Shown: positions 1 through 45,204 of the stretch, one piece after another | How positions within the stretch are numbered: position 1 is the first letter of the stretch | Layout of the letters: the number at the start of each line of letters is the position of its first letter | Source of the DNA: Escherichia phage vB_EcoS_L-h 1M | Length of the DNA stretch: 45,204 bases | Strand: one strand, 5' to 3' | Sequence record: NC_073086.1 | Position numbers and translations under genes: made by a program | The notes under the pieces: generated by a model | What the model saw: the letters and a program-made list of their open reading frames with translations, nothing else | The model's database searches: none | Told to the model about the DNA's origin: nothing

Positions 1-1083
1 ACCCAACGCAACGCCGTGCGGAAATTTCTTCTTAAGACGTGCCAGGTCATGCTTGTACTGATACGCAACGAGCAACGGCGCACCGTTCAACTCCTCCACG
101 ATACTTTCCAGCGCGTCCAGCTTCGCGTCGTGAATCTTCACCCACTCGTCGGTCCGTTCGCCGTCTTCGTCCACCTTATACACGGCACCGGACGCAAGCT
201 GAAGGCACTTGATGGTCTTCGACGCAGCGTTCGCCGCCTCTACGGTCCCGCTTTCCAGTTCTGCAAATAGCTCCGCTTCAAACTGATCGTAAATCTTGCG
301 GGCTTTCTTCGGCAGGTCCACAACAACCGGCGTATAGATTGGCTTGTCGCATCCGAAGTATTCAGCCGCGTCAACGGTTAGTGATACGTCAGACAGGCGT
401 TGTTGTATTTCTTTCTCGGAGTTCTTTAGCGGAGCGTGCTGCATCGTGAAGCTGCCAGGCTTAACAGGCTTGCTAATGAACCAGCGATCGGTGAATGCCT
501 TATAGCTACTGCCGAGGCGTTCGCCACCGTCGACAAACCACGTCTGACCCCATAAGTCTTTCAGCCCGTTTGGTGCTGGTGTGCCTGTAAGGTTAATCCA
601 GCGCTTGACGTGTTTATGTGCAATCGCTGCCAGTGCGCGGGCGCGCTTGCTCCCCTGCTTGCTACGATAGCCTTTCAGCTTAGTCGATTCATCGGCAACA
701 ACGACCGTAAAGGGCCACGCATCGCCGTAATATTCGACCAGCCACTCGACCACATCGTAGTTAACACAAACCACGTTAGCGTCGCTATCAAGCGCGGCAA
801 TACGGTCCTTCTCCGGTCCGGTGCCGTCTACGACCAGCAGGGATGAGAACCGCCATTTCTCCTGTTCCGGGGGCCATGTACCCGACGCAACACGCAGCGG
901 GGCCAGCACCAGTACGCGGTCCTCATGATGGGACAGGACGCCAGTCTGGAACATTTTATTCAGCGCCCACATTGTCGCTCCGGTTTTACCGGATCCCATT
1001 GTCGCCCAGATATTACATCGCTTATGCTTGAGGATGAACGCGGTTATCAACTTCTGATATTCGCGGCGTCGGAATCGTGCCAT
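1..1083 (-). CDS. SNF2/DEAD-like helicase, N-terminal ATPase part (runs off window start; 3' part at 44748..45204)
   Basis: ATG at 1081-1083 (rc); rc translation of 961-1020 gives Walker A 'ATMGSGKTGATMWAL'; open frame to position 1. Confidence 0.7.
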   Translation of the reverse strand, partial: MARFRRREYQKLITAFILKHKRCNIWATMGSGKTGATMWALNKMFQTGVLSHHEDRVLVLAPLRVASGTWPPEQEKWRFSSLLVVDGTGPEKDRIAALDSDANVVCVNYDVVEWLVEYYGDAWPFTVVVADESTKLKGYRSKQGSKRARALAAIAHKHVKRWINLTGTPAPNGLKDLWGQTWFVDGGERLGSSYKAFTDRWFISKPVKPGSFTMQHAPLKNSEKEIQQRLSDVSLTVDAAEYFGCDKPIYTPVVVDLPKKARKIYDQFEAELFAELESGTVEAANAASKTIKCLQLASGAVYKVDEDGERTDEWVKIHDAKLDALESIVEELNGAPLLVAYQYKHDLARLKKKFPHGVALG

Positions 1084-1087
1084 ATCT

Positions 1088-1306
1088 TTATTCCGCCTTT
1101 TTCCAGACTTCGGTTTCACTGTTCCAGTTCCTTTTTGTGGCGTCGTAGTTGGTGGCGTGTCCGATGTGGACNCCAGTAGCCCGGAAGCTCTTAAATTTTT
1201 NCCAGCACACCGNCAACGGCAGNGGGTAATTCATGCCAGCAATAAACCACACGCGATCNCCCGGTTTACATTCGCCCAGCTTGGTGAGTCGGTAATGTTC
1301 TTTCAT
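1088..1306 (-). CDS. hypothetical small protein (contains ambiguous bases)
   Basis: ORF-track frame; internal ATG at 1304-1306 (rc) preceded by AGGAG; 5 N calls inside. Confidence 0.3.
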   Translation of the reverse strand: MKEHYRLTKLGECKPXDRVWFIAGMNYXLPLXVCWXKFKSFRATXVHIGHATNYDATKRNWNSETEVWKKAE

Positions 1307-1349
1307 CGTCATGTCTCCTAAAAATGGCGGGACAAGCCCGCCGTATTGA

Positions 1350-1523
1350 TTATTCTTGTTCTGCGCGATAGCGGCGCTGCCGTTCGCGCTCTTTCTTATT
1401 GCGGCACGACTTGCACTCGGCCCGATGCCCGTCCGGGCTGCGCGCAGTCTTACCGGTGTATTTGTGGAACTGGGACAGCGGCTTGATGCAGCCGCAATTA
1501 CTGCAACGTTTTTCTTCAATCAT
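1350..1523 (-). CDS. small zinc-ribbon protein
   Basis: CxxC...CxxC pattern 'CSNCGC...CKSCRNKK'; ATG at 1521-1523 (rc) with AGGA 8 nt upstream. Confidence 0.5.
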   Translation of the reverse strand: MIEEKRCSNCGCIKPLSQFHKYTGKTARSPDGHRAECKSCRNKKERERQRRYRAEQE

Positions 1524-1563
1524 TTCTAAAATCCTCGATAGTGCTAACCGGCACACTATACCG

Positions 1564-1842
1564 TTACGCGACCAATTCAGCAACCAATATATCACAGTCG
1601 GCTATGTTGTCGATAACGCGAACGTCCGCACCGCGGCGGGCCATTCGTTCATGTTCACGTACCTGGTGCGGCTTCGGTTTTCCTCCGGGGCGCTTCACTT
1701 CGACGAACACTATTTTGCCGTTGATGATAATAATCAGGTCGGGCGCACCCGCGCGCCCCTCCCATGCCAGTTTTCGGCAGAATCCGCCGACCTCTTTAAC
1801 CCGCTTCATCAGGTGACTCTGCACCTTGCCTTCGGGGGTCAT
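1564..1842 (-). CDS. VRR-NUC domain nuclease
   Basis: motifs 'GAPDLIIIINGKIVFVEVKRPGGKP' typical of VRR-NUC PD-(D/E)XK fold. Confidence 0.7.
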   Translation of the reverse strand: MTPEGKVQSHLMKRVKEVGGFCRKLAWEGRAGAPDLIIIINGKIVFVEVKRPGGKPKPHQVREHERMARRGADVRVIDNIADCDILVAELVA

Positions 1843-2030
1843 TTGTTTTGCAATTCCACGTTACGCAGGCGGAGGTCTACCGGCACATCCGATCGACCGG
1901 TTACCGCCAGCGCCAGGTTTTCAGGAGTAACAAGTGCCGTAATGGTCTTGCCACGTTCCAGTCTAATGACGATTCGAATCTCGTCATTGTCCGTCGCGCC
2001 CGCGCGCATTATGCTCATTTCTGCTTTCAT
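1839..2030 (-). CDS. hypothetical protein
   Basis: ORF-track frame, start moved to ATG 2028-2030 (rc) with AGGAAA RBS; avoids overlap with polymerase stop. Confidence 0.4.
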   Translation of the reverse strand: MKAEMSIMRAGATDNDEIRIVIRLERGKTITALVTPENLALAVTGRSDVPVDLRLRNVELQNK

Positions 2031-2034
2031 AATA

Positions 2035-4326
2035 TTATTTCCTGTACCTGTACATAATGTCGCCTTCCGCGGCAAGCGGGAAGCCTTTCGCCCAAATAGG
2101 CAGGTCGCACATCAGCGCGCATAGCTCCTCGGTCGTGTAATCGTCAGTATCCGGCACTTCGGTGATCAGTTCATCGTGTACGGACAGTACGATCTCATAT
2201 CCCGCAGCTTCAACGCCCGGCATGGACCATGCGAGGATATCGCGACACAGCGCCTGCACGATGTTTTCCGTGAGTTTTCCGCCGTAGGTGTACTGGGATC
2301 CCCACTGGCGCGTCGTCTGATTCTCACCCTGATATTTAATGCGGGTGCTGGTGCGTTTCTTGCCGGTATCTTCGTCGATCTCGGTCGTCACTGACAGCGC
2401 AATGCCTGGATAACTCATAATACGCCCCGACGGCAACTCAATTTTCAACCACCACCCCGCGGCGTTCGGGTCGTCGCGTTCCTCGTCGAAGGTTGGGTCA
2501 TGCTTCGCCTTCGTGCGGACTATCTTGAGCGCTTTCTTACCATCCGGGCGAACGTTCGCGCCAGCCCAGTACGCTTTGCCAGGATTGCGGATTGCACACA
2601 ACACCGCGTCCTCAAGCTCGGCCCAAAAGGCTACCGTCTTCGGGTGAGCCTCGCGCCACATGCGTTTAATCGCATCACACGTAAGCCATACGTTTTTCGG
2701 CAGTATGTAAGTCGGGCGCTCGTCCTTCTTGCCCGGCTTCGGCGGTCGCTTCGCTTCGTTAATGCGGGCATATTCATAACCACGTTTCGCCGCCGCCCAA
2801 ATGTGATCGGGGAATGTGCCCTTCATCACGTCAGCCATCGCATAAAGGTCGAGGCCCAGGTTTTTAGCGAACTGCAAGAACGCAGCCACGCCGCCGCCGT
2901 AGCCCAGGCCCAACTCACACGCCTTACCAATCTGGCGTAAGTCCTTGCGGTTGGCTTTAATGTATTCCGGGTCAAGGCCAAACATCTTACCGGCAGTTTC
3001 ACAATAAATATCGCGACCGGCCCTAAACACCATGAGCGCTGTTTTCTCGCCAGCGATCCAGGCAAGGCCGCGCCCTTCCACGTTGGAGTAGTCCGCAACG
3101 ACAAACTTCTTGCCCTTCGCCGGAATAATGCACCCGCGAACGGTCGAGGCCGTTAGCTTCGATATGTCATACGCCCAGTGTGCGGTCCCGCGTAACAGGG
3201 AGTTGATGCCGTTGGTGAGCATGTGCGACCGCACCCAAAAAGATATATCGCTCTCGCCCTCGCGGCGCTTAATCTTCCCTTCGTGGTCGTCGCTATACTC
3301 GCCACGCGCCAGGTTTTGCGGCTGGAAGCCTTTACCGGCCCAGCGTAGCGTGCGCTTTGCCCCACCATACTGAAGACAACCACGGCGGCGACCATCGGCG
3401 GACAGGCCATTTACGAGCGGATTGTACTTAGTCGATGCCGTTGATGACGCTCCGAGGCGCATCTCGATAAGCACTTTGCCTTCATCGGGGAAGTCTGGAT
3501 CTTCCAGCAGGTCGTTAAGCGTGGATTTCTGCGCGTTGTGGATTGTGAACGCAGGCGCGAGGTCACGCAGCGCTGGCAGGAAGTCATTGCCGGTCAGCTT
3601 ACCGCCGAAGCGCTCCCATGCTTCTTCCTTCAATTCTTCCTTATGCGCCTGTACCGCTTTGATCGCAGCGCGCGCCAGGTCGACGTCTACATAGAAGCCG
3701 CGGTCATTAATCAACTGGTCAATAAGCAGGATTTCGTCTTCCTTCGGCGTGTTACCCCAGTCCGGTATGCGCCAATAGACTTCACGCATCGCGACAATAT
3801 CCAGCGCAGCATAGCGCAGGAATTTAGCCCACTCCTCTGGGTGCGTCTCGCGCGTGTAGCGTCGGATTTTGTAGGTCCTAGGGGTAGGCTTACAGAATCG
3901 TTTAATCAGCGCCTTGCCTGCCTTATCCTTCGCGTGCTCTGCATCAACGCCCAGCACCTGGCACTGCATATCGAGGCTACCAGGCAACGCGTGTCGGAAG
4001 GCCATAACCATGGTGTCTTCGATCTGGCACACTGGCAAGTCAATACCCCACTTTTCGCGAATAACCAGGCGGTCAAACAGGAGGCCGTTAGCCATCACGA
4101 TTTTTGCTTTCTTGCGGGATACCTGGCGGAGCGCCTTGCGCAGTTCACGCGGCATTGTAGGGGATTCGGTGCAATCCCATGTCTGTACGCGGCCCTCGTC
4201 GATGGCGTAGGTGCAGATCATAATCTCGGTTGTCGGGTGCTCCGCGTAGGCGTATGCGCCCACTTTCTTCAGGTCTACCCCGCTAAATGTCTCGGTATCG
4301 AGAAACAGGCGTTCGAAGTCTTTCAT
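2035..4326 (-). CDS. family A DNA polymerase (Pol I-like) with 3'-5' exonuclease domain
   Basis: 763 aa; exo motif 'LDTETFSG'; pol motif A 'ADYSNVEGR', motif B 'RKDLRQIGKACELGLGYGGG', motif C 'VHDELI'. Confidence 0.9.
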   Translation of the reverse strand: MKDFERLFLDTETFSGVDLKKVGAYAYAEHPTTEIMICTYAIDEGRVQTWDCTESPTMPRELRKALRQVSRKKAKIVMANGLLFDRLVIREKWGIDLPVCQIEDTMVMAFRHALPGSLDMQCQVLGVDAEHAKDKAGKALIKRFCKPTPRTYKIRRYTRETHPEEWAKFLRYAALDIVAMREVYWRIPDWGNTPKEDEILLIDQLINDRGFYVDVDLARAAIKAVQAHKEELKEEAWERFGGKLTGNDFLPALRDLAPAFTIHNAQKSTLNDLLEDPDFPDEGKVLIEMRLGASSTASTKYNPLVNGLSADGRRRGCLQYGGAKRTLRWAGKGFQPQNLARGEYSDDHEGKIKRREGESDISFWVRSHMLTNGINSLLRGTAHWAYDISKLTASTVRGCIIPAKGKKFVVADYSNVEGRGLAWIAGEKTALMVFRAGRDIYCETAGKMFGLDPEYIKANRKDLRQIGKACELGLGYGGGVAAFLQFAKNLGLDLYAMADVMKGTFPDHIWAAAKRGYEYARINEAKRPPKPGKKDERPTYILPKNVWLTCDAIKRMWREAHPKTVAFWAELEDAVLCAIRNPGKAYWAGANVRPDGKKALKIVRTKAKHDPTFDEERDDPNAAGWWLKIELPSGRIMSYPGIALSVTTEIDEDTGKKRTSTRIKYQGENQTTRQWGSQYTYGGKLTENIVQALCRDILAWSMPGVEAAGYEIVLSVHDELITEVPDTDDYTTEELCALMCDLPIWAKGFPLAAEGDIMYRYRK

Positions 4327-4493
4327 TGCTTTATCCTCACTACGGCGTCAGCGCTGCCGATCATGGAGAAGATGCCGTCTGACAGGGCGATCTCTTCGCC
4401 ATTGTTGCGAATCTCTGCAACTGTAAAATATTCACCCAGTACCTTGGGCCATACCTGCATTCCGACTTTCACTTCGCTGGCTTTAATACGCAT
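4323..4493 (-). CDS. small hypothetical protein, translationally coupled to polymerase
   Basis: 56-aa C-terminal part of ORF 4323..4901; ATG 4491-4493 (rc) with AGGA RBS; stop overlaps pol start. Confidence 0.35.
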   Translation of the reverse strand: MRIKASEVKVGMQVWPKVLGEYFTVAEIRNNGEEIALSDGIFSMIGSADAVVRIKQ

Positions 4494-4506
4494 TTTTCGT
4501 TGTCCT

Positions 4507-4532
4507 ATTAAAAAGCCCGCATTAAGCGGGCT
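4507..4532 (-). terminator. rho-independent terminator
   Basis: stem AGCCCGC / GCGGGCT, loop ATTAA, T-tract on minus strand; after SSB-like gene. Confidence 0.55.
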
Positions 4533-4551
4533 TGAATAGTGGGCTTTGCCC

Positions 4552-5337
4552 TTAACGGCGGCGACGTTTACGTGGTGCTTCGTCTTCGTCGTCTTCGTCC
4601 TCATCTTCGTCATCGCGTGGCTTACGACGTTTACGAGGTTTCTCATCTTCGTCGTCTTCGTCGTCATCGCGGCGCTTGGACTTTTTGGACTTGCGCGGCT
4701 TGTCGTCCTCATCATCGTCATCACGACGTTTTGACTTCTTAGCCTTGCGCGGGCTTTCGTCTTCGTCGTCGTTGTCCAGGTCTTCGTCGGAACATGAAGA
4801 CCCGCCACCTCCGAAGGCTTCGCCGTCTTCACGGAATCGCAGACCCAGCAAGCCCGCCCCGAGTCCCTTGCCGTTGGTATTGTTCCACGCCCAAATATCA
4901 AGTGACACGTTGCAATAACAACCGGAGTAGATCTCCTGGCCTTCGATCTCGTCGCCTTCTACGGTCAGACCTTGTTCAGTCTGCTTCTCGCCGAGTGACG
5001 TTTGAATGATAGGCTGTTTGAACGATTTGGCGTTGATATACAACATGCCTTCGAATTCTTCGGTAACTTCATCGCGCTCGTCGCCGTCGCGAACTGCACA
5101 TTCCTTAGAATCCTGGGCGTAGTGGCGGTCCATCCACTTATCGGCATTCTTCTCAGATTTCAGCTTGTCGGTGAGCACTGCACGCGCTGCCGCTTCCACT
5201 TTGTCCACCTGCGGATCTTCTTTATCAAGAAGAATCACGGCACGGTATGCCGGTTTTTGTCCATCCTGTTTAGGGGTATCACGTTCCCAAATTTTCAGGA
5301 AGCATACGCGCACATTTTTCAGGTTGACTTTAGCCAT
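4552..5337 (-). CDS. ssDNA-binding-like protein (DUF2815-type) with alternating acidic/basic C-terminal repeats
   Basis: N-terminus 'MAKVNLKNVRVCF'; start ATG 5335-5337 (rc) with GAGGA RBS; C-terminal (D/E)n-PRK-(K/R)n repeated 4x. Confidence 0.55.
   Translation of the reverse strand: MAKVNLKNVRVCFLKIWERDTPKQDGQKPAYRAVILLDKEDPQVDKVEAAARAVLTDKLKSEKNADKWMDRHYAQDSKECAVRDGDERDEVTEEFEGMLYINAKSFKQPIIQTSLGEKQTEQGLTVEGDEIEGQEIYSGCYCNVSLDIWAWNNTNGKGLGAGLLGLRFREDGEAFGGGGSSCSDEDLDNDDEDESPRKAKKSKRRDDDDEDDKPRKSKKSKRRDDDEDDEDEKPRKRRKPRDDEDEDEDDEDEAPRKRRRR
4560..4800. repeat. degenerate ~60-bp tandem repeats encoding charged tail of SSB-like protein
   Basis: repeated CGTCTTCGTCnTCATC...GCGnGGCTT units; protein level acidic block + PRK + basic block x4. 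Confidence 0.45.
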
Positions 5338-5427
5338 TTTCCAATTCCTCATTTTCACATGTATCGGGGTTATTGTGAGCCACCCCGTCCGGCTTGGTTG
5401 CTAATCTACTTGGTTGCGCCTGAGNGG

Positions 5428-5670
5428 TCAAGCGTTTTTATTAAAAAGATTTCGTGTCACGTAGTTGGTGGCGTTCTCGATCCAGCTTAACGGCGGGCGG
5501 TCGATGTTCTTCGCGATCCACGCCACGGCATGGTCGCTGTAACCATCGTCCAGCCATTGGGTTGGATGACGAATCATCCAGGCCACCATTAAGACGCCTT
5601 GCACGCAATGCAGGATAAAGCCCAGCGCGCCGAGCAAAAACATCAATAAGATTGCGAATACTTTATTCAT
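5428..5670 (-). CDS. small membrane protein
   Basis: 80 aa, N-terminal hydrophobic helix 'VFAILLMFLLGALGFILHCV'; AGGA RBS. Confidence 0.4.
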   Translation of the reverse strand: MNKVFAILLMFLLGALGFILHCVQGVLMVAWMIRHPTQWLDDGYSDHAVAWIAKNIDRPPLSWIENATNYVTRNLFNKNA

Positions 5671-7093
5671 TGCTTAAGTCCTCGTCAGTAGCTACAGACC
5701 ACGCAGGGCGCGGGTCGTCGATGGGTGCTAATACCGGTTTAGCGGGTGCGCGCGTGATTTTATCACACAACTTTGCCCACACTTTCGGCTTCTCGTCCTT
5801 CAATACCTTCTCGGCATCAGTAGGGCTGAGTAATGTTTCTTTGTACATCACGTCGCGCTTGATCCGGGCCTTCGTGAAGATCTCAATCACTTCGCTCTCG
5901 TCCGCCCACTTGCGGATTCCTTCCTTACCGGCAACCATCTTGAGGCCCAGCGATTCGCCATCACCCGCCATTACGGCCTTGAACACCGCGGACTCGATAG
6001 CCTTGATGTGCTGGCGCATTGCGTCAAGACCTTCATAAGCCTTGCGNAGTTCCNCCNCGCNCANAGCGCNGGGGGNCGCTTNTTTNTTNCCCCNCTTCNC
6101 NCGNNGNGCCGCTTTGNGGGCTTNGNGGGCCATATTGNGGTCGTGATTGGCGCATTCTTCCTCTGTCGAAATACTCACGTCGTCGCCCAGGTCTTCGTCT
6201 GTTGCCGTTGGTGGGGCCATAGTGTCGATTGCAGCCTTAGCGCGGGCGCTACACTGATCCGCAAATCTGCACCATTGACACGCATCAACGCTCGGTCGGA
6301 AGTCGGCACGGGTGAGTCCCTTTTTGCCGCGGTCGTACGCTTCCAGGGCGGCGATAGCACGCTTGGACGCAAACTTCGCGAATATCTCCAGGGCTTCTAC
6401 CGAAATATCCCACTCCGACGCCCCGCCGCAATACGGCTGGAAGATAACCAGGCGCACGGTCGTAATGTCGTACATAGTTTTCAGCTTGCGCAGCAGGCCC
6501 AGCGCATACAACATAAGCTGTTTGTTTTCTTTCGCCTCGACCTTATGCCGCCCCGTCTTCAGGTCGCCAACAATCAGCATGTACGTGCCGTCGGTCTTCT
6601 TCATGACCATGACCATATCCGCAGTGCCGAACGTCTTAACCCGGTTGCCGTCGATCTCGAAGCCAGAGTGTAGGACGCGGGTAAGATCGGCGCGCATCTC
6701 AAGCTGAACAAACTCCGCCACTTCGAGGAGCGGTCGCCAGTGGTCGATGTATGCGTCGCACTGTTTCACCATGTCGTCGTTGACCAGCACGCCGCCTTTC
6801 GGTGCTTTCGGGTGCGCCTTCACCGGCCCCTTACCTTCGTTCTCGACGTAACACCCTTTGTACGTCTTCGCGGTTATCAGCTTTTCACCGGCGATAATGC
6901 GGTTGAGCACGACTTCAGATACAGTGTGCATACTCGTACCGTTAATCGCCGCTTGCCCGGATTCGTTCGGGATACCTTGTTCTACCACCAGGGCGGCTGG
7001 GCAACCCATCCATTTTTTAGCACCGGATGGGCCGAGTAATGAATGCTCCGTGTTGCTACCGGATTGCGTTTTACGTTTTGGTTTAATCGCCAT
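5663..7093 (-). CDS. PD-(D/E)XK Cas4-like exonuclease (DUF2800-type)
   Basis: 'GTADMVMV...GDLKTGRH' nuclease motifs, C-terminal Cys cluster 'CQWCRFADQC'; N-run 6047-6130 inside. Confidence 0.6.
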   Translation of the reverse strand: MAIKPKRKTQSGSNTEHSLLGPSGAKKWMGCPAALVVEQGIPNESGQAAINGTSMHTVSEVVLNRIIAGEKLITAKTYKGCYVENEGKGPVKAHPKAPKGGVLVNDDMVKQCDAYIDHWRPLLEVAEFVQLEMRADLTRVLHSGFEIDGNRVKTFGTADMVMVMKKTDGTYMLIVGDLKTGRHKVEAKENKQLMLYALGLLRKLKTMYDITTVRLVIFQPYCGGASEWDISVEALEIFAKFASKRAIAALEAYDRGKKGLTRADFRPSVDACQWCRFADQCSARAKAAIDTMAPPTATDEDLGDDVSISTEEECANHDXNMAXXAXKAXXXXKXXXKXAXPXAXXXXEXRKAYEGLDAMRQHIKAIESAVFKAVMAGDGESLGLKMVAGKEGIRKWADESEVIEIFTKARIKRDVMYKETLLSPTDAEKVLKDEKPKVWAKLCDKITRAPAKPVLAPIDDPRPAWSVATDEDLSNE

Positions 7094-7281
7094 TATTCCA
7101 CCCTTGAAAATTGAGCAATGTAATAGTCGTGTTTAACATTGGCCCGCTTCGCGGCTTCGTTCATGGTAGCCGCCAAACCTCTGGCTTGAGTCCAGCAGCA
7201 ATTCCAGTTCTGATTCATAACGATTTCGGGTTGCTCATCGCCGGTAATACGGCAGCGAAATAAAACGAAAAATATAGCCAT
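7093..7281 (-). CDS. hypothetical protein
   Basis: ORF track; stop/start overlap with downstream nuclease gene. Confidence 0.3.
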   Translation of the reverse strand: MAIFFVLFRCRITGDEQPEIVMNQNWNCCWTQARGLAATMNEAAKRANVKHDYYIAQFSRVE

Positions 7282-7533
7282 TTATTTTGTCTCCCAGCGG
7301 TCAATTGTTTTTGCTTCGGATGCAACGGCGAAGCGAACAAATTCCAGATTGGAATCCGCCCAAATATAAAAGTCGGGGTTAGTAAAAGTGGTGCGCTTAA
7401 TTTGCGCGGGTGTGTTGCGGCGTTTGTCTATTACGGCAACGCGGGACTGAAAATTGCCGATGCGTTCGAATAGCCAATAATATGGGCGCTGGTCGCGGGA
7501 GTCCACCGCCTCGATTAGCGTGAAACGTGCCAT
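7282..7533 (-). CDS. hypothetical protein
   Basis: ORF track; ATG 7531-7533 (rc) with AGAGGA RBS directly after terminator T-tract. Confidence 0.35.
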   Translation of the reverse strand: MARFTLIEAVDSRDQRPYYWLFERIGNFQSRVAVIDKRRNTPAQIKRTTFTNPDFYIWADSNLEFVRFAVASEAKTIDRWETK

Positions 7534-7544
7534 TGTCTCGTCCT

Positions 7545-7573
7545 CTAAAAAGAGGCCCGCAGATTAGCGGGCC
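7545..7573 (-). terminator. rho-independent terminator
   Basis: stem GGCCCGC / GCGGGCC then T-tract on minus strand, immediately before RBS of 7282..7533. Confidence 0.5.
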
Positions 7574-7711
7574 GGATAATATTAGTCTTCTCCGCCGAGT
7601 TGTTTATAAACTTCGTCCGGGTCGTCGCCTCTTTCTTCGCAGAAGGCGGTGAATGCCGCCCAGTTTTCTGCTATGAAATCGAGCGTGATTCTCATTTCAT
7701 AGTCCATGATA

Positions 7712-8221
7712 TTAGTCTTCCAGTTCGAAATAGGTTTCGACGATTTCTTTCAGATCTTTGTGGAAATCTTCCACGTCGTCATCTTCCAGCTTGGCGATTG
7801 ATTTGATCTCGAACGCTTCCAGCAGGTCGTCAAATTCGTCGTTCGCATCGTCATCATCACCGCCTGCGATAATCGCGGCATACTGTTTGATTTCGTCGCG
7901 CATCTCTGCCAGCGGGTCGGCATCTTTCTTACCTTTGCCTTTCGCTGGTGCTTTTTTACCCTTCGCCGGTTTTTCGTCTTCGGCTTCATCGTCGTCATCT
8001 TCTACGACTTCTTTTTTGGCCTTACCTTTCGCCGTGGCTTTTTTACCTTTCGCCGGTGCTTCGTCTTCAGCGTCGTCATCTTCTACGACTTCTTTTTTGG
8101 CCTTAGCTGGCTTTTTATCTTCCTGCTTACCAACGGCAGCGCCCACGGTTTCATAATGTTTTGCGATGATTTCCAGTGCTACTACGCCGCGAGTGATCAG
8201 GTTTACGATTTGCTCAAACAT
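7712..8221 (-). CDS. highly acidic, lysine-rich repeat protein
   Basis: start at ATG 8219-8221 (rc) with GGAGA RBS; 'KPAKGKK...EVVEDDDDEAEDE' repeats from ~80-bp tandem DNA repeat. Confidence 0.45.
   Translation of the reverse strand: MFEQIVNLITRGVVALEIIAKHYETVGAAVGKQEDKKPAKAKKEVVEDDDAEDEAPAKGKKATAKGKAKKEVVEDDDDEAEDEKPAKGKKAPAKGKGKKDADPLAEMRDEIKQYAAIIAGGDDDDANDEFDDLLEAFEIKSIAKLEDDDVEDFHKDLKEIVETYFELED
7925..8110. repeat. tandem ~80-bp repeat inside acidic protein gene
   Basis: units beginning CGTCGTCATCTTCTACGACTTCTTTTTTGGCCTTA at 7991 and 8071. Confidence 0.5.
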
Positions 8222-8446
8222 GGTGTATCTCCGATTGGTTAAGTTTAGGTGTCGACCATTAACTTCGTCGGTGGCCTTAACATAGTGCCCGGTTGCGCGT
8301 TCTCCCTTTCGGGTAGTGGACCGGGTTATATAATCACGGTTGGGAATCCTGACACTTCGATCCGGCCCCTGCGTTGCCCCTCTCCAGTTTGCTTCCTGCA
8401 TCCTGTCGACGAGGTGAATGATAGATTGGTTGCAGATGGGTGTCAA

Positions 8447-8480
8447 CAACTAATTTAAAAAAAAAGCGCCGAGGCAAAAT
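8447..8480 (-). terminator. hairpin with 9-nt A/T tract (terminator-like, minus orientation)
   Basis: A9 then GCGCCG...CGGCGC stem with 13-nt loop; lies in divergent control region. Confidence 0.3.
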
Positions 8481-8561
8481 GCACCGGCGCTAACCAATAA
8501 GAGACAATGAGACGGGAATTATTATTACACGCGTGCGCGACCGTTTCAATATCCAAAGGAT

Positions 8562-8590
8562 TTGACACCGTGCAGTTTTGGGTGTAGTTT
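8562..8590 (+). promoter_or_regulatory. sigma70-like early rightward promoter
   Basis: TTGACA (8562-8567) - 17 bp - TAGTTT (8585-8590), ~30 bp upstream of ATG 8622. Confidence 0.5.
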
Positions 8591-8621
8591 CGTTGGTCAT
8601 TAACCAACAGGAGACTGAATT

Positions 8622-8951
8622 ATGAATATCAAAGAAGCAATTGAAGTGTTATCTAATGCAATCCGCGGCGAAGCGGGTAAATCCTGGTATTACACAAANG
8701 NGGNGGATACTCTGTTATTTGAAGTGTCCAGATTATCGCGTGCTGAGAAGGAGCTTACCGCGAAGCTGGAACTACTCAATGGTACGGCAGCCAGCAAGCT
8801 GCAAAAGCACAATGAAGAAATGGAAGAANACAAAAAGCAGGTTATCCGTTTGCGCGACGAAGGGAAATCATGGGCGATGATTGCAGAGCTAACCGGAATT
8901 AATCAGAGCACCGTGCGATCCTGGGTACGCAATAATAAAACCTCTAAGTAA
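8622..8951 (+). CDS. HTH DNA-binding regulator
   Basis: C-terminal HTH 'SWAMIAELTGINQSTVRSWVRN'; first gene after TTGACA-N17-TAGTTT promoter. Confidence 0.6.
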   Translation: MNIKEAIEVLSNAIRGEAGKSWYYTXXXDTLLFEVSRLSRAEKELTAKLELLNGTAASKLQKHNEEMEEXKKQVIRLRDEGKSWAMIAELTGINQSTVRSWVRNNKTSK

Positions 8952-8961
8952 GGCAACGGCA

Positions 8962-11226
8962 ATGAGCTTAATTAAATTCGCAGTAACACGACCCGCTAAA
9001 AAAGGNGAAAAAGCCAGGGCGGAAAACTTCCAGATGACTACCGATGAGTTTTTCGAATTTATCAACGATGCGAAAGAAATCTCCTCGGTGCATATCAACA
9101 AGACGGAAGATAAAGCGGAGTATGCGCGCCGCAAGCGTAAGGCCGATGGCATTGTGGCTTATACCAGTGATGGGCTGCGCCGCAAGACCAGTGCCGTGGA
9201 TCGCTCGATCCTGTTCTTCGATATTGACCGTACCGACACCCGCACCTTGCGCCGCTGCCGTAAGGCGTTCATCGACGCGGGTCTTGAACACGTATTTCAC
9301 ACCACCACCGGCGACCGCCACCCGCTGAAGGGCGGCACGCGTTGCGCCCGTTTCCTGGTGCTAACGGATAAGCCCGTACCGGCGGAAGACCTGGGCCGCG
9401 TACAGTATGCACTATTACACCAACTCGGCCTGTCAGATGTGGACTTCGATGATTGCACGAAAGACACAAACCGCCTTATGTACCTGCCTCACCAGCAATC
9501 GGTTGTTAAGTGTCACTACGGCAAACGTGCCCGCGTCCGTCGTCTGATTCGCCTGGCGGATAAGCTGGGAGTGGAAAAAGAGGAAGTACGCCGCGAATTA
9601 ACCCAGGGCGATGACGGCGTGGCGGACGGCATTCTGGATTGGTGCTTCCAGGCAGGATTCGAACCGCTGTCGTCCGGTCGTGGTTATGAAGTGCCGTGCC
9701 CGAACGAACACCTGCACAGTGGTGAAGGGTCCACCGCTATCATGGTCAAGGATGGCGAGATCCGTTTCAAGTGTATGCACACTGGCAACGAGTGTTGCTC
9801 GGAACTGAACAGACACCAGCACCTGGCGCTACGTCTTATCGGGATACCGGACCACCTGAACGTCGAACCACACAACATGTCTCGTAAGCAAATCGCCGCC
9901 ATTCTCCCCGGACTGGACGACGAGGAAGTGGAATCGTGCTATGCGCATATAGTTGATGCGGTCGGTGACGGCGACGAGTACGGCGTATGTACCGACGCGG
10001 ACCTGGATAACGAACCGGTCGCACTGTTCAGTAAGCACGACCCGATCATCGAGGGGTTGATTAACTTCAAATCGACCTGGTATATGGCTGGCGAATCGAA
10101 CATCGGTAAATCGTTCTACGTGCTGGGCCAAATGGGTGCGGTTGCCGCGGGGATTCCGTTCGGAGGTGCGAAGGTCGTCCAGTCTCATTGCTTCTATTTC
10201 GACGCGGAAGGTGGTGAAGCCTCCAACCAGCGTAAGGAAGCATTGCAGATCAAATATGAGCACGACCTGGACAAGCTGCACATTATCGATCTGCAATCAC
10301 GCGGCTGGGATATCACCAGCAAATCCGGCTTGCGTGAAGTTATCAGCTTCATCAACCGCACCGCTAACGGCGAACCGGTTGGCCTGGTGGCCTTCGACTC
10401 CCTCAACCAGACTGTTGCGTTGCGGTCCGCCGATGCTAAACCGTTCGACGAGAACAACGCCAGCGATATGGGTGAAGTGGTCAAAGCGCNGAAGGCCATT
10501 GNGGAAAANACCGGNGGNNGNGNTGGNGTCANCCNCCNCCCGGNGAAGGGNGCAAACGGCAGCAGANCCCCCCNCGGGNCCGGCGCGCNGCATGGTGCTG
10601 TTGATTCTGCGTTCTTCCTTGAGCAACCGGACGACAACCAGCCGGGCCAGTTGAACCTGTATCACGAAAAGGCACGTAACGGCATCAAGCAAGCGCCGCG
10701 CGGCTTCGTCCTGCTCAAGTGCAAGGTTAAGGTGGATCTCCGCAAGTCCGAAGCGTTCGAAGCCCACCAGTCCACCAGCACCGGGCCGGACTTTGGCGAC
10801 GTCGTTGCCGGTTGGGACGTCAAGCCAATTGCCTCCACGCCACGCGACGAGACTCTTTACCTCGTACCGGTCGCCCTGGCACCGTTCGCTATTGAGCAGG
10901 CGAAGGCCGCGGGCAAAGCAGCCGTTAAGGAAGAAAACGCCGCAGGACCGCGCAACGAGAAAGAGAAAGTGCTTTATGCGGCACTGGAAAAACTGATGGA
11001 AGATAACCCGGACCATACCGGATTCAGTAAATCGGCAATTGTCCGCCAGGCTGGGCTTGCGAAAGGGGGCACATCGACGAAGGCAATAGACGATATGGTG
11101 GAGCGCGGCGTGCTAGGTTTTTATACAGATCCGCACACTGGGGCCATCTATGGGTCGTCGAATATCGTCATCAAAACAAATATACCCATCACGCTTTCGG
11201 CGACCGATGATGATTTAAAAGATTAA
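8962..11226 (+). CDS. DNA primase/helicase (primase-like N-terminus, zinc-binding region, P-loop NTPase)
   Basis: 754 aa; Walker A 'GESNIGKS'; Cys/His cluster 'CPNEHLHSGEG...CMHTGNECC'; N-run 10490-10590. Confidence 0.65.
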   Translation: MSLIKFAVTRPAKKXEKARAENFQMTTDEFFEFINDAKEISSVHINKTEDKAEYARRKRKADGIVAYTSDGLRRKTSAVDRSILFFDIDRTDTRTLRRCRKAFIDAGLEHVFHTTTGDRHPLKGGTRCARFLVLTDKPVPAEDLGRVQYALLHQLGLSDVDFDDCTKDTNRLMYLPHQQSVVKCHYGKRARVRRLIRLADKLGVEKEEVRRELTQGDDGVADGILDWCFQAGFEPLSSGRGYEVPCPNEHLHSGEGSTAIMVKDGEIRFKCMHTGNECCSELNRHQHLALRLIGIPDHLNVEPHNMSRKQIAAILPGLDDEEVESCYAHIVDAVGDGDEYGVCTDADLDNEPVALFSKHDPIIEGLINFKSTWYMAGESNIGKSFYVLGQMGAVAAGIPFGGAKVVQSHCFYFDAEGGEASNQRKEALQIKYEHDLDKLHIIDLQSRGWDITSKSGLREVISFINRTANGEPVGLVAFDSLNQTVALRSADAKPFDENNASDMGEVVKAXKAIXEXTXXXXXVXXXPXKXANGSRXPXGXGAXHGAVDSAFFLEQPDDNQPGQLNLYHEKARNGIKQAPRGFVLLKCKVKVDLRKSEAFEAHQSTSTGPDFGDVVAGWDVKPIASTPRDETLYLVPVALAPFAIEQAKAAGKAAVKEENAAGPRNEKEKVLYAALEKLMEDNPDHTGFSKSAIVRQAGLAKGGTSTKAIDDMVERGVLGFYTDPHTGAIYGSSNIVIKTNIPITLSATDDDLKD

Positions 11227-11330
11227 ATTTTGCGCGCATTGGTTGCCATTTTGAGTGTTTTTAGCTGGTCGCATTGGTTGCCGTGTGGTGTAAATATAGT
11301 GAATAGTTATGCAATAAAACTGCATAAAGT

Positions 11331-11489
11331 AAGCGGGACAAAAAGCGGGACAGACCAGGGGCGGGACAAAGCGGGACAGCACCCCTGTCCCACCCCGGAT
11401 GACGCGGCCTGGCGGGGAGCGGGACAGGCGGGACAAACCCCAGTCTTTCAGACTAGACGGGGGTCAGTTGGCCCCCTCGTCTGAGACTG
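11331..11489 (+). repeat. composite element copy A: GCGGGACA iteron array plus GC-rich stem-loop
   Basis: 6 direct + 1 inverted GGGACA(G/A) units within 11331-11428; hairpin region 11441-11489. Confidence 0.7.
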
Positions 11490-11648
11490 CATAAAATCCG
11501 GGATTGCATAATACACGGCAGCATATTGGAAATCGCGGTCGTCGCTGAACTAGGCAACCAATGCGAGTTGCAGAATGGTGGGTGGGGAATGCAGTATGCA
11601 GTTACAGCAGATAGCGATCAACTTTTTCATGCGCATGATTAATATTGG

Positions 11649-11685
11649 TTGCATTCGTGCCAGCACCCTGCTAGATTGGTTGCAC
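11649..11685 (+). promoter_or_regulatory. promoter with ATTGGTTGCA operator-like repeats
   Basis: TTGCAT - 17 bp - TAGATT (11672-11677), followed by GGTTGCAC; motif also at 11644-11653. Confidence 0.5.
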
Positions 11686-11705
11686 ACCAACAAGAGGACT
11701 GAACA

Positions 11706-12032
11706 ATGAAAAAATTAATCTGGAATTACGCAATGGCTATGGCGAAGGCACAAGAAGCGGCGGAGTTCGCCGGTGAGGGGGTGGAAGCAGTAGAAAGACT
11801 ATCGGCAGCGTGGGCCGTTGTGCGGGTGATGCGGCGGGCCATCGCCGTTATGCTTGAGCGCCGCTTCGACACGATGGAAGAGATCCAGCCACTGGCGAAC
11901 GCCATCCAGGACTACGCGCTTGCATTCTCCCGTGAGCGCCTGGCGTATCGCTTCGGGATCGGTGAGACGGCAGTGACAAACGTCGCCCGGATTAAAGCAC
12001 AGCGCGAACTATTTGCCCAGCTTGCGAAATAA
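11706..12032 (+). CDS. hypothetical early protein
   Basis: ORF preceded by TTGCAT-N17-TAGATT promoter and conserved leader 'ACCAACAAGAGGACTGAACAATG'. Confidence 0.5.
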   Translation: MKKLIWNYAMAMAKAQEAAEFAGEGVEAVERLSAAWAVVRVMRRAIAVMLERRFDTMEEIQPLANAIQDYALAFSRERLAYRFGIGETAVTNVARIKAQRELFAQLAK

Positions 12033-12040
12033 GGGCCAAA

Positions 12041-12310
12041 ATGGTCCGCAGACGAGCTAAACAGCTTTCGTGGCATATTCCACTGCATTGTATACGCATA
12101 TGGGCTAAGAATGCGACTGAGGGCGATTCTGTGTTCTGGAGCTATCGCGACGATGTGAAGCCGTTGACGCAGACACGCTACTTGCACCAGTTCGCAGCAA
12201 AACACGATTTCAGGGTGCGGACCTCCTTGCAACCAATGGGAATCCGTATTACATTACGCCGGAAGCCCGCCGTTGAGCGGGTAGGCAAACACTGGAGACT
12301 AAGCAAATGA
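12041..12310 (+). CDS. hypothetical protein
   Basis: ORF track; AAGGG RBS; stop overlaps next ATG (ATGA). Confidence 0.35.
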   Translation: MVRRRAKQLSWHIPLHCIRIWAKNATEGDSVFWSYRDDVKPLTQTRYLHQFAAKHDFRVRTSLQPMGIRITLRRKPAVERVGKHWRLSK

Positions 12311-12459
12311 CCAAAGTCGAGAGTAAGGCCACCGGTCTGATCTATCTTGTGGTGTGGGAGGGGAACGGGTGTGTTACGCTCATGTACCCAAAAACAAAAG
12401 AGCGCCACACTATCAGCCAATTTACCCTGAACAAAAACTACAGGAGACTGAGCAAATGA
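12307..12459 (+). CDS. small hypothetical protein (50 aa)
   Basis: ATG 12307 overlaps upstream stop; its own stop overlaps ATG of next gene (ATGA); below ORF-track size cutoff. Confidence 0.3.
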   Translation: MTKVESKATGLIYLVVWEGNGCVTLMYPKTKERHTISQFTLNKNYRRLSK

Positions 12460-13073
12460 AATTACTATTCCGCCGCAAATCAGACGGCAAAATCCTTAGA
12501 CCAATACAGACCCTTGTGGCACACGTCCGCTTGCACCACGCCGCGAGTGATCGGGTTTGGTGGGCGAGTAAGGCAAAGCTGCCGGAGAAATACGATATTG
12601 TCACGCATGATATCGAGCGCGGCGATGTGCTGCGTGATATTCGCGACGGCAGTATGTGGATCGTCGAGTATGTCGGGCTTCATGGCCTGCGTATGCAAAA
12701 CCGCAAGGATGGCGTCGCCGGTATGACTTACTTCGGCCTTGTCAACTACGAGCGAGTAGGCCGCAAATACTGCATTCGTGACCGCCAGCCGCATGCGCGA
12801 TCGAGCGCCATAGCGGACGCAGTTAACCGCGTAACGCATGACGTGGCGCAGAAGACGCGTGTGGAGTTCCGCAAGTCGCAGCCCGCCTACGCGACCTACG
12901 ACTCCCACCAGGTGCAAGCGAAGATGGGCAACGCAGTACGCCAAATCGTCAATCGCTTTGATGCCGTGACGAACGCACAGCGCCATGCGCAGGAGTATGG
13001 CGTTGGATTCATCCGGGTGGAACGAGACGGCAGCGTGAAAGCCATCGACCCGCGCTCGGTGATTCTGAAATGA
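12456..13073 (+). CDS. hypothetical early protein
   Basis: ATG 12456 with leader 'CAGGAGACTGAGCAAATG'; 205 aa. Confidence 0.5.
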   Translation: MKLLFRRKSDGKILRPIQTLVAHVRLHHAASDRVWWASKAKLPEKYDIVTHDIERGDVLRDIRDGSMWIVEYVGLHGLRMQNRKDGVAGMTYFGLVNYERVGRKYCIRDRQPHARSSAIADAVNRVTHDVAQKTRVEFRKSQPAYATYDSHQVQAKMGNAVRQIVNRFDAVTNAQRHAQEYGVGFIRVERDGSVKAIDPRSVILK

Positions 13074-13194
13074 GTGCGACTATCCGTGATATGCTTCAGC
13101 ATAACCGCTTCGAGATAGGCGGTCGGGTATTTCGCAATTACTTCGTGGCGCGTGCATGGGCGCGCCATATTGGCAAACCGGAAGGGGCAATTCG

Positions 13195-13482
13195 ATGCTA
13201 CACGACGTGATTTATTGGTTTGGTTTGATCTGCGGGATGTGCCTGCTTACCGCGGTGCTGTTGGGTGTCCTGATGTTCGTAGTATGGCCTGCAGTGGAAG
13301 CCGCCAGCATTACCCGCATGACGTTCGAGATCTACAAGCGCCGTGGAATCACGGAGCACCCGACCAGGTTGCGCATGTGGTGGCTGTGGTATCGGGATAT
13401 GATAGGCGGTCGAACATTCGAGGCCGTCCGGTCGGACGGGTGGGAGTGGAAAGGCGTCGGCAAGTGGTCCATTTTCGATTAA
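13195..13482 (+). CDS. small membrane protein
   Basis: ATG 13195 with GGAAGGGG RBS; one TM helix 'VIYWFGLICGMCLLTAVLLGVLMFVVW'; terminator follows. Confidence 0.4.
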   Translation: MLHDVIYWFGLICGMCLLTAVLLGVLMFVVWPAVEAASITRMTFEIYKRRGITEHPTRLRMWWLWYRDMIGGRTFEAVRSDGWEWKGVGKWSIFD

Positions 13483-13500
13483 TTATGCAAGCGTGATATA

Positions 13501-13535
13501 GTCCCAGTGAGCTAAAACTTACTGGGACTTTTTTT
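13501..13535 (+). terminator. rho-independent terminator
   Basis: stem GTCCCAGT / ACTGGGAC followed by T7; abuts ATG 13536. Confidence 0.5.
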
Positions 13536-13826
13536 ATGGATAAGATAAACGAGTGGCTATTTGCCATCGCATGTCTGGCTGGCGGCTTCGTAGGCGCACG
13601 CATTCATGGCGAGGCTACGAAAGGGCCGCTAAACTTCGTTTTATATATCGTGGTCGGCTTCCTGTGCGCCATATTTGGTGCGCCNNCTATCGCCGAGTGG
13701 GCTGGCTTATCTGGCGAGCGCACTGTCGCCGGTTTGGGCTTCGTAACTGCAATCTTCTGGATGCCAATAGCCGCCCGGATCAGGGAGACTATTGAGTCGT
13801 TCCGACTTCCGGGGGGCGCAAAATGA
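13536..13826 (+). CDS. holin-like membrane protein
   Basis: 96 aa with 2-3 predicted TM helices, immediately upstream of endolysin. Confidence 0.5.
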   Translation: MDKINEWLFAIACLAGGFVGARIHGEATKGPLNFVLYIVVGFLCAIFGAXXIAEWAGLSGERTVAGLGFVTAIFWMPIAARIRETIESFRLPGGAK

Positions 13827-14068
13827 TTATCTCCGTCCTGTTGTTTGTTATCATAGGGGCTTCGTCCCTGTTTAACGTGTATGCGCCGTCCGTCCAGGAT
13901 GGCATTTTAGGCCGGGTGTTATATCTGCTAACGGCGATGATCTGCGTTATCGGATTGTTGCAAACGGGAGACGTATCAGACACCACCTGGACCGCGTTAA
14001 TCTGGCTGTTTGCATTGCGCACGCTGCGTAATGCTGTTTTGAATGGGGTAAAACATGCGATTCAGTGA
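13823..14068 (+). CDS. membrane protein (holin/antiholin-like)
   Basis: 81 aa, hydrophobic helices, overlaps start of endolysin gene. Confidence 0.45.
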   Translation: MIISVLLFVIIGASSLFNVYAPSVQDGILGRVLYLLTAMICVIGLLQTGDVSDTTWTALIWLFALRTLRNAVLNGVKHAIQ

Positions 14069-14546
14069 CAACGGTCTACGATTTACGGCAGCATGGGAGA
14101 CGTTCAGCCCGATGCCGTATTTCGCGACTAAGAAAGAGCAGGCCCGCGGCCTGTACACCTGGGGTTATGGTCACACCGGAACTAACCCGCCTCGAAGCAT
14201 TACCCGCGCGGAAGCGCTGGAGCTACTCAAGCGTGACGTGGCGTATGCTGAGAACTGGGTGAACAAGTACGCACATCCGAGCATCAACCAGGCGCAATTC
14301 GACGCGCTGGTGGACCTGGTAATCAATGCGGGTCAGGGTCCGATCGTACCGGACCATATCGCTAATGACTTCGATGATGCAGTGCGACTGGGCGACTGGG
14401 CGAAGGTCCGTGCTACTCTGCCGCAGTTCCGCAAGCAAGGCGGGGAAGTGCTTAAGGGTCTGGTCCGTCGAGCAATCGGCAGACAAGCGCTATTCGATGG
14501 TAAGCAGTGGGACGTTGCCGAGAAGATCGGACGTAACGCAGCATAA
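14055..14546 (+). CDS. endolysin, lysozyme (GH24, P22 gp19/T4 lysozyme type)
   Basis: 'SDNGLRFTAAWE...GLYTWGYGHTG...INQAQFDALVDLVINAG' matches lysozyme catalytic region. Confidence 0.7.
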   Translation: MRFSDNGLRFTAAWETFSPMPYFATKKEQARGLYTWGYGHTGTNPPRSITRAEALELLKRDVAYAENWVNKYAHPSINQAQFDALVDLVINAGQGPIVPDHIANDFDDAVRLGDWAKVRATLPQFRKQGGEVLKGLVRRAIGRQALFDGKQWDVAEKIGRNAA

Positions 14547-14562
14547 TACGGGGTAACACAGT

Positions 14563-14964
14563 ATGTTAGATTCGATCTTGCGACGTAAAGAACGCATTAT
14601 CAAGACACTGCCCGCAGTGCAGAACCCAGAAGCGCGCCGCATCCTGGCGGGCGATATGAATATTTCAGGAGTCTTTGACAAGGCGGTGCCTGAAGGGACG
14701 CCGGTGGCGAGCGCTACCGTTACCATCACGCCAGCTACCGCCGCAGTTGGTGAGACAGCCGCCGCGACTGTTGCCATCCTGCCATCCGGCGCTACCAACA
14801 AGGCCGGGTCGTGGGTGTCTGCTAACCCTAACCGCGCCTCAATCAATCCGACTACCGGCGAAATCACCGCGAAAGCTGCGGGTAACGTCCGCATCGTTTG
14901 GGTGGCGTCAGACGGTAGCGGGGTGCAGGCTGACGCAGGCTTCACAGTAACGGCAGCAGAGTAA
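14563..14964 (+). CDS. Ig-like (Big_2-type) domain protein
   Basis: C-terminal 'ATVTITPATAAVGETAAATVAILPSGATNK...VRIVWVASDGSGVQADAGFTVTA' resembles bacterial Ig-like domain; terminator downstream. Confidence 0.45.
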   Translation: MLDSILRRKERIIKTLPAVQNPEARRILAGDMNISGVFDKAVPEGTPVASATVTITPATAAVGETAAATVAILPSGATNKAGSWVSANPNRASINPTTGEITAKAAGNVRIVWVASDGSGVQADAGFTVTAAE

Positions 14965-14970
14965 TTTAAC

Positions 14971-14997
14971 AAGCCCGGTTAATTCCGGGCTTTTTAT
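14971..14997 (+). terminator. rho-independent terminator
   Basis: stem AGCCCGG / CCGGGCT, loop TTAATT, then TTTTTATT. Confidence 0.6.
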
Positions 14998-15201
14998 TGC
15001 TTGACTTGCAACCAACATAGACGCCATACTGCGACCAATCAACGAGAGGAGTAGTAACTATGGCACGTAATGATATTTGGGTTTTGGCGATCTGGACCAC
15101 CGCAGCATTCATTGGCATGGTTATTTGCGAATTGCTATAACCCGCCACAATAGGGACCGTGGTATATTGTCCTCGGTCCCATAATCAGGAATGGATTAAA
15201 T

Positions 15202-16344
15202 ATGCACCCGCAAACTAAAATCACCGACGAGCAATTGATCGCCGAGTTGCAATCCGGCACTACCGCGAAAGAGATTGCGAAGAAGTACGGTCTTTCCCTC
15301 CGAAATGTCTACATGCGAAAAGCCCGCCTGTCGAAGAAAGGTATTGGTCACGGTAACGATGCCGTAATCCGTAAGCGCGTTGCCGATGGCTTCGGCGTTA
15401 AGCGTGTCTCCGCCCTGGTGCGCGGAAATGGCGAAGAGGTCATGTCGTGGGTTATCACTGAGCAGGACAAGGAGCGCCAGCTTGAGGCAATGCGCGCCGT
15501 TGTCGAGGGTATGAACAGCGAAATCAAACCGGCAGCACCCGTAAGCGCCCCGCCGGTCCCGATCCATGCGCTCGACCTACTCAACCTGTACACCGTGTCC
15601 GACTTCCACCTGGGCATGTTGGCCTGGGGCGAGGAGACTGGCGAAGACTGGGATATGGCGATTGCCGAAGACCTGTTCTACCGCTGGTTTGTCGAAGCCT
15701 TCGCACGCGCACCGGACGCAGGCACTGCCGTAATTAATATCCTCGGTGATATGGCCCACTTTGATAGCCTCGATGCCGTCACTCCCGCCAGCGGTCACGT
15801 ACTGGACGCGGATACCCGCTACCAGAAACTGGTCCGATACATGATTCGCATGGTGCGCAACGTGGTAGACCTGGCGCTGCAGAAACACCACAAAGTCAAA
15901 CTGCTAATCGTCCAGGGGAATCATGACGAGTCGGGCATGATTTGGCTGGCTGAAATGTTCCATACTCTGTACGAGAACGAGCCACGCGTCGATGTGGATA
16001 CGTCCCCGGACGTATACAAAATGGTGCAGCACGGCAAGACCACGCTGTTCTTCCACCACGGGCACAAAGCGCGCTTCGATGCCATCGAAACCGTCATGAT
16101 TTCAAAATTCAGACAGGCTTTCGGGTCCAGCGAGTACAGCTACGCGCATGTAGGCCACTTGCACCACCAGAAGATTGTAGAATCCCGCAACATGATTGTT
16201 GAACAACACCGGACCCTCGCAGCGAAAGACGCATATGCCAGCCGCGGCGGTTGGATGTCCGGTCGTAGTGCCAACGTAATCACCTATAGCGCCAACTACG
16301 GCGAAGTAGCGCGCCTGACCATTAGCCCGGAAATGTTGAAATGA
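15202..16344 (+). CDS. HTH domain fused to calcineurin-like metallophosphoesterase
   Basis: N-terminal HTH 'TAKEIAKKYGLSLRNVYMRKARL'; phosphoesterase motifs 'DFHLG','GDMAHFD','GNHDE','HHGH','GHLHH'. Confidence 0.65.
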   Translation: MHPQTKITDEQLIAELQSGTTAKEIAKKYGLSLRNVYMRKARLSKKGIGHGNDAVIRKRVADGFGVKRVSALVRGNGEEVMSWVITEQDKERQLEAMRAVVEGMNSEIKPAAPVSAPPVPIHALDLLNLYTVSDFHLGMLAWGEETGEDWDMAIAEDLFYRWFVEAFARAPDAGTAVINILGDMAHFDSLDAVTPASGHVLDADTRYQKLVRYMIRMVRNVVDLALQKHHKVKLLIVQGNHDESGMIWLAEMFHTLYENEPRVDVDTSPDVYKMVQHGKTTLFFHHGHKARFDAIETVMISKFRQAFGSSEYSYAHVGHLHHQKIVESRNMIVEQHRTLAAKDAYASRGGWMSGRSANVITYSANYGEVARLTISPEMLK

Positions 16345-16553
16345 TTAGACAAGTATTCATGAGCACGCAGGCGGACCGCCTGAAGGAACTACGCAAACAA
16401 CTGGAAGGATTGCGCCGATTCGAACGAACGGCAGCGGCAATCGGCATGTCTATCAGCGAGCGGATCGAGATACTATCGCAAATACGCTACACAGAAGGCG
16501 CTATACGCGAAGTAGAAAGCATGTTAACCCGATACTACGGTCGCGCCGTTTAA
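16341..16553 (+). CDS. hypothetical protein
   Basis: ORF track; overlaps upstream stop; followed by terminator. Confidence 0.35.
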   Translation: MIRQVFMSTQADRLKELRKQLEGLRRFERTAAAIGMSISERIEILSQIRYTEGAIREVESMLTRYYGRAV

Positions 16554-16560
16554 CCCTCCT

Positions 16561-16587
16561 AGCCCGCCGATTTGGTGGGCTTTTTTG
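16561..16587 (+). terminator. rho-independent terminator
   Basis: imperfect stem AGCCCGCC / GGTGGGCT followed by T6. Confidence 0.45.
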
Positions 16588-16591
16588 TGCC

Positions 16592-16600
16592 TGTTATAAT
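16592..16600 (+). promoter_or_regulatory. extended -10 promoter candidate upstream of terminase genes
   Basis: TGTTATAAT directly after terminator 16561-16587. Confidence 0.35.
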
Positions 16601-16670
16601 CCCCCTTAGATGGCAGGGCCGTCTCCTATGTTGCCGATGGTCGGCGCATATGCACAAAAGGGCTTATATC

Positions 16671-17222
16671 ATGGCAGAAATCAAAGTTAAGGGCCGTCGC
16701 GCTAAACTGGACGGACGAGTAGCAGTTACCCCGCGCCGTAAACCAGGCGAGCAAACAGAACATACCAATCTCGGGCCGGAGATCGAATACGGCAAGCGCC
16801 GCAGAGGTGGCAAATGTGGACGCCCTACCGACTACCGTTCCGTGTATTGTGACCAACTTCGACGCTATTTCGCCGATGCCGTAGCCTGGCAAGTTAACTA
16901 CTCCGACAAGGGTGCTGCGCAAGTAATTCCCCGCAACATGATGCCTACCTTTGGTCGCTTCGCCGCAAAGATTGGCGTAGGCGTCGCATGCCTTTATCGC
17001 TGGGCGCGCGCACATGAGGAGTTCGCCGAGGCAATGGCTGACGCTATGGAGCTACAGAAAACCTTCCTGATGGAAGCTGGCGGCGTGACCATCGCGGCGG
17101 GCTTCGCTACCTTCCTGCTTAAAGCCAACCACGGCGTCCGGGACGATGTACCGCTGGATGACGACGAAGATGATAACGGCGACGTCGTTGTGGAACCTAC
17201 CGGCAAAGGTCAGGGTGATTAA
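16671..17222 (+). CDS. terminase small subunit (putative)
   Basis: ATG 16671 with AAAGGG RBS; HTH-like 'FGRFAAKIGVGVACLYRWARAHEEF'; acidic C-terminus; directly upstream of large terminase. Confidence 0.5.
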   Translation: MAEIKVKGRRAKLDGRVAVTPRRKPGEQTEHTNLGPEIEYGKRRRGGKCGRPTDYRSVYCDQLRRYFADAVAWQVNYSDKGAAQVIPRNMMPTFGRFAAKIGVGVACLYRWARAHEEFAEAMADAMELQKTFLMEAGGVTIAAGFATFLLKANHGVRDDVPLDDDEDDNGDVVVEPTGKGQGD

Positions 17223-18607
17223 TGCGTAACTATGCGGCAGAACATCGCGCCCTTGAACGAGCGATCGCAAAGCGAAACAGACCGCCGCGCCCGACACGCG
17301 TTGCGCAGGCCGTCCGCCTTTACCAGCCTGATTGCCTTCCGCACCAGGTGGAACTACTGCGCGACACGAAGACTAAAATCATCGGCCTGTGTTCCGGCTT
17401 CGGTGGCGGTAAGTCATGGGTCGCGGCGAGAAAGGTCATCCAGCTTTTAACACTAAACCCCGGTCATGATGGCATCGTAACAGAACCGACTATTCCCCTC
17501 CTGGTTAAAATCATGTACCCGGAATTGGAAAAGGCATTCGACGAGGCGGGCTTCAGGTGGAAGTTTAACAAGCAGGACAAGATTTATAGCGTGCTGGTGA
17601 AAGGCAAGTGGACGCGCGTAATCTGTGAGTCAATGGAAAACTACACCCGCCTAATCGGGGTCAACGCCGCGTGGATTGTTGCCGATGAGTTCGATACCAC
17701 GAAACAAGACGTCGCAATGGCGGCTTACCACAAATTGCTTGGTCGTCTGCGTGCTGGCTTGGTGCGCCAGTTCGTCATCGTGTCCACGCCTGAAGGCTTC
17801 CGGGCGATGTATCAGATTTTCGAAGTGGAGAAGGATAGCCAAAAACGTTTGATCCGGGCGAAGACTACCGATAATCACCACTTACCGGCAGACTTTATCG
17901 ACACTCTGCGCAGCCAGTACCCTGCTAACCTGATTGATGCGTACCTGAACGGTATGTTTGTCAACCTTACGTCGGGCGCGGTATACAAGATGTTCAATCG
18001 TGAGGAGAACGCCAGCACCGAAGAAGTGCAGCCGGAAGACACGCTGATTATCGGGATGGACTTTAACGTCACGAAAATGGCGGCGGTCGTGTACGTCAGA
18101 CGGCAGCGCATCACCGAAAACAAGGAGTTCCGCGACGAGATTCACGCAGTGGATGAATTCGTGGACCTGTTCGATACCCCGGCTATGATTGAGGCGATCG
18201 AGGAGCGCTACCCCGATCATTGTGCTGCCGGTCGGGTCGTCGTTTACCCGGATAGCAGTGGCAAGTCTCGTAAGACTGTTAACGCATCGTCGTCCGATAT
18301 AGCGCAACTGGAAGACGCAGGCTTCGAGGTGGAATACGACAGCGTTAACCCACCTGTGAAAGACCGATTGATCGCGATGAATACGATGATGTGCAACTCG
18401 AAGGGCGTGCGCCAGTATTTTGTCAACCTGGATAAATGCCCTACACTAGCGAAATGTCTGGAACAGCAGGTTTACGACCTGAAGAAAGGCGAGCCGGATA
18501 AAACCGCCGGTGTGGACCACATGAACGATGCCGCGGGTTATCCAATTGCGCACCTGTTCCCAGTGATTCGTCCGATCGCCGTTGTTCCAACTGTAGACTT
18601 CTACTAA
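17222..18607 (+). CDS. terminase large subunit
   Basis: 461 aa; Walker A 'GFGGGKS', Walker B 'WIVADEFD'; position before portal. Confidence 0.85.
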   Translation: MRNYAAEHRALERAIAKRNRPPRPTRVAQAVRLYQPDCLPHQVELLRDTKTKIIGLCSGFGGGKSWVAARKVIQLLTLNPGHDGIVTEPTIPLLVKIMYPELEKAFDEAGFRWKFNKQDKIYSVLVKGKWTRVICESMENYTRLIGVNAAWIVADEFDTTKQDVAMAAYHKLLGRLRAGLVRQFVIVSTPEGFRAMYQIFEVEKDSQKRLIRAKTTDNHHLPADFIDTLRSQYPANLIDAYLNGMFVNLTSGAVYKMFNREENASTEEVQPEDTLIIGMDFNVTKMAAVVYVRRQRITENKEFRDEIHAVDEFVDLFDTPAMIEAIEERYPDHCAAGRVVVYPDSSGKSRKTVNASSSDIAQLEDAGFEVEYDSVNPPVKDRLIAMNTMMCNSKGVRQYFVNLDKCPTLAKCLEQQVYDLKKGEPDKTAGVDHMNDAAGYPIAHLFPVIRPIAVVPTVDFY

Positions 18608-18618
18608 GGAAACCGACC

Positions 18619-20139
18619 ATGACCGTTAACGTTGACAACCAGCACCCGCTCTATGCGCGCATCGCGCCCGAGTGGAAAATGATCCGTGACTGTGTAGCGG
18701 GGGAGCGCGCCGTTAAGGCGTGCGGCCCCTTATACCTGCCACACCCAGCCAGTGGCGACAACACTGACCCGAAATCACGGGCGCGGTATAAGGCGTACAA
18801 GCAACGCGCTGTATTCCTGAACGCCACCGCCCGCACACTTAACGCGCTGTTAGGCGTTGCCTTTGCTAAACCGGTGAGTCTTGACCTTTCCGGGGCGATG
18901 GCTGACCTGATTGACGACGTAGACGGCAGCGGTATGCCGCTGCCGCAACTCCTGCGCGGTGCTATGTCTGAAGTTCTGCAATCAGGCCGTGCGGGCTTTA
19001 TGGTCGACTACGACCGTCAGGCGCATTTTGATGAACTGGGTAACGTAGTGCCGCAGACAGCCGCCGAGATGGCGTCACACCGCCCGCTTATCCGCCTGTA
19101 CACGGCAGAACAGATCATCAACTGGCGGCAGACCCACGGCGTCGATACGCTAATTGTGCTGAAGGAAACGGACGAAATCAGCACTGAAGACCCGGACGAC
19201 TTCGCAAACCACGAAGTAACAATCTGGACCGAGCTTCGCATGATTAACGGTGCAGCACACGCCCGCCGCTGGTACTACAACGCCGACACGTCCGAGGTGC
19301 AAATGGACTTGCCGCGTGGATTCACCCGCACCGACCTGGTGCCGCTGGTGGATGCTACCGGTAAGGCGCTGACACAACTTCCGTTTTGCTGGTGTGGCGC
19401 GGTGGACAACAACGCAACGCCAGACGCCGCTCCGCTGGCAGATATCGCATCCATCAACATTAAGCACTACAACGCCGAAGCGGACGTCGCCGAGATTGCG
19501 CACATCGTGGGCCAACCTACCCTGGTAGCAACTGGCTTGACTCAATCATGGGCGGACAAAAACCTGAAAGGCGGCATCGCGCTCGGAGCGACTAAGGGCG
19601 TTATTCTGGGTCAGAACATGGACGCTAAACTGATTCAGGCCGAGGAGCGCAACTTGTCGGTCGCACTGTGTGAGCGACGCGAATTGCAAATGGCTAAACT
19701 TGGCGCGGCCCTGGTCGAGAAGGGGACCGCACCTAAGACGGCAACCGAGGCGGCCTATGATGCGCAGACTGATAACAGTATCCTGTCGCTTATTGCCGGT
19801 AACGTTGAGAAGGCTTTCAACCGCGCGTTGCAAATTGTCCAACTATTCACGGGCGACACCGCCGACCAGCGCGTAACGCTGAATAAGTTCTACACAGAAA
19901 TCACGGTTGATGCGCAGCTTATGACCGCGATGATGTCGGGTGTGCAGACTGGCACGGTCCGCCTGGCGGATTTCATCAAGTGGATGATGGCGCAGGGCGT
20001 CATCGACGACTCGCAAACCGTCGAGCAGGTGGAAGACGAATTGCGAAATCAGAATCCATTGCCTCAAATGTCCCCCGATGCGGTAGAATCTACCGAAGAA
20101 GACCCGGACAAGGTAGCGGACAATGGCGAAGACAATTAA
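18619..20139 (+). CDS. portal protein
   Basis: 506 aa, immediately after large terminase, acidic C-terminus. Confidence 0.7.
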   Translation: MTVNVDNQHPLYARIAPEWKMIRDCVAGERAVKACGPLYLPHPASGDNTDPKSRARYKAYKQRAVFLNATARTLNALLGVAFAKPVSLDLSGAMADLIDDVDGSGMPLPQLLRGAMSEVLQSGRAGFMVDYDRQAHFDELGNVVPQTAAEMASHRPLIRLYTAEQIINWRQTHGVDTLIVLKETDEISTEDPDDFANHEVTIWTELRMINGAAHARRWYYNADTSEVQMDLPRGFTRTDLVPLVDATGKALTQLPFCWCGAVDNNATPDAAPLADIASINIKHYNAEADVAEIAHIVGQPTLVATGLTQSWADKNLKGGIALGATKGVILGQNMDAKLIQAEERNLSVALCERRELQMAKLGAALVEKGTAPKTATEAAYDAQTDNSILSLIAGNVEKAFNRALQIVQLFTGDTADQRVTLNKFYTEITVDAQLMTAMMSGVQTGTVRLADFIKWMMAQGVIDDSQTVEQVEDELRNQNPLPQMSPDAVESTEEDPDKVADNGEDN

Positions 20140-21226
20140 TCAATATATGGCGGATCGCATGATCCGCCGTCACATCTTCACCCAGCGCCTGAGCAATGAC
20201 CAGGCGCGGAGGGTGCTGGCTATGTGGGAGAAGTTCCGGCCCGCTTTACTGGGTAAGTTGACCGAGTTACTTGATGGGAAAAAGTCCATGAGCAACAAGG
20301 CACTTACCACACTTTTAACGCAACTCGACAAGACCGTCAAAACGGAACTGCGCACCGAGTTTAAGGCACTGGCTGAAAGCCTTCAGGAGTTTGCAGACAC
20401 GGAGGCTGATTATCTCGCCGACACATTAACGGCAGCGATCCAGCCGGTGGTCGCAGTACCTGCGATCGAGGTGGTGGGTGTAGTGACCGGTGCGCAGATC
20501 GCAGCGACTGCGATGAAAAACCCGTTCCAGGGAAATACCATGATGCAATGGCCTGACTCACTTTCTGAGTGGACCAGGACGCAGATCGGTAATCAGGTGC
20601 GAGCGGGATTCATCCAGGGCAAGCCGACGATGGAAATTATCGCGGACGTGAGGCGCGCGCTAGGTGGTCGTAGTGCGCAAGCTATCTCGAGCGTTGTTAA
20701 GTCCGCAGTCAATCACTATGCGGCTACCGCCCGAGAACTAATGGTAAAAGCAAATGACGATATTCTCGAAGGTCGCCAATGGTTATCTACATTGGACACG
20801 CATACTTCTCCCATGTGCCAGCTACGCGATCGCCTGTTTTATCCGGTTGATGTTACTCCCGACACCAAAGGAAAGCGCGGCGGGAAAATGGTGGCTGGGT
20901 CACAATATGGCGCTGGTCCGGGCAAGTTGCATTATTGTTGCCGGTCTACGGAGACGTGGAAGGTTAAAGGCATGGAAGATTGGCCCAGTGGTAAGCGTCC
21001 GGCGCTGAAGGCTGACGCGGGTCGATTGCTGAGTGAGCAGGTCGACGCGCAGACTGATTTCTTCTCATGGGTGCGGCGCCAGCCGCGCCATATCCTGGAA
21101 GAATTATACGGAGTGCAACGCGCCGACCAGATTATGCGCGGCGTGAAAGTGCCGAAGATGTTTACCGATTCTGGCGAACTGATGACTATCGCACAGCTTA
21201 AAAACCGGGGGTTATGGCATGATTAA
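20123..21226 (+). CDS. head morphogenesis / minor capsid protein (Mu F / SPP1 gp7-like)
   Basis: 367 aa following portal; overall resemblance to Mu F-type proteins. Confidence 0.55.
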   Translation: MAKTINQYMADRMIRRHIFTQRLSNDQARRVLAMWEKFRPALLGKLTELLDGKKSMSNKALTTLLTQLDKTVKTELRTEFKALAESLQEFADTEADYLADTLTAAIQPVVAVPAIEVVGVVTGAQIAATAMKNPFQGNTMMQWPDSLSEWTRTQIGNQVRAGFIQGKPTMEIIADVRRALGGRSAQAISSVVKSAVNHYAATARELMVKANDDILEGRQWLSTLDTHTSPMCQLRDRLFYPVDVTPDTKGKRGGKMVAGSQYGAGPGKLHYCCRSTETWKVKGMEDWPSGKRPALKADAGRLLSEQVDAQTDFFSWVRRQPRHILEELYGVQRADQIMRGVKVPKMFTDSGELMTIAQLKNRGLWHD

Positions 21227-21548
21227 ATATGCAGCGATTGGACTGGTTATCGGTCTGGCGGTAGGATTCTGGCTAGGTGACTCCTATCGCGCTGGCGTAG
21301 TGGCGGAGGCGGCGCAAGAAGCGCAAGCCAAAGCCCAACGGCAGCAAACTAAAGTTGTGGAGCGCTCCGTGCAGGCCGAACAGGCCCGCGACGTGGAATA
21401 CCGGACTATCACGAAAGAGGTTGTTAAATATGTTACGCGCCCTAACCGCCCTGATTGTAGTTTTGATGCTGAGCGCGTGCGGATCAAGCAACGCGCCGTT
21501 GATGCCGCTAACGGAGTCGGCACTGCGACCGCCGTGCAAGTTCGATAG
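21219..21548 (+). CDS. i-spanin (Rz-like)
   Basis: N-terminal TM 'AAIGLVIGLAVGFWLG' then charged coiled region 'AQEAQAKAQRQQ'; overlaps lipoprotein ORF. Confidence 0.55.
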   Translation: MIKYAAIGLVIGLAVGFWLGDSYRAGVVAEAAQEAQAKAQRQQTKVVERSVQAEQARDVEYRTITKEVVKYVTRPNRPDCSFDAERVRIKQRAVDAANGVGTATAVQVR

Positions 21549-21660
21549 CCCGTCCGCAGACCCCGACGAGGATTTGATGATTGACGTGAAAAATATGGAA
21601 TGCGGGGCGAAGCTAAGGGCGCAGGTGCTGGAGTTGCAGCAAATAATTAAGGGGCCGTAA
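21430..21660 (+). CDS. o-spanin (Rz1-like outer-membrane lipoprotein)
   Basis: ATG 21430; signal peptide with lipobox 'VLMLSAC'; Pro-rich mature part; out-of-frame overlap with i-spanin. Confidence 0.55.
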   Translation: MLRALTALIVVLMLSACGSSNAPLMPLTESALRPPCKFDSPSADPDEDLMIDVKNMECGAKLRAQVLELQQIIKGP

Positions 21661-21672
21661 TGGCCCCTTTTT
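21651..21672. terminator. bidirectional terminator between convergent genes
   Basis: stem GGGGCC / GGCCCC, T5 downstream on + strand, A/T-rich on the other side. Confidence 0.55.
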
Positions 21673-21674
21673 CG

Positions 21675-22439
21675 TTAGCGCGGAATACCGCAAATCTCGT
21701 TGAGAGTTTTCACATCCAGCGCCACCGCCGTGGATTTTGGCTTATCCGGGTAAGGGATGAATTGCTCAACTTCAGGCCATGCCTTAATCAGCTTCTTATC
21801 GGTATTGTGCATGTCCAGCACACCGGTAACGGTAAACTTGAATGCGTCATACTTAGCACGCAACTCACGGCGGGCCTTGTCGTTACGGTCAAGGCGCTTG
21901 CAGAAGTCATGATCTGCCGGGAAATCCGCACGGCAGCGTGGCTTATAGATCGGCAGCGATTTTCCGTCCTCGTCCACTTCACACACTGAAGCCAACATAA
22001 CTGTCTCGAACCCCGGAACGATATCTCCGAGATCAGGCGAGAGCGTATTCATATATTTCTCTTCCCAGTATCCGCGATGTACGCGGTATTGGCGACCGTC
22101 ACCGCTCAAGGACAAGATGCGAACATTGCCGCCTGCGTTGATTTCAAAGGTGGCGTCGTAAACGCTGCCGATACCCTTCGGGCGATCTGTGTCATAGCGA
22201 TATGTTGCCTTGTTGGTGTATACGCTGACGTTGTACATCTGCGACTGGTCGTCGCGGATTGCCTTGATATGCTCGCGGAGCGCTGCGAACGTGCGAATGC
22301 CTTCCGGCATACAGTCCAGCGTGATTGCGTACGCCAGGTCGCGAGAGTCCATCATGATTGTTTTGGCTTCGGTAGCGATTTCGTGGTCGCGCAGGATGTT
22401 AGCCAGGATCTGATTTTTAATGTCTTTCGTCAGTCTCAT
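21675..22439 (-). CDS. hypothetical protein (opposite-strand cassette in structural module)
   Basis: 254-aa ORF antisense to surrounding late genes; shares bidirectional terminator at 21651-21672. Confidence 0.5.
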   Translation of the reverse strand: MRLTKDIKNQILANILRDHEIATEAKTIMMDSRDLAYAITLDCMPEGIRTFAALREHIKAIRDDQSQMYNVSVYTNKATYRYDTDRPKGIGSVYDATFEINAGGNVRILSLSGDGRQYRVHRGYWEEKYMNTLSPDLGDIVPGFETVMLASVCEVDEDGKSLPIYKPRCRADFPADHDFCKRLDRNDKARRELRAKYDAFKFTVTGVLDMHNTDKKLIKAWPEVEQFIPYPDKPKSTAVALDVKTLNEICGIPR

Positions 22440-22478
22440 TTTTATGTCCTCATTTTAGGGGCTTTCGCCACGATTGGT

Positions 22479-22793
22479 TTAGTTGAATTTGATGTTGCCA
22501 CCGGTGGAAGTTAAGCGGGCACATACAGCTTCAACGGCATCGACGCACATGAAATCGTTAAAGGCTTCGACCAGGGCGTTTATGAAAGATGCCGGAACCA
22601 GGCCGCAAGCCGGATTATCGAATATCGCGGAGTTGATCGCCGCTTTTGCCGCTTCAGAAGCATTCATGCTCTGGCACAGATTCAGCGCTTCCGCGTTACG
22701 CATTGCGTGAAAGGTAAAGGTATTAGCTACGGTAGCTTTATTGAAACGGGCCATTGCGGCGTCTACTGGAGTTGCTACGGTCATGTTAGTCAT
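22479..22793 (-). CDS. hypothetical protein (first gene of opposite-strand cassette)
   Basis: ATG 22791-22793 (rc) with AAGGAAG RBS; preceded by TTGCAA-N18-TATATT promoter carrying the ATTGGTTGCAC motif twice. Confidence 0.45.
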   Translation of the reverse strand: MTNMTVATPVDAAMARFNKATVANTFTFHAMRNAEALNLCQSMNASEAAKAAINSAIFDNPACGLVPASFINALVEAFNDFMCVDAVEAVCARLTSTGGNIKFN

Positions 22794-22828
22794 TTTGTCT
22801 TCCTTCATATCTCTGTTGGTGTGCAACC

Positions 22829-22858
22829 AATATAGTGCAACCAATACGCGGATTGCAA
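22829..22858 (-). promoter_or_regulatory. leftward promoter of opposite-strand cassette
   Basis: minus strand TTGCAA - 18 bp - TATATT then GGTTGCACACCAACAGAG leader; ATTGGTTGCAC twice. Confidence 0.45.
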
Positions 22859-22865
22859 GCGAATT

Positions 22866-22893
22866 TTGCGATTATTTTTATCGCTGATAATAT
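22866..22893 (+). promoter_or_regulatory. promoter candidate for scaffold/capsid operon
   Basis: TTGCGA - 16 bp - TAATAT, ~55 bp upstream of scaffold ATG. Confidence 0.3.
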
Positions 22894-22947
22894 TAAAGCG
22901 TGAAGTCGAGCGGGTGGCCTGCTCTGCCATAATCCCAGGGGGATAGC

Positions 22948-23649
22948 ATGAAACTTACTAAAGCAGAATATGACGCGTTGCCGGAAGGTATGAAGGCGCT
23001 TTTTGTTGCCGATGGCGACGGGTATAAATCAACGTTCATGACCGCAGAAGAAGTACAGGCGGAAATCAAGGGTCTGAAAGACAACAACGCTAAGCTGGTG
23101 AGCGAGAAGAAAGCAGAAGCTGAACNCCGCGCCGAAGCTGAGCGCCNTGCGAAAGAGAAAGAGGAAGCCGCCGCGCGCAAAAACGGCGACCTCGAAGCGA
23201 TCGATAAGTCCTGGAAGGATAAGTTTGCGAAACACGAAGCAGATACATCGGGAAAAATCGAAGCCTACCGCAAGCAGATCCACGACCTAACCATCGGCAG
23301 CGCTGCCAAAGACCTGGCATCGAAGCTATTCGGTAAGAATGCGGGAATAATGCAACGTCACGTTATGGATCGCCTCACTCTGGAGGACGGCGAAGACGGC
23401 AGCTTGAAAGTGCGTGTCTTGCAGGATGGCAAACCGTCCGCGCTGACTATGGAAGAGCTTGAAAAAGAGTTCCGTAATAACGCCGATTTTGCATCCGTTC
23501 TGGCTGGCACGCCAGCCGGTGGCGCGCCTAGCAAACCGACGCAGGTTGTCGAAGATGTGAAGTCGAAAATCACTATGGGCCATAGCTTCGGTATCACTGA
23601 CCTTACGAAACAGGCGGGGGATATCATCGCGAAGATGGGCGACGAGTAA
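22948..23649 (+). CDS. scaffolding protein
   Basis: 233 aa, charged coiled-coil-like 'KKAEAE.RAEAER.AKEKEEAAARK', immediately upstream of major capsid gene. Confidence 0.55.
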   Translation: MKLTKAEYDALPEGMKALFVADGDGYKSTFMTAEEVQAEIKGLKDNNAKLVSEKKAEAEXRAEAERXAKEKEEAAARKNGDLEAIDKSWKDKFAKHEADTSGKIEAYRKQIHDLTIGSAAKDLASKLFGKNAGIMQRHVMDRLTLEDGEDGSLKVRVLQDGKPSALTMEELEKEFRNNADFASVLAGTPAGGAPSKPTQVVEDVKSKITMGHSFGITDLTKQAGDIIAKMGDE

Positions 23650-23653
23650 GCAG

Positions 23654-23679
23654 ATCGCCCGCGAAAGCGGGCGATTTTG
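23654..23679 (+). terminator. rho-independent terminator / attenuator
   Basis: stem ATCGCCCGC / GCGGGCGAT, loop GAAA, T4. Confidence 0.45.
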
Positions 23680-23746
23680 CTAGCGNGGAAATCTAAGGTA
23701 ACATTAACGTCACTGGGCGAATGCTCACAACTCAAAGGATTTCGAT

Positions 23747-24841
23747 ATGTCTTTAACAGTGTTCCAGCGTAAACTCGTTACCGCGGTTACGCAAATGATC
23801 CCCGACAACCTGAACGTTTTCAACGCCGCCGCCAATGGCGCTGTTGTTCTCGGTACTGGTGAAGTGCTGAAGGATGTTATTGAGAAAATGTCCGTAGGCT
23901 TGATCGCCAACCTCGTTACCGACCGTAACGCCTACGCCCCTGTCGGCACTCCGGCAACCGCGAAAGTGCTGGCGCGTATGCTGACCAACTCGGTTAACCT
24001 GTCCGCGAAAGTGGGTCCGGTGGCAATCACTAAGGCTATGATGGCTAAGATCGAAACCAACGTTAACAGCGTTGCGGCTGAGATTGCGGCACAGGCTACT
24101 CAAGCGATTATGCTGCACTACCTAAAAGCGGGTATCGGTGCGGGTAAAGCGGCGATCGAAAGCAACGCAGCAGCAAAATACACCCAACCGGCGCGCGTTG
24201 ATGGCGTTGGCGGTCGTACCTTCCCGACCCTGGCAGACTTCCCGCTGGCGGCTTCTAAGTTCGGCGATCAGGCGTCTTTGATTAAGTCCTGGTTTATGGA
24301 CGGCGTTACCTGGGCAAACTTCATTGCGTACCAGGCGCTCCCTTCCGCTGAACAGGTATTCGCAATTGGCGATCTCCAGGTAATGGGCGATGGCCTGGGC
24401 CGTCGCTTCATTATCTCCGATGCCGCTGCCGATGCTATGGGTGCTGGTAACATGCTGGGTCTGGTCCCTGGCGCGGTTGCAGTCACCACCAACGGCCTCG
24501 ATATGCTGGCGCAGGAGAAAGGCGGTAACGAGAACATCGAACGCTGGTGGCAGGGCGAGTTCGACTTCAACGTGGCTGTTAAAGGCTACCGTCTGAAGGC
24601 GTCCGCTCGTACCCCGATCGAAGGCGTCCGCTCGTTCAAGCTGGACGATATCACCACTTCCGCTAACTGGGAACTGGACCAGGGCCAGGTAGACAACGCA
24701 CCGGCAACCGTTCAGGATGTTGGCGGTGGTAGCGATACTAAAGGCCGTCGTAAGACCCAGGCCGCACAGGCAGTGCCTACCCGTCACATCAAGGAAACCG
24801 CTGGCGTACTGGTTACGCTGACGGCGACCACAGCGTCCTGA
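23747..24841 (+). CDS. major capsid protein
   Basis: 364 aa after scaffold; followed by strong rho-independent terminator. Confidence 0.75.
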   Translation: MSLTVFQRKLVTAVTQMIPDNLNVFNAAANGAVVLGTGEVLKDVIEKMSVGLIANLVTDRNAYAPVGTPATAKVLARMLTNSVNLSAKVGPVAITKAMMAKIETNVNSVAAEIAAQATQAIMLHYLKAGIGAGKAAIESNAAAKYTQPARVDGVGGRTFPTLADFPLAASKFGDQASLIKSWFMDGVTWANFIAYQALPSAEQVFAIGDLQVMGDGLGRRFIISDAAADAMGAGNMLGLVPGAVAVTTNGLDMLAQEKGGNENIERWWQGEFDFNVAVKGYRLKASARTPIEGVRSFKLDDITTSANWELDQGQVDNAPATVQDVGGGSDTKGRRKTQAAQAVPTRHIKETAGVLVTLTATTAS

Positions 24842-24860
24842 CTAGCGCACATCCCAAATG

Positions 24861-24886
24861 GGCGGGCTTATGCCCGCCTTTTTTTA
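24861..24886 (+). terminator. rho-independent terminator after major capsid gene
   Basis: stem GGCGGGC / GCCCGCC, loop TTAT, then T8. Confidence 0.7.
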
Positions 24887-24900
24887 TAGGAGCAAATAAG

Positions 24901-25401
24901 ATGTATGGCGACCCGCAAACCTTTGTTGTTTATGCCGCTGCGCGAGGCGTTGAAATTACGCAGAGCGACGCAACGCGACACCTTACCATTGTTAATGACT
25001 TCCTTAACGGCATCGACTGGATCGGCGAACAAGCGGACCCGACCGGAATTGACGCATGGCCCCGCGTCAACTACCCGTCAGACGGTAAGCCGGTGCAAAA
25101 CACGCTTACTGAAGATTTGGCAGTAGTTCCCGCTGGGCAAATCGTAGACTTTGCATCAATCCCCGTTGCCGTTGAGCAAGCTGTTTACCGGCTGGCGATG
25201 TTGGTGGCGGATGAGATCGATATTTCTCCGGTCGGCGATGGTAAAGAGACTATTCGCGAAACGGTCGGCCCGATCACGATGGAATATGACCCGGCGTCGA
25301 TTGGTAGCGGGGTGTCATTCCCATGGTGGGATGGCTTGTTAGGCCACTGGGTTGATTCAGGCGGCAACGCAGCGGGTAATTTTGACGTATACAGGGGGTA
25401 A
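24901..25401 (+). CDS. head-tail connector/adaptor protein (putative)
   Basis: position after capsid; GGAG RBS. Confidence 0.4.
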   Translation: MYGDPQTFVVYAAARGVEITQSDATRHLTIVNDFLNGIDWIGEQADPTGIDAWPRVNYPSDGKPVQNTLTEDLAVVPAGQIVDFASIPVAVEQAVYRLAMLVADEIDISPVGDGKETIRETVGPITMEYDPASIGSGVSFPWWDGLLGHWVDSGGNAAGNFDVYRG

Positions 25402-25505
25402 TATGAATCCTGCATTACTCGCAGCTATTATCGCTGCAAATACTAAACGCCGACCGGAACAAGAACCGGAGCCAGAACCAGTACCACCGGCACAGGAGGA
25501 AGAAG

Positions 25506-25859
25506 ATGGCAGGCTTTAATTACGCAGGATTAAAGCGGAAAGTGAATCCGCTGATTAAAAAATTCGGCATGACCGTTACGGTTACGCGTCCGGGATCGGT
25601 TGACCGTGTAGACGGCGACGAAGTGGTGATCCCGCCAACGTCGTTTGACGTCATCGGTCTTCGCGAGGAGTACAAGCCGAGCGAGATCGACGGAACGCGT
25701 ATCGTTGCCGGTGATGTGAAGTTTTTATGTCGGGCGGTTGAGCAATTGCGGGNGGGCGACCTGGTTAACCTGAACGGCACTGACTACCGGGTCGTCAACC
25801 CAAACCCACTGCAACCGGCTGGCACTACCATGCTGTTTCAACTACAGCTAAGGGGCTAA
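25506..25859 (+). CDS. head closure / head-tail joining protein (putative)
   Basis: 117 aa, position in neck module. Confidence 0.4.
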   Translation: MAGFNYAGLKRKVNPLIKKFGMTVTVTRPGSVDRVDGDEVVIPPTSFDVIGLREEYKPSEIDGTRIVAGDVKFLCRAVEQLRXGDLVNLNGTDYRVVNPNPLQPAGTTMLFQLQLRG

Positions 25860-25860
25860 C

Positions 25861-26454
25861 ATGGCTGAAGTCTACTCATTCGCCGCCACTATTGCTACGT
25901 GGGTGGATAAGACGAAGGAGAACAACGATAAGGCGGTGCGGGCGTACGGGATGCAAATACTCGGACGCCTTATTGAGATCTCCCCGGTGGGCGACCCTCG
26001 CCGGTGGAAGATTAACAAGGATTATGCAATGGCCCGCCAGCACGCGAACAAGGTGAACGCCGCACAGCGCCGCAAGAATGGCGGCAAACTGAAGCGCGGG
26101 CAGAAGAAGCACGCCAGTGTGCTCATCTCATTCAAGACTAAAAACGGCAACGTCACGTTCCGACAGCGTGGCTGGGCTGCGAAGAATTACACCGGCGGAC
26201 GCTTCCGGGGAAACTGGCAGGTTACGTTCGACAGCCCGGCTGTCGGCGCTATTGACCGCGTGGACAAGGCCGGAACGGCAACATTAGCCGCGGGGCGTGA
26301 AGTGCTGGCGCATTACGATTCCGGGGAATACGGGTCGATCTGGTTTACTAACAATGTGCCGTATGCGCAGCGACTTGAGTATGGCTGGAGTAAACAAGCG
26401 CCTGCGGGGATTGTTCGCGTCGTAGCGGCAGAAATTAATTCGAAGGTGAAATAA
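25861..26454 (+). CDS. neck/tail completion protein (HK97 gp10-like, putative)
   Basis: 197 aa; 'NNVPYAQRLEYGW' resembles HK97 gp10-family motif. Confidence 0.4.
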   Translation: MAEVYSFAATIATWVDKTKENNDKAVRAYGMQILGRLIEISPVGDPRRWKINKDYAMARQHANKVNAAQRRKNGGKLKRGQKKHASVLISFKTKNGNVTFRQRGWAAKNYTGGRFRGNWQVTFDSPAVGAIDRVDKAGTATLAAGREVLAHYDSGEYGSIWFTNNVPYAQRLEYGWSKQAPAGIVRVVAAEINSKVK

Positions 26455-26876
26455 TGAGCAATACTCTAATCCGCAAGGCGCTTAACAGCGTTGTAGAAGA
26501 ATTATCGGTAAGCCTGAGCACTAACCAGCGCCCGATAAAGGTTAACTGGGAGAACGTGAGCGGCGACCNCNCCAACGGCAGNGGTGTCTACCTGGAACCG
26601 TACCTGCTTCCGGCCCCGACCCAGTTTGTGGGCTTCCAGCAGAAGGGCCGGGTCTATGCTGGCGTTTATCAGGTTGCCGTCGTGTTCCCAGCGGGAACTG
26701 GAACACAGTACGCTAGCGAACTGGCGGACGCTATCGCGACGTCGGATAAGTGGCTGGAGGTAAAGATTTCCGGCGCTGCATTCCAGCTTCAGGACGCGCC
26801 CTATACCAGTTCAGTGGTTGAGGATGTTGATCGTGCCCGCATCGTGGTCACAGTCCCCTACACCTGTTGCGCCTGA
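26454..26876 (+). CDS. major tail tube protein (putative; could instead be tail terminator)
   Basis: 140 aa directly upstream of terminator, chaperone and tape measure. Confidence 0.4.
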   Translation: MSNTLIRKALNSVVEELSVSLSTNQRPIKVNWENVSGDXXNGXGVYLEPYLLPAPTQFVGFQQKGRVYAGVYQVAVVFPAGTGTQYASELADAIATSDKWLEVKISGAAFQLQDAPYTSSVVEDVDRARIVVTVPYTCCA

Positions 26877-26967
26877 TTTGGCGCAATTCTATGCGTGCGG
26901 TATCATTAATCCGTATATCTAAACAGGAGCGTTCATTATGGGTCGCTTAAGTAGCGAGGGGTCTTAT

Positions 26968-26992
26968 GGGGCCAGCACGGCCCCTTTTTTAT
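26968..26992 (+). terminator. rho-independent terminator between tail tube candidate and chaperone
   Basis: stem GGGGCC / GGCCCC, loop AGCAC, then T6-7. Confidence 0.6.
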
Positions 26993-27006
26993 TGGAGAAT
27001 ACCACA

Positions 27007-27683
27007 ATGGCTAAAGCACCACTCTTCACACTTGACCCTAAGCCAACCTTTAAGCTGCCGATTGAGATCCCGCGCCCTGGTGAGAACGAACCCGGCAANA
27101 TGACTTTTACCGTCCGCCACCGCCCGATCGACGAGTTTTCGCAGACCATGCAGGACACTGAACGAAAGCTATCGGAATATGACGACAATGACCCGGACGG
27201 CTTTAACGTTATGGTCGAGGCCATCATGCACGTCGCAGAAGGCTGGAATCTGCCGGACGAATTTAACGCGGAGAACGTCCGCCGCCTGGTGGTCAACTAT
27301 CCACGCGCGTTCGGTGTGTTCCACACGTCGTACTATCTCGAACTGATGGGGTTGNGNGAAAAAAACNAATTGAGGNGGCGCGNCGCTTTTNTGGCCCNCC
27401 NCCNCCCTCCGAAGATTGACCCGCAAGTTTATGGGGTGCGGCCCCCGAAGATGTTTGTCCGCCTGTTGCACTATGGCCCGACAACGCGAAGATACTCGCA
27501 GTCTTCACAGATTGCTCCACGCAATGGCGCACCGGATTTGGTGGCGCATACGGCATCGACTACGGCGTGCTGGAGTGGTTATTTAAGATGCACGGTATCG
27601 AAAACGAGCAGCGCGCGTTTAAAGATATCAAGCCGATGGAACGAATCGCGCTTGATGAGATGACGCAGCAGAACCCAGCATAG
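27007..27683 (+). CDS. tail assembly chaperone with C-terminal domain in -1 frame (G/GT-like)
   Basis: N-domain in frame of ATG 27007; slippery heptamer A_AAA_AAC 27360-27366; protein-like C-domain in -1 frame 27420-27683; N-run 27355-27411 between. Confidence 0.5.
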
Positions 27684-27687
27684 TGAA

Positions 27688-28000
27688 GCGGGACAGGCGT
27701 GGCGTCCCGTTTTGTCCCGCCTCTGCAAAACTATGTACCTACTCAATTCCACTGCATTAACTCAAAACGGGACAGGCGGGACGTCCCCCTTTGTCCCGCC
27801 CCTCAAAAGTGAATGGCTATGCGGTTTTTCTGCATTAAACAAACGGGACAGAAAGCGGGACAGAATGAGGCGGGACAAAGCGGGACAGCACCCCTGTCCC
27901 AGTCAGTGCTGCCGCTGGTTTTTGCCGATCGGGACAGGCGGGACAAAGCCCAGTCTTTCANACNANACGGGGGNCAACGGCCCCCCTCGTCTGAGACTGA
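27688..28000 (+). repeat. composite element copy B: expanded GCGGGACA array plus the same stem-loop
   Basis: at least 10 direct and 5 inverted GGGAC units; shares exact 31-mer with copy A; hairpin has N calls. Confidence 0.7.
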
Positions 28001-28067
28001 ATAAGGTTTGTTTTAAAATCGCTGATACAATATCCATCGGCAACTGCATAAAAAAGGGGACTGCATT

Positions 28068-28409
28068 ATGGCAGATCAAGCGGCAGGCATCATGATGAAG
28101 GCTGATGTTGCACAAATCAGAACGGCAAATACTGTGCTGGACTCCTTCGCACAGAAATCCGAGAACACAGAAAACAAGATGAAGAAATTAAACGACACCC
28201 TCGGCAAATCCAAAAAGGTGACGAGTGACGCCGCGGGCGGAATGGAGAAGCTCGCGACTGAATCGCAGCGCGCAGCCGATGGCATGACAAAACAGGAGCG
28301 ACTTGCCAACAGGTTAGGCATGTCGACCAAAAACCTGGGCTTTGCCTCGCGTAACGCCGCATTCCAGTTACAGGATATCGCAGTTACGCTTGAGATGGGG
28401 ATGCCTTGA
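28068..28409 (+). pseudogene. tape measure N-terminal duplicate copy ending in in-frame TGA
   Basis: 113 codons, ~90% identical to 28794 onward; TGA at 28407-28409 where copy 2 has GTG; same frame as downstream ORF. Confidence 0.4.
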
Positions 28410-29519
28410 CACCGCGTCATGCTTCAGCAGTTACCGCAGCTAACTGGGGCGTTCGGCGGACTGGGTAACACGCTGCGTTTTGTTGCGGGCTTCCTCGGCC
28501 CAGTAGGGGTCGGCCTTGCCGCCGTAACGGCAACGTTAGGCGTGGGCGTGGCAATTACGTCCCNCNNGGAGAACNANANCCCCCCGCTTAACAAGACGCT
28601 GGCACTTTCCGGTAACATTTCCGGCCTGACGGCAAACCAGATCCTGGTGCTATCTGAGAACGCCGAGCGCATGGGCGGGTCGTTCCGCAAGACGCGTGAC
28701 ACAATCCAGGCGCTGGCGGCGGCGGGTGTGAAAGCGGGTGGTGACTTCGGCGCACTGGCGAAAGTGGTGAATGACTTTGCGAAGGTGTCCAGCATGGCAG
28801 ATCAGGCAGCGGGCATCACGCTCAAGGCGGACGTCGCGCAAATTAAAACGGCTAATACTGTGCTGGACACATTCGCGCAGAAATCCGAGAACACAGAACA
28901 GAAAGTAAAGAAATTAAACGACACACTCGGCAAGTCGAAAAAGGTTACTGGCGACGCCGCGGGCGGAATGGAAAAGTTAGCGACTGAATCGCAGCGCGCC
29001 GCCGACGGCATGACGAAACAGGAGCGACTAGCCAGCCGATTAGGCATGTCGACCAAAAACCTGGGATTTGCTTCACGGAACGCGGCATTCCAGTTACAGG
29101 ATATTGCGGTAACGCTTGAGATGGGTATGCCGGTGCACCGCGTCATGCTTCAGCAGTTACCACAGCTAACCGGCGCATTCGGCGGATTAGGTAACACGCT
29201 GCGTTATGTTGCGGGCTTCCTCGGCCCAGTAGGGATCGGACTTGCGGCAGTAACGGCGACATTAGGCGTGGGCGTGGCAATCACGTCACGGGCAGAGAAC
29301 CAGGTAGCCGCGCTTAATAAGACGCTGGCGCTGTCCGGTAATATTTCAGGCCTCACAGCTAACCAGATCCTTGTGCTGTCCGAGAACGCTGAGCGCATGG
29401 GCGGGTCATTTCGCAAGACGCGTGACACAATCCAGGCGCTGGCGGCGGCGGGTGTGAAAGCGGGTGGTGACTTCGGCGCATTGGCTAAGGTAGTTAATGA
29501 CTTTGCGAAGGTGTCCAGC
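28068..29519 (+). repeat. 726-bp in-frame tandem duplication at 5' end of tape measure gene
   Basis: 28068-28793 vs 28794-29519, both begin ATGGCAGATCA; ~90% identical, mostly synonymous. Confidence 0.75.
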
Positions 29520-31436
29520 CAGCCGATCGAGGATGTGGTGGCGGCGGTGGCGAAGCTGTCAACCGACCCCGTTGGCGGACTGCGTGCGCTGGCGGATAAG
29601 TATCACGTCGTAAACGAAGCGCAGATCCAGCAGGTACAGTCGCTCGTTGATGCGGGTCGTGAGACAGACGCAGTTGCGTTGGCTAACAAAACAGCCGCTG
29701 CGTCGTTCACCAGTATGACCAATGAGATCAAGGCGAACATGGGTACGCTTGAGCGATCTATGAACGTCGTCACATCGGCAGCCAAATCAATGTGGGATGC
29801 CATCCTGGATGTGGGCCGCGCGCAGTCCTCCAATGAGTCCGAGATGAAAGCGCGCGAATCACTACAGCGCATGACCACGGCTTACTATGCCGAGATGAAA
29901 GCGGTAAACGCTGCCGGTGGGGTAATGACTGAAGCGCAGAAAGCACGTATTAACATGCTTTACAGCGAACTGGTCGCCCAGGAAAAAGTGGTGGCGTCGC
30001 TCACCCTGCGTAACCGTGCTGAGCGAGACAACGCCCGCGCCGCAGACGAATCCGCAAAGGCGAACGAGGAGGCCAACCGCACTGCCCGTGACCGCGCCGC
30101 GTTCGAGAAGGAATACGCCACCAACGCTAAGAAGCGCGCCGACGAGATCGCCCGCCTCAATTTGCTGAATAAGCGCGGCGTTATTGATGAGAAAGAACTA
30201 GCCGAGGCGGTGAAGCAGGTAAACGAGCGGTACAAAGACCCAGCCCCGAAAAAGGCCGCGGCTGTTCGCGTGGATGCCGGTATGAAAATGCTGGAAGTCG
30301 CACGGAGCGAACTGGCCCAGCTTCGAGAATCCGGCAAGCAGATCGAAGCCAACGCGTCTACGCAGACCCGCACGCAACGCGCTCAAGCGGCCTTAAACAA
30401 GCTGATCGCCGACAATGAGCAGTTAATCGCTGCGAGCAAAGAAAGAGCGCTAACGGCAGCAGAAAAGCAGCAATTAGTCGAGTTCGGGCGCGTGAAGGAA
30501 GTCCGCGAGCAGATCGTCGAAGAAGCCAAATTGCTGGATGCGAAAGAGCAGCAGGTTAAGGCGCACGCGCAGATCGATGCCTTCGTTAAGAACCAGAACG
30601 CCGAACTAAAAGCCACCGCCGCGGGGTATGCGCTTTCCACTCGCGAAGCGGCAAACCTGCGCGAAGAATTGCAGCTAATTGACCGCCTGAAGCGGGTTGG
30701 CGCTAACGATACCGATATTGACAAGGCGGTGTCTAAGCTGCGAGAAGTGCAGGAAGCACAGACCGGCGCTAACGCCTCGTTATGGGATGGATTCAGTCGC
30801 GGGCTTAAGGATAGCGTGGATGAAATGGGTAACGGATATACGCAGATGGCGTCGCTCACGAAATTTACATTCAGCGCTATGCAGGACACGATGAACGAGT
30901 TTTTCGAGACTGGTAAGCTGAACGCAAAGGATATGGTTAAGTCCATCCTGAGCGAATTAATCAAGCTGGCTACCTCGCAGGCGTTCAAGTCCATCGTTAG
31001 CGCTTTCGGTGGTGACGGCGGCAAAAACGGATTGTTCGGCGCTATCTTCTCTGGCCTCACTAAGAATGCGGACGGCGGAGCGTACACAGGCGGCAATCTC
31101 GCGGCCTATTCGGGGAAAGTGGTAAGCCAGCCTACCTTTTTCAGTTATGGCGTCCAGGCGTTCGCTAAGGGCGCTGGGTTGATGGGTGAGGCTGGACCCG
31201 AGGCCATCATGCCACTGAAGCGCGGGCCGGACGGGAAACTGGGCGTTGCCGCGTCTGGCGCAGGCGGTGGTATGGTCGTGACGACTAACGTTTACACGGG
31301 GACCGGTAAGACGGACACCAGTGTTAGCGGGCCAGACCCACGTACCGCGCAGGCGTTCGGCAAGCAAATCACCGAGGCGGTGAAGTCCGAGATCGTGAAA
31401 GCGACTAAACCAGGTGGTGTACTTTACAAACGATGA
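28419..31436 (+). CDS. tail tape measure protein
   Basis: 1005 aa, Ala-rich and coiled-coil-like; between chaperone and tail-tip genes; may start at 28794 or 28068. Confidence 0.8.
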   Translation: MLQQLPQLTGAFGGLGNTLRFVAGFLGPVGVGLAAVTATLGVGVAITSXXENXXPPLNKTLALSGNISGLTANQILVLSENAERMGGSFRKTRDTIQALAAAGVKAGGDFGALAKVVNDFAKVSSMADQAAGITLKADVAQIKTANTVLDTFAQKSENTEQKVKKLNDTLGKSKKVTGDAAGGMEKLATESQRAADGMTKQERLASRLGMSTKNLGFASRNAAFQLQDIAVTLEMGMPVHRVMLQQLPQLTGAFGGLGNTLRYVAGFLGPVGIGLAAVTATLGVGVAITSRAENQVAALNKTLALSGNISGLTANQILVLSENAERMGGSFRKTRDTIQALAAAGVKAGGDFGALAKVVNDFAKVSSQPIEDVVAAVAKLSTDPVGGLRALADKYHVVNEAQIQQVQSLVDAGRETDAVALANKTAAASFTSMTNEIKANMGTLERSMNVVTSAAKSMWDAILDVGRAQSSNESEMKARESLQRMTTAYYAEMKAVNAAGGVMTEAQKARINMLYSELVAQEKVVASLTLRNRAERDNARAADESAKANEEANRTARDRAAFEKEYATNAKKRADEIARLNLLNKRGVIDEKELAEAVKQVNERYKDPAPKKAAAVRVDAGMKMLEVARSELAQLRESGKQIEANASTQTRTQRAQAALNKLIADNEQLIAASKERALTAAEKQQLVEFGRVKEVREQIVEEAKLLDAKEQQVKAHAQIDAFVKNQNAELKATAAGYALSTREAANLREELQLIDRLKRVGANDTDIDKAVSKLREVQEAQTGANASLWDGFSRGLKDSVDEMGNGYTQMASLTKFTFSAMQDTMNEFFETGKLNAKDMVKSILSELIKLATSQAFKSIVSAFGGDGGKNGLFGAIFSGLTKNADGGAYTGGNLAAYSGKVVSQPTFFSYGVQAFAKGAGLMGEAGPEAIMPLKRGPDGKLGVAASGAGGGMVVTTNVYTGTGKTDTSVSGPDPRTAQAFGKQITEAVKSEIVKATKPGGVLYKR

Positions 31437-31473
31437 GGCGCGATCGGCGCGGGCCATCACTATTTTCACTACT
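31437..31473 (+). repeat. ~37-bp direct repeat, copy 1 (copy 2 at 32161-32199)
   Basis: GGCGCGATCGGCGCGGG...CACTATTTTCACTACT directly after tape measure stop; second copy inside L-like gene. Confidence 0.5.
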
Positions 31474-32073
31474 ATGTCACAAGGTACAATCACACTAACG
31501 AAAGGAAGTAAGACCGTCACGGGCGCGGGAACGGCGTTCTTGAGCGGGGTCGGGAAGGTACGCGTATTCGCCCGCATCGAAGGCAACGACTACACCGGAA
31601 AAATTGCGGCATTCAACTCTAACACCGTCATCACCCTGGCGGATAACTGGGCCGGTCCAACGAAATCCGGTGCGGTGTATGAGCTAATCGAAGCACACGA
31701 CCCGCGATCAAACGAATGGCCCTATTACTGGCACATGCAATTGCAAGGAGGCGGCGACGTGCAGTTAGCTTTCCGGTCGGAGGAATTGCAATTCGGTAAT
31801 GGCTACGGTCAGAACATCGCGGACGGCCCGAACGCCGAAACGAAACAGTTCCCCGTGCAATTCGTCGGGCTGACTACTGACAAATGGTGCGACCCTAAGC
31901 TGGTTTACAACTTCCTTCGCGGGCACTTTGTAAAACCGTTCATCGTCACCGCGCCGGATGGCGAGACAGGTTTATTCGTGGTCGAGCGTTCGAGCTTGTC
32001 GTACACTGACAACGGGCACTACACGGCAACGGTATCCGCCACCCTTAAAACAGCTATTGGATTCGTAAGATGA
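31474..32073 (+). CDS. minor tail protein, lambda M-like C-terminal half with N-terminal extension
   Basis: 'FGNGYGQNIADGPNAETKQFPV' parallels lambda gpM 'FGDGYSQRAPAGLNANLKTYSV'; ATG 31474. Confidence 0.5.
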   Translation: MSQGTITLTKGSKTVTGAGTAFLSGVGKVRVFARIEGNDYTGKIAAFNSNTVITLADNWAGPTKSGAVYELIEAHDPRSNEWPYYWHMQLQGGGDVQLAFRSEELQFGNGYGQNIADGPNAETKQFPVQFVGLTTDKWCDPKLVYNFLRGHFVKPFIVTAPDGETGLFVVERSSLSYTDNGHYTATVSATLKTAIGFVR

Positions 32074-32858
32074 ATAAACTCTATCGTGAAGCAACGCGCT
32101 TTGACCCATCGGGCCGCGTTCGCCTGATTCACATTGACGCGCAGGACGTGGAACCCGGCGACGGCGCGATCGGCGCGGGGCACCACTATTTTCACTACTG
32201 CTTTATTCCGCACACTGCCGAGGATATTGCTGCCGCTGGGGGTGACGAAGATAAGCTAAAACCTAAATCAATCTTCTTCGGCGGGCAGGAGTTCGAATTT
32301 TGGCCCTTCGATTTGTCCGGCCTCAACTTCTCCACATCAACGGCAGCAGAACCGCGGCTGACCATTGTCGATATTGGCGGAATTATCACCCGGCTGTCGC
32401 TGAACCACGACCAGCTACTGGGGGCGAAGGTTGAGATCATTGATACGTTCGCGAAGTTCCTGGATAACGGGACAGACCCAGACCCGACGCAGAAACGAGT
32501 TCAGGAGTATTACATCGACTCGCAGGTCGGGCGCAATCCGGGCAAGCAAATCACCTTCGCACTATCCTCACCTGCGGATATGGAAGGGCAGGTCGTTCCA
32601 CGTCGCCAAATCATGAACATGTGCGAATGGGCGCTCAACGGGAAGTACGCCAGCGGGGACGGTTGCACTTGGAACCTTGCGCAGCCAGGCATCAAGTATT
32701 ACGACGAACGCGGAAACGAAGTCATCGCAATGAATATGGACCGATGCGGCGGCTGTTTGTCTGATTGTTATCTTCGTTTCGGGCAAGGGCTTGCGGACCC
32801 TAAAGCTGCGGTGCTGGACTTCGGTGGTTTTCCTGGGTCCAAATTAATCAAGGGGTAG
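32070..32858 (+). CDS. minor tail protein L-like
   Basis: 262 aa; C-terminal Cys cluster 'RCGGCLSDC'; position between M and K homologues. Confidence 0.7.
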   Translation: MNKLYREATRFDPSGRVRLIHIDAQDVEPGDGAIGAGHHYFHYCFIPHTAEDIAAAGGDEDKLKPKSIFFGGQEFEFWPFDLSGLNFSTSTAAEPRLTIVDIGGIITRLSLNHDQLLGAKVEIIDTFAKFLDNGTDPDPTQKRVQEYYIDSQVGRNPGKQITFALSSPADMEGQVVPRRQIMNMCEWALNGKYASGDGCTWNLAQPGIKYYDERGNEVIAMNMDRCGGCLSDCYLRFGQGLADPKAAVLDFGGFPGSKLIKG

Positions 32859-32860
32859 TC

Positions 32861-33601
32861 ATGTTAACGCAAAAGGTTAAAAGCGATATCGCCGCGCACG
32901 TTGCGGCATGTCTGCCTGAAGAAGCCTGTGGGCTGGTCGTCATGGTAGGCCGCAAACAAGTATTCGTCCCATGTCTGAACGTATTCGAAGACCCGACCGG
33001 CGTGCGCTCACGCAAAGACGCGTTCACGATTAGTGATATGGCCTGGATGGATGCGGAGGATATGGGCGACGTCGTGCGCGTAGTCCACTCTCATCCGGGC
33101 CAGCGCGAGCTTACCCCATCACTGGGCGACGTTAATGGATGCAACGGCAGCGGCGTAGTCTGGACCATCACTAACGAATATGGCGACTTTATCGAGATCG
33201 ACCCTGAAGACCCGCCGCTGGTAGGGCGTCGATTTGTTCTCGGAATTACGGATTGTTACGGCCTCGTCATGGACTGGCACAAAAAGCAGGGAGTAAACCT
33301 GCCAGACTTCCGCGTGCCATATAACTGGTGGGAGACAGGCGAAAATCTGTATATGGATAATTGGTACGGCGCGGGCTTCAGGGAGTGTGAGGAAAATACG
33401 CCGGGGGCGATGGTCATCATGCAGATTAGCGCGCCAGTGCCTAACCATGCCGGAATCTACCTTCCGGGCAACCAACTACTACACCACATCTACGGCAGCC
33501 TGTCGAGCGTGGTCCCCTTCCGGGCAGGATTTTTCCGGGACAATGTGGTTAAATGGGTACGTCATAAAGACCTACCGGGGAATATCACAGAATGGCAATG
33601 A
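32861..33601 (+). CDS. tail assembly protein K-like (JAB/MPN + NlpC/P60)
   Basis: JAMM motif 'HSHPGQRELTPSLGD'; Cys/His pair 'ITDCYG...NHAG'. Confidence 0.7.
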   Translation: MLTQKVKSDIAAHVAACLPEEACGLVVMVGRKQVFVPCLNVFEDPTGVRSRKDAFTISDMAWMDAEDMGDVVRVVHSHPGQRELTPSLGDVNGCNGSGVVWTITNEYGDFIEIDPEDPPLVGRRFVLGITDCYGLVMDWHKKQGVNLPDFRVPYNWWETGENLYMDNWYGAGFRECEENTPGAMVIMQISAPVPNHAGIYLPGNQLLHHIYGSLSSVVPFRAGFFRDNVVKWVRHKDLPGNITEWQ

Positions 33602-34209
33602 CAACGTTTAAATTGTACGGCGTCTTGGGGCGTCGATTCGGTAAAGTGCATAAGCTGGACTGCTTCACTCCGGGCGAGGGTATCACCGGCCTGTGTGTGA
33701 AGTTACCCGGCTTACAGGACTTTCTAATGTCGGCCCACCTGGACAATATGATGTTCAAAGTGCGCAAGGGCAACCACACAATGACCGGTTATGATGAGCT
33801 TGGAGAGTTCCACGGCAACCGCGTAGTTACCATCGCTCCGGTTATGACTGGCGCAAAAAGAGGATTGGGCCAATTGCTGGCGGGTGTCGCGATCGTAGTG
33901 GCGTCGTTCTATACGGGCGGACTTGCTACTGCCGCTTTCGGGGCTTCGGCGGCAACCGCTGCCGCTATCGGTACGGCTACATTTTCGTTCGGCATGTCAC
34001 TTGCGCTGGGCGGTGCTATGCAATTGCTGTCCCCACAGCCGAAAGGATTGCAGACACGGCAGGACGTGGATAACAAAGCGTCGTATGCGTTCGGCGGGCC
34101 GGTAAACACGACCGCGCAAGGTACGGCACTTGGTGTATTATGGGGTGAGCGTGAGATCGGCGGCGCTATTATTTCAGCCGGAATCGTAACCGAGGATTTG
34201 AACGAATGA
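33592..34209 (+). CDS. tail assembly protein I-like
   Basis: 205 aa; Gly/Ala-rich hydrophobic C-terminal half; position before J. Confidence 0.6.
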   Translation: MAMTTFKLYGVLGRRFGKVHKLDCFTPGEGITGLCVKLPGLQDFLMSAHLDNMMFKVRKGNHTMTGYDELGEFHGNRVVTIAPVMTGAKRGLGQLLAGVAIVVASFYTGGLATAAFGASAATAAAIGTATFSFGMSLALGGAMQLLSPQPKGLQTRQDVDNKASYAFGGPVNTTAQGTALGVLWGEREIGGAIISAGIVTEDLNE

Positions 34210-37200
34210 CGATTGTCTATGACGTCACAGGCCATAAAGGCGGCGGTGGCAAACAGCACACCCCACAGGAGACACCCGATAGCCTGCATTCGCTGGCTAA
34301 AATCCGCATCTTGCTCGCGCTGGGAGAAGGTGAGTTCGAAGGTATTCCAGACCCTAACGAATTACGGCGGCGCGTATATCTGGACGGAACACCGATCCAG
34401 AATGCAGACCTGTCTGAAAACTTCCCTGGGGCGCGTGTGGAGTTCCGCCCCGGAACACAGCACCAGGATGTGATCCACGGATTTTCAGCGGTGGAAAGTG
34501 AGCAATCTGTCGGTGTAAAACTGGAAAACGGTACGCCGTGGGTGCGCCAGATTAACGATACCAGTCTGGACGCCGTGCGCATTCGTATCGGTAATCCGGC
34601 CCTGTACACTAACGAAGATAATGGCGACCTGGTGGGTGGGCGCATCGACTATAAGTTCGTTGTGTATACGGATAACGCCGACCCGCGTGAGTTTACCTTC
34701 GCTGCCGTTGGTAAAACAATGTCTCTATACGAGCGCGATCACCGCATCGAGCTACCGCCGAACGTTAACACCGGCTGGCGCGTGGAGGTGCACCGCATAA
34801 CGGCGAACTCCACATCGGCAAAAGTGGATAACGATATCCAGGTGCATTCTATTACTGAGATTATCGACGCCCGTCTTCGCTACCCGCTAACCGCGCTGTT
34901 GTTCGTGGAGTTCGACGCTAAAGCGTTCCAGAACATCCCGCGCGTGTCCATCAAGTGCAAAGGCCGCAAAGTTCTAATACCGAACAACTATGACCCGATT
35001 AATCATACCTATTCGGGGGACTGGGACGGCACGTTTAAACGCGCATGGACGGATAACCCTGCGTGGCACTGGTACGATATTTGTATTACGGAACGCTTCG
35101 GCCTCGGTCGCCGGATCAAACCGCAAATGCTGAACCGGTACGCGCTCTACCAGATTGCGCAGCGCTGCGATCAACTGGTCAGCGACGGCAACGGTGGTCG
35201 AGAAATCCGCTTTAAGAATGATATGTACATTCAGTCACAGACGGATGCCTGGACCGTGCTTAAGGATTTGGCTGCCATCTTCGCCGGAATGACCTGGTGG
35301 GGTAACCAGATGTTGAATATCGTCAGTGACCAACCGGTAGCCGCGGTGTCACACACTATCACCAACGCATCTGTTATTGATGGGCGATTCGACTACGCAT
35401 CTGGAAGCCAGAAAACGCGGTATTCCACTTTCGCGGTAGCCTACGGCAACCCGAAAAACCACTATGATGATGCCATCGCAACGGGCCAACGTGTCGAACT
35501 GGTACGCCGCCATAAGATTAACCGTCTTGATATCACGGCGATCGGCTGTACGCGCGAGTCAGAAGCGCAACGCCGGGGGCACTGGGCGCTAATATCCAAC
35601 CAGCTTGACCAGCAGGTCAGCTTCAAGGTTGGCATGGAAGGTCTATTCTTTATTCCGGGTAGCGTAGTCGCGATCGCAGATACTAATATTTCTGGCGGAT
35701 TCGAGACTCGCGGCGGTCGCCTGTTGTCAGACCCTGGCACGCGTACCGTGCTTAACACAGACAGCGAAATCACATTCCGCCCTGGTGATAAGTTCCTGGT
35801 ACGCACCGATAGCGGAAATGTGGAGACTCGCGAGATCGCCAGCGTCAACGGCAACAAGGTCACTCTAAAAACCGCACTGGATGCCGACCCGATTCCAGAC
35901 CAACCGTTTTGCGTTGATGGCGATGATATCCAGTTGCAGAAATTCCGCATCACCGATCTGGAATATGACGACTCTACCAGCACTTTCTCGGTGCGCGGGA
36001 TTGAATACAACGATAGCAAGTATGATGCCGTTGATAATGGCGCTCGCCTTGATCCTGGTATCTTCACGCAAGTGCCTGATGGTGTAATGAAGGGGCCGGA
36101 ATCCGTGACCATCACCACGTCGCAGATTTCATCGCAAGGACAGCTAATCACCAACGTGGATATTGTTTTCCCGCCGGTGAAAGATGCCGTGGTGTATGAA
36201 ATCCAGTGGAGGCGTACTAGCCTGCAGAATATGGCGATCCAGTGGGGTAACGACTGGGTGAATATCCCACGCACGGCGTCGAATGGGGCACACATCCCTA
36301 ACGTGTTCTCCGGTAACTATCAGGCACGCGTCCGCGCAATTGGCATGGGCGAGATATCATCCCCGTGGGTGTCTTCCGCGATCACGCCGGTGGAAGGTCG
36401 CCTCGGCGGGCTTAACGCACCAATCATCACCAGCGCGATTTCGGGTCTGCATCAAATTCTATGGAAGTGGAACCACAACAACGCCGCTACGGATATCTCA
36501 TACACCGAGCTTGAAGTGCGCAAGACGGGTGAGGCAGAATGGAAATTCTTAACAAACGTCCCATACCCTGGCGCGGAGTATGCGCAAACGTCGCTGGAGT
36601 TCGGAATTTACCAGCAGTTGCGCGCCCGTGTAGCGGATAAAATCGGCAACCTGTCGGACTGGTCGGCCCCGTTTGAAGGGCAGGTGAGCGACAAAGTTGA
36701 CGAGTACATGAAGGGGCTTGATGACGAGTTCTTGACTTCCGAGGATGGTAAACACTTCCAGGAAGCAATCGACACCATTCCTCAAGGCATTTATGAGTCT
36801 ATGCTAACGGACGCACAGCAATTGATTAACGCCCGCTCCGAGTATCAAGGGATTTATGCGGAAATCAAGGTGGCGTATAACGTTGCCACGGACGCCCACA
36901 AGGCAGTAGCGCAACTGGAAACGTTGATCGGCACACGACTTGATGATGCGGAGGCGTCAATCCACACGTTGCAGACAGCGCAAAGCACGCACGAACAAGC
37001 GTTCGCCCAGTACCAACAAACTGTCGCCGCTAAGTTTGGGGAACAGGAAGCCGCCATCCAGCAGGTACAAACGGCAACGGCAGACGTAGCTGGCGCACTG
37101 GCGGAGTACAAGACCCAGGTCGCGGCACAGTTCGGTCAGCAGTCTGCCGCTATCGAGCAGAAGATGACGTCTTCGTTTAACCATGCTGGTGGCAGCGCCA

Positions 37201-37652
37201 CATATAGCCTTAAGGCTGGCGTGACGTATAACGGGGCTTACTACGATGCCGGTATGCAGCTTTCAGTTGTTGCGGAAGGTGGCGCGGTTAAATCCCGCAT
37301 CGCGTTCAAGGCGGACCAGTTCTACATCATGCACCCATCTAATGGGTCGCTTTCGTCCGCGTTTATCGTTGACGGCGGTCAGGTGTACATTGACACCGCA
37401 CGCATCAAGAACGCGTCTATCAACTTCGCGCAGATCACGGACACGCTGCAGTCGAATAACTGGAATCCAGGCAACAGTGGCTGGCGTATCGCGAAGGATG
37501 GCGGGGCGGAGTTCAACAACGTAACGGTACGAGGCAACTTGTTCGCTACTACTGGTAACTTCGGATTCTCTGGAGGGTCGGTACAGATCGACGCCACCGG
37601 CATTAACGTGCCATTGCCTGGCGGGGGTAGGGTGAAAGTGGGGACGTGGTAA
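34206..37652 (+). CDS. tail tip / host specificity protein J-like
   Basis: 1148 aa; N-term 'KGGGGKQHTPQETPDSL' and 'YSGDWDGTFKRAWTDNPAWHWYD...RCDQLVSDGNGG' parallel lambda J. Confidence 0.85.
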   Translation: MTIVYDVTGHKGGGGKQHTPQETPDSLHSLAKIRILLALGEGEFEGIPDPNELRRRVYLDGTPIQNADLSENFPGARVEFRPGTQHQDVIHGFSAVESEQSVGVKLENGTPWVRQINDTSLDAVRIRIGNPALYTNEDNGDLVGGRIDYKFVVYTDNADPREFTFAAVGKTMSLYERDHRIELPPNVNTGWRVEVHRITANSTSAKVDNDIQVHSITEIIDARLRYPLTALLFVEFDAKAFQNIPRVSIKCKGRKVLIPNNYDPINHTYSGDWDGTFKRAWTDNPAWHWYDICITERFGLGRRIKPQMLNRYALYQIAQRCDQLVSDGNGGREIRFKNDMYIQSQTDAWTVLKDLAAIFAGMTWWGNQMLNIVSDQPVAAVSHTITNASVIDGRFDYASGSQKTRYSTFAVAYGNPKNHYDDAIATGQRVELVRRHKINRLDITAIGCTRESEAQRRGHWALISNQLDQQVSFKVGMEGLFFIPGSVVAIADTNISGGFETRGGRLLSDPGTRTVLNTDSEITFRPGDKFLVRTDSGNVETREIASVNGNKVTLKTALDADPIPDQPFCVDGDDIQLQKFRITDLEYDDSTSTFSVRGIEYNDSKYDAVDNGARLDPGIFTQVPDGVMKGPESVTITTSQISSQGQLITNVDIVFPPVKDAVVYEIQWRRTSLQNMAIQWGNDWVNIPRTASNGAHIPNVFSGNYQARVRAIGMGEISSPWVSSAITPVEGRLGGLNAPIITSAISGLHQILWKWNHNNAATDISYTELEVRKTGEAEWKFLTNVPYPGAEYAQTSLEFGIYQQLRARVADKIGNLSDWSAPFEGQVSDKVDEYMKGLDDEFLTSEDGKHFQEAIDTIPQGIYESMLTDAQQLINARSEYQGIYAEIKVAYNVATDAHKAVAQLETLIGTRLDDAEASIHTLQTAQSTHEQAFAQYQQTVAAKFGEQEAAIQQVQTATADVAGALAEYKTQVAAQFGQQSAAIEQKMTSSFNHAGGSATYSLKAGVTYNGAYYDAGMQLSVVAEGGAVKSRIAFKADQFYIMHPSNGSLSSAFIVDGGQVYIDTARIKNASINFAQITDTLQSNNWNPGNSGWRIAKDGGAEFNNVTVRGNLFATTGNFGFSGGSVQIDATGINVPLPGGGRVKVGTW

Positions 37653-37678
37653 CCGCCATCCCCGTTACGTTGTACTGA
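37653..37678. repeat. 26-bp exact direct repeat, copy 1 (copy 2 at 38379-38404)
   Basis: CCGCCATCCCCGTTACGTTGTACTGA between J stop and RBP-like stop; identical copy inside RBP-like gene. Confidence 0.7.
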
Positions 37679-38653
37679 TTAATAGATGTTAGGAATTACG
37701 AGTAACGGGGTGGGTACTGCAATGTTTTTACCCGGCATTTGGAATTGCTGCCGTGAATAGTTGCCGATTACCCGGTTTTTGGCGATGCGCACATTACCGC
37801 CTGCCATTCGAATCCCGTTCATTCGAACGTGATTGTAGCCGCCGTTGTTCTCAATGAGCGCGCCGGTATACGAAAGCTGGACCAGGCTATTGCCTATGTA
37901 CTGATCGCCGCCGCCGATATAGATAAGGCGGTCATAAACAAATGGCTTATTCACTGTTGAGAACGTGACCTGACCCTGGTTGTTTGTCATGGTGATGCCG
38001 TTTCCGGGGGTGGGTGGCGTATTGTTGAATATAACCAGGTCCATTTCAACGGCAGCGCCTACGTCGTCAATCCCACCATAGGACGCATTACGGACGATAA
38101 TACTTCCGCCATCGAAGCCGACCGACACGTTTCCGTCGTCCCAGCGCGCGAATGGGACACCGCCTACAGGTAACGGCATACTTCCGTTCACCCACACGCG
38201 CTGCGCATATTGGCAGGTCATTAGCCTGGATACATTTGATATGGCGGTAAAGTCCGTCGAGTTCGCCACCAGTAACCCTGCGTTGCGCGAACCCACCGGC
38301 AACACTTCCATGATCACCCCGCCCCATGTTGGAAGCCCGCTATATGCGCCATATGCGTCTTCACCTCGCAAGGTGATTCCGCCATCCCCGTTACGTTGTA
38401 CTGAGGTGACGTAGAAAGGGTCGGGCAAGACCAGTGTCTGGTCGAATACTTCTATAACTTCAACGGGGCTTGTGAGCGCGACGACCAGATCTGACCCTGG
38501 CGTTAGCTGAGTGTTAATAGTAAGCGTCTTATCAGACTGGCAGCGCTGATAGAATGAGGTACAGAATGACGGAGCGCGAAGTCCGGCTGTTATCTCCATC
38601 ACCGGCCTTCCGTCGTTGTAGTCTATAAGTATTCCAGCGCCCATGATTACCAC
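37679..38653 (-). CDS. putative receptor-binding / tail-tip protein
   Basis: 324 aa, G/N/T/S-rich; co-oriented downstream of Cor-like lipoprotein gene, antisense to J and fiber. Confidence 0.35.
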   Translation of the reverse strand: MVIMGAGILIDYNDGRPVMEITAGLRAPSFCTSFYQRCQSDKTLTINTQLTPGSDLVVALTSPVEVIEVFDQTLVLPDPFYVTSVQRNGDGGITLRGEDAYGAYSGLPTWGGVIMEVLPVGSRNAGLLVANSTDFTAISNVSRLMTCQYAQRVWVNGSMPLPVGGVPFARWDDGNVSVGFDGGSIIVRNASYGGIDDVGAAVEMDLVIFNNTPPTPGNGITMTNNQGQVTFSTVNKPFVYDRLIYIGGGDQYIGNSLVQLSYTGALIENNGGYNHVRMNGIRMAGGNVRIAKNRVIGNYSRQQFQMPGKNIAVPTPLLVIPNIY

Positions 38654-38868
38654 TCCCGAGATTTAACTGATACCGTACCAGAGAAGTTGCCGTCACTATC
38701 CGCGGACAGGCCGGTGAAGCGCATGTCGACCTCCCCGGCAGGGACTTTTTGCCCGTCAACGTAGCGCAACATGCAGCTTCCGTAAGCTACCGTAATGCAA
38801 TCGCCGTTGTTACGCTCTACCGCGCAGCCGGACAGAAGAACCGCACAAATCACAATTAATGTTTTCAT
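38647..38868 (-). CDS. Cor/Llp-like superinfection-exclusion lipoprotein (putative)
   Basis: 73 aa; signal peptide with lipobox 'AVLLSGC'; located beside tail fiber/RBP genes. Confidence 0.5.
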   Translation of the reverse strand: MKTLIVICAVLLSGCAVERNNGDCITVAYGSCMLRYVDGQKVPAGEVDMRFTGLSADSDGNFSGTVSVKSREW

Positions 38869-38948
38869 AGACAGACACCGGCGTTATTCGCGATGAGGCC
38901 AATGCCGCGAAGGCTGAAGCGCAAGCCGCCAGCACTGCCGCGCTTGGA
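38869..38948 (+). repeat. 80-bp direct repeat, copy 1 (copy 2 at 39595-39674, 1 mismatch)
   Basis: fills the whole intergenic gap between lipoprotein and fiber start codons; duplicates an internal fiber segment. Confidence 0.75.
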
Positions 38949-40589
38949 ATGGCAGCGGGTACACTATCCGTAACGAATAACAGCAAGGCGGTTGTCGGGG
39001 TAGGCACGACGTTTACCACGTTTACCGCTGGCGACTTCTTAACTCTGGTGGTGGGGCAAGTGCCTTACACTGTTGCTATCGCGTCCGTCGAAAGCGACAC
39101 CGCGATTACGCTTGTGCTTCCGTTCGACGGCCCCACGGCAACCGGCCTCGCGTGGGATGGCGTTAAGCGCGATACCATGTCGCTGGCAACGATGGGCGTA
39201 ACAGTACAGGCACAGAAAGCGTTGCGCTTGATGATCGCTGACGAAAACAACTGGCGTGCAATCTTCGGAGACGAAGAAGAAGTCACGGTAACGCTGCCGA
39301 ACGGGCAAGTTATGCAAGGTATGTCCTGGGGCTACCTGTCACAATTGATGAATCAGATCGACCCCGTTGAAATGCGCAACCTGCAACAACAAGCCGCGGC
39401 ATCTGAAGCAGCAGCGCAAGGATTTCGCAATGAGGCCGAAGGCTTCAAGACTGAGACGGCGGGGATCCGCGACGCCACCAACCAGATTAAGGCGGATACG
39501 CAGGCTATCCACGACGCCACCAATACCATCAAGACGCAGACGGCCCAGATTAAGACTGACACGCAGGCCATCAAGGGCCAGACGGACCAGATTAAGACAG
39601 ACACCGGCGTTATTCGCGATGAGGCCAATGCCGGGAAGGCTGAAGCGCAAGCCGCCAGCACTGCCGCGCTTGGATATCGGAACGAGGCCGAACAATTCAA
39701 GAATGAGATTGACCCGTCTAACTTTCTGGCAAAGGGTGGCAACCTGGCTGGGTTAACTGACTTGCCCGAGTCGCGGGATAACTTGGGTTTAGGAGCGTTG
39801 GCGACTAAAGATTCGGCGGCGCTAAACTCCACAGATACGACCGGTATTCTGCCCATAGATAAGCGCGGTTTAGGCGCTGGTACCATCCCTGGCGCACGGG
39901 AGACGATGCATATTTATGGTCATGACGCTACGTTCGGGACCATAAATAATATCCTCACATACTTCAACAATATTGCGGGTAACGGCCGACTCTTCTCGTT
40001 TCGAGATGGTGCCGTTGACGCCACGAACACCTACAAATTCGGCTCAGCAATACTGTTTCGCACAGCCGACACCTACGGACTGTTAAGTGTTGACCACAAC
40101 AGCGGAAACGTTAGAGCATCCGGTGGTACAGTTTCTGGTGGGATCGCGGCCACAGCATACATCAACAACCTGTGGGGTACGCGTAACACCACCGTAGACG
40201 GTAACGGGTTTATTAAAACCGCGTCGCCCATCGTCAAGATCTTCAGTGACGGTGCCGCGGAGACTAACGACGAGGCCGAAGGCGTTACGCTGACTCGCAT
40301 ATCTGCGGGGGTGTATGTTGTGGAGGGGTGTCTAGGCCTCAACTCAGACCCATCCTGGGGCGGGCCTGACGGCGGGATTGAGATTCCGACGGACGTGAAC
40401 AAGCAGCCTCGTTTATGGGTTGATTATAAAGTGCGCGCTGACGGCTCTGTGGAGGTACGCACATACCACCGAACACACCCACACGCTCCAGCATTCGCAA
40501 GAAATGAGATAGAAGGTGTGGCGGAAGGGGACCCGGTTGATATACCGCGTGGCACGTTCATATCTGTTCGGGTTAATATGCCTGAGTAA
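38949..40589 (+). CDS. side tail fiber protein
   Basis: 546 aa; fiber-like N-terminus; repeats 'FRNEAEGFKTETAGIRDATNQIKADTQAI...'. Confidence 0.7.
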   Translation: MAAGTLSVTNNSKAVVGVGTTFTTFTAGDFLTLVVGQVPYTVAIASVESDTAITLVLPFDGPTATGLAWDGVKRDTMSLATMGVTVQAQKALRLMIADENNWRAIFGDEEEVTVTLPNGQVMQGMSWGYLSQLMNQIDPVEMRNLQQQAAASEAAAQGFRNEAEGFKTETAGIRDATNQIKADTQAIHDATNTIKTQTAQIKTDTQAIKGQTDQIKTDTGVIRDEANAGKAEAQAASTAALGYRNEAEQFKNEIDPSNFLAKGGNLAGLTDLPESRDNLGLGALATKDSAALNSTDTTGILPIDKRGLGAGTIPGARETMHIYGHDATFGTINNILTYFNNIAGNGRLFSFRDGAVDATNTYKFGSAILFRTADTYGLLSVDHNSGNVRASGGTVSGGIAATAYINNLWGTRNTTVDGNGFIKTASPIVKIFSDGAAETNDEAEGVTLTRISAGVYVVEGCLGLNSDPSWGGPDGGIEIPTDVNKQPRLWVDYKVRADGSVEVRTYHRTHPHAPAFARNEIEGVAEGDPVDIPRGTFISVRVNMPE

Positions 40590-40621
40590 CTTCGCCGGTG
40601 AGCACGACCATAGGCTGGACG

Positions 40622-41197
40622 TTAATTTGAGTTTTCCCAGTCCATTTTGCGCCGCACAAGCGGGCTTTCGTAGTATTCCTTACCTTCCACTTCCACTAAA
40701 TGCCAGTCATTCACAATCACGTATGGCTCTGCTATATCCTCAATCACGCCGTGCGCGCTATGCTGCCCGAACGACACGCCAACCAGAATAACACCGGCAA
40801 CCCGACGGGAAAGATACTCGCGGGCACAACGGGCCTCAACCAGACCGCGACGGATGCCGCTGGTGGCTTTGACCTCATATGTCCAGACGGCATCAATCAT
40901 GTGCTCTTTGTAGTCAGGACCGGATTTTACCTTGCGCTTGCCGACCATGATAATATCGCCTCGGTCGATAGTGTTAGCGCTAAACAGGCCGGTACGCATT
41001 AGCAAACCTTGCGGGATACAGCTACGCCCGCCCGCCTGCCCTTCGAGGTACATTCCCGCAAACATCTCACCCAGCACACCGACAAGGCGGCTTTGCTTGC
41101 ACGCGTCAGACTTTAAGCGCCACTGTTCAAATTCGATGCTGGCTAACATTGCCGCCAGGTGGAATTGTTTACCGGTTATTTCATATTCGCCGTACAT
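40622..41197 (-). CDS. hypothetical protein (possible PD-(D/E)XK-like motif)
   Basis: 191 aa; 'DYKEHMIDAVWTYEVK' weakly resembles D...(D/E)xK. Confidence 0.35.
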   Translation of the reverse strand: MYGEYEITGKQFHLAAMLASIEFEQWRLKSDACKQSRLVGVLGEMFAGMYLEGQAGGRSCIPQGLLMRTGLFSANTIDRGDIIMVGKRKVKSGPDYKEHMIDAVWTYEVKATSGIRRGLVEARCAREYLSRRVAGVILVGVSFGQHSAHGVIEDIAEPYVIVNDWHLVEVEGKEYYESPLVRRKMDWENSN

Positions 41198-41238
41198 GTT
41201 GCATCCCTCATTGATGCGGGCCGAAGCCCGCGATTAAA

Positions 41239-41730
41239 TTATTTAAGTGCGCTGCGTACCAATTTCTTTTCCATGTTACGGAAATCTTCCTGCGTCATGC
41301 AGATTTTCGATCCGTCCTCGCCAGTTAGCAGGACCATAGGCTGCACATCTTGCGCTACAACCCCAAAATCGCGGGCATTCACCGTCTTGCCCGCGGAAGA
41401 ATGCCCGCCTTTTAGGCTGTCGAATTGTGCTGCCGTTGTATCGATCTGAATCTCGTCATGCACGGTCATGTAAGACTCGCCCAGCAGGGCGGCATACGCC
41501 ACCAGATCCACGATGTTATCTTCCTGGTGCTTACGGTGCTGGCGCACCAGCTTCAGGCAGATCAGGAAGGTCCAGGCTTCTTGCTCGGTAAGGTCGCGCC
41601 CGGTAAGCGCGTTAAACACGGCGGCGACCTGTTTAGCGCTGCGTTCTTCTTTCGCGTTGTCATAGCCGTTTTCTTTCCCGCGCTGTTCCATAGTGGTGGC
41701 GGCGTTTTTGCAGTATTCGTATGCTTTCAC
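41239..41730 (-). CDS. hypothetical protein
   Basis: 163 aa; GTG start with AAGGG RBS. Confidence 0.4.
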   Translation of the reverse strand: MKAYEYCKNAATTMEQRGKENGYDNAKEERSAKQVAAVFNALTGRDLTEQEAWTFLICLKLVRQHRKHQEDNIVDLVAYAALLGESYMTVHDEIQIDTTAAQFDSLKGGHSSAGKTVNARDFGVVAQDVQPMVLLTGEDGSKICMTQEDFRNMEKKLVRSALK

Positions 41731-41784
41731 AGTATTACCCTTTTTAGTGAGGGGGCTTTATTGCCCCCGACACGTTTAATATAG

Positions 41785-41806
41785 TGCAACCAACCTATTG
41801 GTTGCA
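41785..41806. promoter_or_regulatory. palindromic operator-like site TGCAACCAA-N3-ATTGGTTGCA
   Basis: inverted half-sites of the recurring motif; overlaps stop codon of 41795..42265. Confidence 0.45.
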
Positions 41807-42265
41807 AGTGAATTTTGCAACGTTTATTGCGTAAATTTTCGGGACCAAATCACCACACGCCCGACGAATTGCCGCGATGTTCTTCTCGCAATCTTCAATG
41901 ATGACCAGTTCCGACACGTCCGCATAGCAGACCATTTTGAACACGGCGCACGCCTTAAACTCTGGCGGCGGGGTGTCGTCCAGCATGTGGCGCATAAACA
42001 ACCGGCCTACCGGGAAGACCTCCAATTGCTCGGCGGTGGTGTCCCAGCATTCTCGCTGCCGGTTGGTCAGATACGCGATCTCGAAGCCTCGCTCTTTGTA
42101 CATGCGCAGCAACGGCAGCATATCCATATTCAGGTCTTCGCGTACGTGCGCCTTGTGCCACTTCGCCCAAAAGGTGGATTTAGTTTTTATACCAGGCACC
42201 AGGTCGGCGCGCGCATCGCTTGAACCGTTAATAACTCCATCCAAATCGCAAATCAGTAATTTCAT
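41795..42265 (-). CDS. HAD-superfamily phosphatase (nucleotidase-like)
   Basis: N-terminal 'MKLLICDLDGVI' HAD motif I. Confidence 0.6.
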   Translation of the reverse strand: MKLLICDLDGVINGSSDARADLVPGIKTKSTFWAKWHKAHVREDLNMDMLPLLRMYKERGFEIAYLTNRQRECWDTTAEQLEVFPVGRLFMRHMLDDTPPPEFKACAVFKMVCYADVSELVIIEDCEKNIAAIRRACGDLVPKIYAINVAKFTCNQ

Positions 42266-42486
42266 TTTAGGCTCTCAATAAGGGTGGCTCGGGCGCTACG
42301 CGCGGTGTAAGAGTTGCACACGAAATGACAACGTCGGGTCATGACAAGCCAACCGGTGAGGTCAAGGCCCAGGATGTATTCGGGGCGAGACGCGCGCACC
42401 ACACGATCGCGGCGTGGGTCGATGTTATAGTCTTTTTGCATTTGGTCTACGACCGCGTGGTCGCGGTCAACGATTAAGATATTCAC
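42262..42486 (-). CDS. hypothetical protein
   Basis: ORF track, GTG start, overlaps neighbours. Confidence 0.3.
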   Translation of the reverse strand: MNILIVDRDHAVVDQMQKDYNIDPRRDRVVRASRPEYILGLDLTGWLVMTRRCHFVCNSYTARSARATLIESLK

Positions 42487-42952
42487 GTAGTTCTCCTTCG
42501 CTCATTATTTCAATTTGTGCGCTGCCGATGGGCGGCGCTTCGTCAAAGATTATCAATTGCTGGCACTTGTTATTGCTCGGCCCGACTTCACCGGTTACAG
42601 CATGTATGAATCGGATCCGCCAGTCCAGAAGAATTATCAGGTTTGCAGTCTTCCGGGCCAGCTTCGCCCACTTAGTCGACGTGTCCTGATTCAGTAGCAT
42701 GACGGTCCGGCGTCCGTGCGCTGCGCACTCGACCCACGGCAGCGGATCGGAATACGGCGGATTGCACCACTTCCACCCTTTCAACTCCGACCAGTCCGCA
42801 TCGAGCGCGCTGTGCTCTGCCGTGAAGTAACGCGGCAGCAGGTGGTTTGCGTCGCTCGCCGCCATATCGTAACGGAATCGGTACTTCCGGCGCAGTGGTT
42901 TAAATAAAGCTGGCGGTGTGCGCCAGCTATCTTTTTGCTCATTCTCCGTCAT
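42467..42952 (-). CDS. dam: DNA N6-adenine methyltransferase (phage Dam family)
   Basis: 'WRTPPALFKPL...FRYDMAASDANHL...WKWCNPPYSDPLPW' matches phage Dam-family motifs incl. NPPY. Confidence 0.75.
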   Translation of the reverse strand: MTENEQKDSWRTPPALFKPLRRKYRFRYDMAASDANHLLPRYFTAEHSALDADWSELKGWKWCNPPYSDPLPWVECAAHGRRTVMLLNQDTSTKWAKLARKTANLIILLDWRIRFIHAVTGEVGPSNNKCQQLIIFDEAPPIGSAQIEIMSEGELREYLNR

Positions 42953-43397
42953 AGTCTGGATCTATCGCATACAGGGCGGTTTTCTTGCCGCTAGACAGCA
43001 CACGTTGGACTCGGGATATCTCCGCCCTACTGAGCGGTCTGCTATCGGAATAGTAGCTGCCGTTTGCACGCCACGCTATACGCACCAGTCCTTCCCGCGG
43101 GATCGAAGACTGGCGGCCTTTGGGGCGCACGTACTCCTCCGCGCGTTTACAATGCTCCCGCAGACCGTCGGCAGTGATGCGGTTTAGCGCCACGCTGGTT
43201 GTGTATCCGGTGCGCTGCATAATACCCATCAACTCATACAGCAGATCGAAGCGCTCCTCTAATTCCTTGCGCGCCTTCTCCTCGCCTTCATAGCTCGCCA
43301 GGTAGGTGTCCGCCAGCGCGTTCGCGCGTTCGGCCTGTTCGCGGGCTTCGAGGCATTGCGCGGCCCAGTAATTTTTTTCTTCTTGTAAAATTTTCAT
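42939..43397 (-). CDS. hypothetical protein (coiled-coil N-terminus)
   Basis: ORF track; ATG 43395-43397 (rc). Confidence 0.4.
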   Translation of the reverse strand: MKILQEEKNYWAAQCLEAREQAERANALADTYLASYEGEEKARKELEERFDLLYELMGIMQRTGYTTSVALNRITADGLREHCKRAEEYVRPKGRQSSIPREGLVRIAWRANGSYYSDSRPLSRAEISRVQRVLSSGKKTALYAIDPDYDGE

Positions 43398-43640
43398 CTA
43401 TTTAGTCTCCGTAGTGCGGATTTCATCGCGTGGAATAAATTTGCCGTCCATCTCCACCCAGCAGACTCCGTATCGCCATTGGGTGTTACGGCCTGTTTGC
43501 TCGGCATACACGGTCTTGCATTCGTAGCGTTCCGTGTAGTAAATAGCCGTCGAAGGTATGCCAATACAACCGGCAATCATGAGGGTGAGTAGCACCCAAA
43601 ATCGAAGGTCGCCGTCGTAGTCGAAAAATAATGATTTCAT
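43398..43640 (-). CDS. small membrane protein
   Basis: ATG 43638-43640 (rc) with GGAGA RBS; hydrophobic 'FWVLLTLMIAGCIGI'; preceded by terminator. Confidence 0.4.
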   Translation of the reverse strand: MKSLFFDYDGDLRFWVLLTLMIAGCIGIPSTAIYYTERYECKTVYAEQTGRNTQWRYGVCWVEMDGKFIPRDEIRTTETK

Positions 43641-43656
43641 CGTGTTGTCTCCGGGT

Positions 43657-43684
43657 ATTAAAAAGGGCGTCCAACCGGACACCC
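43657..43684 (-). terminator. rho-independent terminator
   Basis: 8-bp stem with one G-U pair, loop of 4, T-tract on minus strand; 17 nt before RBS of 43398..43640. Confidence 0.5.
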
Positions 43685-43693
43685 TTAAGATAA

Positions 43694-43720
43694 TGCAACC
43701 AATATGATTATGCAACCAAT
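43694..43720 (-). promoter_or_regulatory. two direct copies of motif (rc ATTGGTTGCA) upstream of terminator and small membrane gene
   Basis: TGCAACCAAT at 43694-43703 and 43711-43720. Confidence 0.4.
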
Positions 43721-44044
43721 TTACGAATAAAAATTTGGGTCGCGCGCTACGTCTACCAGATACAGATTGCTCATGCGGTTGCCGTAGTGCCCTGGTGTGC
43801 GCTGGCGGCACACAACGGCGAAGCCTGGGGGAATTGTATTGCCCGTCTCGATAATCCACGCCACGCGTGCGCCAGACAGCGTCTTGCCGTTGTATTCGAT
43901 GCGCGTGCCACCATCGGCAGTGTTAAGGTTGCCAATCTTACAGCCTGTGGACTTCAGGCGAATGACACCGGTCTTGCTGTCGTAGGAAAAAAGCTGATTG
44001 GTCATTGCCACTGAAAAGTCGATTGCGTCGAATGCAGTATTCAT
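43721..44044 (-). CDS. HNH homing-endonuclease-like protein
   Basis: 'FSYDSKTGVIRLKSTG...NGKTLSGARVAWIIETGNTIPPG...GHYGNRMSNL' resembles HNH_3-type phage endonucleases. Confidence 0.5.
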   Translation of the reverse strand: MNTAFDAIDFSVAMTNQLFSYDSKTGVIRLKSTGCKIGNLNTADGGTRIEYNGKTLSGARVAWIIETGNTIPPGFAVVCRQRTPGHYGNRMSNLYLVDVARDPNFYS

Positions 44045-44751
44045 TTTAAATTTTCCTCGTTAACCGCTATCGCGAAGCCGCGCGGGGTGAGTGAGCGGAT
44101 TAATTTTGTACGAGCGGATTTACCACCGAGGCGACTATACTGCTTCGAGTACCCATTTTCAACGAAAACAGGTTTCTTCTCTGGCATACGGAAGCCGTTG
44201 CCGGTCCATAAGCAGGTCAGCTTCGGATATGAATCGCGGGCGTTGATGTATTCCGGGAATAACGGGTGCACGTCATCCTCCGGCAGATATCCACCATACT
44301 CCCACGGGTTAAACGAGTGGTCCGGCTTGCGCCATTGGGTCGATAGCACGCTGCGCGGATTCTCAATCATATATGGCACTTCGAAGAAGTCCCCCAGGTA
44401 AGCGGCGATCTTCGCGGTGCGCACCGCCTTAAGCTGAAAGGCCGGGTCTTTGGCCCGCTTGCGCGGGAAAGCTGGCGCACCGCTAACTGCCAGATCCGTA
44501 CACAGCGGGAACGCATATATGATATCCGGCGTACCGAAATCGCCATTCATCGCGCGGTCTACAAAGTCCAGATCGATAAACTCATTGCGATATCGGATCC
44601 CGCGACCATAAATCCGGTAGTCTAGGTACGACCCGTGGTCGGCTTCGGAGTAGTTGAAGCAATAACACTTATGCCCCATCTCGGCAGCACGCTCAATCAT
44701 CAAGCCGCTGCCGTCAAACAATGACCAGATTGTCATTTTAGCAATAGTCAT
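44041..44751 (-). CDS. DNA cytosine-5 methyltransferase-like protein (short)
   Basis: motif I-like 'SLFDGSG', motif IV-like 'FPLCTDLAVSG', motif VI-like 'IENP'; 236 aa. Confidence 0.4.
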   Translation of the reverse strand: MTIAKMTIWSLFDGSGLMIERAAEMGHKCYCFNYSEADHGSYLDYRIYGRGIRYRNEFIDLDFVDRAMNGDFGTPDIIYAFPLCTDLAVSGAPAFPRKRAKDPAFQLKAVRTAKIAAYLGDFFEVPYMIENPRSVLSTQWRKPDHSFNPWEYGGYLPEDDVHPLFPEYINARDSYPKLTCLWTGNGFRMPEKKPVFVENGYSKQYSRLGGKSARTKLIRSLTPRGFAIAVNEENLK

Positions 44752-45204
44752 TTGCGCGCCTTTTTAGCTTTCATGTATTCCATCAAGTCGTCCTGAATAT
44801 CTCGCTTACTGTCGCGACGTTCGGCGACCAGTTCATCCAGTGTCCCGCGCGCCTGGATAATGTAGACGAATACCGGACGAGGGTGTCCGGCTTGCATCTG
44901 GCGAACCGGCCCTATACGCTCCACAATCTGCGAAAAGTGCTCATAGTTCCAGGTGTCTGAGAAGATAGCAAGGTGGTGCCCCCCATCCTGCAGGTTAAGT
45001 CCGTGACCCGCTGACGCTGGGTGTGCAAACATGATGGGGATCTCGCCCCTGTTCCACGCTTCCATATCCTTATTTCCTTGCTTACCCTTACCCATCGCTA
45101 CGCCGTGCGGGAATTTCTTCTTGAGACGCGCCAGATCATGCTTGTACTGGTATGCGACGAGCAACGGCGCGCCGTTCAACTCCTCCACGATACTTTCCAG
45201 CGCG
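44748..45204 (-). CDS. SNF2/DEAD-like helicase, C-terminal part (5' part at 1..1083)
   Basis: translation continues that of window start ('...EELNGAPLLVAYQYKHDLARLKKKFPHG' at both ends); open at window end. Confidence 0.7.
   Translation of the reverse strand, partial: ALESIVEELNGAPLLVAYQYKHDLARLKKKFPHGVAMGKGKQGNKDMEAWNRGEIPIMFAHPASAGHGLNLQDGGHHLAIFSDTWNYEHFSQIVERIGPVRQMQAGHPRPVFVYIIQARGTLDELVAERRDSKRDIQDDLMEYMKAKKARK

Follow-up and report, generated by a model that had tools for sequence, protein, structure and literature searches.

A strict 8-mer within early and accessory promoters of a Dhillonvirus, a candidate operator for a phage-encoded helix-turn-helix protein

The window analyzed here, the whole 45,204-bp stretch of Escherichia phage vB_EcoS_L-h 1M DNA (NC_073086.1), aligns over its full length with the genome of Escherichia phage vB_EcoS_011D5 (MT478993, genus Dhillonvirus). 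The two are not identical; 7% of positions are mismatched, with the mismatches arranged in mosaic blocks, and the window contains 78 N. Gene coordinates throughout are those of the MT478993 record, which fit the window. The annotation includes neither an integrase nor an immunity region, and the phage appears to be virulent. Dhillonviruses are common E. coli phages, represented in BASEL and other collections and encountered in phage-therapy work as well as in studies of defence systems. In the literature we searched, we found no account of the motif described below or of transcription control in Dhillonviruses, nor did 5'-end or RNA-seq data turn up for any member of the genus.

Two predicted promoters point away from each other at the divergent early control region. 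The leftward one, TTGACA-17-TATCAT (8446->8418, minus strand), agrees with 11 of 12 consensus positions and is the top-scoring sigma-70-like site in the genome. It faces a leftward block that begins with gene 7712-8221 and includes the exonuclease, ssDNA-binding protein and DNA polymerase genes, and the annotation of HK578 places a promoter at the orthologous position. The rightward promoter, TTGACA-17-TAGTTT (8562-8590, plus strand), is followed by TTGGTCAT (8593-8600), a degenerate copy of the motif, by ACCAACA (8603-8609) and by gene 8622-8951 (plus strand). This first gene of the rightward early unit encodes a 109-residue helix-turn-helix (HTH) protein and lies directly before the helicase-primase gene, 10 bp upstream of it. 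An earlier note on this DNA had listed a recurring 13-mer at 8422-8434 among copies in transcription orientation upstream of early units. That element lies not at a rightward promoter for gene 8622 but in the spacer of the leftward promoter 8446->8418, with its core TTGGTTGC (8426-8433, plus strand; read as GCAACCAA) 2 nt from the -10 hexamer, and a leftward terminator lies between it and gene 8622.

The 13-mer is indeed real and enriched, although it combines two elements, a -10 hexamer and a core of 8 nt. What is conserved is this core, TTGGTTGC, which usually takes the form A-TTGGTTGC-A; the base on its 5' side is A in 13 of 18 copies and that on its 3' side in 11 of 18. Its 18 exact copies compare with about 1.5 expected from a third-order Markov model of the window, making it the second most over-represented of all 8-mers by this measure. 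Intergenic DNA accounts for 8.2% of bases and harbors 14 of the 18 copies (binomial p = 1.4e-12). One-mismatch variants, in contrast, are not enriched, and since just one of 29 is intergenic, the word is strict. TAnA precedes the core at 7 of 18 copies, far more often than by chance (p = 6.6e-6); together with the TT that opens the core, it reads as a -10 hexamer, TAnnTT.

Longer patterns gave a consistent picture. TANATTGGTTGCA, allowing up to one mismatch, has nine matches against 0.17 expected, a number reached in none of 100 shuffles; the matches include 8422-8434, 11641-11653, 11672-11684 and 22822-22834(-) as well as 41785-41797(-), 43694-43706(-) and 43711-43723(-). ATTGGTTGC has 13 matches against 0.5 expected, among them 22837(-) and the related CATTGGTTGCC copies at 11238, 11273 and 11554(-) that had been listed before. 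All coordinates cited for sites in the earlier note hold, and the scans add copies at 5394(+), 5410(+), 15008(-), 1580(-), 12229(-) and 33468(-). A neighboring copy lies within 40 bp of 12 of the 18 copies, and 10 of 15 intergenic copies are paired, compared with 3.8 expected (P = 0.007), which fits a dimeric binder. The spacing of copies is irregular (9-47 bp), and both direct and inverted arrangements occur. The 8-mer itself is asymmetric; two-fold symmetry is seen only in the pair at 41785-41806, where the palindrome claimed earlier was found and reads TGCAACCAACCTATTGGTTGCA, in a 9+4+9 arrangement. The remaining pairs consist of direct repeats at distances of 12-35 bp. Relative to the flanking genes, about ten copies are forward and six reverse, revealing no single orientation.

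We searched the window for sigma-70-type promoter candidates with a consensus scan and a position weight matrix (PWM) scan. The top 0.01% of the PWM scan includes candidates at 22858, 41807, 5431, 15001, 11649, 43715, 1613, 1583 and 12227. Motif-bearing candidates have hexamers close to TTGACA and TATAAT, 16-18 bp apart, and stand ahead of a gene in the right orientation. A whole copy lies in 10 of 19 intergenic sigma-70-like candidates, as compared with 2.5 +/- 1.5 when copies are placed at random in intergenic DNA and with no instance of 10 in 5000 trials; this overlap is partly circular where the motif is itself the -35 hexamer and not circular for copies in spacers. Together with strong purifying selection on the core, these counts agree with the earlier view of a phage-specific, promoter-associated motif. 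The accompanying idea that it lies upstream of genes in transcription orientation is too simple, as the core resides inside core promoters, in both orientations and in at least three registers.

In the first register, the core occupies the spacer close to the -10 hexamer. Two copies 14 bp apart (22823-22844, minus strand) belong to promoter TTGCAA-18-TATATT (22858->22829), which drives the accessory unit 22479-22808 and the Nmad5 gene 21675-22439; one lies in the spacer, two bases from the -10, and the other is fused to the -10. The inverted pair at 41786-41805, forming the palindrome TGCAACCAA-CCTA-TTGGTTGCA (41785-41806), is part of promoter TTGCAA-18-TATATT (41807->41778), with one copy over the -35 and the other in the spacer, again two bases from the -10. 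The same distance separates the downstream of two copies 17 bp apart (43695-43719, minus strand) from the -10 of promoter TTGCAT-17-TATCTT (43715->43687), of which the upstream copy is the -35. These three spacer copies are forward, and the register is also used in reverse, at two bases from the -10 in 8446->8418 and at one base in 5431->5403. The latter promoter, TTGACC-17-TAGATT, lies upstream of the ssDNA-binding protein gene 4552-5337 and contains a pair of copies in reverse orientation (5394-5401 and 5410-5417, plus strand), one in the spacer and the other 1 nt past the -10, over the start site.

In the second register, the core lies over the -35, as TTGCAN or TTGCAA, in the candidates at 11649, 43715, 1583, 41807 and 12227. 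Promoter TTGCAT-17-TAGATT (11649-11677), with a TG before its -10, is made up of two copies 31 bp apart (11645-11683, plus strand), the upstream one constituting the -35. The downstream one merges with the -10 and covers the start site, ahead of the leader ACCAACAAGAGGACTGAACAATG. The copy at 12229-12236 (minus strand), within ORF 12041-12310 and conserved in SO-1, HK578 and rolling, serves in the form TTGCAACCAA as the -35 of a candidate internal promoter, TTGCAA-17-TACATT (12227-12255). In the third register, TAnA-TTGGTTGC-A is fused to the -10 and extends over the start site, as seen at 11676, 22823, 1580, 15008 and 8426. At the 3' end of gene 1564-1842, the exact copy 1580-1587 and the variant TTGGTCGC at 1568-1575 (1568-1587, minus strand) are embedded in tandem candidates, TCGACA-16-TATATT (1613->1586), whose -10 is fused to the core, and TTGCTG-17-TATAGT (1583->1555). 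Just past the terminator 14971-14992, the exact copy 15008-15015 and a TTGGTCGC variant at 15031-15038 (minus strand), the latter an exact TTGGTTGC in SO-1 and rolling, fall in overlapping back-to-back candidates, TTGACT-18-CATACT (plus strand, 15001-15030) and TTGATT-17-TATGTT (minus strand, 15042->15014). A further copy, antisense in the tail gene 32861-33601 (33468-33475, minus strand), is conserved as well; coding constraint accounts for this conservation, and the copy is probably non-functional.

The motif is found on early and accessory units, as had been suggested earlier, while the candidates for structural-gene promoters are without copies. The terminase gene (candidate at 16572), the major tail gene (26878) and 15202 (15112) have good promoter candidates, all free of the motif, and the one at 16572 is conserved across genomes.

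The variety of orientations and registers fits occlusion by a repressor, not the fixed geometry of an activator or a promoter element. Motif promoters are already good sigma-70 matches and need no activator; as they come close to consensus and number the strongest promoter of the genome among them, a bound protein would, in the simplest case, hinder RNA polymerase. We nevertheless considered that a phage protein might bind the word and act positively or in both directions, by recruiting RNA polymerase in the manner of MotA or sigma region 4, or by organizing the origin for the helicase-primase like DnaA at its boxes, in which case any control of transcription would be secondary. The -35 position of the motif in five candidates would suit such a role, as would the Sigma70_r4_2 match, above cut-off, of the HTH protein, the closeness of its gene to that for helicase-primase (10 bp) and the clustering of 5 of 18 copies in the 450-bp origin region, three of them promoterless. 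However, -35 copies occur in both orientations, and many of the remaining copies are located in the spacer or cover the -10 and +1, which leaves no single activating geometry; the promoters score well unaided, the protein lacks sigma region 2, and no AsiA or MotA family was detected among 20 early proteins scanned. We regard a positive or bidirectional role as unlikely.

It is also conceivable that the word has no dedicated binder and is simply a promoter part, either a -35-like TTGCA or a -10-proximal discriminator or start region (GGTTGCA), in duplicated cassettes that recombination has spread. TTGCA is similar to TTGACA, a -10 lies in phase at 7 of 18 copies (p = 6.6e-6), and one and the same promoter cassette stands ahead of different cargo genes in different genomes. 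Yet all eight positions are invariant in every register, including in reverse orientation and at spacer positions that sigma-70 does not read, and the word also persists off promoters, which argues for a protein-binding site. Moreover, the copies that flank the origin lack hexamers, and the word is kept in a clade whose intergenic DNA is about 72% identical or unalignable. A pure promoter part consequently seems quite unlikely to us.

Just past the helicase-primase gene lies a putative replication origin, with six GCGGGACA iterons as its core (11333-11435, plus strand), corresponding to the repeat 'region B' of SO-1; GCGGGACA arrays were found at 11333-11428 and 27688-27938. Three TTGGTTGC copies with flanks of their own, CGCATTGGTTGCC, bracket the first array, namely two copies 35 bp apart (11239-11281, plus strand) immediately after the helicase-primase stop codon and an inverted one (11554-11561, minus strand) on the far side. 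No promoter is evident at these three copies, and the promoter role proposed for the motif does not extend to them; in all, the 450-bp origin region holds 5 of the 18 copies. We rejected TTGGTTGC as an origin iteron, a description that fits GCGGGACA, as TTGGTTGC only brackets the array and stays constant in the related metagenomic clade L062/L173.

Conservation across phages sets the 8-mer apart from its surroundings. By over-representation, it ranks either first or second among all 8-mers of four Dhillonviruses (the window, SO-1, HK578 and rolling), the latter three having 19-22 copies each. We aligned orthologues of 15 intergenic sites from 6-17 genomes and viral contigs; core columns are 99.4% conserved, as compared with about 90% for flanking intergenic DNA, and 92.5% of core columns are invariant, as compared with about 65% in the flanks. 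Promoter hexamers are kept across genomes while spacers vary; at 11645/11676 and 22823/22837, the core, -35 and -10 are fixed, and the bases between copy and hexamer vary freely. In the clade L062/L173, with about 72% nucleotide identity to the window where alignable, L062 has 13 copies in 20 kb, where TTGGTTGC is the top-ranked 8-mer, and L173 has 10 copies in 10.7 kb; nearly all are intergenic and at orthologous places.

In the same clade, GGTGCC(A)-type words take the place of the iterons and identity in the helicase-primase amounts to 66%, while TTGGTTGC is unchanged and the HTH end of the 8622-8951 homologue is 83% identical. The only other small early protein of unknown function to be as conserved there is the 7712-8221 product, and this only in its first 30 residues. 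Since the iterons change and the 8-mer does not, the iterons appear to track a diverging partner and the 8-mer a non-diverging one. The partner of the iterons is plausibly the helicase-primase, by analogy with P4 alpha. The closest outgroup with the same gene order, Salmonella phage SaI_NFG_5579, has a single TTGGTTGC in 42 kb, a helicase-primase that is 43% identical and an XRE-type regulator at the syntenic place of the HTH gene; motif and HTH gene are thus co-distributed. For the few lineages compared, the contrast between iterons and 8-mer and the situation in the outgroup are consistent with the HTH protein as the binder. We note that the co-distribution, on which the operator model draws, rests on one outgroup, and that many other Dhillonvirus-specific genes, including one for a C5 methyltransferase, have the same distribution as the motif. 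Scans of IMG/VR, for motif plus leader and for paired motifs, hit, beyond Dhillonvirus contigs, only coding sequence, namely an unrelated but conserved region and tandem repeats, and are uninformative on the distribution of the motif.

The co-occurrence of motif and other genes bears on a further explanation, in which the word is bound or modified by something else. Candidates are a transcription factor or nucleoid protein of the host, the helicase-primase through its C-terminal domain, and the phage C5 cytosine methyltransferase, with the GC in the motif as its target. Helicase-primase and methyltransferase are present wherever the motif is, and the TTGGT/ACCAA half-sites bring to mind boxes of the GntR/FadR family. 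Such host boxes, however, are palindromes that differ in spacing, and an ACCAA partner is missing from most copies; divergence of the helicase-primase goes with that of the iterons, not with the unchanging TTGGTTGC, and a methylation target would have no reason to be concentrated in core promoters. Taken together, we judge these candidates improbable. MotA-like, sigma-54, CytR and PdhR/GntR-type boxes, compared by their consensus sequences, were rejected because of an apparent misfit in spacing or symmetry.

The earlier note had also described a leader shared by several first genes. ACCAACA does follow the core at 11686 and 22814(-) and precede the Shine-Dalgarno sequence at these places and at 8603. 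The leader of the 12456 gene, by contrast, lacks ACCAAC and shares just ACAGGAGACTGA, and the supposed conserved element is largely Shine-Dalgarno context. Cross-genome conservation stops just past ACCAAC(A), and the first genes differ among phages, with at least four different cargo genes behind the 22858-type promoter and at least three behind the 11649-type promoter. This stop in conservation and the varied first genes suggest that the promoter cassettes mark junctions at which cargo genes are exchanged.

TTGGT-N5-ACCAA occurs at 11676, 22823 and 8593, which raised the possibility of action at the RNA level, through a TTGGT...ACCAA leader hairpin or through pairing of the leaders with a small transcript candidate (8514->8457), whose CUCUUAUUGGU matches ACCAACAAGAG at 10 of 11 positions by inspection. 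The predicted folds at 11706 and 22793 (-4.4 and -3.8 kcal/mol) are no better than those of shuffled sequences (about -4.6 kcal/mol), so that no stable hairpin is indicated at either gene, and the TTGGT half would not be transcribed if the start falls about 7 nt past the -10. Duplex energies likewise fail to single out the genes with ACCAACA leaders, as motif-bearing leaders rank 6 and 9 and 8622 falls outside the top 12. As most copies are, in addition, without an ACCAA partner, we consider either form of RNA-level action extremely improbable. An Rfam scan of the whole window yielded 0 matches at gathering score.

The product of 8622-8951 carries various labels in records (Gam-like nuclease inhibitor, transposase, resolvase), and PHROGs files it under 'transposase'. 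Its designation as an HTH protein, already made in the earlier note, is upheld by Pfam matches over cut-off to HTH_23, Sigma70_r4_2 and HTH_28 at residues 65-105. In an AlphaFold2 model (mean pLDDT 84), a short helix is followed by a long, coiled-coil-like helix (residues 23-79) and a compact HTH; the C-terminal, three-helix HTH is nearly invariant (SWAMIAELTGINxSTVRSWVRN). Among homologues, which are found only in Dhillonvirus-like phages, the C-terminal 60 residues are nearly invariant and the N-terminal ~45 residues hypervariable, with the HK578 homologue having a different, longer N-terminus. Searches of the PDB by fold and by sequence gave a generic three-helix HTH and a weak coiled-coil (vimentin) match only, and no family assignment. 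Because the PDB matches are generic, we interpret the protein as a probable coiled-coil dimer with generic HTH heads that falls outside characterized families. A sigma factor of the ECF or sigma-70 type was rejected, as the protein has only a region-4-type HTH and no region 2, the rest being one long helix. Covariation of recognition helix and motif provides no test, because both are invariant across the family.

Based on these results, we propose that (A)TTGGTTGC(A) is an operator through which a phage DNA-binding protein lowers transcription from early and accessory promoters. The likeliest binder is the 8622-8951 product, and we put the probability of this account modestly above even. The site lies inside most predicted sigma-70-type promoters, for host RNA polymerase, of early, DNA-metabolism and accessory units, where it is found in the spacer by the -10, overlaps the -35 or merges with the -10 and covers the start site; it also flanks the iteron array at the putative origin. 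A strong promoter of its own would drive early synthesis of the 109-residue protein, a predicted coiled-coil dimer with a C-terminal HTH. Rising amounts of it would fill the sites, of which there are usually two in a promoter, and so impede RNA polymerase; early and accessory transcription would fall in the manner of lambda Cro, and the candidate structural-gene promoters, which lack the site, would remain free. Autoregulation of the HTH gene is possible. L062/L173 have an exact GCAACCAA between the HTH-gene promoter and the start codon; at this place, the window has only the degenerate TTGGTCAT and HK578 no copy, so that autoregulation cannot be general.

Several observations sit uneasily with the operator model. 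An asymmetric site with irregular spacing is unusual for a simple dimeric HTH repressor, a host factor is a possible binder, and the enriched TAnA-TTGGTTGC-A (7 of 18 copies) could point to a second, positive function of the core as discriminator or start region. Repression of the promoters for DNA polymerase and ssDNA-binding protein would, moreover, need careful timing.

Comparison with known systems is instructive in this regard. In lambda, two loci hold clusters of operators that are near-palindromes of 17 bp. As with lambda Cro and CI, the divergent early control region encodes a small HTH protein, the proposed operators coincide with the -35, the spacer or the -10 of early promoters, and accumulation would turn early transcription down; autoregulation is plausible in part of the Dhillonvirus HTH family. 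Unlike in lambda, the site is asymmetric, 8-10 bp long and present 18-22 times at about ten loci in irregular direct and inverted pairs, the annotation has no integrase or immunity region, and the HTH is sigma-4/homeodomain-like, not Cro-like or XRE-like. Mycobacteriophage L5 reportedly has operators or 'stoperators' recognized by one phage HTH protein, gp71; the stoperators are said to be 13 bp long, to lie in one orientation relative to transcription and to act on elongation, serving lysogenic immunity. The present sites resemble these in being short and asymmetric, in number and intergenic location (some 20-30 copies per genome in L5, nearly all between closely spaced genes) and in including a class that overlaps a promoter. 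They differ in their mixed orientation (about ten forward, six reverse), their location in core promoters and the apparently virulent nature of the phage.

The MotA box of T4 always faces the same way and does not move from its place near -30. As in T4, a phage word replaces or overlaps the -35 of sigma-70-type promoters, here in five candidates; it does so, however, as one of at least three registers and in both orientations, and, unlike for T4 middle promoters, a scan of 20 early proteins gave no match to a MotA/AsiA family. DnaA boxes offer a parallel in that an asymmetric, 9-mer-like site occurs at origin flanks and within promoters and that the candidate binder is encoded beside the replicative helicase-primase. 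The candidate, with 109 residues, has no AAA+ domain, and a separate GCGGGACA iteron family fills the origin core, an origin function being putative for both repeats. Most likely, the arrangement is an ordinary phage regulator/operator switch, not previously described for this phage group in the literature searched.

A bolder version of the operator model would make the 109-residue protein a dual organizer that marks the origin for the helicase-primase and gates nearly all early and accessory promoters, with an evolving N-terminus and with the cassettes as swap junctions. We deem this version unlikely. If it were true, the onset of replication would be coupled to the shut-off of early genes in a DnaA-like manner, the hypervariable N-terminus would evolve, for instance, under pressure from host defence or partner proteins, and the motif-bearing cassettes would be fixed junctions for swapping accessory genes between phages.

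A strict 8-mer that marks about ten promoters, together with a plausible regulator, provides a testable map of an early and accessory regulon. It also suggests a corrected annotation for a gene widely labelled Gam, transposase or resolvase, and a means of separating early from late units in new Dhillonvirus genomes. The motif promoters may, in addition, offer an engineering handle, as portable phage-controlled promoters and natural sites of cargo exchange.

Across the genome as a whole, the most over-represented 8-mer is the octamer GCTGCCGT, a word distinct from the strict operator-like motif of the early and accessory promoters, with 29 copies where about three would be expected. Its copies, for example at 7249, 8133, 8784, 10556 and 38049 on the minus strand and at 1376, 41429, 43056 and 44707 on the plus strand, are scattered through coding DNA. 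Their strand distribution is mostly skewed: of the 22 on the minus strand, 20 fall within the rightward block (8-38 kb), and of the seven on the plus strand, four fall in leftward gene regions. Therefore, ACGGCAGC is the usual coding-strand reading, with a handful of exceptions. GCTGCCGT is over-represented in the Dhillonviruses SO-1, HK578 and rolling as well, and the syntenic outgroup Salmonella phage SaI_NFG_5579 is enriched for the related words ACGGCAGC and ACGGCAAC. Possible readings of the octamer are a Chi-like signal, a polar signal and an artefact of codon usage.

Iterons of the type GCGGGACA form two clusters separated by 16 kb, one following the helicase-primase gene (11333-11428) and the other around the gene at 27733-28095 (27688-27938), near "region A" of SO-1, an arrangement that recalls ori/crr of P4. 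In the more distant clade of metagenomic contigs represented by L062/L173, GCGGGACA is absent, and the origin region carries repeats of the type GGTGCC(A) instead.

Between the divergent early promoters, scanning of the sequence revealed a strong leftward promoter on the minus strand (TTGAAA-17-AATAAT with TG, 8549->8521), followed after about 35-60 nt by a terminator on the same strand, in which a stem (8490-8466) precedes nine T residues (8465-8457). Together, these elements predict a candidate small transcript of about 58 nt. The stretch 8457-8549 hardly varies among seven genomes and it folds well (z = -4), and HK578 has an annotated promoter at the position matching 8549->8521. No match to this stretch was found in Rfam.

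In the neighboring HTH protein (8622-8951), a candidate binder of the motif, and in its homologues, the N-terminal ~45 residues are hypervariable and the C-terminal 60 residues are nearly invariant; the HK578 homologue bears a longer, unrelated N-terminal part. Database labels of this protein as a Gam nuclease inhibitor, a transposase or a resolvase receive no support from its domain content.

The gene coordinates used here derive from Escherichia phage vB_EcoS_011D5 (MT478993), which equals the window in length and coordinates but not in sequence. The 3,173 mismatches (7%) form a mosaic in which certain blocks are identical and others ~10% divergent; the window also contains 78 N. Two small annotated ORFs, 11596-11709 and 22805-22930, are probably not genes; promoter and motif sequence makes up most of them. 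Both carry the label "hypothetical protein", to which the annotation of one adds "no significant similarity". ORF 12041-12310 has no annotation in MT478993, but relatives carry one, and the ORF has a match to a PHROG family. Within the minus-strand gene 7712-8221, an identical 28-nt stretch, comprising a hairpin and a T-run (GTCGTCATCTTCTACGAC TTCTTTTTTG), occurs twice on the plus strand (7991-8008 and 8072-8089), 81 bp apart, indicating an internal tandem duplication.

Where the lipoprotein and tail-fibre genes diverge (38869-38948), SO-1, HK578 and rolling carry the motif at the orthologous place (AAATTGGTTGCA...); the window has no copy there. In the promoter cassettes preceding the gene starts at 22793 and 11706, conservation relative to the compared genomes and viral contigs (L001-L061) stops at ...TTGGTTGCACACCAAC(A), and the first genes beyond are unrelated among Dhillonviruses, with at least four alternatives at 22793 and at least three at 11706. 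The two promoters are therefore junctions at which accessory genes are swapped.

Follow-up and report, generated by a model that had tools for sequence, protein, structure and literature searches.

The alpha protein of P4 is a primase-helicase whose C-terminal DNA-binding domain reads octamer iterons (TGTTCACC) at ori and crr; one of these two cis sites adjoins the gene of the protein itself, and the helicase is of the SF3 (D5-type) class. In phage lambda, the origin lies inside gene O, where iterons, an AT-rich region and a palindrome stand together. In SaPI satellites of Staphylococcus aureus, the C-terminal winged-helix domain (WHD) of Rep reads iterons of 5–6 nt that lie immediately downstream of rep (PMC9371898). 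The Rep and PriRep systems have six to twelve iterons after the rep ORF, together with an AT-rich region and opposed iterons, and PriRep5 is fused to a primase (PMC9371898). Bacillus phage SPP1, a siphovirus of ~44 kb, has two similar origin sequences made up of repeats and AT-rich DNA, one in the replication region and one among the late structural genes. Its gp38 protein binds the repeats at oriL and at oriR, the latter interrupting the late genes (PMC6316719), and gp38 bound at oriR is proposed to stall replication forks and to trigger the theta-to-sigma switch (PMC6316719; PMC3485210).

The locus that we compare with these systems belongs to Escherichia phage vB_EcoS_L-h 1M (NC_073086.1), whose sequence of 45,204 nucleotides was analysed as a whole and is referred to here as the window. 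The related record MT478993.1 is Escherichia phage vB_EcoS_011D5, a 45.2-kb siphovirus of the genus Dhillonvirus (HK578-like). Dhillonviruses are widely used in phage-therapy and defence-system studies; a search of the literature for the motif described below as an iteron, or for a Dhillonvirus origin, yielded no description of either. A preliminary description of the sequence had placed at positions 11331–11489 a composite element, copy A, in which six direct GCGGGACA(A/G) units and an inverted one are followed by a GC-rich stem-loop, and the element is present there as claimed. Comparison of this sequence with its relatives makes it likely, in our judgement, that copy A is a replication origin of the iteron type and that its reader is the C-terminal tail, modelled as a winged helix, of the helicase-primase encoded just before it. 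The features of this part of the window are the following.

8622–8951: gene for a small HTH protein that resembles sigma-70 region 4
8962–11226, plus strand: helicase-primase gene (754 amino acids), the proposed initiator; Pfam AAA_25 at residues 357–517; PHROG 3228, 'replicative helicase-primase'
10957–11172, plus strand: coding region for the C-terminal winged-helix tail (about residues 666–737, from a structure model), the proposed iteron-recognition domain
11290–11332, no strand assigned: AT-rich block (computed A+T about 70%) with GTGAATAGTTATGCA, just upstream of the units
11333–11379, plus strand: putative iterons 1–4, four direct GCGGGACA(A/G) units, kept in all natural copies and swapped in concert in sister lineages
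11385–11392, minus strand: inverted degenerate unit CTGTCCCA, which forms a small palindrome with unit 4 and is degenerate in relatives
11393–11418, no strand assigned: variable 26-nt spacer, conserved in length, its sequence not common to copies A and B
11419–11436, plus strand: putative iterons 6–7, an adjacent direct pair, GCGGGACAG GCGGGACAA
11440–11489, plus strand: GC-rich stem-loop with conserved arms and a variable loop, from an RNA minimum-energy fold

The direct GCGGGACA(A/G) units of copy A start at 11333, 11345, 11361, 11371, 11419 and 11428, and the inverted CTGTCCC at 11386–11392 completes, with unit 4, the palindrome GGGACAG-CACCC-CTGTCCC. The reported excess of GGGACA was confirmed: copy A contains seven occurrences in 159 bp where 0.067 would be expected, with a probability for seven or more of about 1e-12. 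Over both strands of the window the hexamer occurs 28 times compared with 19.1 expected from shuffles, and seven of these occurrences fall in copy A and 11 in the copy B region described below. The spacing of one helical turn that had been proposed for the units holds only approximately, the unit spacings in copy A being 12, 16, 10 and 9 bp. The palindrome is perfect in the window, as had been stated, but it is not conserved, since the inverted unit is degenerate or absent in many natural relatives. In a set of about 30 natural copies taken from IMG/VR, both copies of the element keep their six direct units and an AT-rich stretch with GTGAATAGTTATGCA stands ahead of each array, whereas the inverted unit reads TGTCCC, CGTCCC or AGTCCC or is lost. 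This degeneracy indicates that the perfect palindrome is not a conserved feature of the element; opposed units like this one are typical of GGGACA arrays in unrelated phages. A search in related phages had been proposed as a check, and all of the related GenBank records (157 of 157) carry the element, nearly always at two places. Between the window and MT478993.1 there are 3173 substitutions and 78 N bases, and copy A is identical in the two.

The AT-rich block at 11290–11332 may serve for unwinding or for the binding of an accessory factor. Ahead of copy B, the corresponding block has an A+T content of only 54% in the window, and the GTGAATAGTTATGCA 15-mer precedes copy B as well; two further occurrences of this 15-mer lie in the homologous gap of Salmonella phage FSL SP-031, whose iterons are different. 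Within GTGAATAGTTATGCA there is an imperfect inverted repeat, GAATA-NN-TAT(T/G)C (11298–11315 and 27808–27825 in the window; 13780–13815 in L155, which is FSL SP-031), and this repeat is conserved between Dhillonvirus and Cornellvirus despite their different iterons. Its reverse complement, CTATTCAC, resembles the DnaA box (TTATNCACA, 7 of 9 positions), and the repeat may be a site for a host factor.

The stem-loop that closes the element had been described as conserved, and in all Dhillonvirus copies its arms are invariant and variation is confined to the loop. Folded as DNA, the hairpin of copy A has a predicted energy of −12.4 kcal/mol (z = −3.2). In sister lineages, 5 of the 16 predicted stem pairs are preserved through double changes, for example from GGGGG/CCCCC to GGGAG/CTCCC, and in more distant lineages a hairpin of a G-run and a C-run is found at the equivalent relative place. 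The hairpin may be a conserved structural part of the origin, acting as a cruciform, as a single-strand initiation site or as an insulator at the transcriptional or RNA level; a structural role is possible in either DNA or RNA.

The protein proposed to read the units has a core of the RepA/DnaB type (AAA_25) and is annotated as a replicative helicase-primase in MT478993.1 too, and the array of copy A starts 105 nt past its stop codon. A structure model predicts a winged-helix domain at its C-terminus. Searching the PDB by sequence with the helicase-primase returned no relative at E≤0.01, and a protein search with the 112-residue tail alone gave only two matches. Judged from alignments of the orthologs, the tail is among the least conserved parts of the protein: its identity is 22–40% compared with 60–80% in the helicase core, and between L151 and L398 the tails are 50–52% identical, with up to 96% identity elsewhere in the protein. 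The correspondence between recognition helix and unit is not one-to-one, as two of the proteins (P0015 and P0013) have a similar helix 3 and different units.

This arrangement resembles that of SaPI Rep/PriRep in that the helicase would itself be the initiator, would carry a C-terminal winged-helix domain and has the iterons downstream of its own gene. On the other hand, the Dhillonvirus helicase is of the RecA-fold RepA/DnaB type (AAA_25), whereas SaPI Rep is AAA+/MCM-like, and the two lack sequence homology; the likeness therefore concerns how the helicase-primase works and not family membership. The layouts differ as well. The units of the Dhillonvirus array mostly point one way and the AT-rich block precedes them, whereas in the SaPI this block lies at the centre of the array, and the Dhillonvirus locus adds a conserved GC-rich hairpin and a distant second copy, in a lytic coliphage as opposed to a SaPI satellite. 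P4 alpha is similar in being a primase-helicase with two cis sites, but its helicase type and its iteron are different.

The strongest indication of what reads the units came from comparison across lineages. The helicase-primase has many orthologs, and in every lineage examined we found the same order of a small HTH gene, the helicase-primase gene and a non-coding gap of 290–650 bp, which contains a repeat array in most of these lineages. In sister lineages whose helicase-primases are 65–69% identical, the scaffold of the gap is kept, with its ATTGGTTGCC motifs, AT-rich block, paired units and stem-loop, while all units are exchanged together by lineage: GCGGGACA in L151 and L406, GTGTGGCA in L398, GTGTGCCA in L402 and GGTGCCA in L403. 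The paired arrangement of iterons 6 and 7 is retained with the swapped units in L398 and L402. In distant lineages (42–47% identity), the motifs in the gap are GGGGGAGA (FSL SP-031), ACTCGCAA (two lineages), GGGGATCA, AGGGACAA and TTCCGCACA, and in FSL SP-031 seven of the nine GGGGAGA copies in the genome fall within the 150 bp that follow the helicase-primase gene. That all units change in concert while the scaffold stays the same indicates a sequence-specific protein as their reader, and such a pattern is expected where one co-evolving protein reads the sites. As far as the compared sequences indicate, the unit sequence co-varies with the tail of the helicase-primase, and the neighbouring HTH protein is unchanged. 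Natural iteron swaps together with initiators that are ~70% identical would also offer a ready-made system in which to follow the evolution of winged-helix specificity.

A second line of evidence is independent of Dhillonvirus. IMG/VR was searched for a DNA pattern of two GCGGGACA units within 8 nt, without the use of protein information, and at least 120 stretches were obtained; dense clusters were defined as at least six GGGACA/TGTCCC per 200 bp. Among the stretches listed, 52 of 120 contained a dense cluster, almost none with nucleotide similarity to phage vB_EcoS_L-h 1M, whereas a composition-matched permuted motif, which likewise gave at least 120 stretches, had a dense cluster in 3 of the 120 listed. 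In unrelated phages, an array typically consists of several direct units in a row and, after them, opposed units that enclose a short palindrome with no mismatches. Of the 52 dense clusters among the matches listed, 41 abut or lie within genes for replication helicases or initiators. These comprise, again among the matches listed, 23 clusters that abut the 3' end of a gene for a RepA-type (AAA_25) helicase or prim-pol-helicase, mostly 2–50 nt from the stop codon; 14 that lie inside a gene called 'replication initiation O-like / DnaD-like helicase loader' by PHROGs (L024, L031, L039, L043, L046, L048, L055, L061, L062, L070, L085, L096, L102 and L109); and four that abut other primase or helicase genes, including that of an SF3 P4-alpha-like protein. 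The remaining 11 of the matches listed are three Dhillonvirus copies and eight clusters without a resolved context. The difference between 52 and 3 of 120 leads us to regard GGGACA arrays as a recurrent companion of phage replication initiators.

The O-like genes with internal units adjoin genes for helicases of the DnaB or gp4 type, and the units within them are read in different frames as ...SGTAAGQQRDK..., a linker after an N-terminal winged-helix-like domain. These 14 genes copy the layout of the lambda ori within gene O; the Dhillonvirus origin would differ in being intergenic, with the tail of the helicase-primase as its proposed reader in place of the O-type initiator that reads the lambda ori. 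In all, GGGACA accompanies at least four initiator architectures that have no detectable homology between their DNA-binding parts, namely RepA-type helicases with a 'KKAF' tail, O-like initiators, an SF3 P4-alpha-like primase-helicase and the Dhillonvirus helicase-primase. The P4-alpha type of protein stands beside a GGGACA array in only one unrelated contig (L079) among the matches listed. Profile-profile comparison of the Dhillonvirus tail, the 'KKAF' tails and the N-domains of the O-like proteins gave no significant similarity, and the idea that one shared domain lies behind the shared motif was dropped on this ground. If GGGACA were a public iteron, origin cassettes would have to be exchanged frequently between replication modules, or the modules would have a common reader.

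Bacterial genomes were scanned as well, with a triple GCGGGACA. The matches were mostly perfect micro- or minisatellites of high-GC genomes, and 7 of the 120 matches listed lie next to replication modules. Tandem repeats of the types (GGGACAGC)n, (GGGACAGGC)n and (GGGACACGC)n, which contain GCGGGACA, are common in high-GC genomes of many phyla (L278–L397); the GCGGGACA tandem repeats of bacterial genomes are unrelated to the iteron arrays of phages. A universal host factor as the reader of GCGGGACA had also been considered, and found no support in a scan dominated by simple tandem repeats.

Of the roles first suggested for the element, that of replication origin iterons is thus the one supported, both by the concerted unit swaps that track the tail and by the arrays that accompany initiators in unrelated phages. 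The comparison strongly suggests that the GCGGGACA units are iterons. The C-terminal tail, winged-helix in its modelled fold, would bind them, and several protomers bound to the array would assemble a hexameric helicase of the RepA/DnaB type beside it, at the AT-rich block or in the region of the hairpin. If SaPI Rep/PriRep and P4 alpha are a guide, the assembled helicase would then open the DNA and its own primase part would prime synthesis, so that the protein would be a self-loading initiator-helicase; copy B would serve as a second site at which the initiator binds. The GC skew of the window gives no information on an origin, having its minimum at the strand switch at 8.2–8.6 kb and following gene orientation. 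An origin at 11.3–11.5 kb, a second site at 27.7–28.0 kb and the tail of the helicase-primase as the likely reader are directly testable targets, and placing the origin would help phage engineering, the reading of coverage profiles and the understanding of defence systems that sense replication. Two features of this locus deserve particular attention, namely the natural concerted swaps of iterons and the conserved second copy within the tail operon.

Copy B lies in the tail-gene operon, where the following features were found.

27688–27799, no strand assigned: two palindromic double-unit modules (27688–27720 and 27768–27799), inverted repeats that are also present in natural relatives
27843–27946, plus strand: copy B array, with six direct units (27844, 27856, 27871, 27881, 27930 and 27939) and one inverted unit (27895)
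27950–27999, plus strand: copy B stem-loop, with four N bases in the window and intact in MT478993.1 at 28681–28730

The whole element spans 27843–27999 in the window and 28571–28730 in MT478993.1. It lies 16.5 kb from copy A, and the two copies are 77–100% identical over ~190 bp. The palindromic double-unit modules stand directly past the stop codon of the major tail gene, upstream of copy B. Salmonella phage FSL SP-031 has no copy B and no second array, which implies that copy B arose after the split from the Cornellvirus lineage; it is a Dhillonvirus-specific duplicate of the copy A binding array.

With copy A among the replication genes and copy B among the late genes, the phage follows the layout of SPP1, where the second sequence is 13 kb away compared with 16.5 kb in the Dhillonvirus phage. 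The machinery is different: SPP1 has a separate initiator, loader and DnaB-type helicase (gp38, gp39 and gp40) and its oriL lies inside gene 38, whereas in Dhillonvirus the helicase-primase itself apparently includes the initiator function and the putative origin lies between genes. Sequence similarity to SPP1 is lacking. By this analogy, copy B is most likely a second initiator-binding site, either a second origin or a protein-bound fork barrier of the kind proposed for the oriR of SPP1, and its layout would extend the idea of oriL and oriR to an enterobacterial siphovirus. A bolder version, about which we have rather more doubt than confidence, is that GGGACA is a widely shared 'public' iteron and that copy B, as a second origin or as a programmed fork barrier with the initiator bound to it, switches the mode of replication. 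If true, coliphages would have their first example of such a site.

Among the alternatives to an origin, an element acting through RNA survives best, although we consider it unlikely. The stem-loop would be a terminator, an attenuator or a put-like cis-acting RNA, and the GGGACA repeats would be RNA hairpins or protein-binding elements that modulate elongation, with copy A at the end of the early operon and copy B after the major tail gene. The two copies are indeed co-oriented with transcription and lie at operon boundaries, and in siphoviruses attenuation is often found past the major tail gene. The hairpin is stable, with some covariation in its pairs, and some GenBank depositors have annotated a 'terminator' at this place. 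However, the test for an intrinsic terminator found the hairpin without a U-tract past the stem, the 3' sequence being CATAAAATCC in copy A and AATAAGGTTTG in copy B, and a scan with promoter and terminator consensus sequences around copy A called no terminator at the hairpin. Nor did any part of the window match an Rfam family at the gathering threshold. The direct repeats are unable to pair with one another, and the only palindrome is not conserved. Moreover, the exchange of all units in concert on an unchanged scaffold points to a sequence-specific protein reader, and the arrays of unrelated phages have units in either orientation, some of them within coding sequence, which speaks against the earlier suggestion of an RNA element acting on elongation as far as the repeats are concerned. 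The same consensus scan gave one weak promoter-like site inside the hairpin of copy A that is not conserved in copy B, and a tRNA scan of the window found none.

That the arrays are terminase recognition sites, of the pac type or similar to cosB, at which DNA packaging starts, is very improbable. Direct repeats with a palindrome do resemble the layouts of cosB and cosN; in some unrelated phages the array stands between the helicase gene and the terminase genes, at the boundary of the replication and late modules, and in L003 a small terminase gene is ~0.9 kb from the array. Cohesive ends of 10 nt, ATCTTAAGGG, have been reported for the Dhillonvirus EE09 (PMC10673088). This sequence occurs once in the window, on the minus strand at 43682–43691, far from both copies, and the terminase genes (16650–18607, with terS at 16650) are 5 kb from copy A; both positions tell against terminase or pac recognition, which had been among the roles first suggested. 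In the unrelated phages, furthermore, the arrays mostly keep within 2–50 nt of the helicase stop codon while their distance to the packaging genes is variable, and in 14 loci the units lie inside the initiator gene. The central palindromes CCCTTAAGGG of the unrelated arrays resemble the core of the Dhillonvirus cos, and on account of these centres they were considered as cos sites themselves, which is unlikely. In a few GenBank records the first or last position falls within the stem-loop of a copy, as in NC_073074.1 (UAE_MI-01) at position 1 and PP759150.1 (HH3) at its end, but such ends are expected from assembly breaks at a duplicate of 190 bp, and they are most simply explained in this way by the ~190-bp repeat that copies A and B form.

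The match to the cos sequence at 43682–43691 lies in the gap that separates an HNH endonuclease gene from the gene after it, and two ATTGGTTGCAT motifs flank it (43660–43725). The sequence at this place, GGACACCCTTAAG, is similar to a half-site of the palindromes GGGACAcaCCCTTAAGGGtgTGTCCC in GGGACA arrays of unrelated phages.

It is equally far-fetched that the units are operators through which the HTH protein (8622–8951) switches the genes downstream of each copy on or off: its gene is immediately upstream of the helicase-primase gene in conserved synteny, and the array regions are large non-coding gaps with promoter-like motifs, but its recognition helix (STVRSWVRN) is identical in five lineages whose units are GCGGGACA, GTGTGGCA, GTGTGCCA or GGTGCCA, which makes this regulator an unlikely reader of the units, 46 unrelated GGGACA loci contained no homolog of it, and ATTGGTTGC, invariant across those lineages, is the better candidate operator. 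The ATTGGTTGC motif occurs 13 times in the window compared with 0.5 expected (at 1580, 8425, 11238, 11273, 11554, 11644, 11675, 12229, 22823, 22837, 41797, 43695 and 43712), always in intergenic or divergent-promoter control regions, and five of the copies flank copy A. Its distribution makes it a candidate operator or promoter element for the HTH protein that resembles sigma-70 region 4. In lineages whose HTH gene is of the Cro type, GTTGGnnGC variants take its place.

Some properties of the window sequence itself were also seen in the comparison with MT478993.1. Positions 26941–28793 of the window align to 27667–29519 of that record, that is, with an offset of 726 bp. This offset indicates that window 28068–28793 duplicates 28794–29519 (5' part of the tape-measure region) at 86–88% identity, and the duplication explains all repeats with a spacing of 726 bp in the window; the mis-registered block looks like the product of a reference-guided or chimeric assembly. 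A direct repeat of 115 bp at the sequence ends (1–115 and 45090–45204), 100% identical in MT478993.1 and 91% identical in the window, is probably the overlap left from assembling a circular or circularly joined genome. Repeated stretches of the CTTCGTCGTC type are found within two minus-strand ORFs (4568–4788 and 7962–8108), where they would encode acidic repeats rich in Asp and Glu.

Follow-up and report, generated by a model that had tools for sequence, protein, structure and literature searches.

Among described metallophosphoesterases (MPEs) of the calcineurin-like superfamily, the nuclease Mre11/SbcD and DP1, the small subunit of archaeal PolD, come closest to the phage protein considered here. 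Mre11/SbcD has a C-terminal capping domain following the MPE core. DP1 is a 3'-5' proofreading exonuclease (5ihe), a polymerase subunit that contains an OB fold. PdeM and the Pseudomonas 'Nuclease MPE' (6nvo; TIGR04123) are stand-alone MPEs that cut DNA without a Rad50 partner. Motif II has no His at +3 in the class III cyclic-nucleotide phosphodiesterases (CpdA/Icc, Mycobacterium tuberculosis Rv0805) and GpdQ, and it reads GDxxDRG in the lambda-phosphatase (PPP) type. For phage-encoded MPEs, our literature search found a published function for mycobacteriophage A10ZJ24 Gp48 only. It has five motifs and phosphodiesterase activity, and is reported to damage host genomic DNA and thus to disable host defence expression (PMC12287305); no helix-turn-helix (HTH) is mentioned in the sections consulted, and Gp48 belongs to another phage and host lineage.

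We analysed a 380-aa HTH-MPE protein encoded by Escherichia phage vB_EcoS_L-h 1M, using the whole record of 45,204 nucleotides (NC_073086.1; hereafter the window). When the profile of its MPE domain was compared with solved structures, only Thermotoga maritima Mre11/SbcD was reached, with marginal E values of 0.09-0.2, and the alignment paired tDlHlg of the family with SDWHLG of this Mre11, and GDllH with GDLLH. Shared with Mre11/SbcD are motif I, DxHLG (here DFHLG), and motif II, GDxxH with a His at +3 (here GDMAH). However, similarity to the reference structures (T. maritima Mre11, 3qg5 and 2q8u; Staphylococcus aureus SbcD, 7dog; E. coli SbcD, 6s6v) was marginal, at 13-18% identity and E of about 0.1. 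In the model the phage protein stops with the MPE core, in contrast to the capped Mre11/SbcD, and its extra modules are N-terminal, an HTH and a beta-hairpin that Mre11/SbcD lacks. Neither this phage nor Bas15 has an annotated Rad50/SbcC-like ATPase, and ORFs of at least 400 aa are all otherwise assigned. Identity to DP1 was 11-13%; no DNA polymerase gene is annotated in T1-like phages, and that of Dhillonvirus is of the Pol I type. PdeM and 'Nuclease MPE' gave weak, non-significant matches around motif III (E 1.4 and 0.17) and are much shorter (about 216 aa), without an HTH. The class III enzymes and GpdQ also have no HTH and ranked below the nucleases in fold searches. The original prediction had named comparison of a predicted structure with CpdA, SbcD/Mre11 and lambda phosphatase as a check; in fold and profile searches the MPE domain was closest to Mre11 and DP1, CpdA-type enzymes came lower and PPP membership was not borne out, in a fold ranking that is not decisive.

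Domain architecture and family membership

The coding sequence is free of internal stops, and its product begins with an HTH, continues with a small module of beta-hairpin and helix, and ends in a calcineurin-like MPE domain (Table 1). It matched the PHROG 704 profile at E 5.7e-161, with aa 5-380 aligned to profile positions 2-390 of 390. Compared with the record of Dhillonvirus phage vB_EcoS_011D5, where the counterpart is already annotated as "putative phosphoesterase", there were 128 nucleotide differences, 108 of which fell at third codon positions, and 13 changed residues. Judged by sequence, the gene is genuine, far beyond chance, because of the full-length profile match and this third-position bias. 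The protein is a member, without structural difference, of the PHROG 704 or phage T1 gp16 family (ST16, YP_003929.1), whose members sampled at full length all have the HTH-hairpin-MPE architecture; in longer members the extra domain was a second HTH and no other enzyme domain. The PHROG name, "DNA repair exonuclease", is a bioinformatic label, and some depositors have called the protein a 'transcriptional regulator'. For this family, no Pfam or NCBIfam model reached threshold and no solved structure was found, nor did the literature yield a functional study or mapped defence escapers for the T1 gp16, Dhillonvirus or Jersey-like phosphoesterases.

Table 1. Features of the HTH-MPE gene and its surroundings (window positions)
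Feature	Position	Strand	Basis and remarks
Terminator-like GC hairpin and T-run ending lysis cassette / Ig-domain ORF, upstream of unit	14971..14992	+	scan
Putative sigma-70-like promoter, TTGACT-18 nt-CATACT	15001..15030	+	scan, 9/12 matches
26-aa hydrophobic micro-ORF MARNDIWVLAIWTTAAFIGMVICELL, own GAGGAG ribosome-binding site	15060..15140	+	sequence
Imperfect inverted repeat with invariant TGGTATATT (extended -10-like element, 15160-15168)	15153..15180	+	sequence comparison
HTH-metallophosphoesterase CDS (PHROG 704, T1 gp16 family)	15202..16344	+	translation, profile match
N-terminal HTH domain, aa 8-46, LuxR/GerE / sigma-70 region 4-like	15223..15339	+	profiles, model; pI 10.0
Conserved beta-hairpin and helix module, aa 64-106	15391..15519	+	alignments, model; G77, W83 near-invariant
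MPE catalytic domain, aa 124-380, no C-terminal capping domain	15571..16341	+	Pfam, AlphaFold model, fold/profile searches
Motif I DFHLG, aa 134-138	15601..15615	+	D134, H136 invariant
Motif II GDMAHFD, aa 182-188	15745..15765	+	G182, D183 invariant; H186 at least 90%; GDxxH as in Mre11
Motif III GNHDE, aa 239-243	15916..15930	+	N240, H241 invariant
Motif IV HHGH, aa 285-288	16054..16065	+	H286 invariant
Motif V GHLHH, aa 318-322	16153..16167	+	G318, H321 invariant
70-aa ORF (PHROG 20931, unknown function)	16341..16553	+	ATG overlaps MPE stop codon (ATGA)
Terminator-like hairpin and T-run ending two-gene unit, before TerS	16561..16581	+	scan

The five intact MPE motifs and the N-terminal HTH of the original prediction were all located, the HTH by profiles, model and pI. 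The protein contains the full superfamily set DxH, GD, GNH(D/E), H and GHxH, and shows the alpha/beta sandwich of the MPE fold. Two family alignments, of 63 and 140 sequences (33-81% identity), showed D134, H136, G182, D183, N240, H241, H286, G318 and H321 to be invariant and H186, H285, H288 and H319 to be at least 90% conserved; GDxxH was present in 143 of 150 cluster representatives. The Pfam gathering cut-offs were missed (22.7 bits against 27 for PF00149 and 19.8 against 21.5 for PF12850). The MPE domain is a divergent subfamily that retains the superfamily motifs and fold. An alignment-based AF2 model was confident (pLDDT 91.3, pTM 0.79) and was used here, the single-sequence AlphaFold prediction being unusable (pLDDT 41). 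Searching the PDB with phmmer returned spurious matches only, to designed repeat proteins via aa 67-100.

Taken alone, the protein scored below the Pfam thresholds for HTH domains (HTH_28, E 0.01; GerE, E 0.013). Its homologues matched Sigma70_r4_2 (1.5e-9) and GerE (2.4e-8), the HTH being present across the family, and the family profile matched a GerE structure at E 0.008. In the AlphaFold model, aa 9-45 form three helices, with a mean pLDDT of 92-95 per 10-residue block over aa 11-40, and the isoelectric point of the aa 8-46 segment is basic. Profiles and model together indicate that the HTH is genuine, tri-helical and basic, with DNA binding as its predicted property.

Genomic context and local transcription unit

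The gene had been singled out as coding for an unusual function. It is instead an ordinary, already annotated phage gene of a catalogued family: by tblastn, PHROG 704 / T1 gp16 is found in approximately 2,050 phage records, or about 4% of deposited phage genomes, and metagenomes contain approximately 4,700 family clusters at 50% identity. Dhillonvirus, Jersey- and Kaguna-like phages, Drexlerviridae, Webervirus and Era103 carry homologues at 42-99% identity, whereas those of Vibrio phages are more distant (about 32-37%). In Drexlerviridae the gene is persistent (508 of 522 genomes), and the commonest genes directly after it are those for 'polynucleotide kinase' and dNMP kinase (PMC13164509).

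We examined the context in nine sampled phage groups, alongside this published Drexlerviridae census. As originally noted, the gene is placed between lysis and packaging genes and adjoins those for the terminase (TerS, 16650-17222; TerL, 17222-18607), with the 70-aa ORF and a hairpin resembling a terminator in between. This position immediately upstream of TerS and TerL was seen in all Dhillonviruses examined. In T1, the gene sits beside the lysis genes and, on the linear record, approximately 32 kb away from TerS; in T1-like phages the lysis cassette directly follows it. Jersey-like phages carry it on the opposite strand, as an island within the tail module. In Era103 it has an endonuclease gene on one side and, on the other, genes for a HAD 3'-phosphatase (HAD_PNKP), a P-loop kinase and a ligase; it adjoins a primase in VAP7 and an OB-fold protein in Vibrio phage 115E34-1, and in Webervirus FZ10 the order is helicase, VRR-NUC, methylase, the MPE gene and dNMP kinase. 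The sampled contexts held no partner gene conserved across the family. The terminase-adjacent position, which the original prediction had pointed out, is specific to Dhillonvirus and incidental; it carries no functional meaning, and a packaging role becomes unlikely.

Within the window, the MPE gene would form its own small transcription unit, comprising a promoter, a 26-aa membrane micro-ORF, the MPE gene, a coupled 70-aa ORF and a terminator. The hairpin upstream of this unit is almost invariant in six Dhillonviruses, with a single-base deletion in the loop in Bas15, and the homologous site is annotated as a terminator in PTXU06 and WFI. Both hexamers downstream of it are invariant in the six Dhillonviruses, from which we infer promoter function; the scan that found them returned no more sigma-70-like sites in the region than expected by chance. 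The micro-ORF is also conserved in the six phages, with changes that are mostly synonymous or conservative, and had no match in PHROG. The 4-nt overlap between the MPE gene and the 70-aa ORF, also annotated in PTXU06, WFI and AV129, suggests that translation of the two is coupled. A similarly placed 66-aa ORF of phage SHAK7693 was considered as a homologue of the 70-aa ORF, and comparison found no homology. The site homologous to the downstream hairpin is annotated as a terminator in WFI.

The inverted repeat, approximately 35 nt upstream of the MPE start codon, is unique in the window; the -10 element in it (15163-15168) marks a second predicted promoter. The stem of the repeat is lost in WFI and in the 011D5 record, and six other phage groups had no equivalent ahead of their homologues. 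A role as autoregulatory operator is unsupported, since the repeat is neither maintained among Dhillonviruses nor matched by a counterpart elsewhere.

Proposed function and competing explanations

The nuclease option of the original prediction is the one we favour: with somewhat better than even probability, the protein is a stand-alone, HTH-tethered two-metal DNA nuclease of the Mre11/SbcD-like branch, with a part in the DNA metabolism of phage or host. This reading draws on the Mre11 alignment, the GDxxH motif in the family, the family-wide HTH, the neighbours in DNA and nucleotide metabolism and the Gp48 precedent. The enzyme would be a phosphodiesterase of the calcineurin-like superfamily with two metals, probably Mn2+, bound by D134, H136, D183, N240, H286, H319 and H321, and H186 (motif II) and H241 (motif III) would help to orient the scissile phosphate and to stabilise the transition state. 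The basic HTH would hold the enzyme on double-stranded DNA, the HTH and beta-hairpin module supplying the DNA grip in place of a capping domain and Rad50/SbcC. Cleavage may be exonucleolytic, endonucleolytic or both, and could serve either host chromosome breakdown feeding nucleotide salvage or the trimming of ends, of hairpins and of intermediates in replication or recombination. What the analysis shows directly is the domain architecture, the intact active site, the family, the closest folds and the varying genomic context; that the enzyme acts on DNA, what each residue does and which process it serves are what we infer from these. Several points were counted against the nuclease reading: the similarity to Mre11 is marginal, capping domain and Rad50 partner are missing and the Pfam Metallophos scores are below cut-off; the HTH could serve gene regulation and not substrate binding; and the kinase and phosphatase neighbours in relatives equally fit nucleotide or end-healing chemistry.

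It is unlikely that the protein is such an end-healing or nucleotide-pool phosphoesterase, removing 2',3'-cyclic or 3'-phosphates or hydrolysing nucleotides. Its partners would be the phage HAD-type 3'-phosphatase and P-loop kinase, in the repair of nicked tRNA or DNA or in nucleotide recycling. End healing in bacterial Pnkp is indeed performed by an MPE-fold domain, and the gene order of Era103 would fit, as would a PHROG 415 HAD phosphatase encoded in the same window (41795-42262, minus strand). The kinase genes commonest after the MPE gene in Drexlerviridae (PMC13164509) point the same way, and dNTPs are acted on by a host pair of calcineurin-CE and HAD proteins (bioRxiv 10.64898/2026.01.15.699771). 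However, the phosphatase gene is far from the MPE gene (about 25 kb in the window and about 35 kb in T1), and an HTH of the double-stranded-DNA type is unexpected in an enzyme for nucleotides or RNA ends. The Pnkp phosphoesterase is, moreover, of the lambda-phosphatase type, whereas Mre11 and DP1 are the nearest to the phage domain. A transcription regulator, acting through its HTH at promoters of phage or host, perhaps also its own, with the MPE as accessory or sensing enzyme, is improbable. In its favour are an HTH of LuxR / sigma-70 region 4 type, the depositors' label, the unique repeat with its -10-like element shortly before the gene, and the lysis cassette directly following the gene in T1-like phages, a position shared with lambda Q. 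Yet the catalytic residues are conserved across hundreds of clusters and enzymatic activity is therefore under selection, the repeat varies as described above, and the MPE fold is not that of any known antiterminator or activator.

Degradation of immune nucleotide signals (CBASS, Pycsar, Thoeris or type III CRISPR), which the original prediction had raised, found no specific support and is distinctly improbable. The autonomous transcription unit and a site that differs between phages, including the opposite-strand island of Jersey-like phages, would suit a counter-defence gene, but cyclic-nucleotide phosphodiesterases ranked below nucleases in both fold searches, the conserved HTH would have no role in such a mechanism, and the gene is persistent and core-like whereas accessory genes tend to be sporadic. 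PADLOC and known anti-defence families gave no match, and NCBIfam nothing significant. To our knowledge, the phage signal-degrading enzymes described so far have other folds (Acb1, a 2H phosphoesterase; Apyc1, an MBL fold), and neither type was among the fold-search matches listed. This reading stays among the rivals because the fold ranking is not decisive. A nuclease helping terminase to cut concatemers, like the HNH proteins encoded beside HK97-type terminases, is very improbable. The constant position before TerS and TerL in Dhillonviruses favours it; against it stand the terminator-like hairpin before TerS, the distant site beside the lysis genes in T1, the opposite-strand site in the tail module of Jersey-like phages and the location among replication genes in Era103 and VAP7. 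We rejected a packaging role, as the terminase link is Dhillonvirus-specific. The slimmest probability falls to the protein phosphatase originally listed, a Ser/Thr/Tyr enzyme of the PPP type: superfamily fold and five general motifs are common to both, but the combination of GDxxDRG with a close fold match that marks PPP members was not found, motif II being GDMAHFD, and the HTH would be unexplained.

A more far-reaching form of the DNA nuclease reading, which we regard as unlikely, has a Rad50-independent, HTH-guided nuclease expressed from its own host-type promoter attack the host chromosome, supply nucleotides, silence defence genes and so be the source of the breakdown products of host DNA to which Metis, PUA-Cal-HAD and similar systems respond. 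The papers on these two systems deal with T-even denA, not with the T1 gp16 family. The silencing of defence genes would parallel what is reported for mycobacteriophage Gp48. A variant in which nucleotide immune signals are destroyed is less likely. The T1 gp16 family is among the commonest phage genes without an assigned experimental function. If its members are Rad50-independent, HTH-tethered Mre11-like nucleases, this would clarify the automatic label 'DNA repair exonuclease' and might reveal an enzyme that T1-like phages are missing for breaking down host DNA or processing intermediates; it could also explain how defences responding to DNA damage or to degradation products are triggered or evaded. 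The examined Dhillonvirus, Jersey-like and Weber-like (Klebsiella) phages in which homologues were found belong to groups that include therapeutic candidates.

An intact HTH-fused metallophosphoesterase in a widespread family

The gene for the calcineurin-like metallophosphoesterase (MPE) is an uninterrupted frame of 380 codons at 15202-16344 (+), in which each of the five signature motifs was located (residues 134-138, 182-188, 239-243, 285-288 and 318-322). Megablast with 14000-19000 matched 157 phage records, nearly all from Escherichia Dhillonvirus siphoviruses. The record of Dhillonvirus phage vB_EcoS_011D5 (MT478993.1) equals the window in length (45,204 bp) and aligns at identical coordinates with ~91-94% identity and no indels, 1,081 of the 17,001 positions between 8000 and 25000 being different (~6% substitutions); there the gene is already labelled 'putative phosphoesterase' (QMP82801.1). 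Of the 128 nucleotide differences within the MPE gene, 108 affect the third base of a codon and no more than 13 alter the protein, so the gene is under strong purifying selection.

Pfam matches to the MPE protein were below threshold, both for Metallophos_2 (22.7 bits; cut-off 27) and Metallophos (19.8; cut-off 21.5) and for HTH_28 and GerE (E ~0.01), and PHROG 704, 'DNA repair exonuclease', covers it end to end (E 5.7e-161). The N-terminal HTH segment is basic (pI 10.0). The HTHs of homologues match Sigma70_r4_2 (1.5e-9) and GerE (2.4e-8), as well as HTH_1 and HTH_28, and a 63-sequence family profile matches the GerE structure (E 0.008). Together with three confidently modelled helices, these findings confirmed the intact HTH-fused MPE of the original prediction, and the HTH proved common to the whole PHROG 704 family, referred to here as the T1 gp16 family.

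The protein was found by tblastn in 2,054 of 50,697 phage records, 1,699 of them with at least 80% coverage; the commonest first words of record names are Escherichia, Klebsiella, Salmonella, Vibrio, Campylobacter, Shigella, Flavobacterium, Rhodobacter, Yersinia and Ruegeria. A word-indexed search returned 3,729 related clusters at 90% identity, with source names including 'metallophosphoesterase', 'winged helix-turn-helix domain-containing protein' and 'DNA repair exonuclease', and an exhaustive search among cluster representatives at 50% identity returned 4,665 at E <= 1e-3 and 1,140 at E <= 1e-30. In alignments of 63 and 140 family members (33-81% identity), D134, H136, G182, D183, T194, N240, H241, H286, G318 and H321 are invariant, and conservation reaches at least 90% at G77, W83, H186, H285, H288 and H319. 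Most of the 138 representatives in which both motifs could be located have ~110-170 additional N-terminal residues ahead of motif I, and motif II takes the form GDxxH in 143 of 150. Longer members have two HTHs and lack further enzyme domains. GenBank, PHROGs and pVOG already list and name both the gene and its family; the family has no curated Pfam or NCBIfam model and no solved structure. The MPE gene is an ordinary, widespread phage gene whose product departs in architecture from canonical Mre11/SbcD.

Predicted structure and nearest folds

The single-sequence structure model was poor, and the alignment-based model (63 sequences) was confident (pLDDT 91.3, pTM 0.79). It comprises the HTH (residues 9-45), a beta-hairpin and helix (64-106), a Pro/Ala-rich linker and the MPE core (~124-380), which ends the protein with no domain after it. 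In the fold ranking, the PolD DP1 proofreading exonuclease (16.0), Mre11 (14.7) and SbcD (14.5) were followed by MJ0936 (13.8), the Pol delta B-subunit (13.6), LpxH (13.5), the cNMP phosphodiesterase Rv0805 (12.2), GpdQ (12.1) and the PPP protein phosphatases (9.4 or less). Foldseek agreed. With a profile restricted to the MPE domain, the only solved structures reached were T. maritima Mre11/SbcD, at a marginal E of 0.09-0.2, motif I aligning with SDWHLG and motif II with GDLLH of Mre11. These comparisons lean towards nucleases; the ranking of the model alone would leave the substrate unsettled. BFVD holds a broader range of MPEs from phages; 'DNA polymerase II small subunit' is the automatic label of many, and one of the range is the Lactobacillus phage LfeInf protein. 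An LfeInf protein with a different identifier is described in a 2026 preprint as an Mre11-Rad50-like fusion.

The best-supported reading of sequence and model is that the MPE protein is a stand-alone, two-metal DNA nuclease of an Mre11/SbcD-like branch. Whereas Mre11 and SbcD have a capping domain and a Rad50 partner, the MPE protein has no capping domain and carries the HTH and hairpin instead; no Rad50/SbcC-like protein occurs among the window's annotated proteins. The HTH would tether the enzyme to DNA and, with the hairpin, stand in for the absent capping domain and partner. We infer DNA as the substrate, and likewise the roles of individual residues and a biological role in phage or host DNA metabolism, which could be host chromosome breakdown for salvage or the processing of ends or intermediates. 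The nearest experimental precedent is Gp48 of mycobacteriophage A10ZJ24, an MPE with phosphodiesterase activity; the abstract of its paper reports that Gp48 also causes damage to the host's DNA and lowers the expression of defences (PMC12287305).

Genomic neighbours and alternative functions

In the window the MPE gene lies 3' of the holins, endolysin and an Ig-domain ORF, and 5' of the terminase genes TerS and TerL. The predicted position beside the terminase is therefore correct, but the idea that it is unusual found no support; neighbours vary across groups. In T1 (gene 16) and other Drexlerviridae the gene is immediately 5' of the lysis cassette, and the genes most often directly following it in Drexlerviridae encode polynucleotide kinase or dNMP kinase (PMC13164509). 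In Jersey-like KE06 and in SHAK7693 (deposited under Kayfunavirus, yet with siphovirus-type tail-module neighbours as in KE06) it forms an opposite-strand island within the tail module, 3' of a small two-TM ORF. In podovirus Era103 it has an endonuclease on one side and a HAD_PNKP 3'-phosphatase, P-loop kinase and DNA ligase on the other; it adjoins primase in Ackermannvirus VAP7 and an OB-fold protein gene in Vibrio phage 115E34-1. Genes of DNA or nucleotide metabolism thus neighbour it in several lineages. Because neighbours differ outside Dhillonvirus, the terminase neighbourhood has no functional meaning. The gene behaves as a persistent rather than a sporadic accessory gene. The window also encodes a DUF2800/PD-(D/E)XK exonuclease and a gp2.5-like SSB.

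The adjacency seen in Era103 and many Drexlerviridae would fit an end-healing or nucleotide-pool phosphoesterase partnered with the HAD phosphatase and kinase, but the Mre11-like motifs and the HTH make this unlikely, and the genes lie apart in the window's phage and in T1. A transcription regulator would be hard to reconcile with invariant catalytic residues and a candidate operator that is neither conserved nor general, and we consider it quite improbable. Among the three activities originally proposed, nuclease is favoured over the other two: cyclic-nucleotide phosphodiesterase, with the suggested degradation of host immune signals, lacks specific support and is very improbable, and protein phosphatase, contradicted by motif II and its low fold rank, is barely credible. 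A nuclease dedicated to packaging is highly improbable, as the gene context is not conserved.

T1 p64 and Era103 gp27, annotated as 'polynucleotide kinase', match the HAD_PNKP 3'-phosphatase domain and no kinase domain; the window's ORF shares PHROG 415 with them, and its Pfam HAD match is weak. The P-loop 'dNMP kinase-like' protein is encoded separately (T1 p62, Era103 gp28), next to the HAD gene or one HNH gene away, and the two could together form a split Pnk or a pair for nucleotide salvage.

The putative transcription unit and other features of the window

The MPE gene sits in a separate unit bounded by two terminator-like hairpins.

Features of the MPE unit and of other loci
Feature	Position	Strand
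Ig-domain ORF, 133 aa	14563-14964	+
Terminator-like hairpin, first element of unit	14971-14992	
Promoter-like site TTGACT-18-CATACT, sigma-70-like, conserved	15001-15030	
Hydrophobic 26-aa micro-ORF MARNDIWVLAIWTTAAFIGMVICELL, unannotated, GAGGAG ribosome-binding site	15060-15140	+
Inverted repeat	15153-15180	+
Invariant TGGTATATT, extended -10-like element	15160-15168	
70-aa ORF, PHROG 20931 (function not assigned), mostly charged	16341-16553	+
Second terminator-like hairpin, last element of unit	16561-16581	
ORF with conflicting labels	8622-8951	+
HAD phosphatase ORF, PHROG 415	41795-42262	-
151-aa protein, PHROG labelled 'DNA ligase', no Pfam match	42939-43394	
Compared kinase/phosphatase locus, window	41239-43397	-
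Compared locus, T1 (L012)	4948-6534	
Compared locus, Era103 (L003)	5175-6250	

The region upstream of the MPE gene is 94% conserved among six Dhillonviruses, across which changes in the micro-ORF, placed between the promoter-like site and the MPE gene, are mostly synonymous or conservative. In KE06 and SHAK7693 its position is taken by a small ORF with two TM segments, unrelated to the micro-ORF and labelled 'superinfection immunity protein'. The inverted repeat, present once in the window ~35 nt 5' of the MPE start, flanks the -10-like element; its stem is not kept in all Dhillonviruses, and it could serve as a second promoter or fold into an RNA hairpin. The ATG of the 70-aa ORF, which the GenBank record starts later, at 16359, overlaps the MPE stop codon (ATGA), suggesting translational coupling; its product is possibly a partner or regulator of the enzyme.

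Rho-independent terminators are annotated after many late genes or short gene groups among the structural genes of T1 (NC_005833, 8300-29700). With the hairpins flanking the MPE unit, they imply a read-through or antitermination mechanism in such phages; to our knowledge, no such factor has been identified in T1-like phages or Dhillonvirus.

The ORF directly 3' of the endolysin has an Ig-like (Big_2-type) domain, an odd location; its matches are to PHROG 215 ('structural protein with Ig domain') and to Ig domains at the C-termini of major tail proteins; the ORF at its position in the relatives Bas15 and AV129 is much shorter. The ORF at 8622-8951, with weak HTH-type matches, is a 'DNA recombination nuclease inhibitor' in MT478993.1 and a 'transposase' by PHROG 9366. 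Most of the window's 78 N's fall in tight intragenic clusters (6047-6138, 10490-10589, 27355-27404 and 28564-28579), which may mark hypervariable or mosaic sites; rather than being the deposited sequence itself, the window resembles a reference-guided consensus built from a related or mixed phage population.

Follow-up and report, generated by a model that had tools for sequence, protein, structure and literature searches.

A moron-like cargo slot with its own predicted promoter and terminator carries nmad5 in a Dhillonvirus genome

The leftward gene pair that separates the spanin genes from the scaffold gene in Escherichia phage vB_EcoS_L-h 1M is probably a self-contained unit in a Dhillonvirus cargo slot, with non-structural products: an Nmad5 protein, which may be non-catalytic, and a small, mobile accessory protein. 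We analyzed the whole 45,204-nt stretch of DNA (NC_073086.1; hereafter the window), a Dhillonvirus genome with ∼93% identity to Escherichia phage vB_EcoS_011D5. The architecture proposed by the initial annotation, an opposite-strand cassette with promoter and terminator of its own, holds at the sequence level, though most of it was known before; since nmad5 and its defense link through Tmn are already published (PMC11846954), the discovery is modest.

A leftward unit between the spanin and scaffold genes

Both proposed minus-strand ORFs were found, at 21675-22439 (254 aa) and 22479-22793 (104 aa), flanked by the genes for Rz-like spanins (phrog_2536 and phrog_5672) and for the head scaffolding protein (phrog_206). 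The 65 annotated features of the record include no integrase or repressor. The features of the locus are:

21649..21669, both strands: predicted intrinsic terminator hairpin, at which the rightward spanin genes and the leftward nmad5 unit converge
21675..22439, minus strand: nmad5, encoding the 254-aa Nmad5 protein (PF18757, phrog_1965), from Pfam and PHROG profile matches
22447..22451, minus strand: Shine-Dalgarno of nmad5, GAGGA, 7 nt before the ATG, read from the sequence
22479..22793, minus strand: small gene (phrog_24635), an optional insertion between promoter and nmad5
22799..22805, minus strand: Shine-Dalgarno of the small gene, AAGGAAG, likewise read, with AAGGA 7 nt before the ATG at 22793
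22821..22831, minus strand: proximal ATTGGTTGCAC copy, overlapping the last -10 bases and the expected transcription start
22829..22858, minus strand: predicted sigma-70-type leftward promoter (-35 TTGCAA, 22858-22853; 18-nt spacer; -10 TATATT, 22834-22829)
22835..22845, minus strand: distal ATTGGTTGCAC copy, inside the spacer of the promoter and directly next to its -10 hexamer
22885..22893, plus strand: candidate extended -10 promoter, TGaTAATAT, below the promoter-scan threshold and proposed from sequence only

The hairpin at 21649-21669 is G+C-rich, with 8-9 bp, and receives a terminator-like call on both strands, in line with the bidirectional terminator of the initial annotation, with a good rightward T-tract (TTTTTCG) and a weaker leftward one (TTAATTATTT). 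Its folding energies are -18.2 and -17.1 kcal/mol (z ∼ -3.2 and -3.1). The same hairpin carries a terminator annotation in phage WFI and is kept in Sodalis phage SO-1, where the outer A-U pair has become G-C. At the other end of the unit, the promoter match taken by itself is no better than chance (2 sites found versus 3.5 expected in the 3.5 kb scanned); the promoter sequence is conserved genus-wide, whatever cargo lies downstream. The leftward unit is predicted to be framed by a sequence-level promoter and a hairpin terminator, both conserved across cargo types. Our literature search found no transcriptome study of any Dhillonvirus. On the opposite strand, the candidate at 22885..22893 would restart scaffold and capsid transcription past the terminator.

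The predicted promoter carries two exact minus-strand copies of the 11-mer ATTGGTTGCAC, at 22821-22831 and 22835-22845. With at most one mismatch, the window contains 10 occurrences of this motif where 0.87 would be expected, and 0 of 100 shuffles reach 10; 10 of the 11 copies of its core, TTGGTTGCA, are intergenic in a genome of which 9.6% is intergenic. The layout of the cassette promoter, TTGCAA-N7-RTTGGTTGCAC-TATATT, recurs at the gp57 promoter (41784). The proximal copy is conserved in KS_S9, Teewinot, SM_S22, WFI and SO-1 and extends into the palindrome TTGGT-TGCAC-ACCAA; we considered this leader hairpin as a stable RNA structure and rejected it (z -0.3). ATTGGTTGCAC is a genus-wide promoter-associated motif. 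It also precedes transcription units of which one leads to the lysis genes (12228) and another to the phosphoesterase, terminase and head genes (15007), and so has no value for fixing the timing of expression. The promoter was originally described as bearing the element of the early promoters: a predicted promoter with two copies of the element stands, its use as an early marker does not.

Both genes have plausible translation starts. A GAGGAC leader precedes nmad5 also in phages without the small gene. The small gene most plausibly starts at the ATG at 22793, the deposited ATG at 22808 being without a Shine-Dalgarno.

Cargo exchange at the slot

Outgroup phages with a homologous head module have no gene in the slot, MuF being followed directly by the scaffold gene. 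Within the genus, five states occur inside one and the same promoter-terminator frame: the small gene with nmad5, nmad5 alone, nmad5 with a beta-clamp-like gene, the clamp-like gene alone, and a remnant. KS_S9, SM_S22 and Teewinot have this promoter sequence directly 5' of nmad5, which in Teewinot is reduced to 38 codons; in 101114BS4 the unit consists of nmad5 and the clamp-like gene, and a metagenome contig holds an 87-aa fusion remnant. Among phage records, the scaffold gene (at least 90% identity) was found in ∼157, full-length nmad5 at the same position in 146, the small gene in 59 and the clamp-like gene in 16. With orthologs of 84-100% identity present in ∼93% of records, nmad5 is nearly core within Dhillonvirus and is not a recent moron.

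The closest parallel is gp07 of SO-1, labeled in GenBank as a "possible moron gene product". The slot, the promoter with two ATTGGTTGCAC copies, the terminator and the leftward orientation all match the window. The cargo differs: nmad5 and the small gene are both missing between the SO-1 promoter and terminator, and the protein encoded there, 172 aa long and unrelated, resembles the beta subunit of DNA polymerase III. These comparisons support the view of the locus as an independently framed opposite-strand accessory unit that relatives carry, lack or exchange in the manner of an indel or cargo slot, as had been anticipated.

In the strict sense, a moron is a gene expressed from a repressed prophage, and the lambdoid morons of Hendrix and colleagues often have deviant base composition. 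The slot resembles lambdoid morons in that extra genes with their own predicted promoter and terminator lie between genes adjacent in relatives (MuF and scaffold in the outgroups) and vary in presence across the five states. In base composition the picture is mixed, the GC3 of nmad5 (0.64) being at genome level, with neighboring genes at 0.59-0.68, and only that of the small gene (0.54) falling somewhat below nmad5 and its neighbors. The slot differs from lambdoid morons in that the window phage is virulent, so that expression from a repressed prophage does not apply; the literature, including PMC11846954, treats the genus as lytic phages. Because the phage is virulent, the strict term is inapplicable and "moron-like cargo slot" is accurate. 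What holds of the "classic moron architecture" claimed for the cassette is a framed, exchangeable accessory unit, not a strict moron.

Nmad5 and the 104-aa protein

According to the initial annotation, neither protein matched a recognizable family. The 254-aa product is in fact a full-length member of Pfam PF18757 (E 1.6e-60; 205.2 bits, cut-off 27), with residues 1-253 aligned on profile positions 1-206 of 206, and an ortholog has already been studied experimentally. It carries the whole Nmad5 signature, comprising an N-terminal MRLT, a central GG/G pair, TxxKLxxxWPE and a C-terminal LNxxCGxP. Residues R2, G104, G113, T213, L217, W221, P222, P229, L246, N247, G251 and P253 are present, each with a conservation of 90% or more across 60 diverse members. 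K216, inside the TxxKLxxxWPE motif, is also present; of the 60 members, 70% have K or R at this position and none has an acidic residue. Among the same 60 members we found no conserved catalytic-type residues. No enzyme-like fold was recognized for Nmad5, and searches of PDB chains with the sequence and the family profile returned no solved structural relative. The absence of a catalytic signature is negative evidence. Neither cassette protein has a significant NCBIfam match, a weak sigma-factor match (E 0.069) being disregarded, or any match in PADLOC-DB at E up to 1.

With 839 clusters at 50% identity (E up to 0.001), Nmad5 is a large family, and its homologs elsewhere lie in replication modules or early operons. 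In the Stx and HK542 lambdoid phages the homolog sits right after N in the pL operon, with modification genes absent nearby. The nucleotide- and base-modification neighbors that gave the family its name are not found next to nmad5 in the window, where its neighbors are spanin and scaffold genes; such a neighborhood is contextual and no criterion for membership of PF18757 by sequence. The Yuaviruses M6 and SN1 also encode PF18757 proteins, with 36-40% identity in tblastn mainly over the C-terminal third. Their nmad5 differs in lying amid thymidine-hypermodification enzymes, genes for which are not annotated in the window, and the Dhillonvirus protein is ∼50 aa longer, with centrally placed insertions. 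In an unrelated phage, a promoter and terminator scan of a reverse-strand Nmad5 island detected neither.

At 104 aa, the small protein is mildly acidic (pI 5.1) and predicted to be all-helical, and it has an invariant FDNPACGLVP block. It matches phrog_24635, a family with no annotated function (E 1e-67; residues 1-104 on positions 6-109 of 109), and nothing in Pfam, PADLOC, NCBIfam or the PDB. Its AF2 model is poor (pLDDT 50) and unfit for structure search. A metal or Zn site formed by H29, C63, C83 and C91 was considered and dropped, C83 being Val in the Pantoea and Agtrevirus homologs. We found the protein in 70 phage records, with an identity of at least 90% in 59, and its gene is present in ∼38% of Dhillonvirus records and missing from KS_S9, SM_S22 and WFI. 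It has homologs in Pantoea and Agtrevirus phages, and unrelated phages encode it in early regions. We also considered the KpAvs2 activator Ksap1 and rejected this identity on length, genome position and distribution: Ksap1 has 74 aa, is encoded between methyltransferase and phosphatase genes in almost all Dhillonviruses and is restricted to the genus, whereas the small protein has 104 aa, a different locus, a presence of ∼38% and homologs outside the genus. The Ksap1 position in the window is gp59 (42262-42486). The Tmn-sensitive phages SM_A8 and SM_A2 carry the small gene; the small protein therefore does not counter Tmn.

Tmn escape and the role of the cassette

In Dhillonviruses, nmad5 is dispensable, its deletion being viable, and its cloning is apparently toxic (Yamashita et al., 2025, Commun Biol, PMC11846954). 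In the same study, the nmad5 mutation K216E, reported as K296E in SM_S22, escapes Tmn, while deletion has no reported effect on Tmn sensitivity and gives no escape. Nmad5 is called there a DNA modification enzyme. The nmad5 of SM_A8 and SM_S22 is orthologous to that of the window, lies in the same slot by the scaffold gene, and encodes 254 aa with K216 at the same position. The published account differs in that it regards the SM_A8 protein as N-terminally truncated, and it describes neither the cassette structure nor the small upstream gene. The 334-aa form of SM_S22 has 80 added codons crossing the promoter; it is probably an over-extended annotation, which would make the published N-terminal difference an annotation artifact. 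Together, the viable deletion, the apparent cloning toxicity and the K216E escape support a non-structural role for the nmad5 product.

Tmn is reportedly activated through direct binding of T2 RIIB, an early replisome-associated protein, with binding separable from activation (bioRxiv 2026, PMC13001434). RIIB resembles Nmad5 in a genetic sense only, as an early non-essential protein in which changing one residue is enough to abolish Tmn defense; the two are unrelated in sequence and fold. They also differ in that RIIB nonsense mutants escape Tmn and the nmad5 deletion does not. Nmad5 is therefore no simple trigger and, as its deletion gives no escape, not the sole trigger of Tmn.

Only the location of the cassette genes, with spanin genes on one side and the scaffold gene on the other, suggests a role in head assembly or lysis, and we consider this role extremely improbable. 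The unit lies on the opposite strand with its own predicted promoter and terminator, outgroup head modules have no gene at the slot, and homologs lie in early or replication regions. A structural role, which would have spoken against an accessory cassette, is contradicted by the viable nmad5 deletion (PMC11846954), by the absence of the cassette from Teewinot and by the clamp-like gene that stands in its place in SO-1. A weak further point is that the EE09 lysate protein table lacks CDS31-33, presumed to be the nmad5 region, between the head and the spanin/MuF proteins. More weight attaches to the proposal of a role in DNA base modification, with Nmad5 as the enzyme or as its essential cofactor and with Tmn sensing, or being evaded through, the modification state of phage DNA. 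PMC11846954 names Nmad5 such an enzyme, the SN1 gene lies inside a hypermodification cluster (aGPT-Pplase1/2, kinase, radical SAM, PLP enzyme, hydroxymethylase), some contigs place nmad5 just after DNA methyltransferases or a ThyX-like gene, and the window genome has, elsewhere, a gene annotated as a C5 DNA methyltransferase. The proposal is nevertheless improbable: no hypermodification partner genes are annotated in the window genome, the lambdoid homolog has no modification genes nearby, Nmad5 lacks conserved catalytic-type residues and an enzyme-like fold, and a missense change that alters Tmn sensitivity when deletion does not is hard to square with simple loss of modification. An accessory role of Nmad5 in DNA modification is possible, the Yuavirus association being real and DNA methylases or ThyX lying nearby in some contigs.

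The initial annotation saw in the cassette a plausible site for a defense-related function, and one or both products could be dedicated anti-defense or superinfection-exclusion factors, for example with the small protein as an inhibitor of a host immune system and Nmad5 as a decoy. A polymorphic slot with small, dispensable, fast-exchanging genes would fit this, as would the small size, mild acidity, mobility between unrelated phages and early location there of the 104-aa protein, the accessory-gene position of the lambdoid Nmad5 homolog right after N, and the effect of nmad5 genotype on the outcome with Tmn. Against it, neither protein matches PADLOC models, the small protein has no known phenotype and its carriers SM_A8 and SM_A2 remain Tmn-sensitive, and wild-type Nmad5 gives no protection from Tmn, just as its deletion has no reported effect on sensitivity. 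We judge this reading possible but somewhat unlikely. Of the defense connection, what stands is the link of nmad5 through Tmn escape.

We favor instead a self-contained cargo unit with non-structural products. The slot probably arose within the Dhillonvirus lineage, with the MuF-like head gene and the spanins on one side and the scaffold gene on the other. At the sequence level its frame is fixed, made of a sigma-70-like promoter carrying two ATTGGTTGCAC copies and a hairpin terminator common with the spanin genes, and the cargo within it varies between phages. Transcription of the unit would be independent of the operon for packaging and head genes, which runs rightward, and its products would work in the infected cell and not in the virion. 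With lower confidence, Nmad5 may be a non-catalytic protein of the replication or host-takeover stage and no base-modifying enzyme, whose conserved C-terminal surface (TxxKLxxxWPE ... LNxxCGxP), including K216, may be an interaction surface. By analogy with RIIB, Nmad5 carrying K216E may interact unproductively with Tmn or with the true trigger. The small protein would be a mobile accessory that does not counter Tmn.

A bolder version, rather unlikely in our estimate, would make Nmad5 a widespread, structurally novel, non-catalytic replisome or host-takeover protein whose C-terminal surface is read by membrane or NTPase immune sensors like Tmn, with K216E as a non-activating ligand that blocks sensing. 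The slot would then be a landing pad swapping replication-linked accessory genes (Nmad5, clamp-like and 104-aa) under defense pressure, co-regulated via a ATTGGTTGCAC operator, possibly by the HTH protein gp14 (8622-8951).

Few phage genes are known to determine how an infection ends in the presence of Tmn, and nmad5, one of them, is odd in that a missense mutation escapes and a deletion does not, and the label "DNA modification enzyme" rests on gene neighborhood alone. Our analysis sharpens this picture with an exchangeable promoter-terminator slot, a protein that does not look catalytic and a published N-terminal difference that is probably an annotation artifact. For phage engineering, the slot offers a natural, dispensable and, as predicted, self-expressing insertion site in Dhillonviruses.

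Organization and relatives of the slot

Both of the leftward ORFs proposed in the initial annotation lie on the minus strand and start 7 nt after a good Shine-Dalgarno sequence (GAGGA for nmad5, AAGGA for the small gene, at the chosen ATGs). The cassette, with Rz-like spanins on its left and the head scaffolding protein on its right, comprises:

21649-21669, both strands: hairpin called as a terminator, with a fold well beyond shuffled controls
21675-22439, minus strand: nmad5, a 254-aa ORF
22479-22793, minus strand: small gene, a 104-aa ORF (to 22808 from the annotated upstream ATG)
22858-22829, minus strand: sigma-70-like promoter (TTGCAA, 18 nt, TATATT) preceding the small gene

The hairpin agrees with the predicted bidirectional terminator, its leftward T-tract being weaker than the rightward one. 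Taken alone, the promoter match is at chance level (2 sites found vs 3.5 expected).

We compared the locus with 157 phage records matching 2.5 kb around the cassette, nearly all of them Escherichia phages belonging to Dhillonvirus. Whichever gene comes after it, the promoter region is conserved. It is followed by the small gene, nmad5 and the terminator in the window and about 59 records, by nmad5 and the terminator in KS_S9, SM_S22 and WFI, by nmad5, a beta-clamp-like gene and the terminator in 101114BS4, and by the clamp-like gene alone before the terminator in Sodalis phage SO-1, where the GenBank note on this gene reads "possible moron gene product". Remnants also occur: Teewinot retains 38 nmad5 codons, and one metagenome contig has the small gene fused to nmad5 in an 87-aa ORF. 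Roughly 157 phage records carry the Dhillonvirus scaffold gene, 146 a full-length nmad5, 59 the small gene and 16 the clamp-like gene. In the outgroups with homologous head modules (a Septimatrevirus, Morganella phage IME1369_01 and Klebsiella phage KLB16), a MuF-like gene is directly followed by the scaffold gene, and both the spanins and the reverse gene are absent. This is the indel comparison proposed with the initial annotation. At the sequence level the architecture is real, and the comparison supports a moron-like, exchangeable cargo slot. Within Dhillonvirus, however, nmad5 is close to being a core gene and matches the genome in codon composition; GC3 is lower in the small gene alone (0.54 vs 0.64), which resembles an insertion of roughly 350 bp relative to phages that do not have it.

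Two metagenome contigs (L018 and L019, 3001-3900) encode a 299-aa Nmad5 variant of which only the first ~155 residues match. Spanin genes are absent between it and the adjoining MuF-like gene, an arrangement that may have come from deletion or rearrangement within the slot, or from faulty assembly.

The top match of the cassette region is vB_EcoS_011D5 (NC_073085), which has the same length as the window (45,204 bp) and differs from it at 3,173 positions. Positions 21220-22834 are identical, so the window and 011D5 have exactly the same spanin genes, cassette genes (both of them) and proximal promoter element. Such perfect-identity blocks are often bounded by gene borders (28794-31436 is exactly the tape-measure gene) and are interspersed with blocks diverged by 7-11%; at 27-29 kb, 57-72% of positions differ. 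The window also contains 78 clustered N positions. The alignment thus gives the impression of a mosaic or a reconstructed sequence.

A shared promoter-associated motif

The cassette promoter had been said to carry the same element as the early promoters. It does contain two copies of ATTGGTTGCAC, but this element is no marker of early timing. Allowing up to 1 mismatch, it occurs 10 times in the window vs 0.87 expected, and 10 of the 11 copies of its core TTGGTTGCA are intergenic, while intergenic DNA makes up 9.6% of the genome. Pairs spaced by 13-31 bp lie 20-55 bp upstream of the start codons of gp17, the cassette, gp57 and gp62, with the layout TTGCAA-N7-RTTGGTTGCAC-TATATT common to the cassette and gp57 promoters. 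Single or inverted copies precede gp14, gp18 and gp26; the gp18 unit runs into the lysis genes and the gp26 unit into the terminase and head genes. The motif has the same positions in WFI, the phage used to root the Dhillonvirus tree in the BASEL study. Judged from this distribution, it is a genus-wide promoter-associated element, and copies that overlap the spacer, the -10 hexamer or the start site are placed as an operator would be. Our literature search found no transcriptome of any Dhillonvirus.

A speculative candidate for a regulator able to bind these elements is gp14 (8622-8951, plus strand), which matches the HTH_23 and Sigma70_r4_2 domains (E about 1e-6 to 1e-7). Despite these DNA-binding domain matches it is annotated as "DNA recombination nuclease inhibitor", and the element is found upstream of gp14 itself (8425).

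Two annotated ORFs sit on conserved promoter regions with ATTGGTTGCAC pairs and are probably not genes: gp36 (22805-22930, minus strand; 41 aa; record note "no significant similarity found") and gp16 (11596-11709, plus strand; 37 aa). After the gp25 terminator (about 15001-15140, plus strand), a promoter-like site (TTGACT ... CATACT) is overlapped by the inverted motif TTGCAACCAAC. Next come a GAGGAG ribosome-binding site and a hydrophobic ORF of 26 codons that is not annotated (MARNDIWVLAIWTTAAFIGMVICELL), ahead of the phosphoesterase and terminase genes.

The small protein

Neither product had been recognised as a family member. The 104-aa protein has no match in Pfam, NCBIfam, PADLOC or the PDB and belongs to phrog_24635, a family without annotated function. 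It has a pI of 5.1, is predicted to be helical and contains an invariant FDNPACGLVP block; its gene lies downstream of the promoter and upstream of the nmad5 ribosome-binding site. Homologues with 59-75% identity occur in Pantoea phage AAM37, in Agtrevirus and related large Escherichia phages (about 150 kb), and in a contig with an adenylosuccinate-synthetase-like gene and an HD-domain gene, in each case in an early region and not beside an Nmad5 gene. The 75%-identical homologue lies downstream of a DNA ligase on a metagenomic phage contig (L020, SRR23967305_48921; 344-5309) whose other genes include ones for an adenylosuccinate-synthetase-like protein and an HD phosphohydrolase, a pair typically found in phages with 2-aminoadenine genomes. 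The small protein may plausibly be a mobile accessory or anti-defence factor. Action against the bacterial defence system Tmn is ruled out, because the Tmn-sensitive phages SM_A8 and SM_A2 carry the small gene.

The cassette is also distinct from the site of Ksap1, a separate 74-aa Dhillonvirus accessory protein that directly activates KpAvs2 and whose gene lies between methyltransferase and phosphatase genes (PMC11564622). That position corresponds to gp59 (42262-42486, minus strand), a 74-aa ORF between methyltransferase-region genes and the HAD phosphatase-like gp58, and gp59 matches Ksap1 by length and position only.

Nmad5 and escape from Tmn

The 254-aa protein does belong to a known family: it is a full-length "Nucleotide modification associated domain 5" protein (Nmad5, PF18757; E 1.6e-60; also phrog_1965). 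Since the main cassette gene has published defence-related genetics in Dhillonvirus, the locus is largely explained at the level of what it is.

When 1.84 billion representative proteins were searched with a profile, 839 Nmad5 clusters came up (E up to 0.001), the majority about 200 aa in length. Among 60 diverse members, positions reaching at least 70% conservation are chiefly hydrophobic, Gly or Pro; the others are R2, N14, T213, E223, T237 and N247, and no catalysis-like conservation of His, Cys, Asp, Ser or Lys was seen. Genomic contexts vary: Nmad5 lies inside the thymidine-hypermodification cluster of Yuavirus, directly after N in the pL operon of Stx and HK542 lambdoid phages, and elsewhere in replication modules beside a DUF2800 nuclease, an Enc34-type ssDNA-binding protein, PolA, helicase, methylases or ThyX. 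With PolA, an Enc34-type ssDNA-binding protein and DUF2800, the replication module of the window itself resembles one headed by Nmad5 in another contig (L011). A 201-aa Nmad5 is also a lone opposite-strand gene inside the head/tail structural operon of an unrelated 45.8-kb metagenomic phage contig (L025, SRR29836460_2224; 5001-5606), which suggests that the family repeatedly lands as a lone reverse gene in structural modules. The absence of catalysis-like conservation and the varied context argue that the label of DNA modification enzyme is unproven, and make a non-catalytic role tied to replication or host takeover more likely.

The same gene was studied in the Dhillonviruses SM_A8 and SM_S22, where Tmn-escape mutants carried Nmad5 K216E and a change reported as K296E, respectively (Yamashita et al., 2025; PMC11846954). 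Reverting the mutation restored Tmn sensitivity and introducing it conferred resistance, whereas deletion of nmad5 was viable but gave no escape; attempts to clone the gene were unsuccessful, apparently owing to toxicity (PMC11846954). In SM_S22 (PP627283; 2506-3510), nmad5 is annotated as 334 aa from a start 240 nt (80 codons) upstream of the conserved MRLT, an extension that crosses the promoter. Annotation thus probably accounts for the 80-residue offset between K296E and K216E and for the described "N-terminal truncation" of SM_A8. In the window, K216 lies within TDKKLIKAWPE; among the 60 members this position is K or R in 70% and acidic in none.

Tmn is reported to be activated through direct binding of T2 RIIB, described as an early replisome-associated protein (bioRxiv 2026; PMC13001434). 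With Nmad5, K216E escapes and deletion does not. The simplest model would be that Nmad5 is not the sole trigger of Tmn, and that after the charge reversal it may bind Tmn, or whatever the real trigger is, in a non-productive way.

Follow-up and report, generated by a model that had tools for sequence, protein, structure and literature searches.

In phage P4 a single protein, alpha, carries primase and helicase activities together with a C-terminal winged helix that binds the origin; the helicase of alpha is of the SF3/D5 type, and the protein binds the octamer TGTTCACC. Two repeat clusters of P4, ori and crr, lie 4.5 kb apart and hold repeats in both orientations, and crr is required in cis. 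Alpha, ori and crr were reportedly characterized by Ziegelin and colleagues in 1993 and by Yeo and colleagues in 2002. The oriV of RSF1010 joins repeats to conserved hairpins (ssiA and ssiB) that serve the plasmid primase, with a RepA-type hexameric helicase; its repeats are 20-mers, and the RepC repeat binder, the RepB' primase and the RepA helicase are three separate proteins. Dhillonviruses are frequent in phage-therapy and BASEL-type collections, and we know of no identified replication origin for most virulent coliphages, Dhillonviruses included. In the SaPI Rep system, 6-12 penta- or hexanucleotide repeats lie immediately 3' of rep and are read by a C-terminal winged helix, and the origins have opposed repeats around an AT-rich centre (PMC9371898).

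We analyzed a stretch of 45,204 nucleotides recorded as Escherichia phage vB_EcoS_L-h 1M (NC_073086.1; hereafter the window), which is a Dhillonvirus, an HK578/SO-1-like siphophage of E. coli. Between the DUF1799 part of the tail chaperone and the tape measure gene is a gap of 384 bp (27684-28067); a preliminary description had given it as 385 bp and was right to call it unusually long for this junction. GGGAC occurs 15 times on the two strands of the gap and 14 times within 27688-28000, where the remainder of the window predicts 0.38, so that the earlier count of at least 15 units in both orientations holds for the whole gap and falls one short in the narrower interval for which it had been given. 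Seven GGGAC units are present in a second gap, 11227-11595, which holds the related element that we call copy A; the element before the tape measure gene is copy B. The heptamer GCGGGAC occurs 19 times in the window, with 14 of these in the two loci, and a total of 19 was reached by no shuffle.

Copies A and B have the same orientation and lie 16.5 kb apart. Their pairwise alignment consists of two collinear blocks at a constant offset of 16,510 bp, one of 77% identity (11298-11354 and 27808-27864) and one of 86% (11417-11494 and 27927-28004), and the core common to both copies, which includes a hairpin, measures about 190 bp with an overall identity of about 80%. Within the window, the exact 31-mer GCGGGACAAAGCGGGACAGCACCCCTGTCCC is found only at 11361 and 27870. 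The core begins with a GTGAAT..TATGC..CTGCAT(A/T)AA box, continues with four direct CGGGACA units and one inverted unit, and ends, after a copy-specific spacer of about 30 bp, with two further units and a 49-nt imperfect hairpin. The box motif CTGCATWA occurs eight times in the window, always on the + strand, and six of the eight are within the two loci. In all these respects the preliminary description was accurate: it had presented copy B as an enlarged duplicate, in the same orientation, of the element at 11.3 kb, with which it shares an exact 31-mer, the hairpin region and CTGCAT(T/A)AA sub-repeats. The coordinates of the individual features are collected in Table 1.

Table 1. Features of copies A and B and of the adjoining genes, in window coordinates.
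Feature	Position	Strand	Remarks
109-aa HTH protein	8622-8951		Upstream of helicase-primase
Helicase-primase, 754 aa	8962..11226	+	AAA_25/RepA-like core aa 357-517; predicted winged helix ~aa 666-737
Copy A core	11298..11494	+	100% identical to MT478993.1
Copy A box, GTGAATAGTTATGCA / CTGCATAAA	Start of 11298..11494 core	+	
Copy A GGGAC units	Direct 11335, 11347, 11363, 11373; inverted 11387; after GC-rich spacer 11421, 11430		
Copy A long imperfect hairpin	11441-11489	+	
Tail assembly chaperone 3' part	27400..27683	+	DUF1799, gpT-like frame; TAG 27681-27683
Palindromic module 1, extra to copy B	27686..27729	+	Direct repeat family D13
Module 1 GGGAC units	27690 (+); 27704, 27714 (-)		
AT-rich spacer 1, contains CTGCATTA	27730..27764	+	Homologous record stretch 60-67% A+T in 30-bp windows
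Palindromic module 2	27765..27808	+	D13; 82% identical to module 1
Module 2 GGGAC units	27769, 27778 (+); 27783, 27793 (-)		
Copy B first part of shared core, box GTGAATGGCTATGCG / CTGCATTAA	27808..27900	+	Repeat D10
Copy B CGGGACA units	Direct 27845, 27857, 27872, 27882; inverted 27896		31-mer 27870-27900
Copy B-specific spacer CAGTGCTGCCGC...GCCGAT, then direct repeats 27931, 27940	27901..27948	+	
Copy B long imperfect hairpin	27951..27999	+	CAGTCT...AGACTG, G5-6/C5-6 top
Extended -10 promoter-like site TGATACAAT	28023..28031	+	37 bp upstream of tape measure start codon
Tape measure start after element	28068..28793	+	Diverged 726-bp duplicate of 28794-29519 (D1, 86%, spacing 726)

What copy B has in addition to copy A is a set of two 44-bp palindromic modules upstream of the core, in which a unit pair faces an inverted pair. 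The modules are separated by spacers of 60-67% A+T, and opposed repeats flank both spacers. Spacer 1, whose sequence differs among genomes, is a candidate for a DNA-unwinding stretch between oppositely oriented repeats. Copy A consists of six direct repeats and one inverted repeat with a GC-rich spacer, and it has no clear AT-rich centre. The copy-specific spacer within the core of copy B is kept among B copies and is not the same as the A spacer. As single-stranded DNA, the hairpin folds on either strand with -12 to -14 kcal/mol (z -3.3 to -3.9); four positions of the copy B hairpin are N in the window. Between this hairpin and the tape measure gene, TGATACAAT may be a promoter, judging from its extended -10 form, and GCTGATACAAT is unchanged in 13 unique Dhillonvirus B regions. 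Our consensus promoter scan needs a -35 element, and hence TGATACAAT is not listed there. A second promoter-like site, TTGCAT-17-TAGATT, lies about 160 bp 3' of the copy A hairpin.

We compared the window with related records. The CDS coordinates of the window are those of MT478993.1 (Escherichia phage vB_EcoS_011D5); the sequence is not the same. Position by position the two agree at 93%, as a mosaic of tracts with 100% identity and tracts with about 90% identity in register. The 726-bp major tail protein gene of MT478993.1 (26938-27663) is absent from the window, and from this missing gene to 28793 the related sequence is displaced 726 bp to the left. The element accordingly stands at 28410-28793 in MT478993.1, where 28414-28726 corresponds to 27688-28000 of the window, and the 3' part of the chaperone aligns with the CDS 28179-28409, annotated in JLBYU60 as a DUF1799 domain protein. 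The annotated CDSs further downstream are identical to and in register with those of MT478993.1, and the intergenic gaps 31437-31473, 37653-37678, 38869-38948 and 40590-40621 hold sequence taken from 726 bp farther along. Among natural phages, 26400-28793 is matched best by CEC_Kaz_2018 (96.4%), which has the tail tube gene. The window is therefore a composite and not a faithful genome, and the duplicate at the start of the tape measure gene is an artefact of its construction. The element itself is not an artefact, because the chaperone-element-tape measure junction aligns collinearly, with 88-91% identity, to some 150 natural genomes.

The same flanks in natural relatives bear out the earlier placement of the element between the chaperone and the tape measure gene. 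An assembly artefact and a ubiquitous host-derived sequence had been named as the findings that would overturn the preliminary description; about 150 independent genomes carry the element, and searches of 5,426 complete E. coli genomes and of 72,556 plasmids gave no match to it. Of the 157 Dhillonvirus records, 150-155 have both copies, at two constant locations and with 80-100% identity. The element behaves as a conserved cis-element, as had been suggested. The "3 places" that appear in BLAST tables are self-hits inside copy B and do not represent a third copy. Across the 13 unique B regions, 84% of the GGGAC/GTCCC columns are invariant compared with 60% of the other columns, and the spacers are variable and contain 1-nt indels, indicating that the region is non-coding and that the units are under selection.

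Copies A and B are kept homogenised and exchange sequence. The alternative forms GGGACAGGCGGGACAA and GGGACAGCGGGACAGC, as well as loop alleles of the hairpin, are found at both loci. The two copies of the divergent phage Ioannina both carry GGGACGTCCC..GTCCC and CCTCCGTCT, and those of the main clade both carry GGGACAGCACCCCTGTCCC and CCTCGTCT. The exchange is seen only in such particular shared variants; concerted evolution measured by overall identity leaves a weak signal (0.772 vs 0.758) and was set aside as an argument.

Copy A adjoins the gene for the helicase-primase: its core starts about 70 bp, and its first repeat 109 bp, past the stop codon, which ends at 11226, and its seven GGGAC units fall within 11335-11434. 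Copy B is 16.5 kb downstream and not adjacent to this gene. Pfam finds AAA_25 (RepA-like) alone in the protein, and a sequence search of the PDB with it gave nothing useful. A structure model of moderate overall confidence (mean pLDDT 63) predicts that the protein ends in a C-terminal winged-helix domain, the fold of which is generic.

The sister lineages show a common layout with different repeats. In a clade with a 66% identical helicase-primase (L275), the same CGGGACA units and hairpin follow the gene. In Cornellvirus PhiSTP1 (43% identity), seven GGGGAGA units start 7 bp past the stop codon and are followed by a different GC-rich hairpin; no second cluster was found anywhere in this genome, and none before its tape measure gene. 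In a clade with 44% identity (L276), GCTGCCAAC units and another long hairpin follow the helicase-primase gene. Sister lineages have a GC-rich hairpin at the equivalent place with a different sequence. The repeat therefore differs by clade at the same position, following the initiator lineage under a constant architecture. The H2-turn-H3 region of the winged helix is clade-specific, and the small HTH gene upstream of the helicase switches family together with the repeat type. On this distribution copy B appears to be a Dhillonvirus-specific duplication, and the sister genus, with only one array, shows that a second copy is dispensable for replication of such phages.

We then searched IMG/VR with the pattern GGGACA-N3-6-GGGACA-N3-6-GGGACA, which gave at least 120 loci. 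These include collagen-like coding repeats and at least 62 noncoding-type arrays outside Dhillonviruses. The noncoding-type arrays listed contain 6-15 units per 300 bp in both orientations at 9-11-bp spacing, and typically run from direct units through a palindrome or an AT-rich centre to inverted units. At least 27 GGGACA arrays, in unrelated viral contigs, have a primase-helicase homologue as their neighbour, with 21-31% identity in the AAA_25 core. Among the matches listed, most of these homologues have their 3' end within -334 to +92 bp of the array, and in three loci (L100, L148 and the first ORF of L110) the gap is 1.0-1.9 kb. At least five further arrays abut helicases with DUF927+HTH_56, DUF5906/D5, or DnaB-like or AAA_25 domains, and fusions of Toprim with VapE and of Prim-Pol with AAA_25 also occur among the array-linked helicases. 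At least 16 arrays adjoin a Walker-A ORF (300 aa or longer) at its 3' end, compared with 1.7 expected at random placement. The composition-matched control hexamer GGCAGA gave 10 arrays, none of them beside a helicase homologue, and a single array with eight or more units against at least 37 for GGGACA, which rules out that any hexamer yields helicase-adjacent arrays. The bases flanking the hexamer split roughly by helicase class, with cGGGACA at AAA_25 cores and tGGGACAg at SF3-type cores. The C-terminal tails of the array-linked helicases are of at least four types, and a shared C-terminal domain behind the shared hexamer was rejected because hhalign found no homology between the tail types. 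Likewise, the 109-aa HTH protein was rejected as a common binder, since no homologue of it occurs near any of the at least 62 other GGGACA arrays.

Set beside the described systems, the Dhillonvirus locus resembles SaPI in several ways. A helicase with a C-terminal winged helix, which is predicted here and is fused to a primase in SaPI5, is followed immediately after its ORF by the seven GGGAC units of copy A, and in both systems the repeat sequence varies among related initiators, here as CGGGACA, GGGGAGA and GCTGCCAAC in three clades. Opposed repeats around an AT-rich stretch are a feature of copy B and not clearly of copy A. In contrast, the core here is RepA-like (AAA_25, SF4), whereas the SaPI Reps belong to other AAA+ clades without sequence homology to it, and the host here is Gram-negative and the element belongs to a virulent phage rather than a satellite. 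The large conserved hairpin after the repeats and the expanded second array 16.5 kb away in the tail operon also distinguish the Dhillonvirus locus. A possible likeness to P4 lies in the two separated clusters, with repeats in both orientations, and in the predicted three-part architecture of the protein; the AAA_25 core, the CGGGACA repeat, the distance of 16.5 kb and the position of copy B between structural genes differ. The element is an analogue of P4 ori/crr and not a member of that type, since Pfam finds AAA_25 alone and the repeat is CGGGACA, not TGTTCACC. With RSF1010 it shares the combination of repeats with a hairpin and a RepA-type (AAA_25-like) helicase, and it differs in having one fused protein, repeats of 6-7 bp and one hairpin per copy.

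These comparisons lead us to propose, with slightly better than even confidence, that copy B represents an enlarged second version of the repeat-type (iteron) replication origin of the phage. That copy B binds the same factor as copy A is, from the sequence they share, very probable; the identification of this factor with the helicase-primase, together with a role of the binding in replication, is a claim that we hold on balance. We infer that the CGGGACA repeats are binding sites for the C-terminal winged helix of the helicase-primase. The ancestral array would be copy A, directly after the helicase-primase gene, as at the origins used by SaPI Rep and similar self-loading initiator helicases. 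In the Dhillonvirus ancestor, the core of box, repeats and hairpin would have been duplicated into the chaperone-tape measure junction, where copy B would have acquired its two palindromic modules flanking AT-rich spacers. The helicase-primase, bound to oppositely oriented repeats, might melt these spacers and load itself, and the conserved hairpin might provide a single-strand priming or loading signal. Copy B could then be a second origin switched on by late transcription through the tail operon or, alternatively, a partner of copy A that acts in cis, in the manner of crr and ori of P4.

Among the functions listed in the preliminary description, the second origin is the one favoured by the evidence, because copy A adjoins a helicase-primase with a predicted winged-helix C-terminal domain, because the repeat changes with the helicase lineage and because GGGACA arrays lie beside primase-helicase genes elsewhere. 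The inverted repeat pairs of copy B around AT-rich spacers, the selection on the repeat columns and the homogenisation of the two copies give further support. Against this interpretation stand the lack of homology among the C-terminal domains of array-linked helicases in hhalign, which makes a different binder possible, the co-variation of the upstream small HTH gene family with the repeat type, the structure of copy A, with its one inverted repeat and no clear AT-rich centre, and the single array of the sister genus. We found no direct precedent for a second origin within a late structural operon. The minimum of the cumulative GC skew is at 8403, in a divergent promoter region and not at copy A or B; we rejected the skew as an origin locator, since it merely mirrors gene orientation.

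The main rival of the origin interpretation remains a role at operon boundaries. A transcription factor of the phage, the 109-aa HTH protein for instance, might bind the repeats, and the hairpin might act as a barrier or terminator after which the downstream promoter restarts transcription, in which case the two copies would be operon boundaries that time the lysis/packaging genes and the tape measure/tail-tip genes. Both copies do lie at operon-like boundaries with promoter-like sites next to them (TGATACAAT and TTGCAT-17-TAGATT), copy A stands between replication and late genes, HNH and terminase genes follow the array in several unrelated contigs, and the switch of the small HTH gene family with the repeat type fits a transcription factor. 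However, the arrays outside Dhillonviruses have helicase genes and not homologues of this HTH protein nearby, and most of the helicase-linked arrays are no more than about 100 bp away from the stop codon of the helicase or overlap it, whereas the terminase genes are 1-6 kb away. The hairpins are not intrinsic terminators either: no + strand terminator was called at either of them, and the sequence after the stem (GAGACTGAATAAGG / GAGACTGCATAAAA) has no T-run. Moreover, the motif that recurs at the promoter regions of the phage is a different one, ATTGGTTGC (repeats I9 and D16). We therefore consider transcription control, by factor binding or by a hairpin boundary, rather unlikely. A structured RNA acting in cis, whether in processing, stability or antitermination (as HK022 put does) or by sequestering a protein on its GGA-containing units, is in our judgment quite improbable. 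The 401-nt region does fold as RNA far above shuffles (z -8.5), the copies have the same orientation within rightward transcription units, and in the aligned copies variation is concentrated in the loop of the hairpin, with stems that hardly change. Yet the invariant stems offer no compensatory change in support of the pairing, and several genomes have lost the short hairpin GGGACAG-CACCC-CTGTCCC. Rfam 15 at the gathering score gave no match to any family in the whole window. Repeats in both orientations and perfect palindromes (GGGACGTCCC) are typical of protein-binding DNA, and the arrays of other phages run from direct to inverted repeats like DNA origins.

Two further functions that had been listed earlier, a small mobile element and a pac site, are unsupported. 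The two direct copies of about 190 bp, the alleles common to both, which show that the copies recombine, and the absence of the second copy from the sister genus could also be expected of a selfish or neutral repeat, that is, a small mobile element or a functionless fossil duplication, perhaps acting only as a recombination hotspot. We regard this as very improbable. A MITE-like mobile repeat is contradicted by the two fixed loci per genome, exactly two in about 155 of 157 records, and by the empty searches of E. coli genomes and plasmids; there are no terminal inverted repeats or target duplications, and the repeat columns are better conserved than the spacers. Recombination between the direct repeats would remove essential genes, and retention of both copies thus argues for selection. 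Recognition by the small terminase subunit during packaging, at a pac or cos site, is the kind of role that might be read from contig L008, in which GGGACA arrays immediately precede a small terminase gene, and from the terminase genes 1.5-3 kb after arrays in several contigs, but it is extremely improbable here. Dhillonviruses use a headful mechanism (PMC9022532, PMC13348001), and the only reported end, ATCTTAAGGG in EE09, corresponds to window position 43682. The small terminase gene of the window (16650-17222) has copy A 5.2 kb upstream and copy B 11 kb downstream of it. Resemblances of the units to PhoB, CsrA, DnaA, sigma-54 and T7-primase sites were weak by eye and were dropped.

Returning to the origin interpretation, a broader version of it can be formulated, which we put forward as tentative and somewhat doubtful as a whole. 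GGGACA arrays would be a widespread, undescribed class of phage origins used with RepA-like, VapE/D5-like and DUF927 primase-helicases, with the subtypes cGGGACA and tGGGACAg; Dhillonviruses would be the first virulent phages to keep two homogenised copies; and the copy in the tail operon would be either an origin activated by late transcription or a crr-like partner that loops via the helicase-primase. If so, the origins of phages with a fused helicase-primase would be readable from sequence, by an array of short repeats where the gene ends, and the winged-helix tail and CGGGACA would form a testable protein-DNA pair. A virulent phage with two exchangeable origin copies, one of them within a structural operon, would also raise questions of coupling among late transcription, tail gene dosage and replication. 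The recurrence of the hexamer GGGACA beside unrelated helicase families in dozens of uncultivated phages is worth following up. Should the origin interpretation fail, there is still a non-coding module, strictly conserved throughout the genus, to be explained.

The repeats have been noticed before. In the literature on Dhillonvirus, SO-1 and HK578 we found no study that analyzes them, and the record of Sodalis phage SO-1, GQ502199.1, annotates both elements as repeat_region features: "region A" at 11214-11597 precedes the tape measure gene, and "region B" at 40178-40657 follows the helicase/primase gene. They agree with our two elements in identity and position. The annotation, which consists of a note only, describes them as mutually similar direct, inverted and palindromic repeats and adds a possible function. 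The bare observation is thus already on record in one GenBank annotation.

Among the IMG/VR matches listed, arrays of GGGACA units (6-15 each) lie right next to the 3' end of a primase-helicase gene. The units of the listed arrays run in direct and then in inverted orientation, often with a palindrome or an AT-rich centre between them. The adjacent primase-helicases belong, among these matches, to several unrelated families, the contigs span 45-70% GC, and the GGGACA flanks fall into two subtypes, cGGGACA and tGGGACAg.

In both copy A, the GGGAC-repeat and hairpin element after the helicase-primase gene, and copy B, its expanded counterpart in the chaperone-tape measure gap, a box, GTGAATAGTTATGCA, lies immediately 5' of the repeats. 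This box is common to Dhillonvirus and Cornellvirus despite their differing repeats, and the Cornellvirus sequence TTATGCAGA matches the DnaA-box consensus at 8/9 positions. The box is a candidate binding site for a host factor.

A second repeated motif, ATTGGTTGC(A/C) / GCAACCAAT, was found on both flanks of copy A and also beside TATAGT-type -10 sites at both divergent promoter regions; copy B lacks it. It probably serves the phage as a promoter/operator motif. Both cumulative skew minima (GC and AT) lie inside the divergent early promoter region; they would give a classical skew-based origin call, but they coincide with the switch in gene orientation. Just 5' of the tape measure gene, the extended -10 TGATACAAT is unchanged in 13 Dhillonvirus genomes, so a separate promoter, decoupled from the chaperone genes, may serve the tape measure and tail-tip genes.

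The window shares its length and CDS coordinates with GenBank MT478993.1 and is a composite of that record. Compared with it, the 726-bp major tail protein gene is absent, and 726 bp at the tape measure 5' end are present twice, the duplicate having diverged. Intergenic gaps downstream hold sequence from 726 bp further on, with the CDSs there identical in register, and upstream, around half of the CDSs are indel-free variants at roughly 90% identity. The 78 N's are grouped at variable sites. The direct repeats at the termini (91% identity) resemble the overlap left when a circularly permuted genome is assembled, but they are imperfect, which fits a composite window.

Positions of the features in the window unless stated otherwise (L-numbers denote loci, most from an IMG/VR scan for spaced GGGACA units)
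Feature	Position or loci	Source
Composite-affected stretches	26877-28793; 31437-31473; 37653-37678; 38869-38948; 40590-40621	comparison with MT478993.1
N clusters	6047-6138; 10490-10589; 27355-27404; 27961-27974; 28564-28579	
Terminal repeats	1-115; 45090-45204	
Divergent early promoter region	8222-8621	
Skew minima	8403-8431	
ATTGGTTGC(A/C) / GCAACCAAT motif	11236-11292; 11550-11562; 11640-11692; 22814-22869; 41778-41818	
Box GTGAATAGTTATGCA	11298-11327 (copy A); 27808-27837 (copy B)	
Box counterpart in Cornellvirus PhiSTP1 (L152)	17030-17065	
Extended -10 TGATACAAT	28023-28031	
GACGAAGA-type repeats	4559-4785; 7767-8108	
GGGACA arrays, among matches listed	L034, L048, L054, L088, L091, L099, L103, L110, L118, L124, L143 and others	IMG/VR contigs

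Separately, GACGAAGA-type repeat families occur within two minus-strand early genes, where they code for acidic (Asp/Glu-rich) low-complexity stretches; one of the two stretches is contained in the Enc34-type ssDNA-binding protein.

Follow-up and report, generated by a model that had tools for sequence, protein, structure and literature searches.

The 726-nt head-to-tail repeat at the start of the tape measure gene in the window, by which we mean the whole 45,204-nt stretch of DNA that was analyzed, is with a probability of about 90% an artefact of composite text locked to the annotation of another record, and not a phage gene duplication. The repeat is no real biological feature. The composite make-up of the window, a slip of 726 nt, a missing tail tube gene, imposed start and stop codons, and junctions absent elsewhere are all observed directly; from this sequence footprint we infer that their cause was a computational process aware of the annotation of GenBank MT478993.1.

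The repeat itself is present as the preliminary description had it. Positions 28068-28793 (copy 1) and 28794-29519 (copy 2) align head to tail without gaps and with a period of exactly 726 nt, and both copies start with ATGGCAGATCA. Among the offsets scanned (100-3000), 726 alone yielded 37-mers with at least 33 matches, which places the repeat far beyond chance; a tandem repeat search with a maximum period of 500 missed it for that reason. The copies differ at 91 of 720 comparable bases (87.4% identity), with another 6 N in copy 1, and these differences are distributed 14/5/72 over the three codon positions, making 64 codon changes synonymous and 13 non-synonymous. The identity is thus slightly lower than the roughly 90% first estimated, while the accompanying remark that the differences are mostly synonymous is borne out by the 72 of 91 at third positions. 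Copy 1 does carry an in-frame TGA at 28407-28409 where copy 2 reads GTG; it is codon 114 of copy 1 and ends an ORF of 113 amino acids (28068-28409), and no single ORF runs across both copies. Copy 2 does open a tape measure gene, as had been proposed: the gene at 28794-31436 matches the Pfam families TMP_2 (148.6 bits, 2.6e-43) and Tape_meas_lam_C (52.7 bits, 4.6e-14), both above the gathering score, and these domains, together with a position after TAC and DUF1799 in MT478993.1 and its relatives, mark it as a lambda-like tape measure gene.

Each copy derives from a different phage. The best-matching record of the window in a similarity search was MT478993.1 (Escherichia phage vB_EcoS_011D5, Dhillonvirus), which is also 45204 nt long. 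Copy 2 is 100% identical to MT478993.1, and copy 1 is 87.4% identical to the tape measure start of that record as opposed to 98.6% identical (10 differences in 720 bases) to that of phage CEC_Kaz_2018 (MK728541.1). The closest relative of each copy is therefore a different phage and not the other copy, which is not the relationship of paralogues. Over the same 726 nt, MT478993.1 and CEC_Kaz_2018 are 88.6% identical to each other, and since this figure matches the 87.4% found between the copies, the synonymous bias reflects the divergence of orthologues rather than selection after a duplication. The text passes from one lineage to the other at the repeat junction, being relative-type up to 28793 and identical to MT478993.1 from 28794, so that CEC_Kaz-type tape measure sequence is followed directly by ATGGCAGATCAGGCAGCG at 28793/28794. 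Different lineages, matching divergence, and a switch at the junction are what characterizes a chimeric join of two lineages. Copies from two lineages that change over exactly at the junction could also have come from ordinary mis-assembly of a mixed stock, in which an assembler, working de novo or guided by a reference, would have stitched together the 5' ends of two Dhillonvirus strains.

The composite character of the window extends well beyond the repeat. Compared at identical coordinates, the window and MT478993.1 differ at 3173 positions (7% overall), and the window contains 78 N where MT478993.1 contains none. The INPHARED and NCBI (GCA_014070505.1) copies of MT478993.1 are mutually identical over 24794-35436, and both differ from the window. 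Positions 1-26943 align to MT478993.1 without a gap at 93.7% identity, positions 26941-28793 align to MT478993.1 27667-29519, and positions 28794-45204 are again in register at 99.3%. The window is a mosaic of blocks, in which stretches 100% identical to MT478993.1 alternate with stretches of about 90% identity; the divergent blocks are 96-99% identical to CEC_Kaz_2018, and about 44% of the window text, in blocks, belongs to a CEC_Kaz_2018-like Dhillonvirus lineage. Inside the aligned relative-type blocks, indels between MT478993.1 and CEC_Kaz_2018 amount to three events only, which does not by itself prove that the text was projected onto MT478993.1 coordinates, since a natural donor with equal gene lengths is possible.

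A block mosaic of two lineages also fits the mis-assembly of a mixed stock, as do the scattered N, which some consensus callers produce. The N are single bases that occur in clusters (at 6047-6138, 10490-10589, 27355-27404, 27961-27974, 28564-28579, and others), at positions where MT478993.1 and CEC_Kaz_2018 have the same base, which rules out strain polymorphism as their source; in-frame stops are masked by only two of them. Their placement away from sites that differ between the lineages argues against mis-assembly. The N clusters also count against the composite explanation, which does not account for them. A consensus of reads mapped on MT478993.1 that recorded only SNPs was considered and rejected: it would account for the equal length but leaves the imposed codons, the gaps filled from +726, and the N at non-polymorphic sites without explanation.

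Other repeats in the window were noted in passing. A 115-nt direct terminal repeat (1-115 and 45090-45204) is perfect in MT478993.1 and 91% identical in the window, and may be a terminal redundancy or the overlap of a circular assembly. Tandem repeats of 9/54 nt and 81 nt, at 4580-4772 and 7938-8105, lie within minus-strand ORFs. We found no literature mentioning phage 011D5.

The missing upstream gene accounts for the length of the repeat. MT478993.1, EC115 (ON210136.1), and CEC_Kaz_2018 have a common gene order of tail terminator, tube, chaperone, DUF1799, array, and tape measure (Table 1). In the window, this order breaks at the junction 26943/26944, where ATGGGT is joined to text located 726 nt downstream in MT478993.1. 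The tail tube protein has no tblastn match anywhere in the window, and at the coordinates 26938-27663 Pfam reports Phage_TAC_4 in the window (residues 24-143) versus Phage_tail_3 in MT478993.1. The stop TAA of the displaced chaperone gene is masked to NAA at 27367, and the coordinates taken up by copy 1 are occupied in MT478993.1 by the last part of the chaperone gene, DUF1799, and the intergenic array. The repeat has a period as long as the tail tube gene because the text slips by exactly the length of one gene and returns to the register of MT478993.1 at 28794. The join leaves the total length unaltered, the 726 nt of the tail tube gene being lost upstream, so the same length is predicted for both versions across 27900-29700 and the PCR suggested in the preliminary description would not discriminate between them by size.

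Table 1. Coordinates of tail module features in MT478993.1 and in the window, and of downstream inter-CDS gaps in the window filled from +726
Feature	Sequence	Coordinates	Strand	Remarks
Tail terminator	MT478993.1			Upstream of tail tube gene
Tail tube gene, Phage_tail_3, 241 aa	MT478993.1	26938-27663		726 nt; Pfam
Chaperone, Phage_TAC_4, 120 aa	MT478993.1	27733-28095		Pfam
DUF1799 frame, 76 aa	MT478993.1	28179-28409		Pfam 6.4e-20
Intergenic array, 384 nt	MT478993.1	28410-28793		
Tape measure gene, single	MT478993.1	28794-31436		
Tail tube gene remnant, ATGGGT only	Window	26938-26943	+	Comparison with EC115 and MT478993.1
Displaced CEC_Kaz_2018-like Phage_TAC_4 chaperone gene	Window	27007-27369	+	Inside the tail tube CDS coordinates of MT478993.1
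Displaced DUF1799 ('T') reading frame	Window	27453-27683	+	Corresponds to MT478993.1 28179-28409
Displaced intergenic region (CGGGACA array, GC hairpin, tape measure ribosome binding site)	Window	27684-28067	+	Corresponds to MT478993.1 28410-28793
Copy 1, first 726 nt of CEC_Kaz_2018-type tape measure gene	Window	28068-28793	+	
011D5 tape measure gene, 880 aa	Window	28794-31436	+	100% nt identity to MT478993.1; copy 2 is 28794-29519
Inter-CDS gap from +726	Window	31437-31473	+	35/37 to MT478993.1 32163-32199; 100% to CEC_Kaz_2018 17022-17058
Inter-CDS gap from +726	Window	37653-37678	+	26/26
Inter-CDS gap from +726	Window	38869-38948	+	80/80
Inter-CDS gap from +726	Window	40590-40621	+	26/32

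The missing gene also bears on whether the repeat could be a real heterologous tandem duplication, generated by recombination between co-infecting Dhillonviruses, with copy 1 a pseudogene and translation starting from 28794. In its favour, the copies meet cleanly and in frame, both look like natural coding sequence, a Shine-Dalgarno-like AAGGTG lies six bases upstream of the second ATG (28794), and TP901-1 tolerates engineered N-terminal duplications of its tape measure, which make the tail longer (PMC5099701). Lacking its tail tube gene, however, the genome could not form plaques, and we regard such a duplication as extremely unlikely.

Several features of the displaced region are of interest in their own right. 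A slippery heptamer, A AAA AAC, lies directly before the chaperone stop (window 27359-27369, MT478993.1 28085-28095), and a -1 frame there enters the DUF1799 ORF; judged by its sequence, the site looks like the classical G/GT tail chaperone frameshift. The motif CGGGACA occurs 20 times against 6.3 expected, with 16 of these occurrences in two intergenic arrays (window 11334-11435 and 27689-27945) that have in common an element of about 175 nt, 81-84% identical between them. Downstream of the array that precedes the tape measure gene are a GC hairpin and a promoter-like TTGTTT-17-TACAAT; the promoter-like site was picked out by eye and was not reported by the promoter scan. The array is also present in EC115 and CEC_Kaz_2018 and is thus a real Dhillonvirus feature, and the two arrays may be where a phage regulator binds at two promoters. 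Rfam and promoter/terminator scans of 26800-29600 reported nothing relevant.

The TGA that interrupts copy 1 in frame was written into the text as a stop codon and did not arise by evolution. Its position, 28407-28409 on the plus strand, is exactly that of the stop codon of the MT478993.1 CDS 28179..28409, and the underlying codon is GTT in CEC_Kaz_2018 and GTG in MT478993.1. The 40-mer around this TGA has no match among 50,697 phage records, whereas its counterpart in copy 2 is found in 60. Of the 10 differences between copy 1 and CEC_Kaz_2018, 7 fall on boundary codons of CDS annotated in MT478993.1: 28093-28095 (stop of 27733..28095), 28179-28181 (start of 28179..28409), and 28407-28409 (its stop). 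Upstream of copy 1, 27733-27735 reads ATG in the window and GCA in both phages, and 27661-27663 reads TGA in the window and TGG in both phages. Five boundary codons in all, ATG starts and TGA stops, have been imposed over GCA, CGC, GTT/GTA, GTT/GTG, and TGG.

The same fitting to MT478993.1 gene coordinates is visible within and between these boundaries. In the three displaced CDS frames, all of the in-frame stops of the displaced text have been changed (11/11), nine by substitution and two by N. Five in-frame stops have been removed from the displaced intergenic region 27684..28067, and the ATG within it at 27733-27735 and the TGA just past its end at 28093-28095 fit the CDS 27733..28095. As a result, the CDS coordinates of MT478993.1 delimit intact ORFs in the window in 65 of 65 cases, including three whose products have only about 7% amino acid identity to the MT478993.1 proteins. 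Six GTG or TTG starts of MT478993.1 are ATG in the window (at 11596, 14112, 21219, 22930 on the minus strand, 25861, and 28179), two of them being the sole change inside long identical blocks; three non-ATG starts after 41200 are the same as in MT478993.1.

These codons weigh against each of the alternatives. An assembler would not write ATG and TGA at the annotation coordinates of another record, and mis-assembly of a mixed stock gives no account of the removal of all 11 in-frame stops or of the conversion of six GTG/TTG starts to ATG. For a heterologous duplication, the difficulty is that the TGA and six other changes specific to copy 1 fall on MT478993.1 CDS boundaries. The preliminary description had also raised a lengthened tape measure and tail, which would follow if the TGA were read through to give a protein of 1122 amino acids and a tail about 36 nm longer. 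UGA-C is a leaky stop context in E. coli, and in copy 1 the stop is followed by C, with the frame kept through both copies. Readthrough faces the same contrary evidence as heterologous duplication, and with a TGA that was imposed rather than evolved we consider its probability almost negligible. Taken together, a real heterologous duplication and a tape measure lengthened by readthrough remain very unlikely.

The slip of 726 nt recurs downstream of the repeat. Between 27664 and 40621, seven inter-CDS gaps, 26-384 nt long, match MT478993.1 at +726 (57/69, 69/83, 338/384, 35/37, 26/26, 80/80, and 26/32), and match it at chance level when compared in register; two further gaps in this range, of 2 nt each, were too short to score. 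A 37-nt repeat at 31437 and 32163 with a spacing of 726, reported by the repeat search, is one such filled gap. From 41200 to its end, the window is MT478993.1. No biological process yields an unchanging offset that affects inter-CDS gaps alone, at places kilobases from one another, and mis-assembly gives no account of gaps filled from +726 with the genes kept in register. Equal length and register, start and stop codons at CDS coordinates, and a recurring slip are together the marks of text edited to stay locked to an annotation. Self-copying by a generator working on the reverse strand was also considered as a source of the displaced text and rejected for the main block, 26944-28067 being no copy of window 27670-28793.

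Independent sequences have a single tape measure start. We searched INPHARED (50,697 phage records) with 40-mers that needed a 28-nt word across the junction, a search in which the positive control worked, and the duplication junction was absent. Searched as a degenerate exact pattern, it had no match in IMG/VR, JGI metagenomes, or GTDB genomes either. The junction left by the loss of the tail tube gene (26943/26944) was absent from the two collections scanned for it, INPHARED (50,697 records) and IMG/VR, and we found no record of the 113-amino-acid product of copy 1. The exact 880-amino-acid tape measure protein, in contrast, is encoded on seven independent contigs (from NCBI, one ENA metagenome assembly, and two Logan assemblies). 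Those contigs that include upstream DNA have the tube gene, TAC, a stretch of about 0.7 kb with the DUF1799 frame, and then the tape measure gene, the DUF1799 frame being called as a gene in two of four loci. On these contigs, identity between the start of the tape measure gene and the 726 nt preceding it is 25-28%, which is the level of chance, and the tape measure start is single-copy in MT478993.1 and four other contigs. The absence of the junction from every collection searched, and a deposited genome with a single copy, are further evidence against a heterologous duplication; that deposited MT478993.1 has none of the features described here likewise argues against mis-assembly, which on the evidence as a whole we consider unlikely.

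EC115 has identical CDS coordinates (offset 16649). We examined this as a sign of a shared duplication and rejected it, the EC115 sequence being single-copy; the content of the window does not fit the coordinates that it has in common with EC115. Among the records encountered, GenBank PQ843332.1 (Escherichia phage P-GXEC-L2P5, 88,607 nt) is about twice the length of a Dhillonvirus genome, has two tape measure genes in its annotation, matches in five places, and may be two genomes joined in one record. Dhillonvirus-like records labelled Campylobacter phage A144, Acinetobacter phage NJ01, and Sodalis phage are 93-96% identical to E. coli phages, and their host labels look doubtful.

The composite, annotation-locked reading can be put together as follows. 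The window is a derivative of MT478993.1 with the same length and coordinates, in which about 44% of the text was replaced block by block with CEC_Kaz_2018-like text. At the tail tube gene, the replacement text slipped forward by one gene length (726 nt), placing the chaperone gene, DUF1799, array, and first 726 nt of the tape measure gene of the relative at 26944-28793. With the tape measure gene of MT478993.1 in its proper register at 28794, two orthologous 5' ends abut in frame. The text was then fitted to the gene coordinates of MT478993.1 by writing ATG and TGA at annotated starts and stops and by removing internal stops, and the in-frame TGA of copy 1 is one of the stops so written.

Two of the interpretations offered in the preliminary description thus find no support. 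A decaying duplicate is at odds with copies that come from two phages, a single-copy deposited genome, and a missing tail tube gene; a lengthened tape measure and tail is at odds with the imposed TGA, a junction found in no independent sequence, and, again, the missing tail tube gene. Its fallback, two haplotypes assembled in tandem, was right about the joining of two lineages (98.6% and 100% identity for the two copies), whereas the missing tube gene, the imposed TGA, and text that is not that of the deposited genome go beyond it. There is an extremely small chance that a real Dhillonvirus variant with a foreign tape measure 5' end in tandem lies behind the text and that its other oddities come from later processing. 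If true, such a variant would offer a natural experiment on how tail length changes, or on how a duplicated tape measure start becomes a pseudogene. On the composite reading, the repeat is without biological significance, and the tail module of the real phage is an ordinary lambda-like one that has a single tape measure gene. The window text is not that of the deposited MT478993.1 genome and will give rise to further false findings, and other observations made in it call for comparison with MT478993.1, above all those concerning 26944-28793, inter-CDS gaps up to 41199, start codons, and the vicinity of N clusters.

Compared with the tail module of Dhillonvirus (MT478993.1, EC115, CEC_Kaz_2018), the window has the same module from 28794 on, comprising the tape measure gene, Phage_min_tail, Phage_tail_L, JAB/NlpC, tail assembly I, and a J-like tip; upstream of 28794 it differs in having no tube gene and in the remainder being shifted by 726 nt. 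The repeat resembles the chimeric contigs that arise from mixed strains in that two lineages about 88% identical are joined, with the switch at the junction and the repeat gone in the reference genome. It differs from them in its imposed start and stop codons, removed stops, normalized ATG starts, and constant +726 slip in gaps, none of which assemblers produce.

In-frame duplications and deletions in tape measure genes change tail length proportionally, as described for lambda gpH and the TP901-1 TMP (PMC5099701, which cites Katsura & Hendrix 1984 and Pedersen et al. 2000). A natural duplication would be expected to keep one ORF open through both copies, to consist of paralogues, to recur in independent sequences, and to sit in a complete tail module; the window lacks every testable one of these features, and nothing indicates a virion with a longer tail. 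Like the duplications in lambda gpH and the TP901-1 TMP, the repeat in the window is in frame, runs head to tail, and involves the N-terminal part of a lambda-like tape measure (TMP_2, Tape_meas_lam_C); unlike them, it has a first copy that ends early at a stop and derives from another lineage, its junction occurs in no independent sequence, and the tail tube gene is missing.

Follow-up and report, generated by a model that had tools for sequence, protein, structure and literature searches.

In small siphoviruses, receptor-binding loci with cognate exclusion proteins have been proposed to lie directly downstream of gpJ, and in 2021 one such locus type was linked to LptD (BASEL; PMC8594841). 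Locus type has been reported to track receptor use across phage families (BASEL, PMC8594841; 2026 preprint), receptor-specific J C-termini are reported by the 2026 preprint, and phage Bas84 has been assigned to LptD from the structure of its locus. For phage Oekolampad, cryo-EM in 2025 placed the receptor-binding protein (RBPOeko) in the open state of LptDE, with a bond between Gln299 of RBPOeko and Ser350 of LptD, and the LptD changes D352Y and Y671N as well as changes in loop EL11 abolished both RBPOeko binding and Oekolampad infection (PMC12685063). The same report places Rtp45 at the periplasmic side of LptDE, where it forces loop EL4 outward by as much as 20 Å, a displacement that leaves the receptor-binding protein unable to bind. 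Those authors did not succeed in expressing the Oekolampad-type lipoprotein and regarded lipoprotein structure predictions as unreliable, and no in vivo exclusion assay for this lipoprotein was found in the available part of the paper (PMC12685063).

The locus considered here lies in a stretch of 45,204 nucleotides from Escherichia phage vB_EcoS_L-h 1M (NC_073086.1), referred to below as the window. It is co-linear at every base with the Dhillonvirus vB_EcoS_011D5 (011D5 below; MT478993.1, 45,204 bp), with which both coding sequences of the module are identical. Two minus-strand genes, one for a small lipoprotein (38647-38868) and one for a 321-aa protein (37679-38644), are inserted antisense between J (34206-37652, plus strand) and the side-fibre gene (38949-40589, plus strand), an arrangement already recognised in an earlier note on this DNA. 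Given Pfam matches with E-values of 5.5e-120 for the longer product and 5.4e-22 for the shorter, both open reading frames are real genes rather than chance ones. The pair very probably constitutes the terminal-receptor module of an LptD-dependent Dhillonvirus, composed of an LptD-binding protein and an exclusion lipoprotein, and nothing was found in the sequence that contradicts this reading. The earlier proposal of a receptor-recognition plus exclusion module is supported by the close identity of both products to their Oekolampad counterparts and by homology to Rtp45, as detailed below. That idea was right but is not new, since such a receptor-binding and exclusion pair has already been described; the biology itself was proposed in 2021 and resolved structurally in 2025 for an 88%-identical protein.

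As an open reading frame, the second minus-strand gene covers 37679-38653 and would encode 324 aa if initiated at GTG, according to the open reading frame list and the sequence. The ATG at 38644 is almost certainly the real start, because a GGAG is found 8 nt upstream, the TAA of the lipoprotein gene stands 2 nt before it, and the GenBank annotation and all homologues use the same ATG. The co-oriented frame of 324 aa noted earlier exists, although its product is better taken as a protein of 321 aa and 34.4 kDa. At the junction of the two genes (38642-38660, minus strand), as read from the sequence, the order is GGAG, 8 nt and ATG, and the 2-nt spacing between TAA and ATG suggests that the lipoprotein and receptor-binding genes are co-transcribed and makes translational coupling between them possible.

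The 321-aa protein belongs to the LptD-binding DUF6453 family (PF20051), with a score of 400.5 bits (cut-off 25) and residues 4-297 spanning profile positions 1-290 of 291. Searched against all PDB chains, it matched chain C of 9RPT (E 2.9e-187) over residues 1-321 of both sequences. Global alignment gave 87.9% identity to RBPOeko (282/321), while identity to Rtp44 was 34%. The 39 substitutions relative to RBPOeko are distributed over residues 1-110 (17), 139-161 (7) and 196-287 (14), with one at 320, and Gln299 falls within a substitution-free stretch. The Bas84 receptor-binding protein is 96.6% identical to the 321-aa protein. The richness in G, N, S and T remarked upon earlier is true but modest, since these residues make up 33.0% of the protein compared with 18-23% in replication and packaging enzymes and 26-33% in other tail proteins of the same genome.

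The family of the 321-aa protein carries the PHROG 1265 label 'membrane protein; moron', and its gene runs opposite to the tail operon, as might be expected of a non-virion membrane or accessory protein in a phage whose J acts as the receptor-binding protein, as in lambda. In LamB-, TolC- and NupG-type relatives it is indeed J that carries specificity (BASEL, PMC8594841; 2026 preprint). Such a role is very unlikely for the protein studied here. The 321-aa sequence was found to have neither a transmembrane segment (maximum 19-residue Kyte-Doolittle average 1.27) nor a signal peptide, and a near-identical protein, once purified, attaches to LptDE from the extracellular side, with LptD point mutations abolishing both binding and infection (PMC12685063). 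Locus type, moreover, follows receptor use across families. A DNA search of 5,426 complete E. coli genomes recovered the allele from none of them, the single match being a short one of 116 nt, and this near-absence argues against a lysogenic-conversion gene. Both PHROG labels, 'membrane protein' and 'moron', were rejected on the lack of a transmembrane segment and on the one short match among the E. coli genomes.

The upstream gene encodes a precursor of 73 aa, which starts MKTLIVICAVLLSGCAVERNN in the open reading frame list and the minus-strand sequence. Its N-terminus, MKTLIVICAVLLSGCA, is a classical lipoprotein signal peptide, in which a short basic segment is followed by a hydrophobic core (Kyte-Doolittle average 2.87) and an L-S-G-C lipobox with the cysteine at position 15 and alanine at +2, the cleavage context being MKTLIVICAVLLSG before C-A. 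The earlier identification of a 73-aa lipoprotein with the lipobox LLSGC is thus borne out. The signal peptide (aa 1-14) is encoded at 38827-38868 and the cysteine predicted to be lipid-modified, Cys15, at 38824-38826, both on the minus strand, and the mature lipoprotein has 59 aa and a mass of about 6.35 kDa. A +2 residue other than Asp leads to outer-membrane sorting of a lipoprotein; a signal peptide with a lipobox cysteine and a non-Asp +2 residue are both present in the 73-aa protein.

The precursor matched the Pfam family PF24052 (Phage_lipoprotein) with 78 bits (cut-off 27), and the mature residues 15-73 alone still scored 64.9 bits against the same cut-off (E 6.5e-18). In the PDB it was aligned with 9rps_D, which is Rtp45 (E 5.8e-9), with both disulfide cysteines in register. 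Cys24 and Cys32 of the lipoprotein correspond, at equal spacing, to the Cys30/Cys38 disulfide pair of Rtp45 and are kept in all four LptD-type sequences compared (4/4). The hairpin motif VPAGEVD is likewise present in all four, Oekolampad differing by a single E-to-D change. With 95.9% identity to Oekolampad bas18_0026 and 42.6% to Rtp45, the lipoprotein is, as judged by homology, a member of the Rtp45 family (PF24052) and a homologue of Rtp45.

Rz1-type spanins are small outer-membrane lipoproteins as well, and the resemblance raises the question of whether this product acts in lysis, as an outer-membrane spanin, instead of in exclusion. The chance of this is close to nil, as the gene is located far from the lysis cassette at 13536-14964, its product falls in the LptDE-binding Rtp45 family, and it is swapped along with the receptor-binding gene.

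A further possibility, implied by the Cor/Llp analogy of the earlier note, is that the lipoprotein is a Cor- or Llp-type FhuA blocker and that the phage uses FhuA. A weak match to PHROG 1119 (Cor; E 5e-4, residues 1-30) was obtained, and FhuA-type Dhillonviruses do have a Cor gene in the corresponding position, which shares the promoter region and signal peptide. The match to Cor, however, is confined to residues that are mainly signal peptide and is gone when the mature part is searched alone, whereas bob_15 of the FhuA-type phage bob, used as a control, matched PHROG 1119 over its full length (E 4.7e-28). The mature lipoprotein matched only phrog_4281 and PF24052, the LptDE-binding Rtp45 was the only meaningful PDB match, and the neighbouring gene is of the LptD-type and not the FhuA-type receptor-binding class. 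An FhuA blocker is therefore extremely improbable, and Cor-family membership was rejected because homology across the mature protein was absent in the PHROG search. What stands of the comparison with Cor and Llp is the likeness in function and genomic position, but not membership of either family, and FhuA as the target gives way to LptD/LptDE.

The comparison with bob also indicates how such modules may be exchanged. In this FhuA-type sibling, the same slot is filled by two genes co-oriented with J, followed by the antisense Cor-family gene. Between 011D5 and bob, the DNA is ~90-100% identical up to ~37440, drops to about 45% (the random level) over ~37470-38820 and returns to ~90% beyond. 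In J, identity to bob per 50-aa block is 76-100% (mostly 96-100%) up to about residue 1085 and then drops to 26%. At the other edge, MKTLI(V/M)ICAVLLSGCA serves as the signal peptide in both exclusion proteins, whose genes also have the 80-bp upstream region in common; past the signal peptide the two proteins are unrelated. This loss and recovery of identity delimits a swapped cassette of about 1.36 kb (~37461-38820), which comprises the tip of J, the terminator, the gene for the receptor-binding protein and the mature part of the lipoprotein.

The J tip, i.e. the last ~63 codons (residues about 1086-1148; 37461-37652, plus strand), co-varies with the type of receptor-binding protein, both within the genus and across genera. 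A J tail motif is common to the LptD-type phages Oekolampad and TheodorHerzl and to Rtp, which belongs to another family, and such sharing is consistent with the presumed role of the J tip as the site at which the receptor-binding protein docks. The boundary of the cassette at the base level, from J codon ~1086 to just past the signal-peptide cleavage site of the lipoprotein, is a small addition to what has been described and could guide receptor-swap engineering in Dhillonviruses.

If the pair is an LptD module, the 321-aa receptor-binding protein would sit at the end of the central tail fibre, bound there, presumably without a covalent link, by the last ~63 residues of J, and would insert into the extracellular side of open LptDE, resulting in irreversible adsorption. 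The 73-aa product would be exported and lipidated at Cys15, and its Ala at +2 would direct it to the inner leaflet of the outer membrane, where the roughly 6-kDa mature lipoprotein would bind the periplasmic side of LptDE. Its hairpin, pushed up the lumen of LptDE, would displace extracellular loop 4 so that the receptor-binding protein could not dock. The blocking of LptD would spare the infected cell, and probably released progeny too, from unproductive adsorption. Both genes are envisaged as forming a single antisense unit that has a promoter region of its own and shares its terminator with J. The similarity in sequence suggests that this allele acts like the Oekolampad and Rtp proteins, and exclusion of phages in vivo by the Oekolampad-type lipoprotein may be expected by analogy.

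It was also considered whether the 39 substitutions relative to RBPOeko shift the LptD variants or resistance mutants that are recognised, and whether the lipoprotein mainly stops self-trapping and not incoming phages. This variant is rather unlikely; according to it, the lipoprotein, expressed from one transcript together with the receptor-binding protein, could keep new receptor-binding protein and progeny off the LptD of the dying cell. For the preferred reading, an LptD-binding protein paired with an exclusion lipoprotein, sequence alone predicts the essential LptD as the terminal receptor, and lptD loop-4 and loop-11 mutants should resist, which is of practical use.

The window itself looks like a computational reconstruction and not a natural genome. 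It contains 78 scattered N. Over positions 1-26900 it differs from MT478993 by SNPs only, with codon periodicity, while 26944-28793 follows MT478993 at an offset of +726 nt with 81-100% identity, as does every non-coding stretch on to ~41199. The other +726 stretches (31437-31473, 32859, 37653-37678, 38645, 38869-38948, 40590-40621 and 41198-41199) are likewise 81-100% identical to MT478993. It was observed that 726 nt is the exact length of the major tail protein gene, and that the open reading frame at 26938-27663 has the start and stop of that gene with downstream sequence as its interior, N-containing codons replacing the in-frame stops. Eight isolated differences from MT478993 were also seen in J (34594, 34828 and 34847) and the side fibre (39634, 39855, 39864, 39987 and 40290). 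Almost all of them are on codon positions 1 or 2 and all are amino-acid-changing, which is atypical of natural divergence, and they are probably part of the reconstruction artefact.

The spacers that flank the module are affected in the same way. The 26-nt convergent spacer between J and the receptor-binding gene (37653-37678) is, in the window, an exact copy of 38379-38404, and the 80-nt spacer that separates the divergent lipoprotein and side-fibre genes (38869-38948) is a copy of 39595-39674, matching MT478993 at offset +726 with 100% identity. Since both spacers are copies from 726 nt downstream, the window lacks the terminator and promoter region of the module, and regulatory signals were judged on related genomes. 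The 26-nt exact direct repeat was considered as a recombination scar and rejected, as it lies in an overwritten stretch and is absent from MT478993.

Between the convergent stops, the native sequence has a hairpin, GGGGCC-N4-GGCCCC, with an A-run before it and a T-rich tract after it. Its folding energy is -15.7 kcal/mol (z -3.7) for the minus strand and -21.4 kcal/mol (z -3.3) for the plus strand. The hairpin is kept in four Dhillonviruses and has an analogous counterpart in Rtp. In the related genomes, the 26-nt native spacer thereby carries a bidirectional terminator shared with J. The window version of this spacer had no significant fold. When the window and its native relatives were scanned for sigma-70 and terminator consensus sequences, no signal exceeded the level expected from shuffling, and the native terminator was detected only by alignment and folding. 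The terminator loop of 011D5 is inverted relative to those of Bas84, HK1 and Oekolampad (minus strand ATCC versus GGAT), with the stem unchanged.

The native 80-nt spacer is highly conserved across four Dhillonviruses and the FhuA-type bob, the 76% mean column identity of its alignment being lowered by the overwritten row of the window. No strong promoter was found in it by a sigma-70 consensus scan, and its RNA fold was not significant; in the related genomes this conserved spacer is the putative promoter region of the lipoprotein gene. The 9-mer TTGGTTGCA occurs 13 times in the native genome (MT478993) against 0.38 expected, and 11 copies remain in the window (e.g. at 8426, 11645, 11676, 41798, 43702 and 43719). 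Those copies that were compared with the annotation are intergenic, with one about 55 nt upstream of the lipoprotein ATG (MT478993 38923-38931, minus strand). The 9-mer is probably a phage promoter element or the binding site of a regulator. The native spacer (MT478993 38869-38948) also contains a 9-bp perfect inverted repeat, TTGGTTGAG ... CTCAACCAA, that flanks a putative -10 region and could be an operator or a hairpin; in Bas84 one change in this repeat is compensated on both arms (TCGAG / CTCGA).

Members of the receptor-binding protein family were detected by translated searches in 426 phage records, and members of the lipoprotein family in 336. Escherichia, Shigella, Klebsiella, Salmonella and Cronobacter are the hosts given in the matching records, which, to judge from genus names and genome sizes, appear to include Drexlerviridae, Dhillonvirus, phages of Queuovirinae size and 77-kb podoviruses. 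Among the last, Kuravirus SU10 (NC_027395) encodes a DUF6453 protein, gp019 (E 2.2e-23; region 3689-5690), directly after gp018, which has a Phage_Tail_Tip domain, as does the C-terminus of J. SU10 gp104 is an Rtp45-family lipoprotein (PF24052, E 2.6e-36) encoded among short, mostly uncharacterised genes (2468-2749), and many Gordonclarkvirinae have matches like those of SU10. No link of Kuravirus to LptD was found in the literature searched; judging from these homologues, LptD may be the terminal receptor of Kuravirus-type podoviruses as well. One or both genes also have homologues in mEp515 (PP180003, 53.7 kb), which we take from its name to be a lambdoid phage, and in the 115-kb PH444 (PP350014). 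The records of Campylobacter phages A131 and A134 and of Acinetobacter phage NJ01 contain coliphage-like copies with 57-84% identity, which suggests that their hosts are mislabelled.

Among the systems compared, T5 pb5 (oad) and Llp follow a like logic, in that the central fibre ends in a dedicated receptor-binding protein, which is paired with a small, periplasm-facing outer-membrane lipoprotein that disables the receptor. The T5 receptor differs in being the TonB-dependent transporter FhuA, and llp is presumably transcribed divergently from oad. No T5 Llp-like similarity was found in the lipoprotein by searches of Pfam and PHROGs, nor in the PDB, which to E 10 gave only Rtp45 as a meaningful match and in which we assume a structure of Llp to be present. 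The two also differ in mode of action, Llp working by long-range allostery and Rtp45 by physical displacement of loops (PMC12685063).

The Cor proteins of phi80, N15 and T1 and of FhuA-type Dhillonviruses (e.g. bob_15) occupy the same genomic position, on the antisense strand immediately upstream of the side-fibre gene. The 80 bp upstream of the gene in bob are nearly identical to those here, as is the 16-residue signal peptide with its lipobox. The mature domain of Cor, by contrast, is unrelated and its target is FhuA, and bob_16 and bob_17, taken as FhuA-type receptor-binding genes, are co-oriented with J, unlike the antisense gene of this locus.

Rtp, a member of the Drexlerviridae, has in rtp44 and rtp45 the same two-gene layout convergent with J and the same two Pfam families. 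Rtp45 bound to LptDE (PDB 9RPS) shares the cysteine pair and VPAGEVD with the lipoprotein, and the J tail motif is similar. The differences lie in the low identity of the two proteins (only 34% and 43%), the other phage family, a longer signal peptide and a 1-nt overlap of the genes compared with the 2-nt gap here.

Oekolampad (Bas18, Dhillonvirus) bas18_0025 and bas18_0026 agree with the present pair in genus, position and orientation, and structures of the receptor-binding protein have been deposited as PDB 9RPT, 9RPW and 9RQI, the first being the cryo-EM structure on the LptDE lipopolysaccharide translocon. J is 95.0% identical, and the native terminator and promoter spacers are alike. Apart from the 39 substitutions in the receptor-binding protein, Oekolampad differs by three in the lipoprotein and by a side fibre that is only 52.6% identical. 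In Oekolampad, TheodorHerzl and Rtp alike, a forward J is followed by the receptor-binding and lipoprotein genes on the opposite strand, and after this pair comes the side fibre in Oekolampad and TheodorHerzl and other genes in Rtp.
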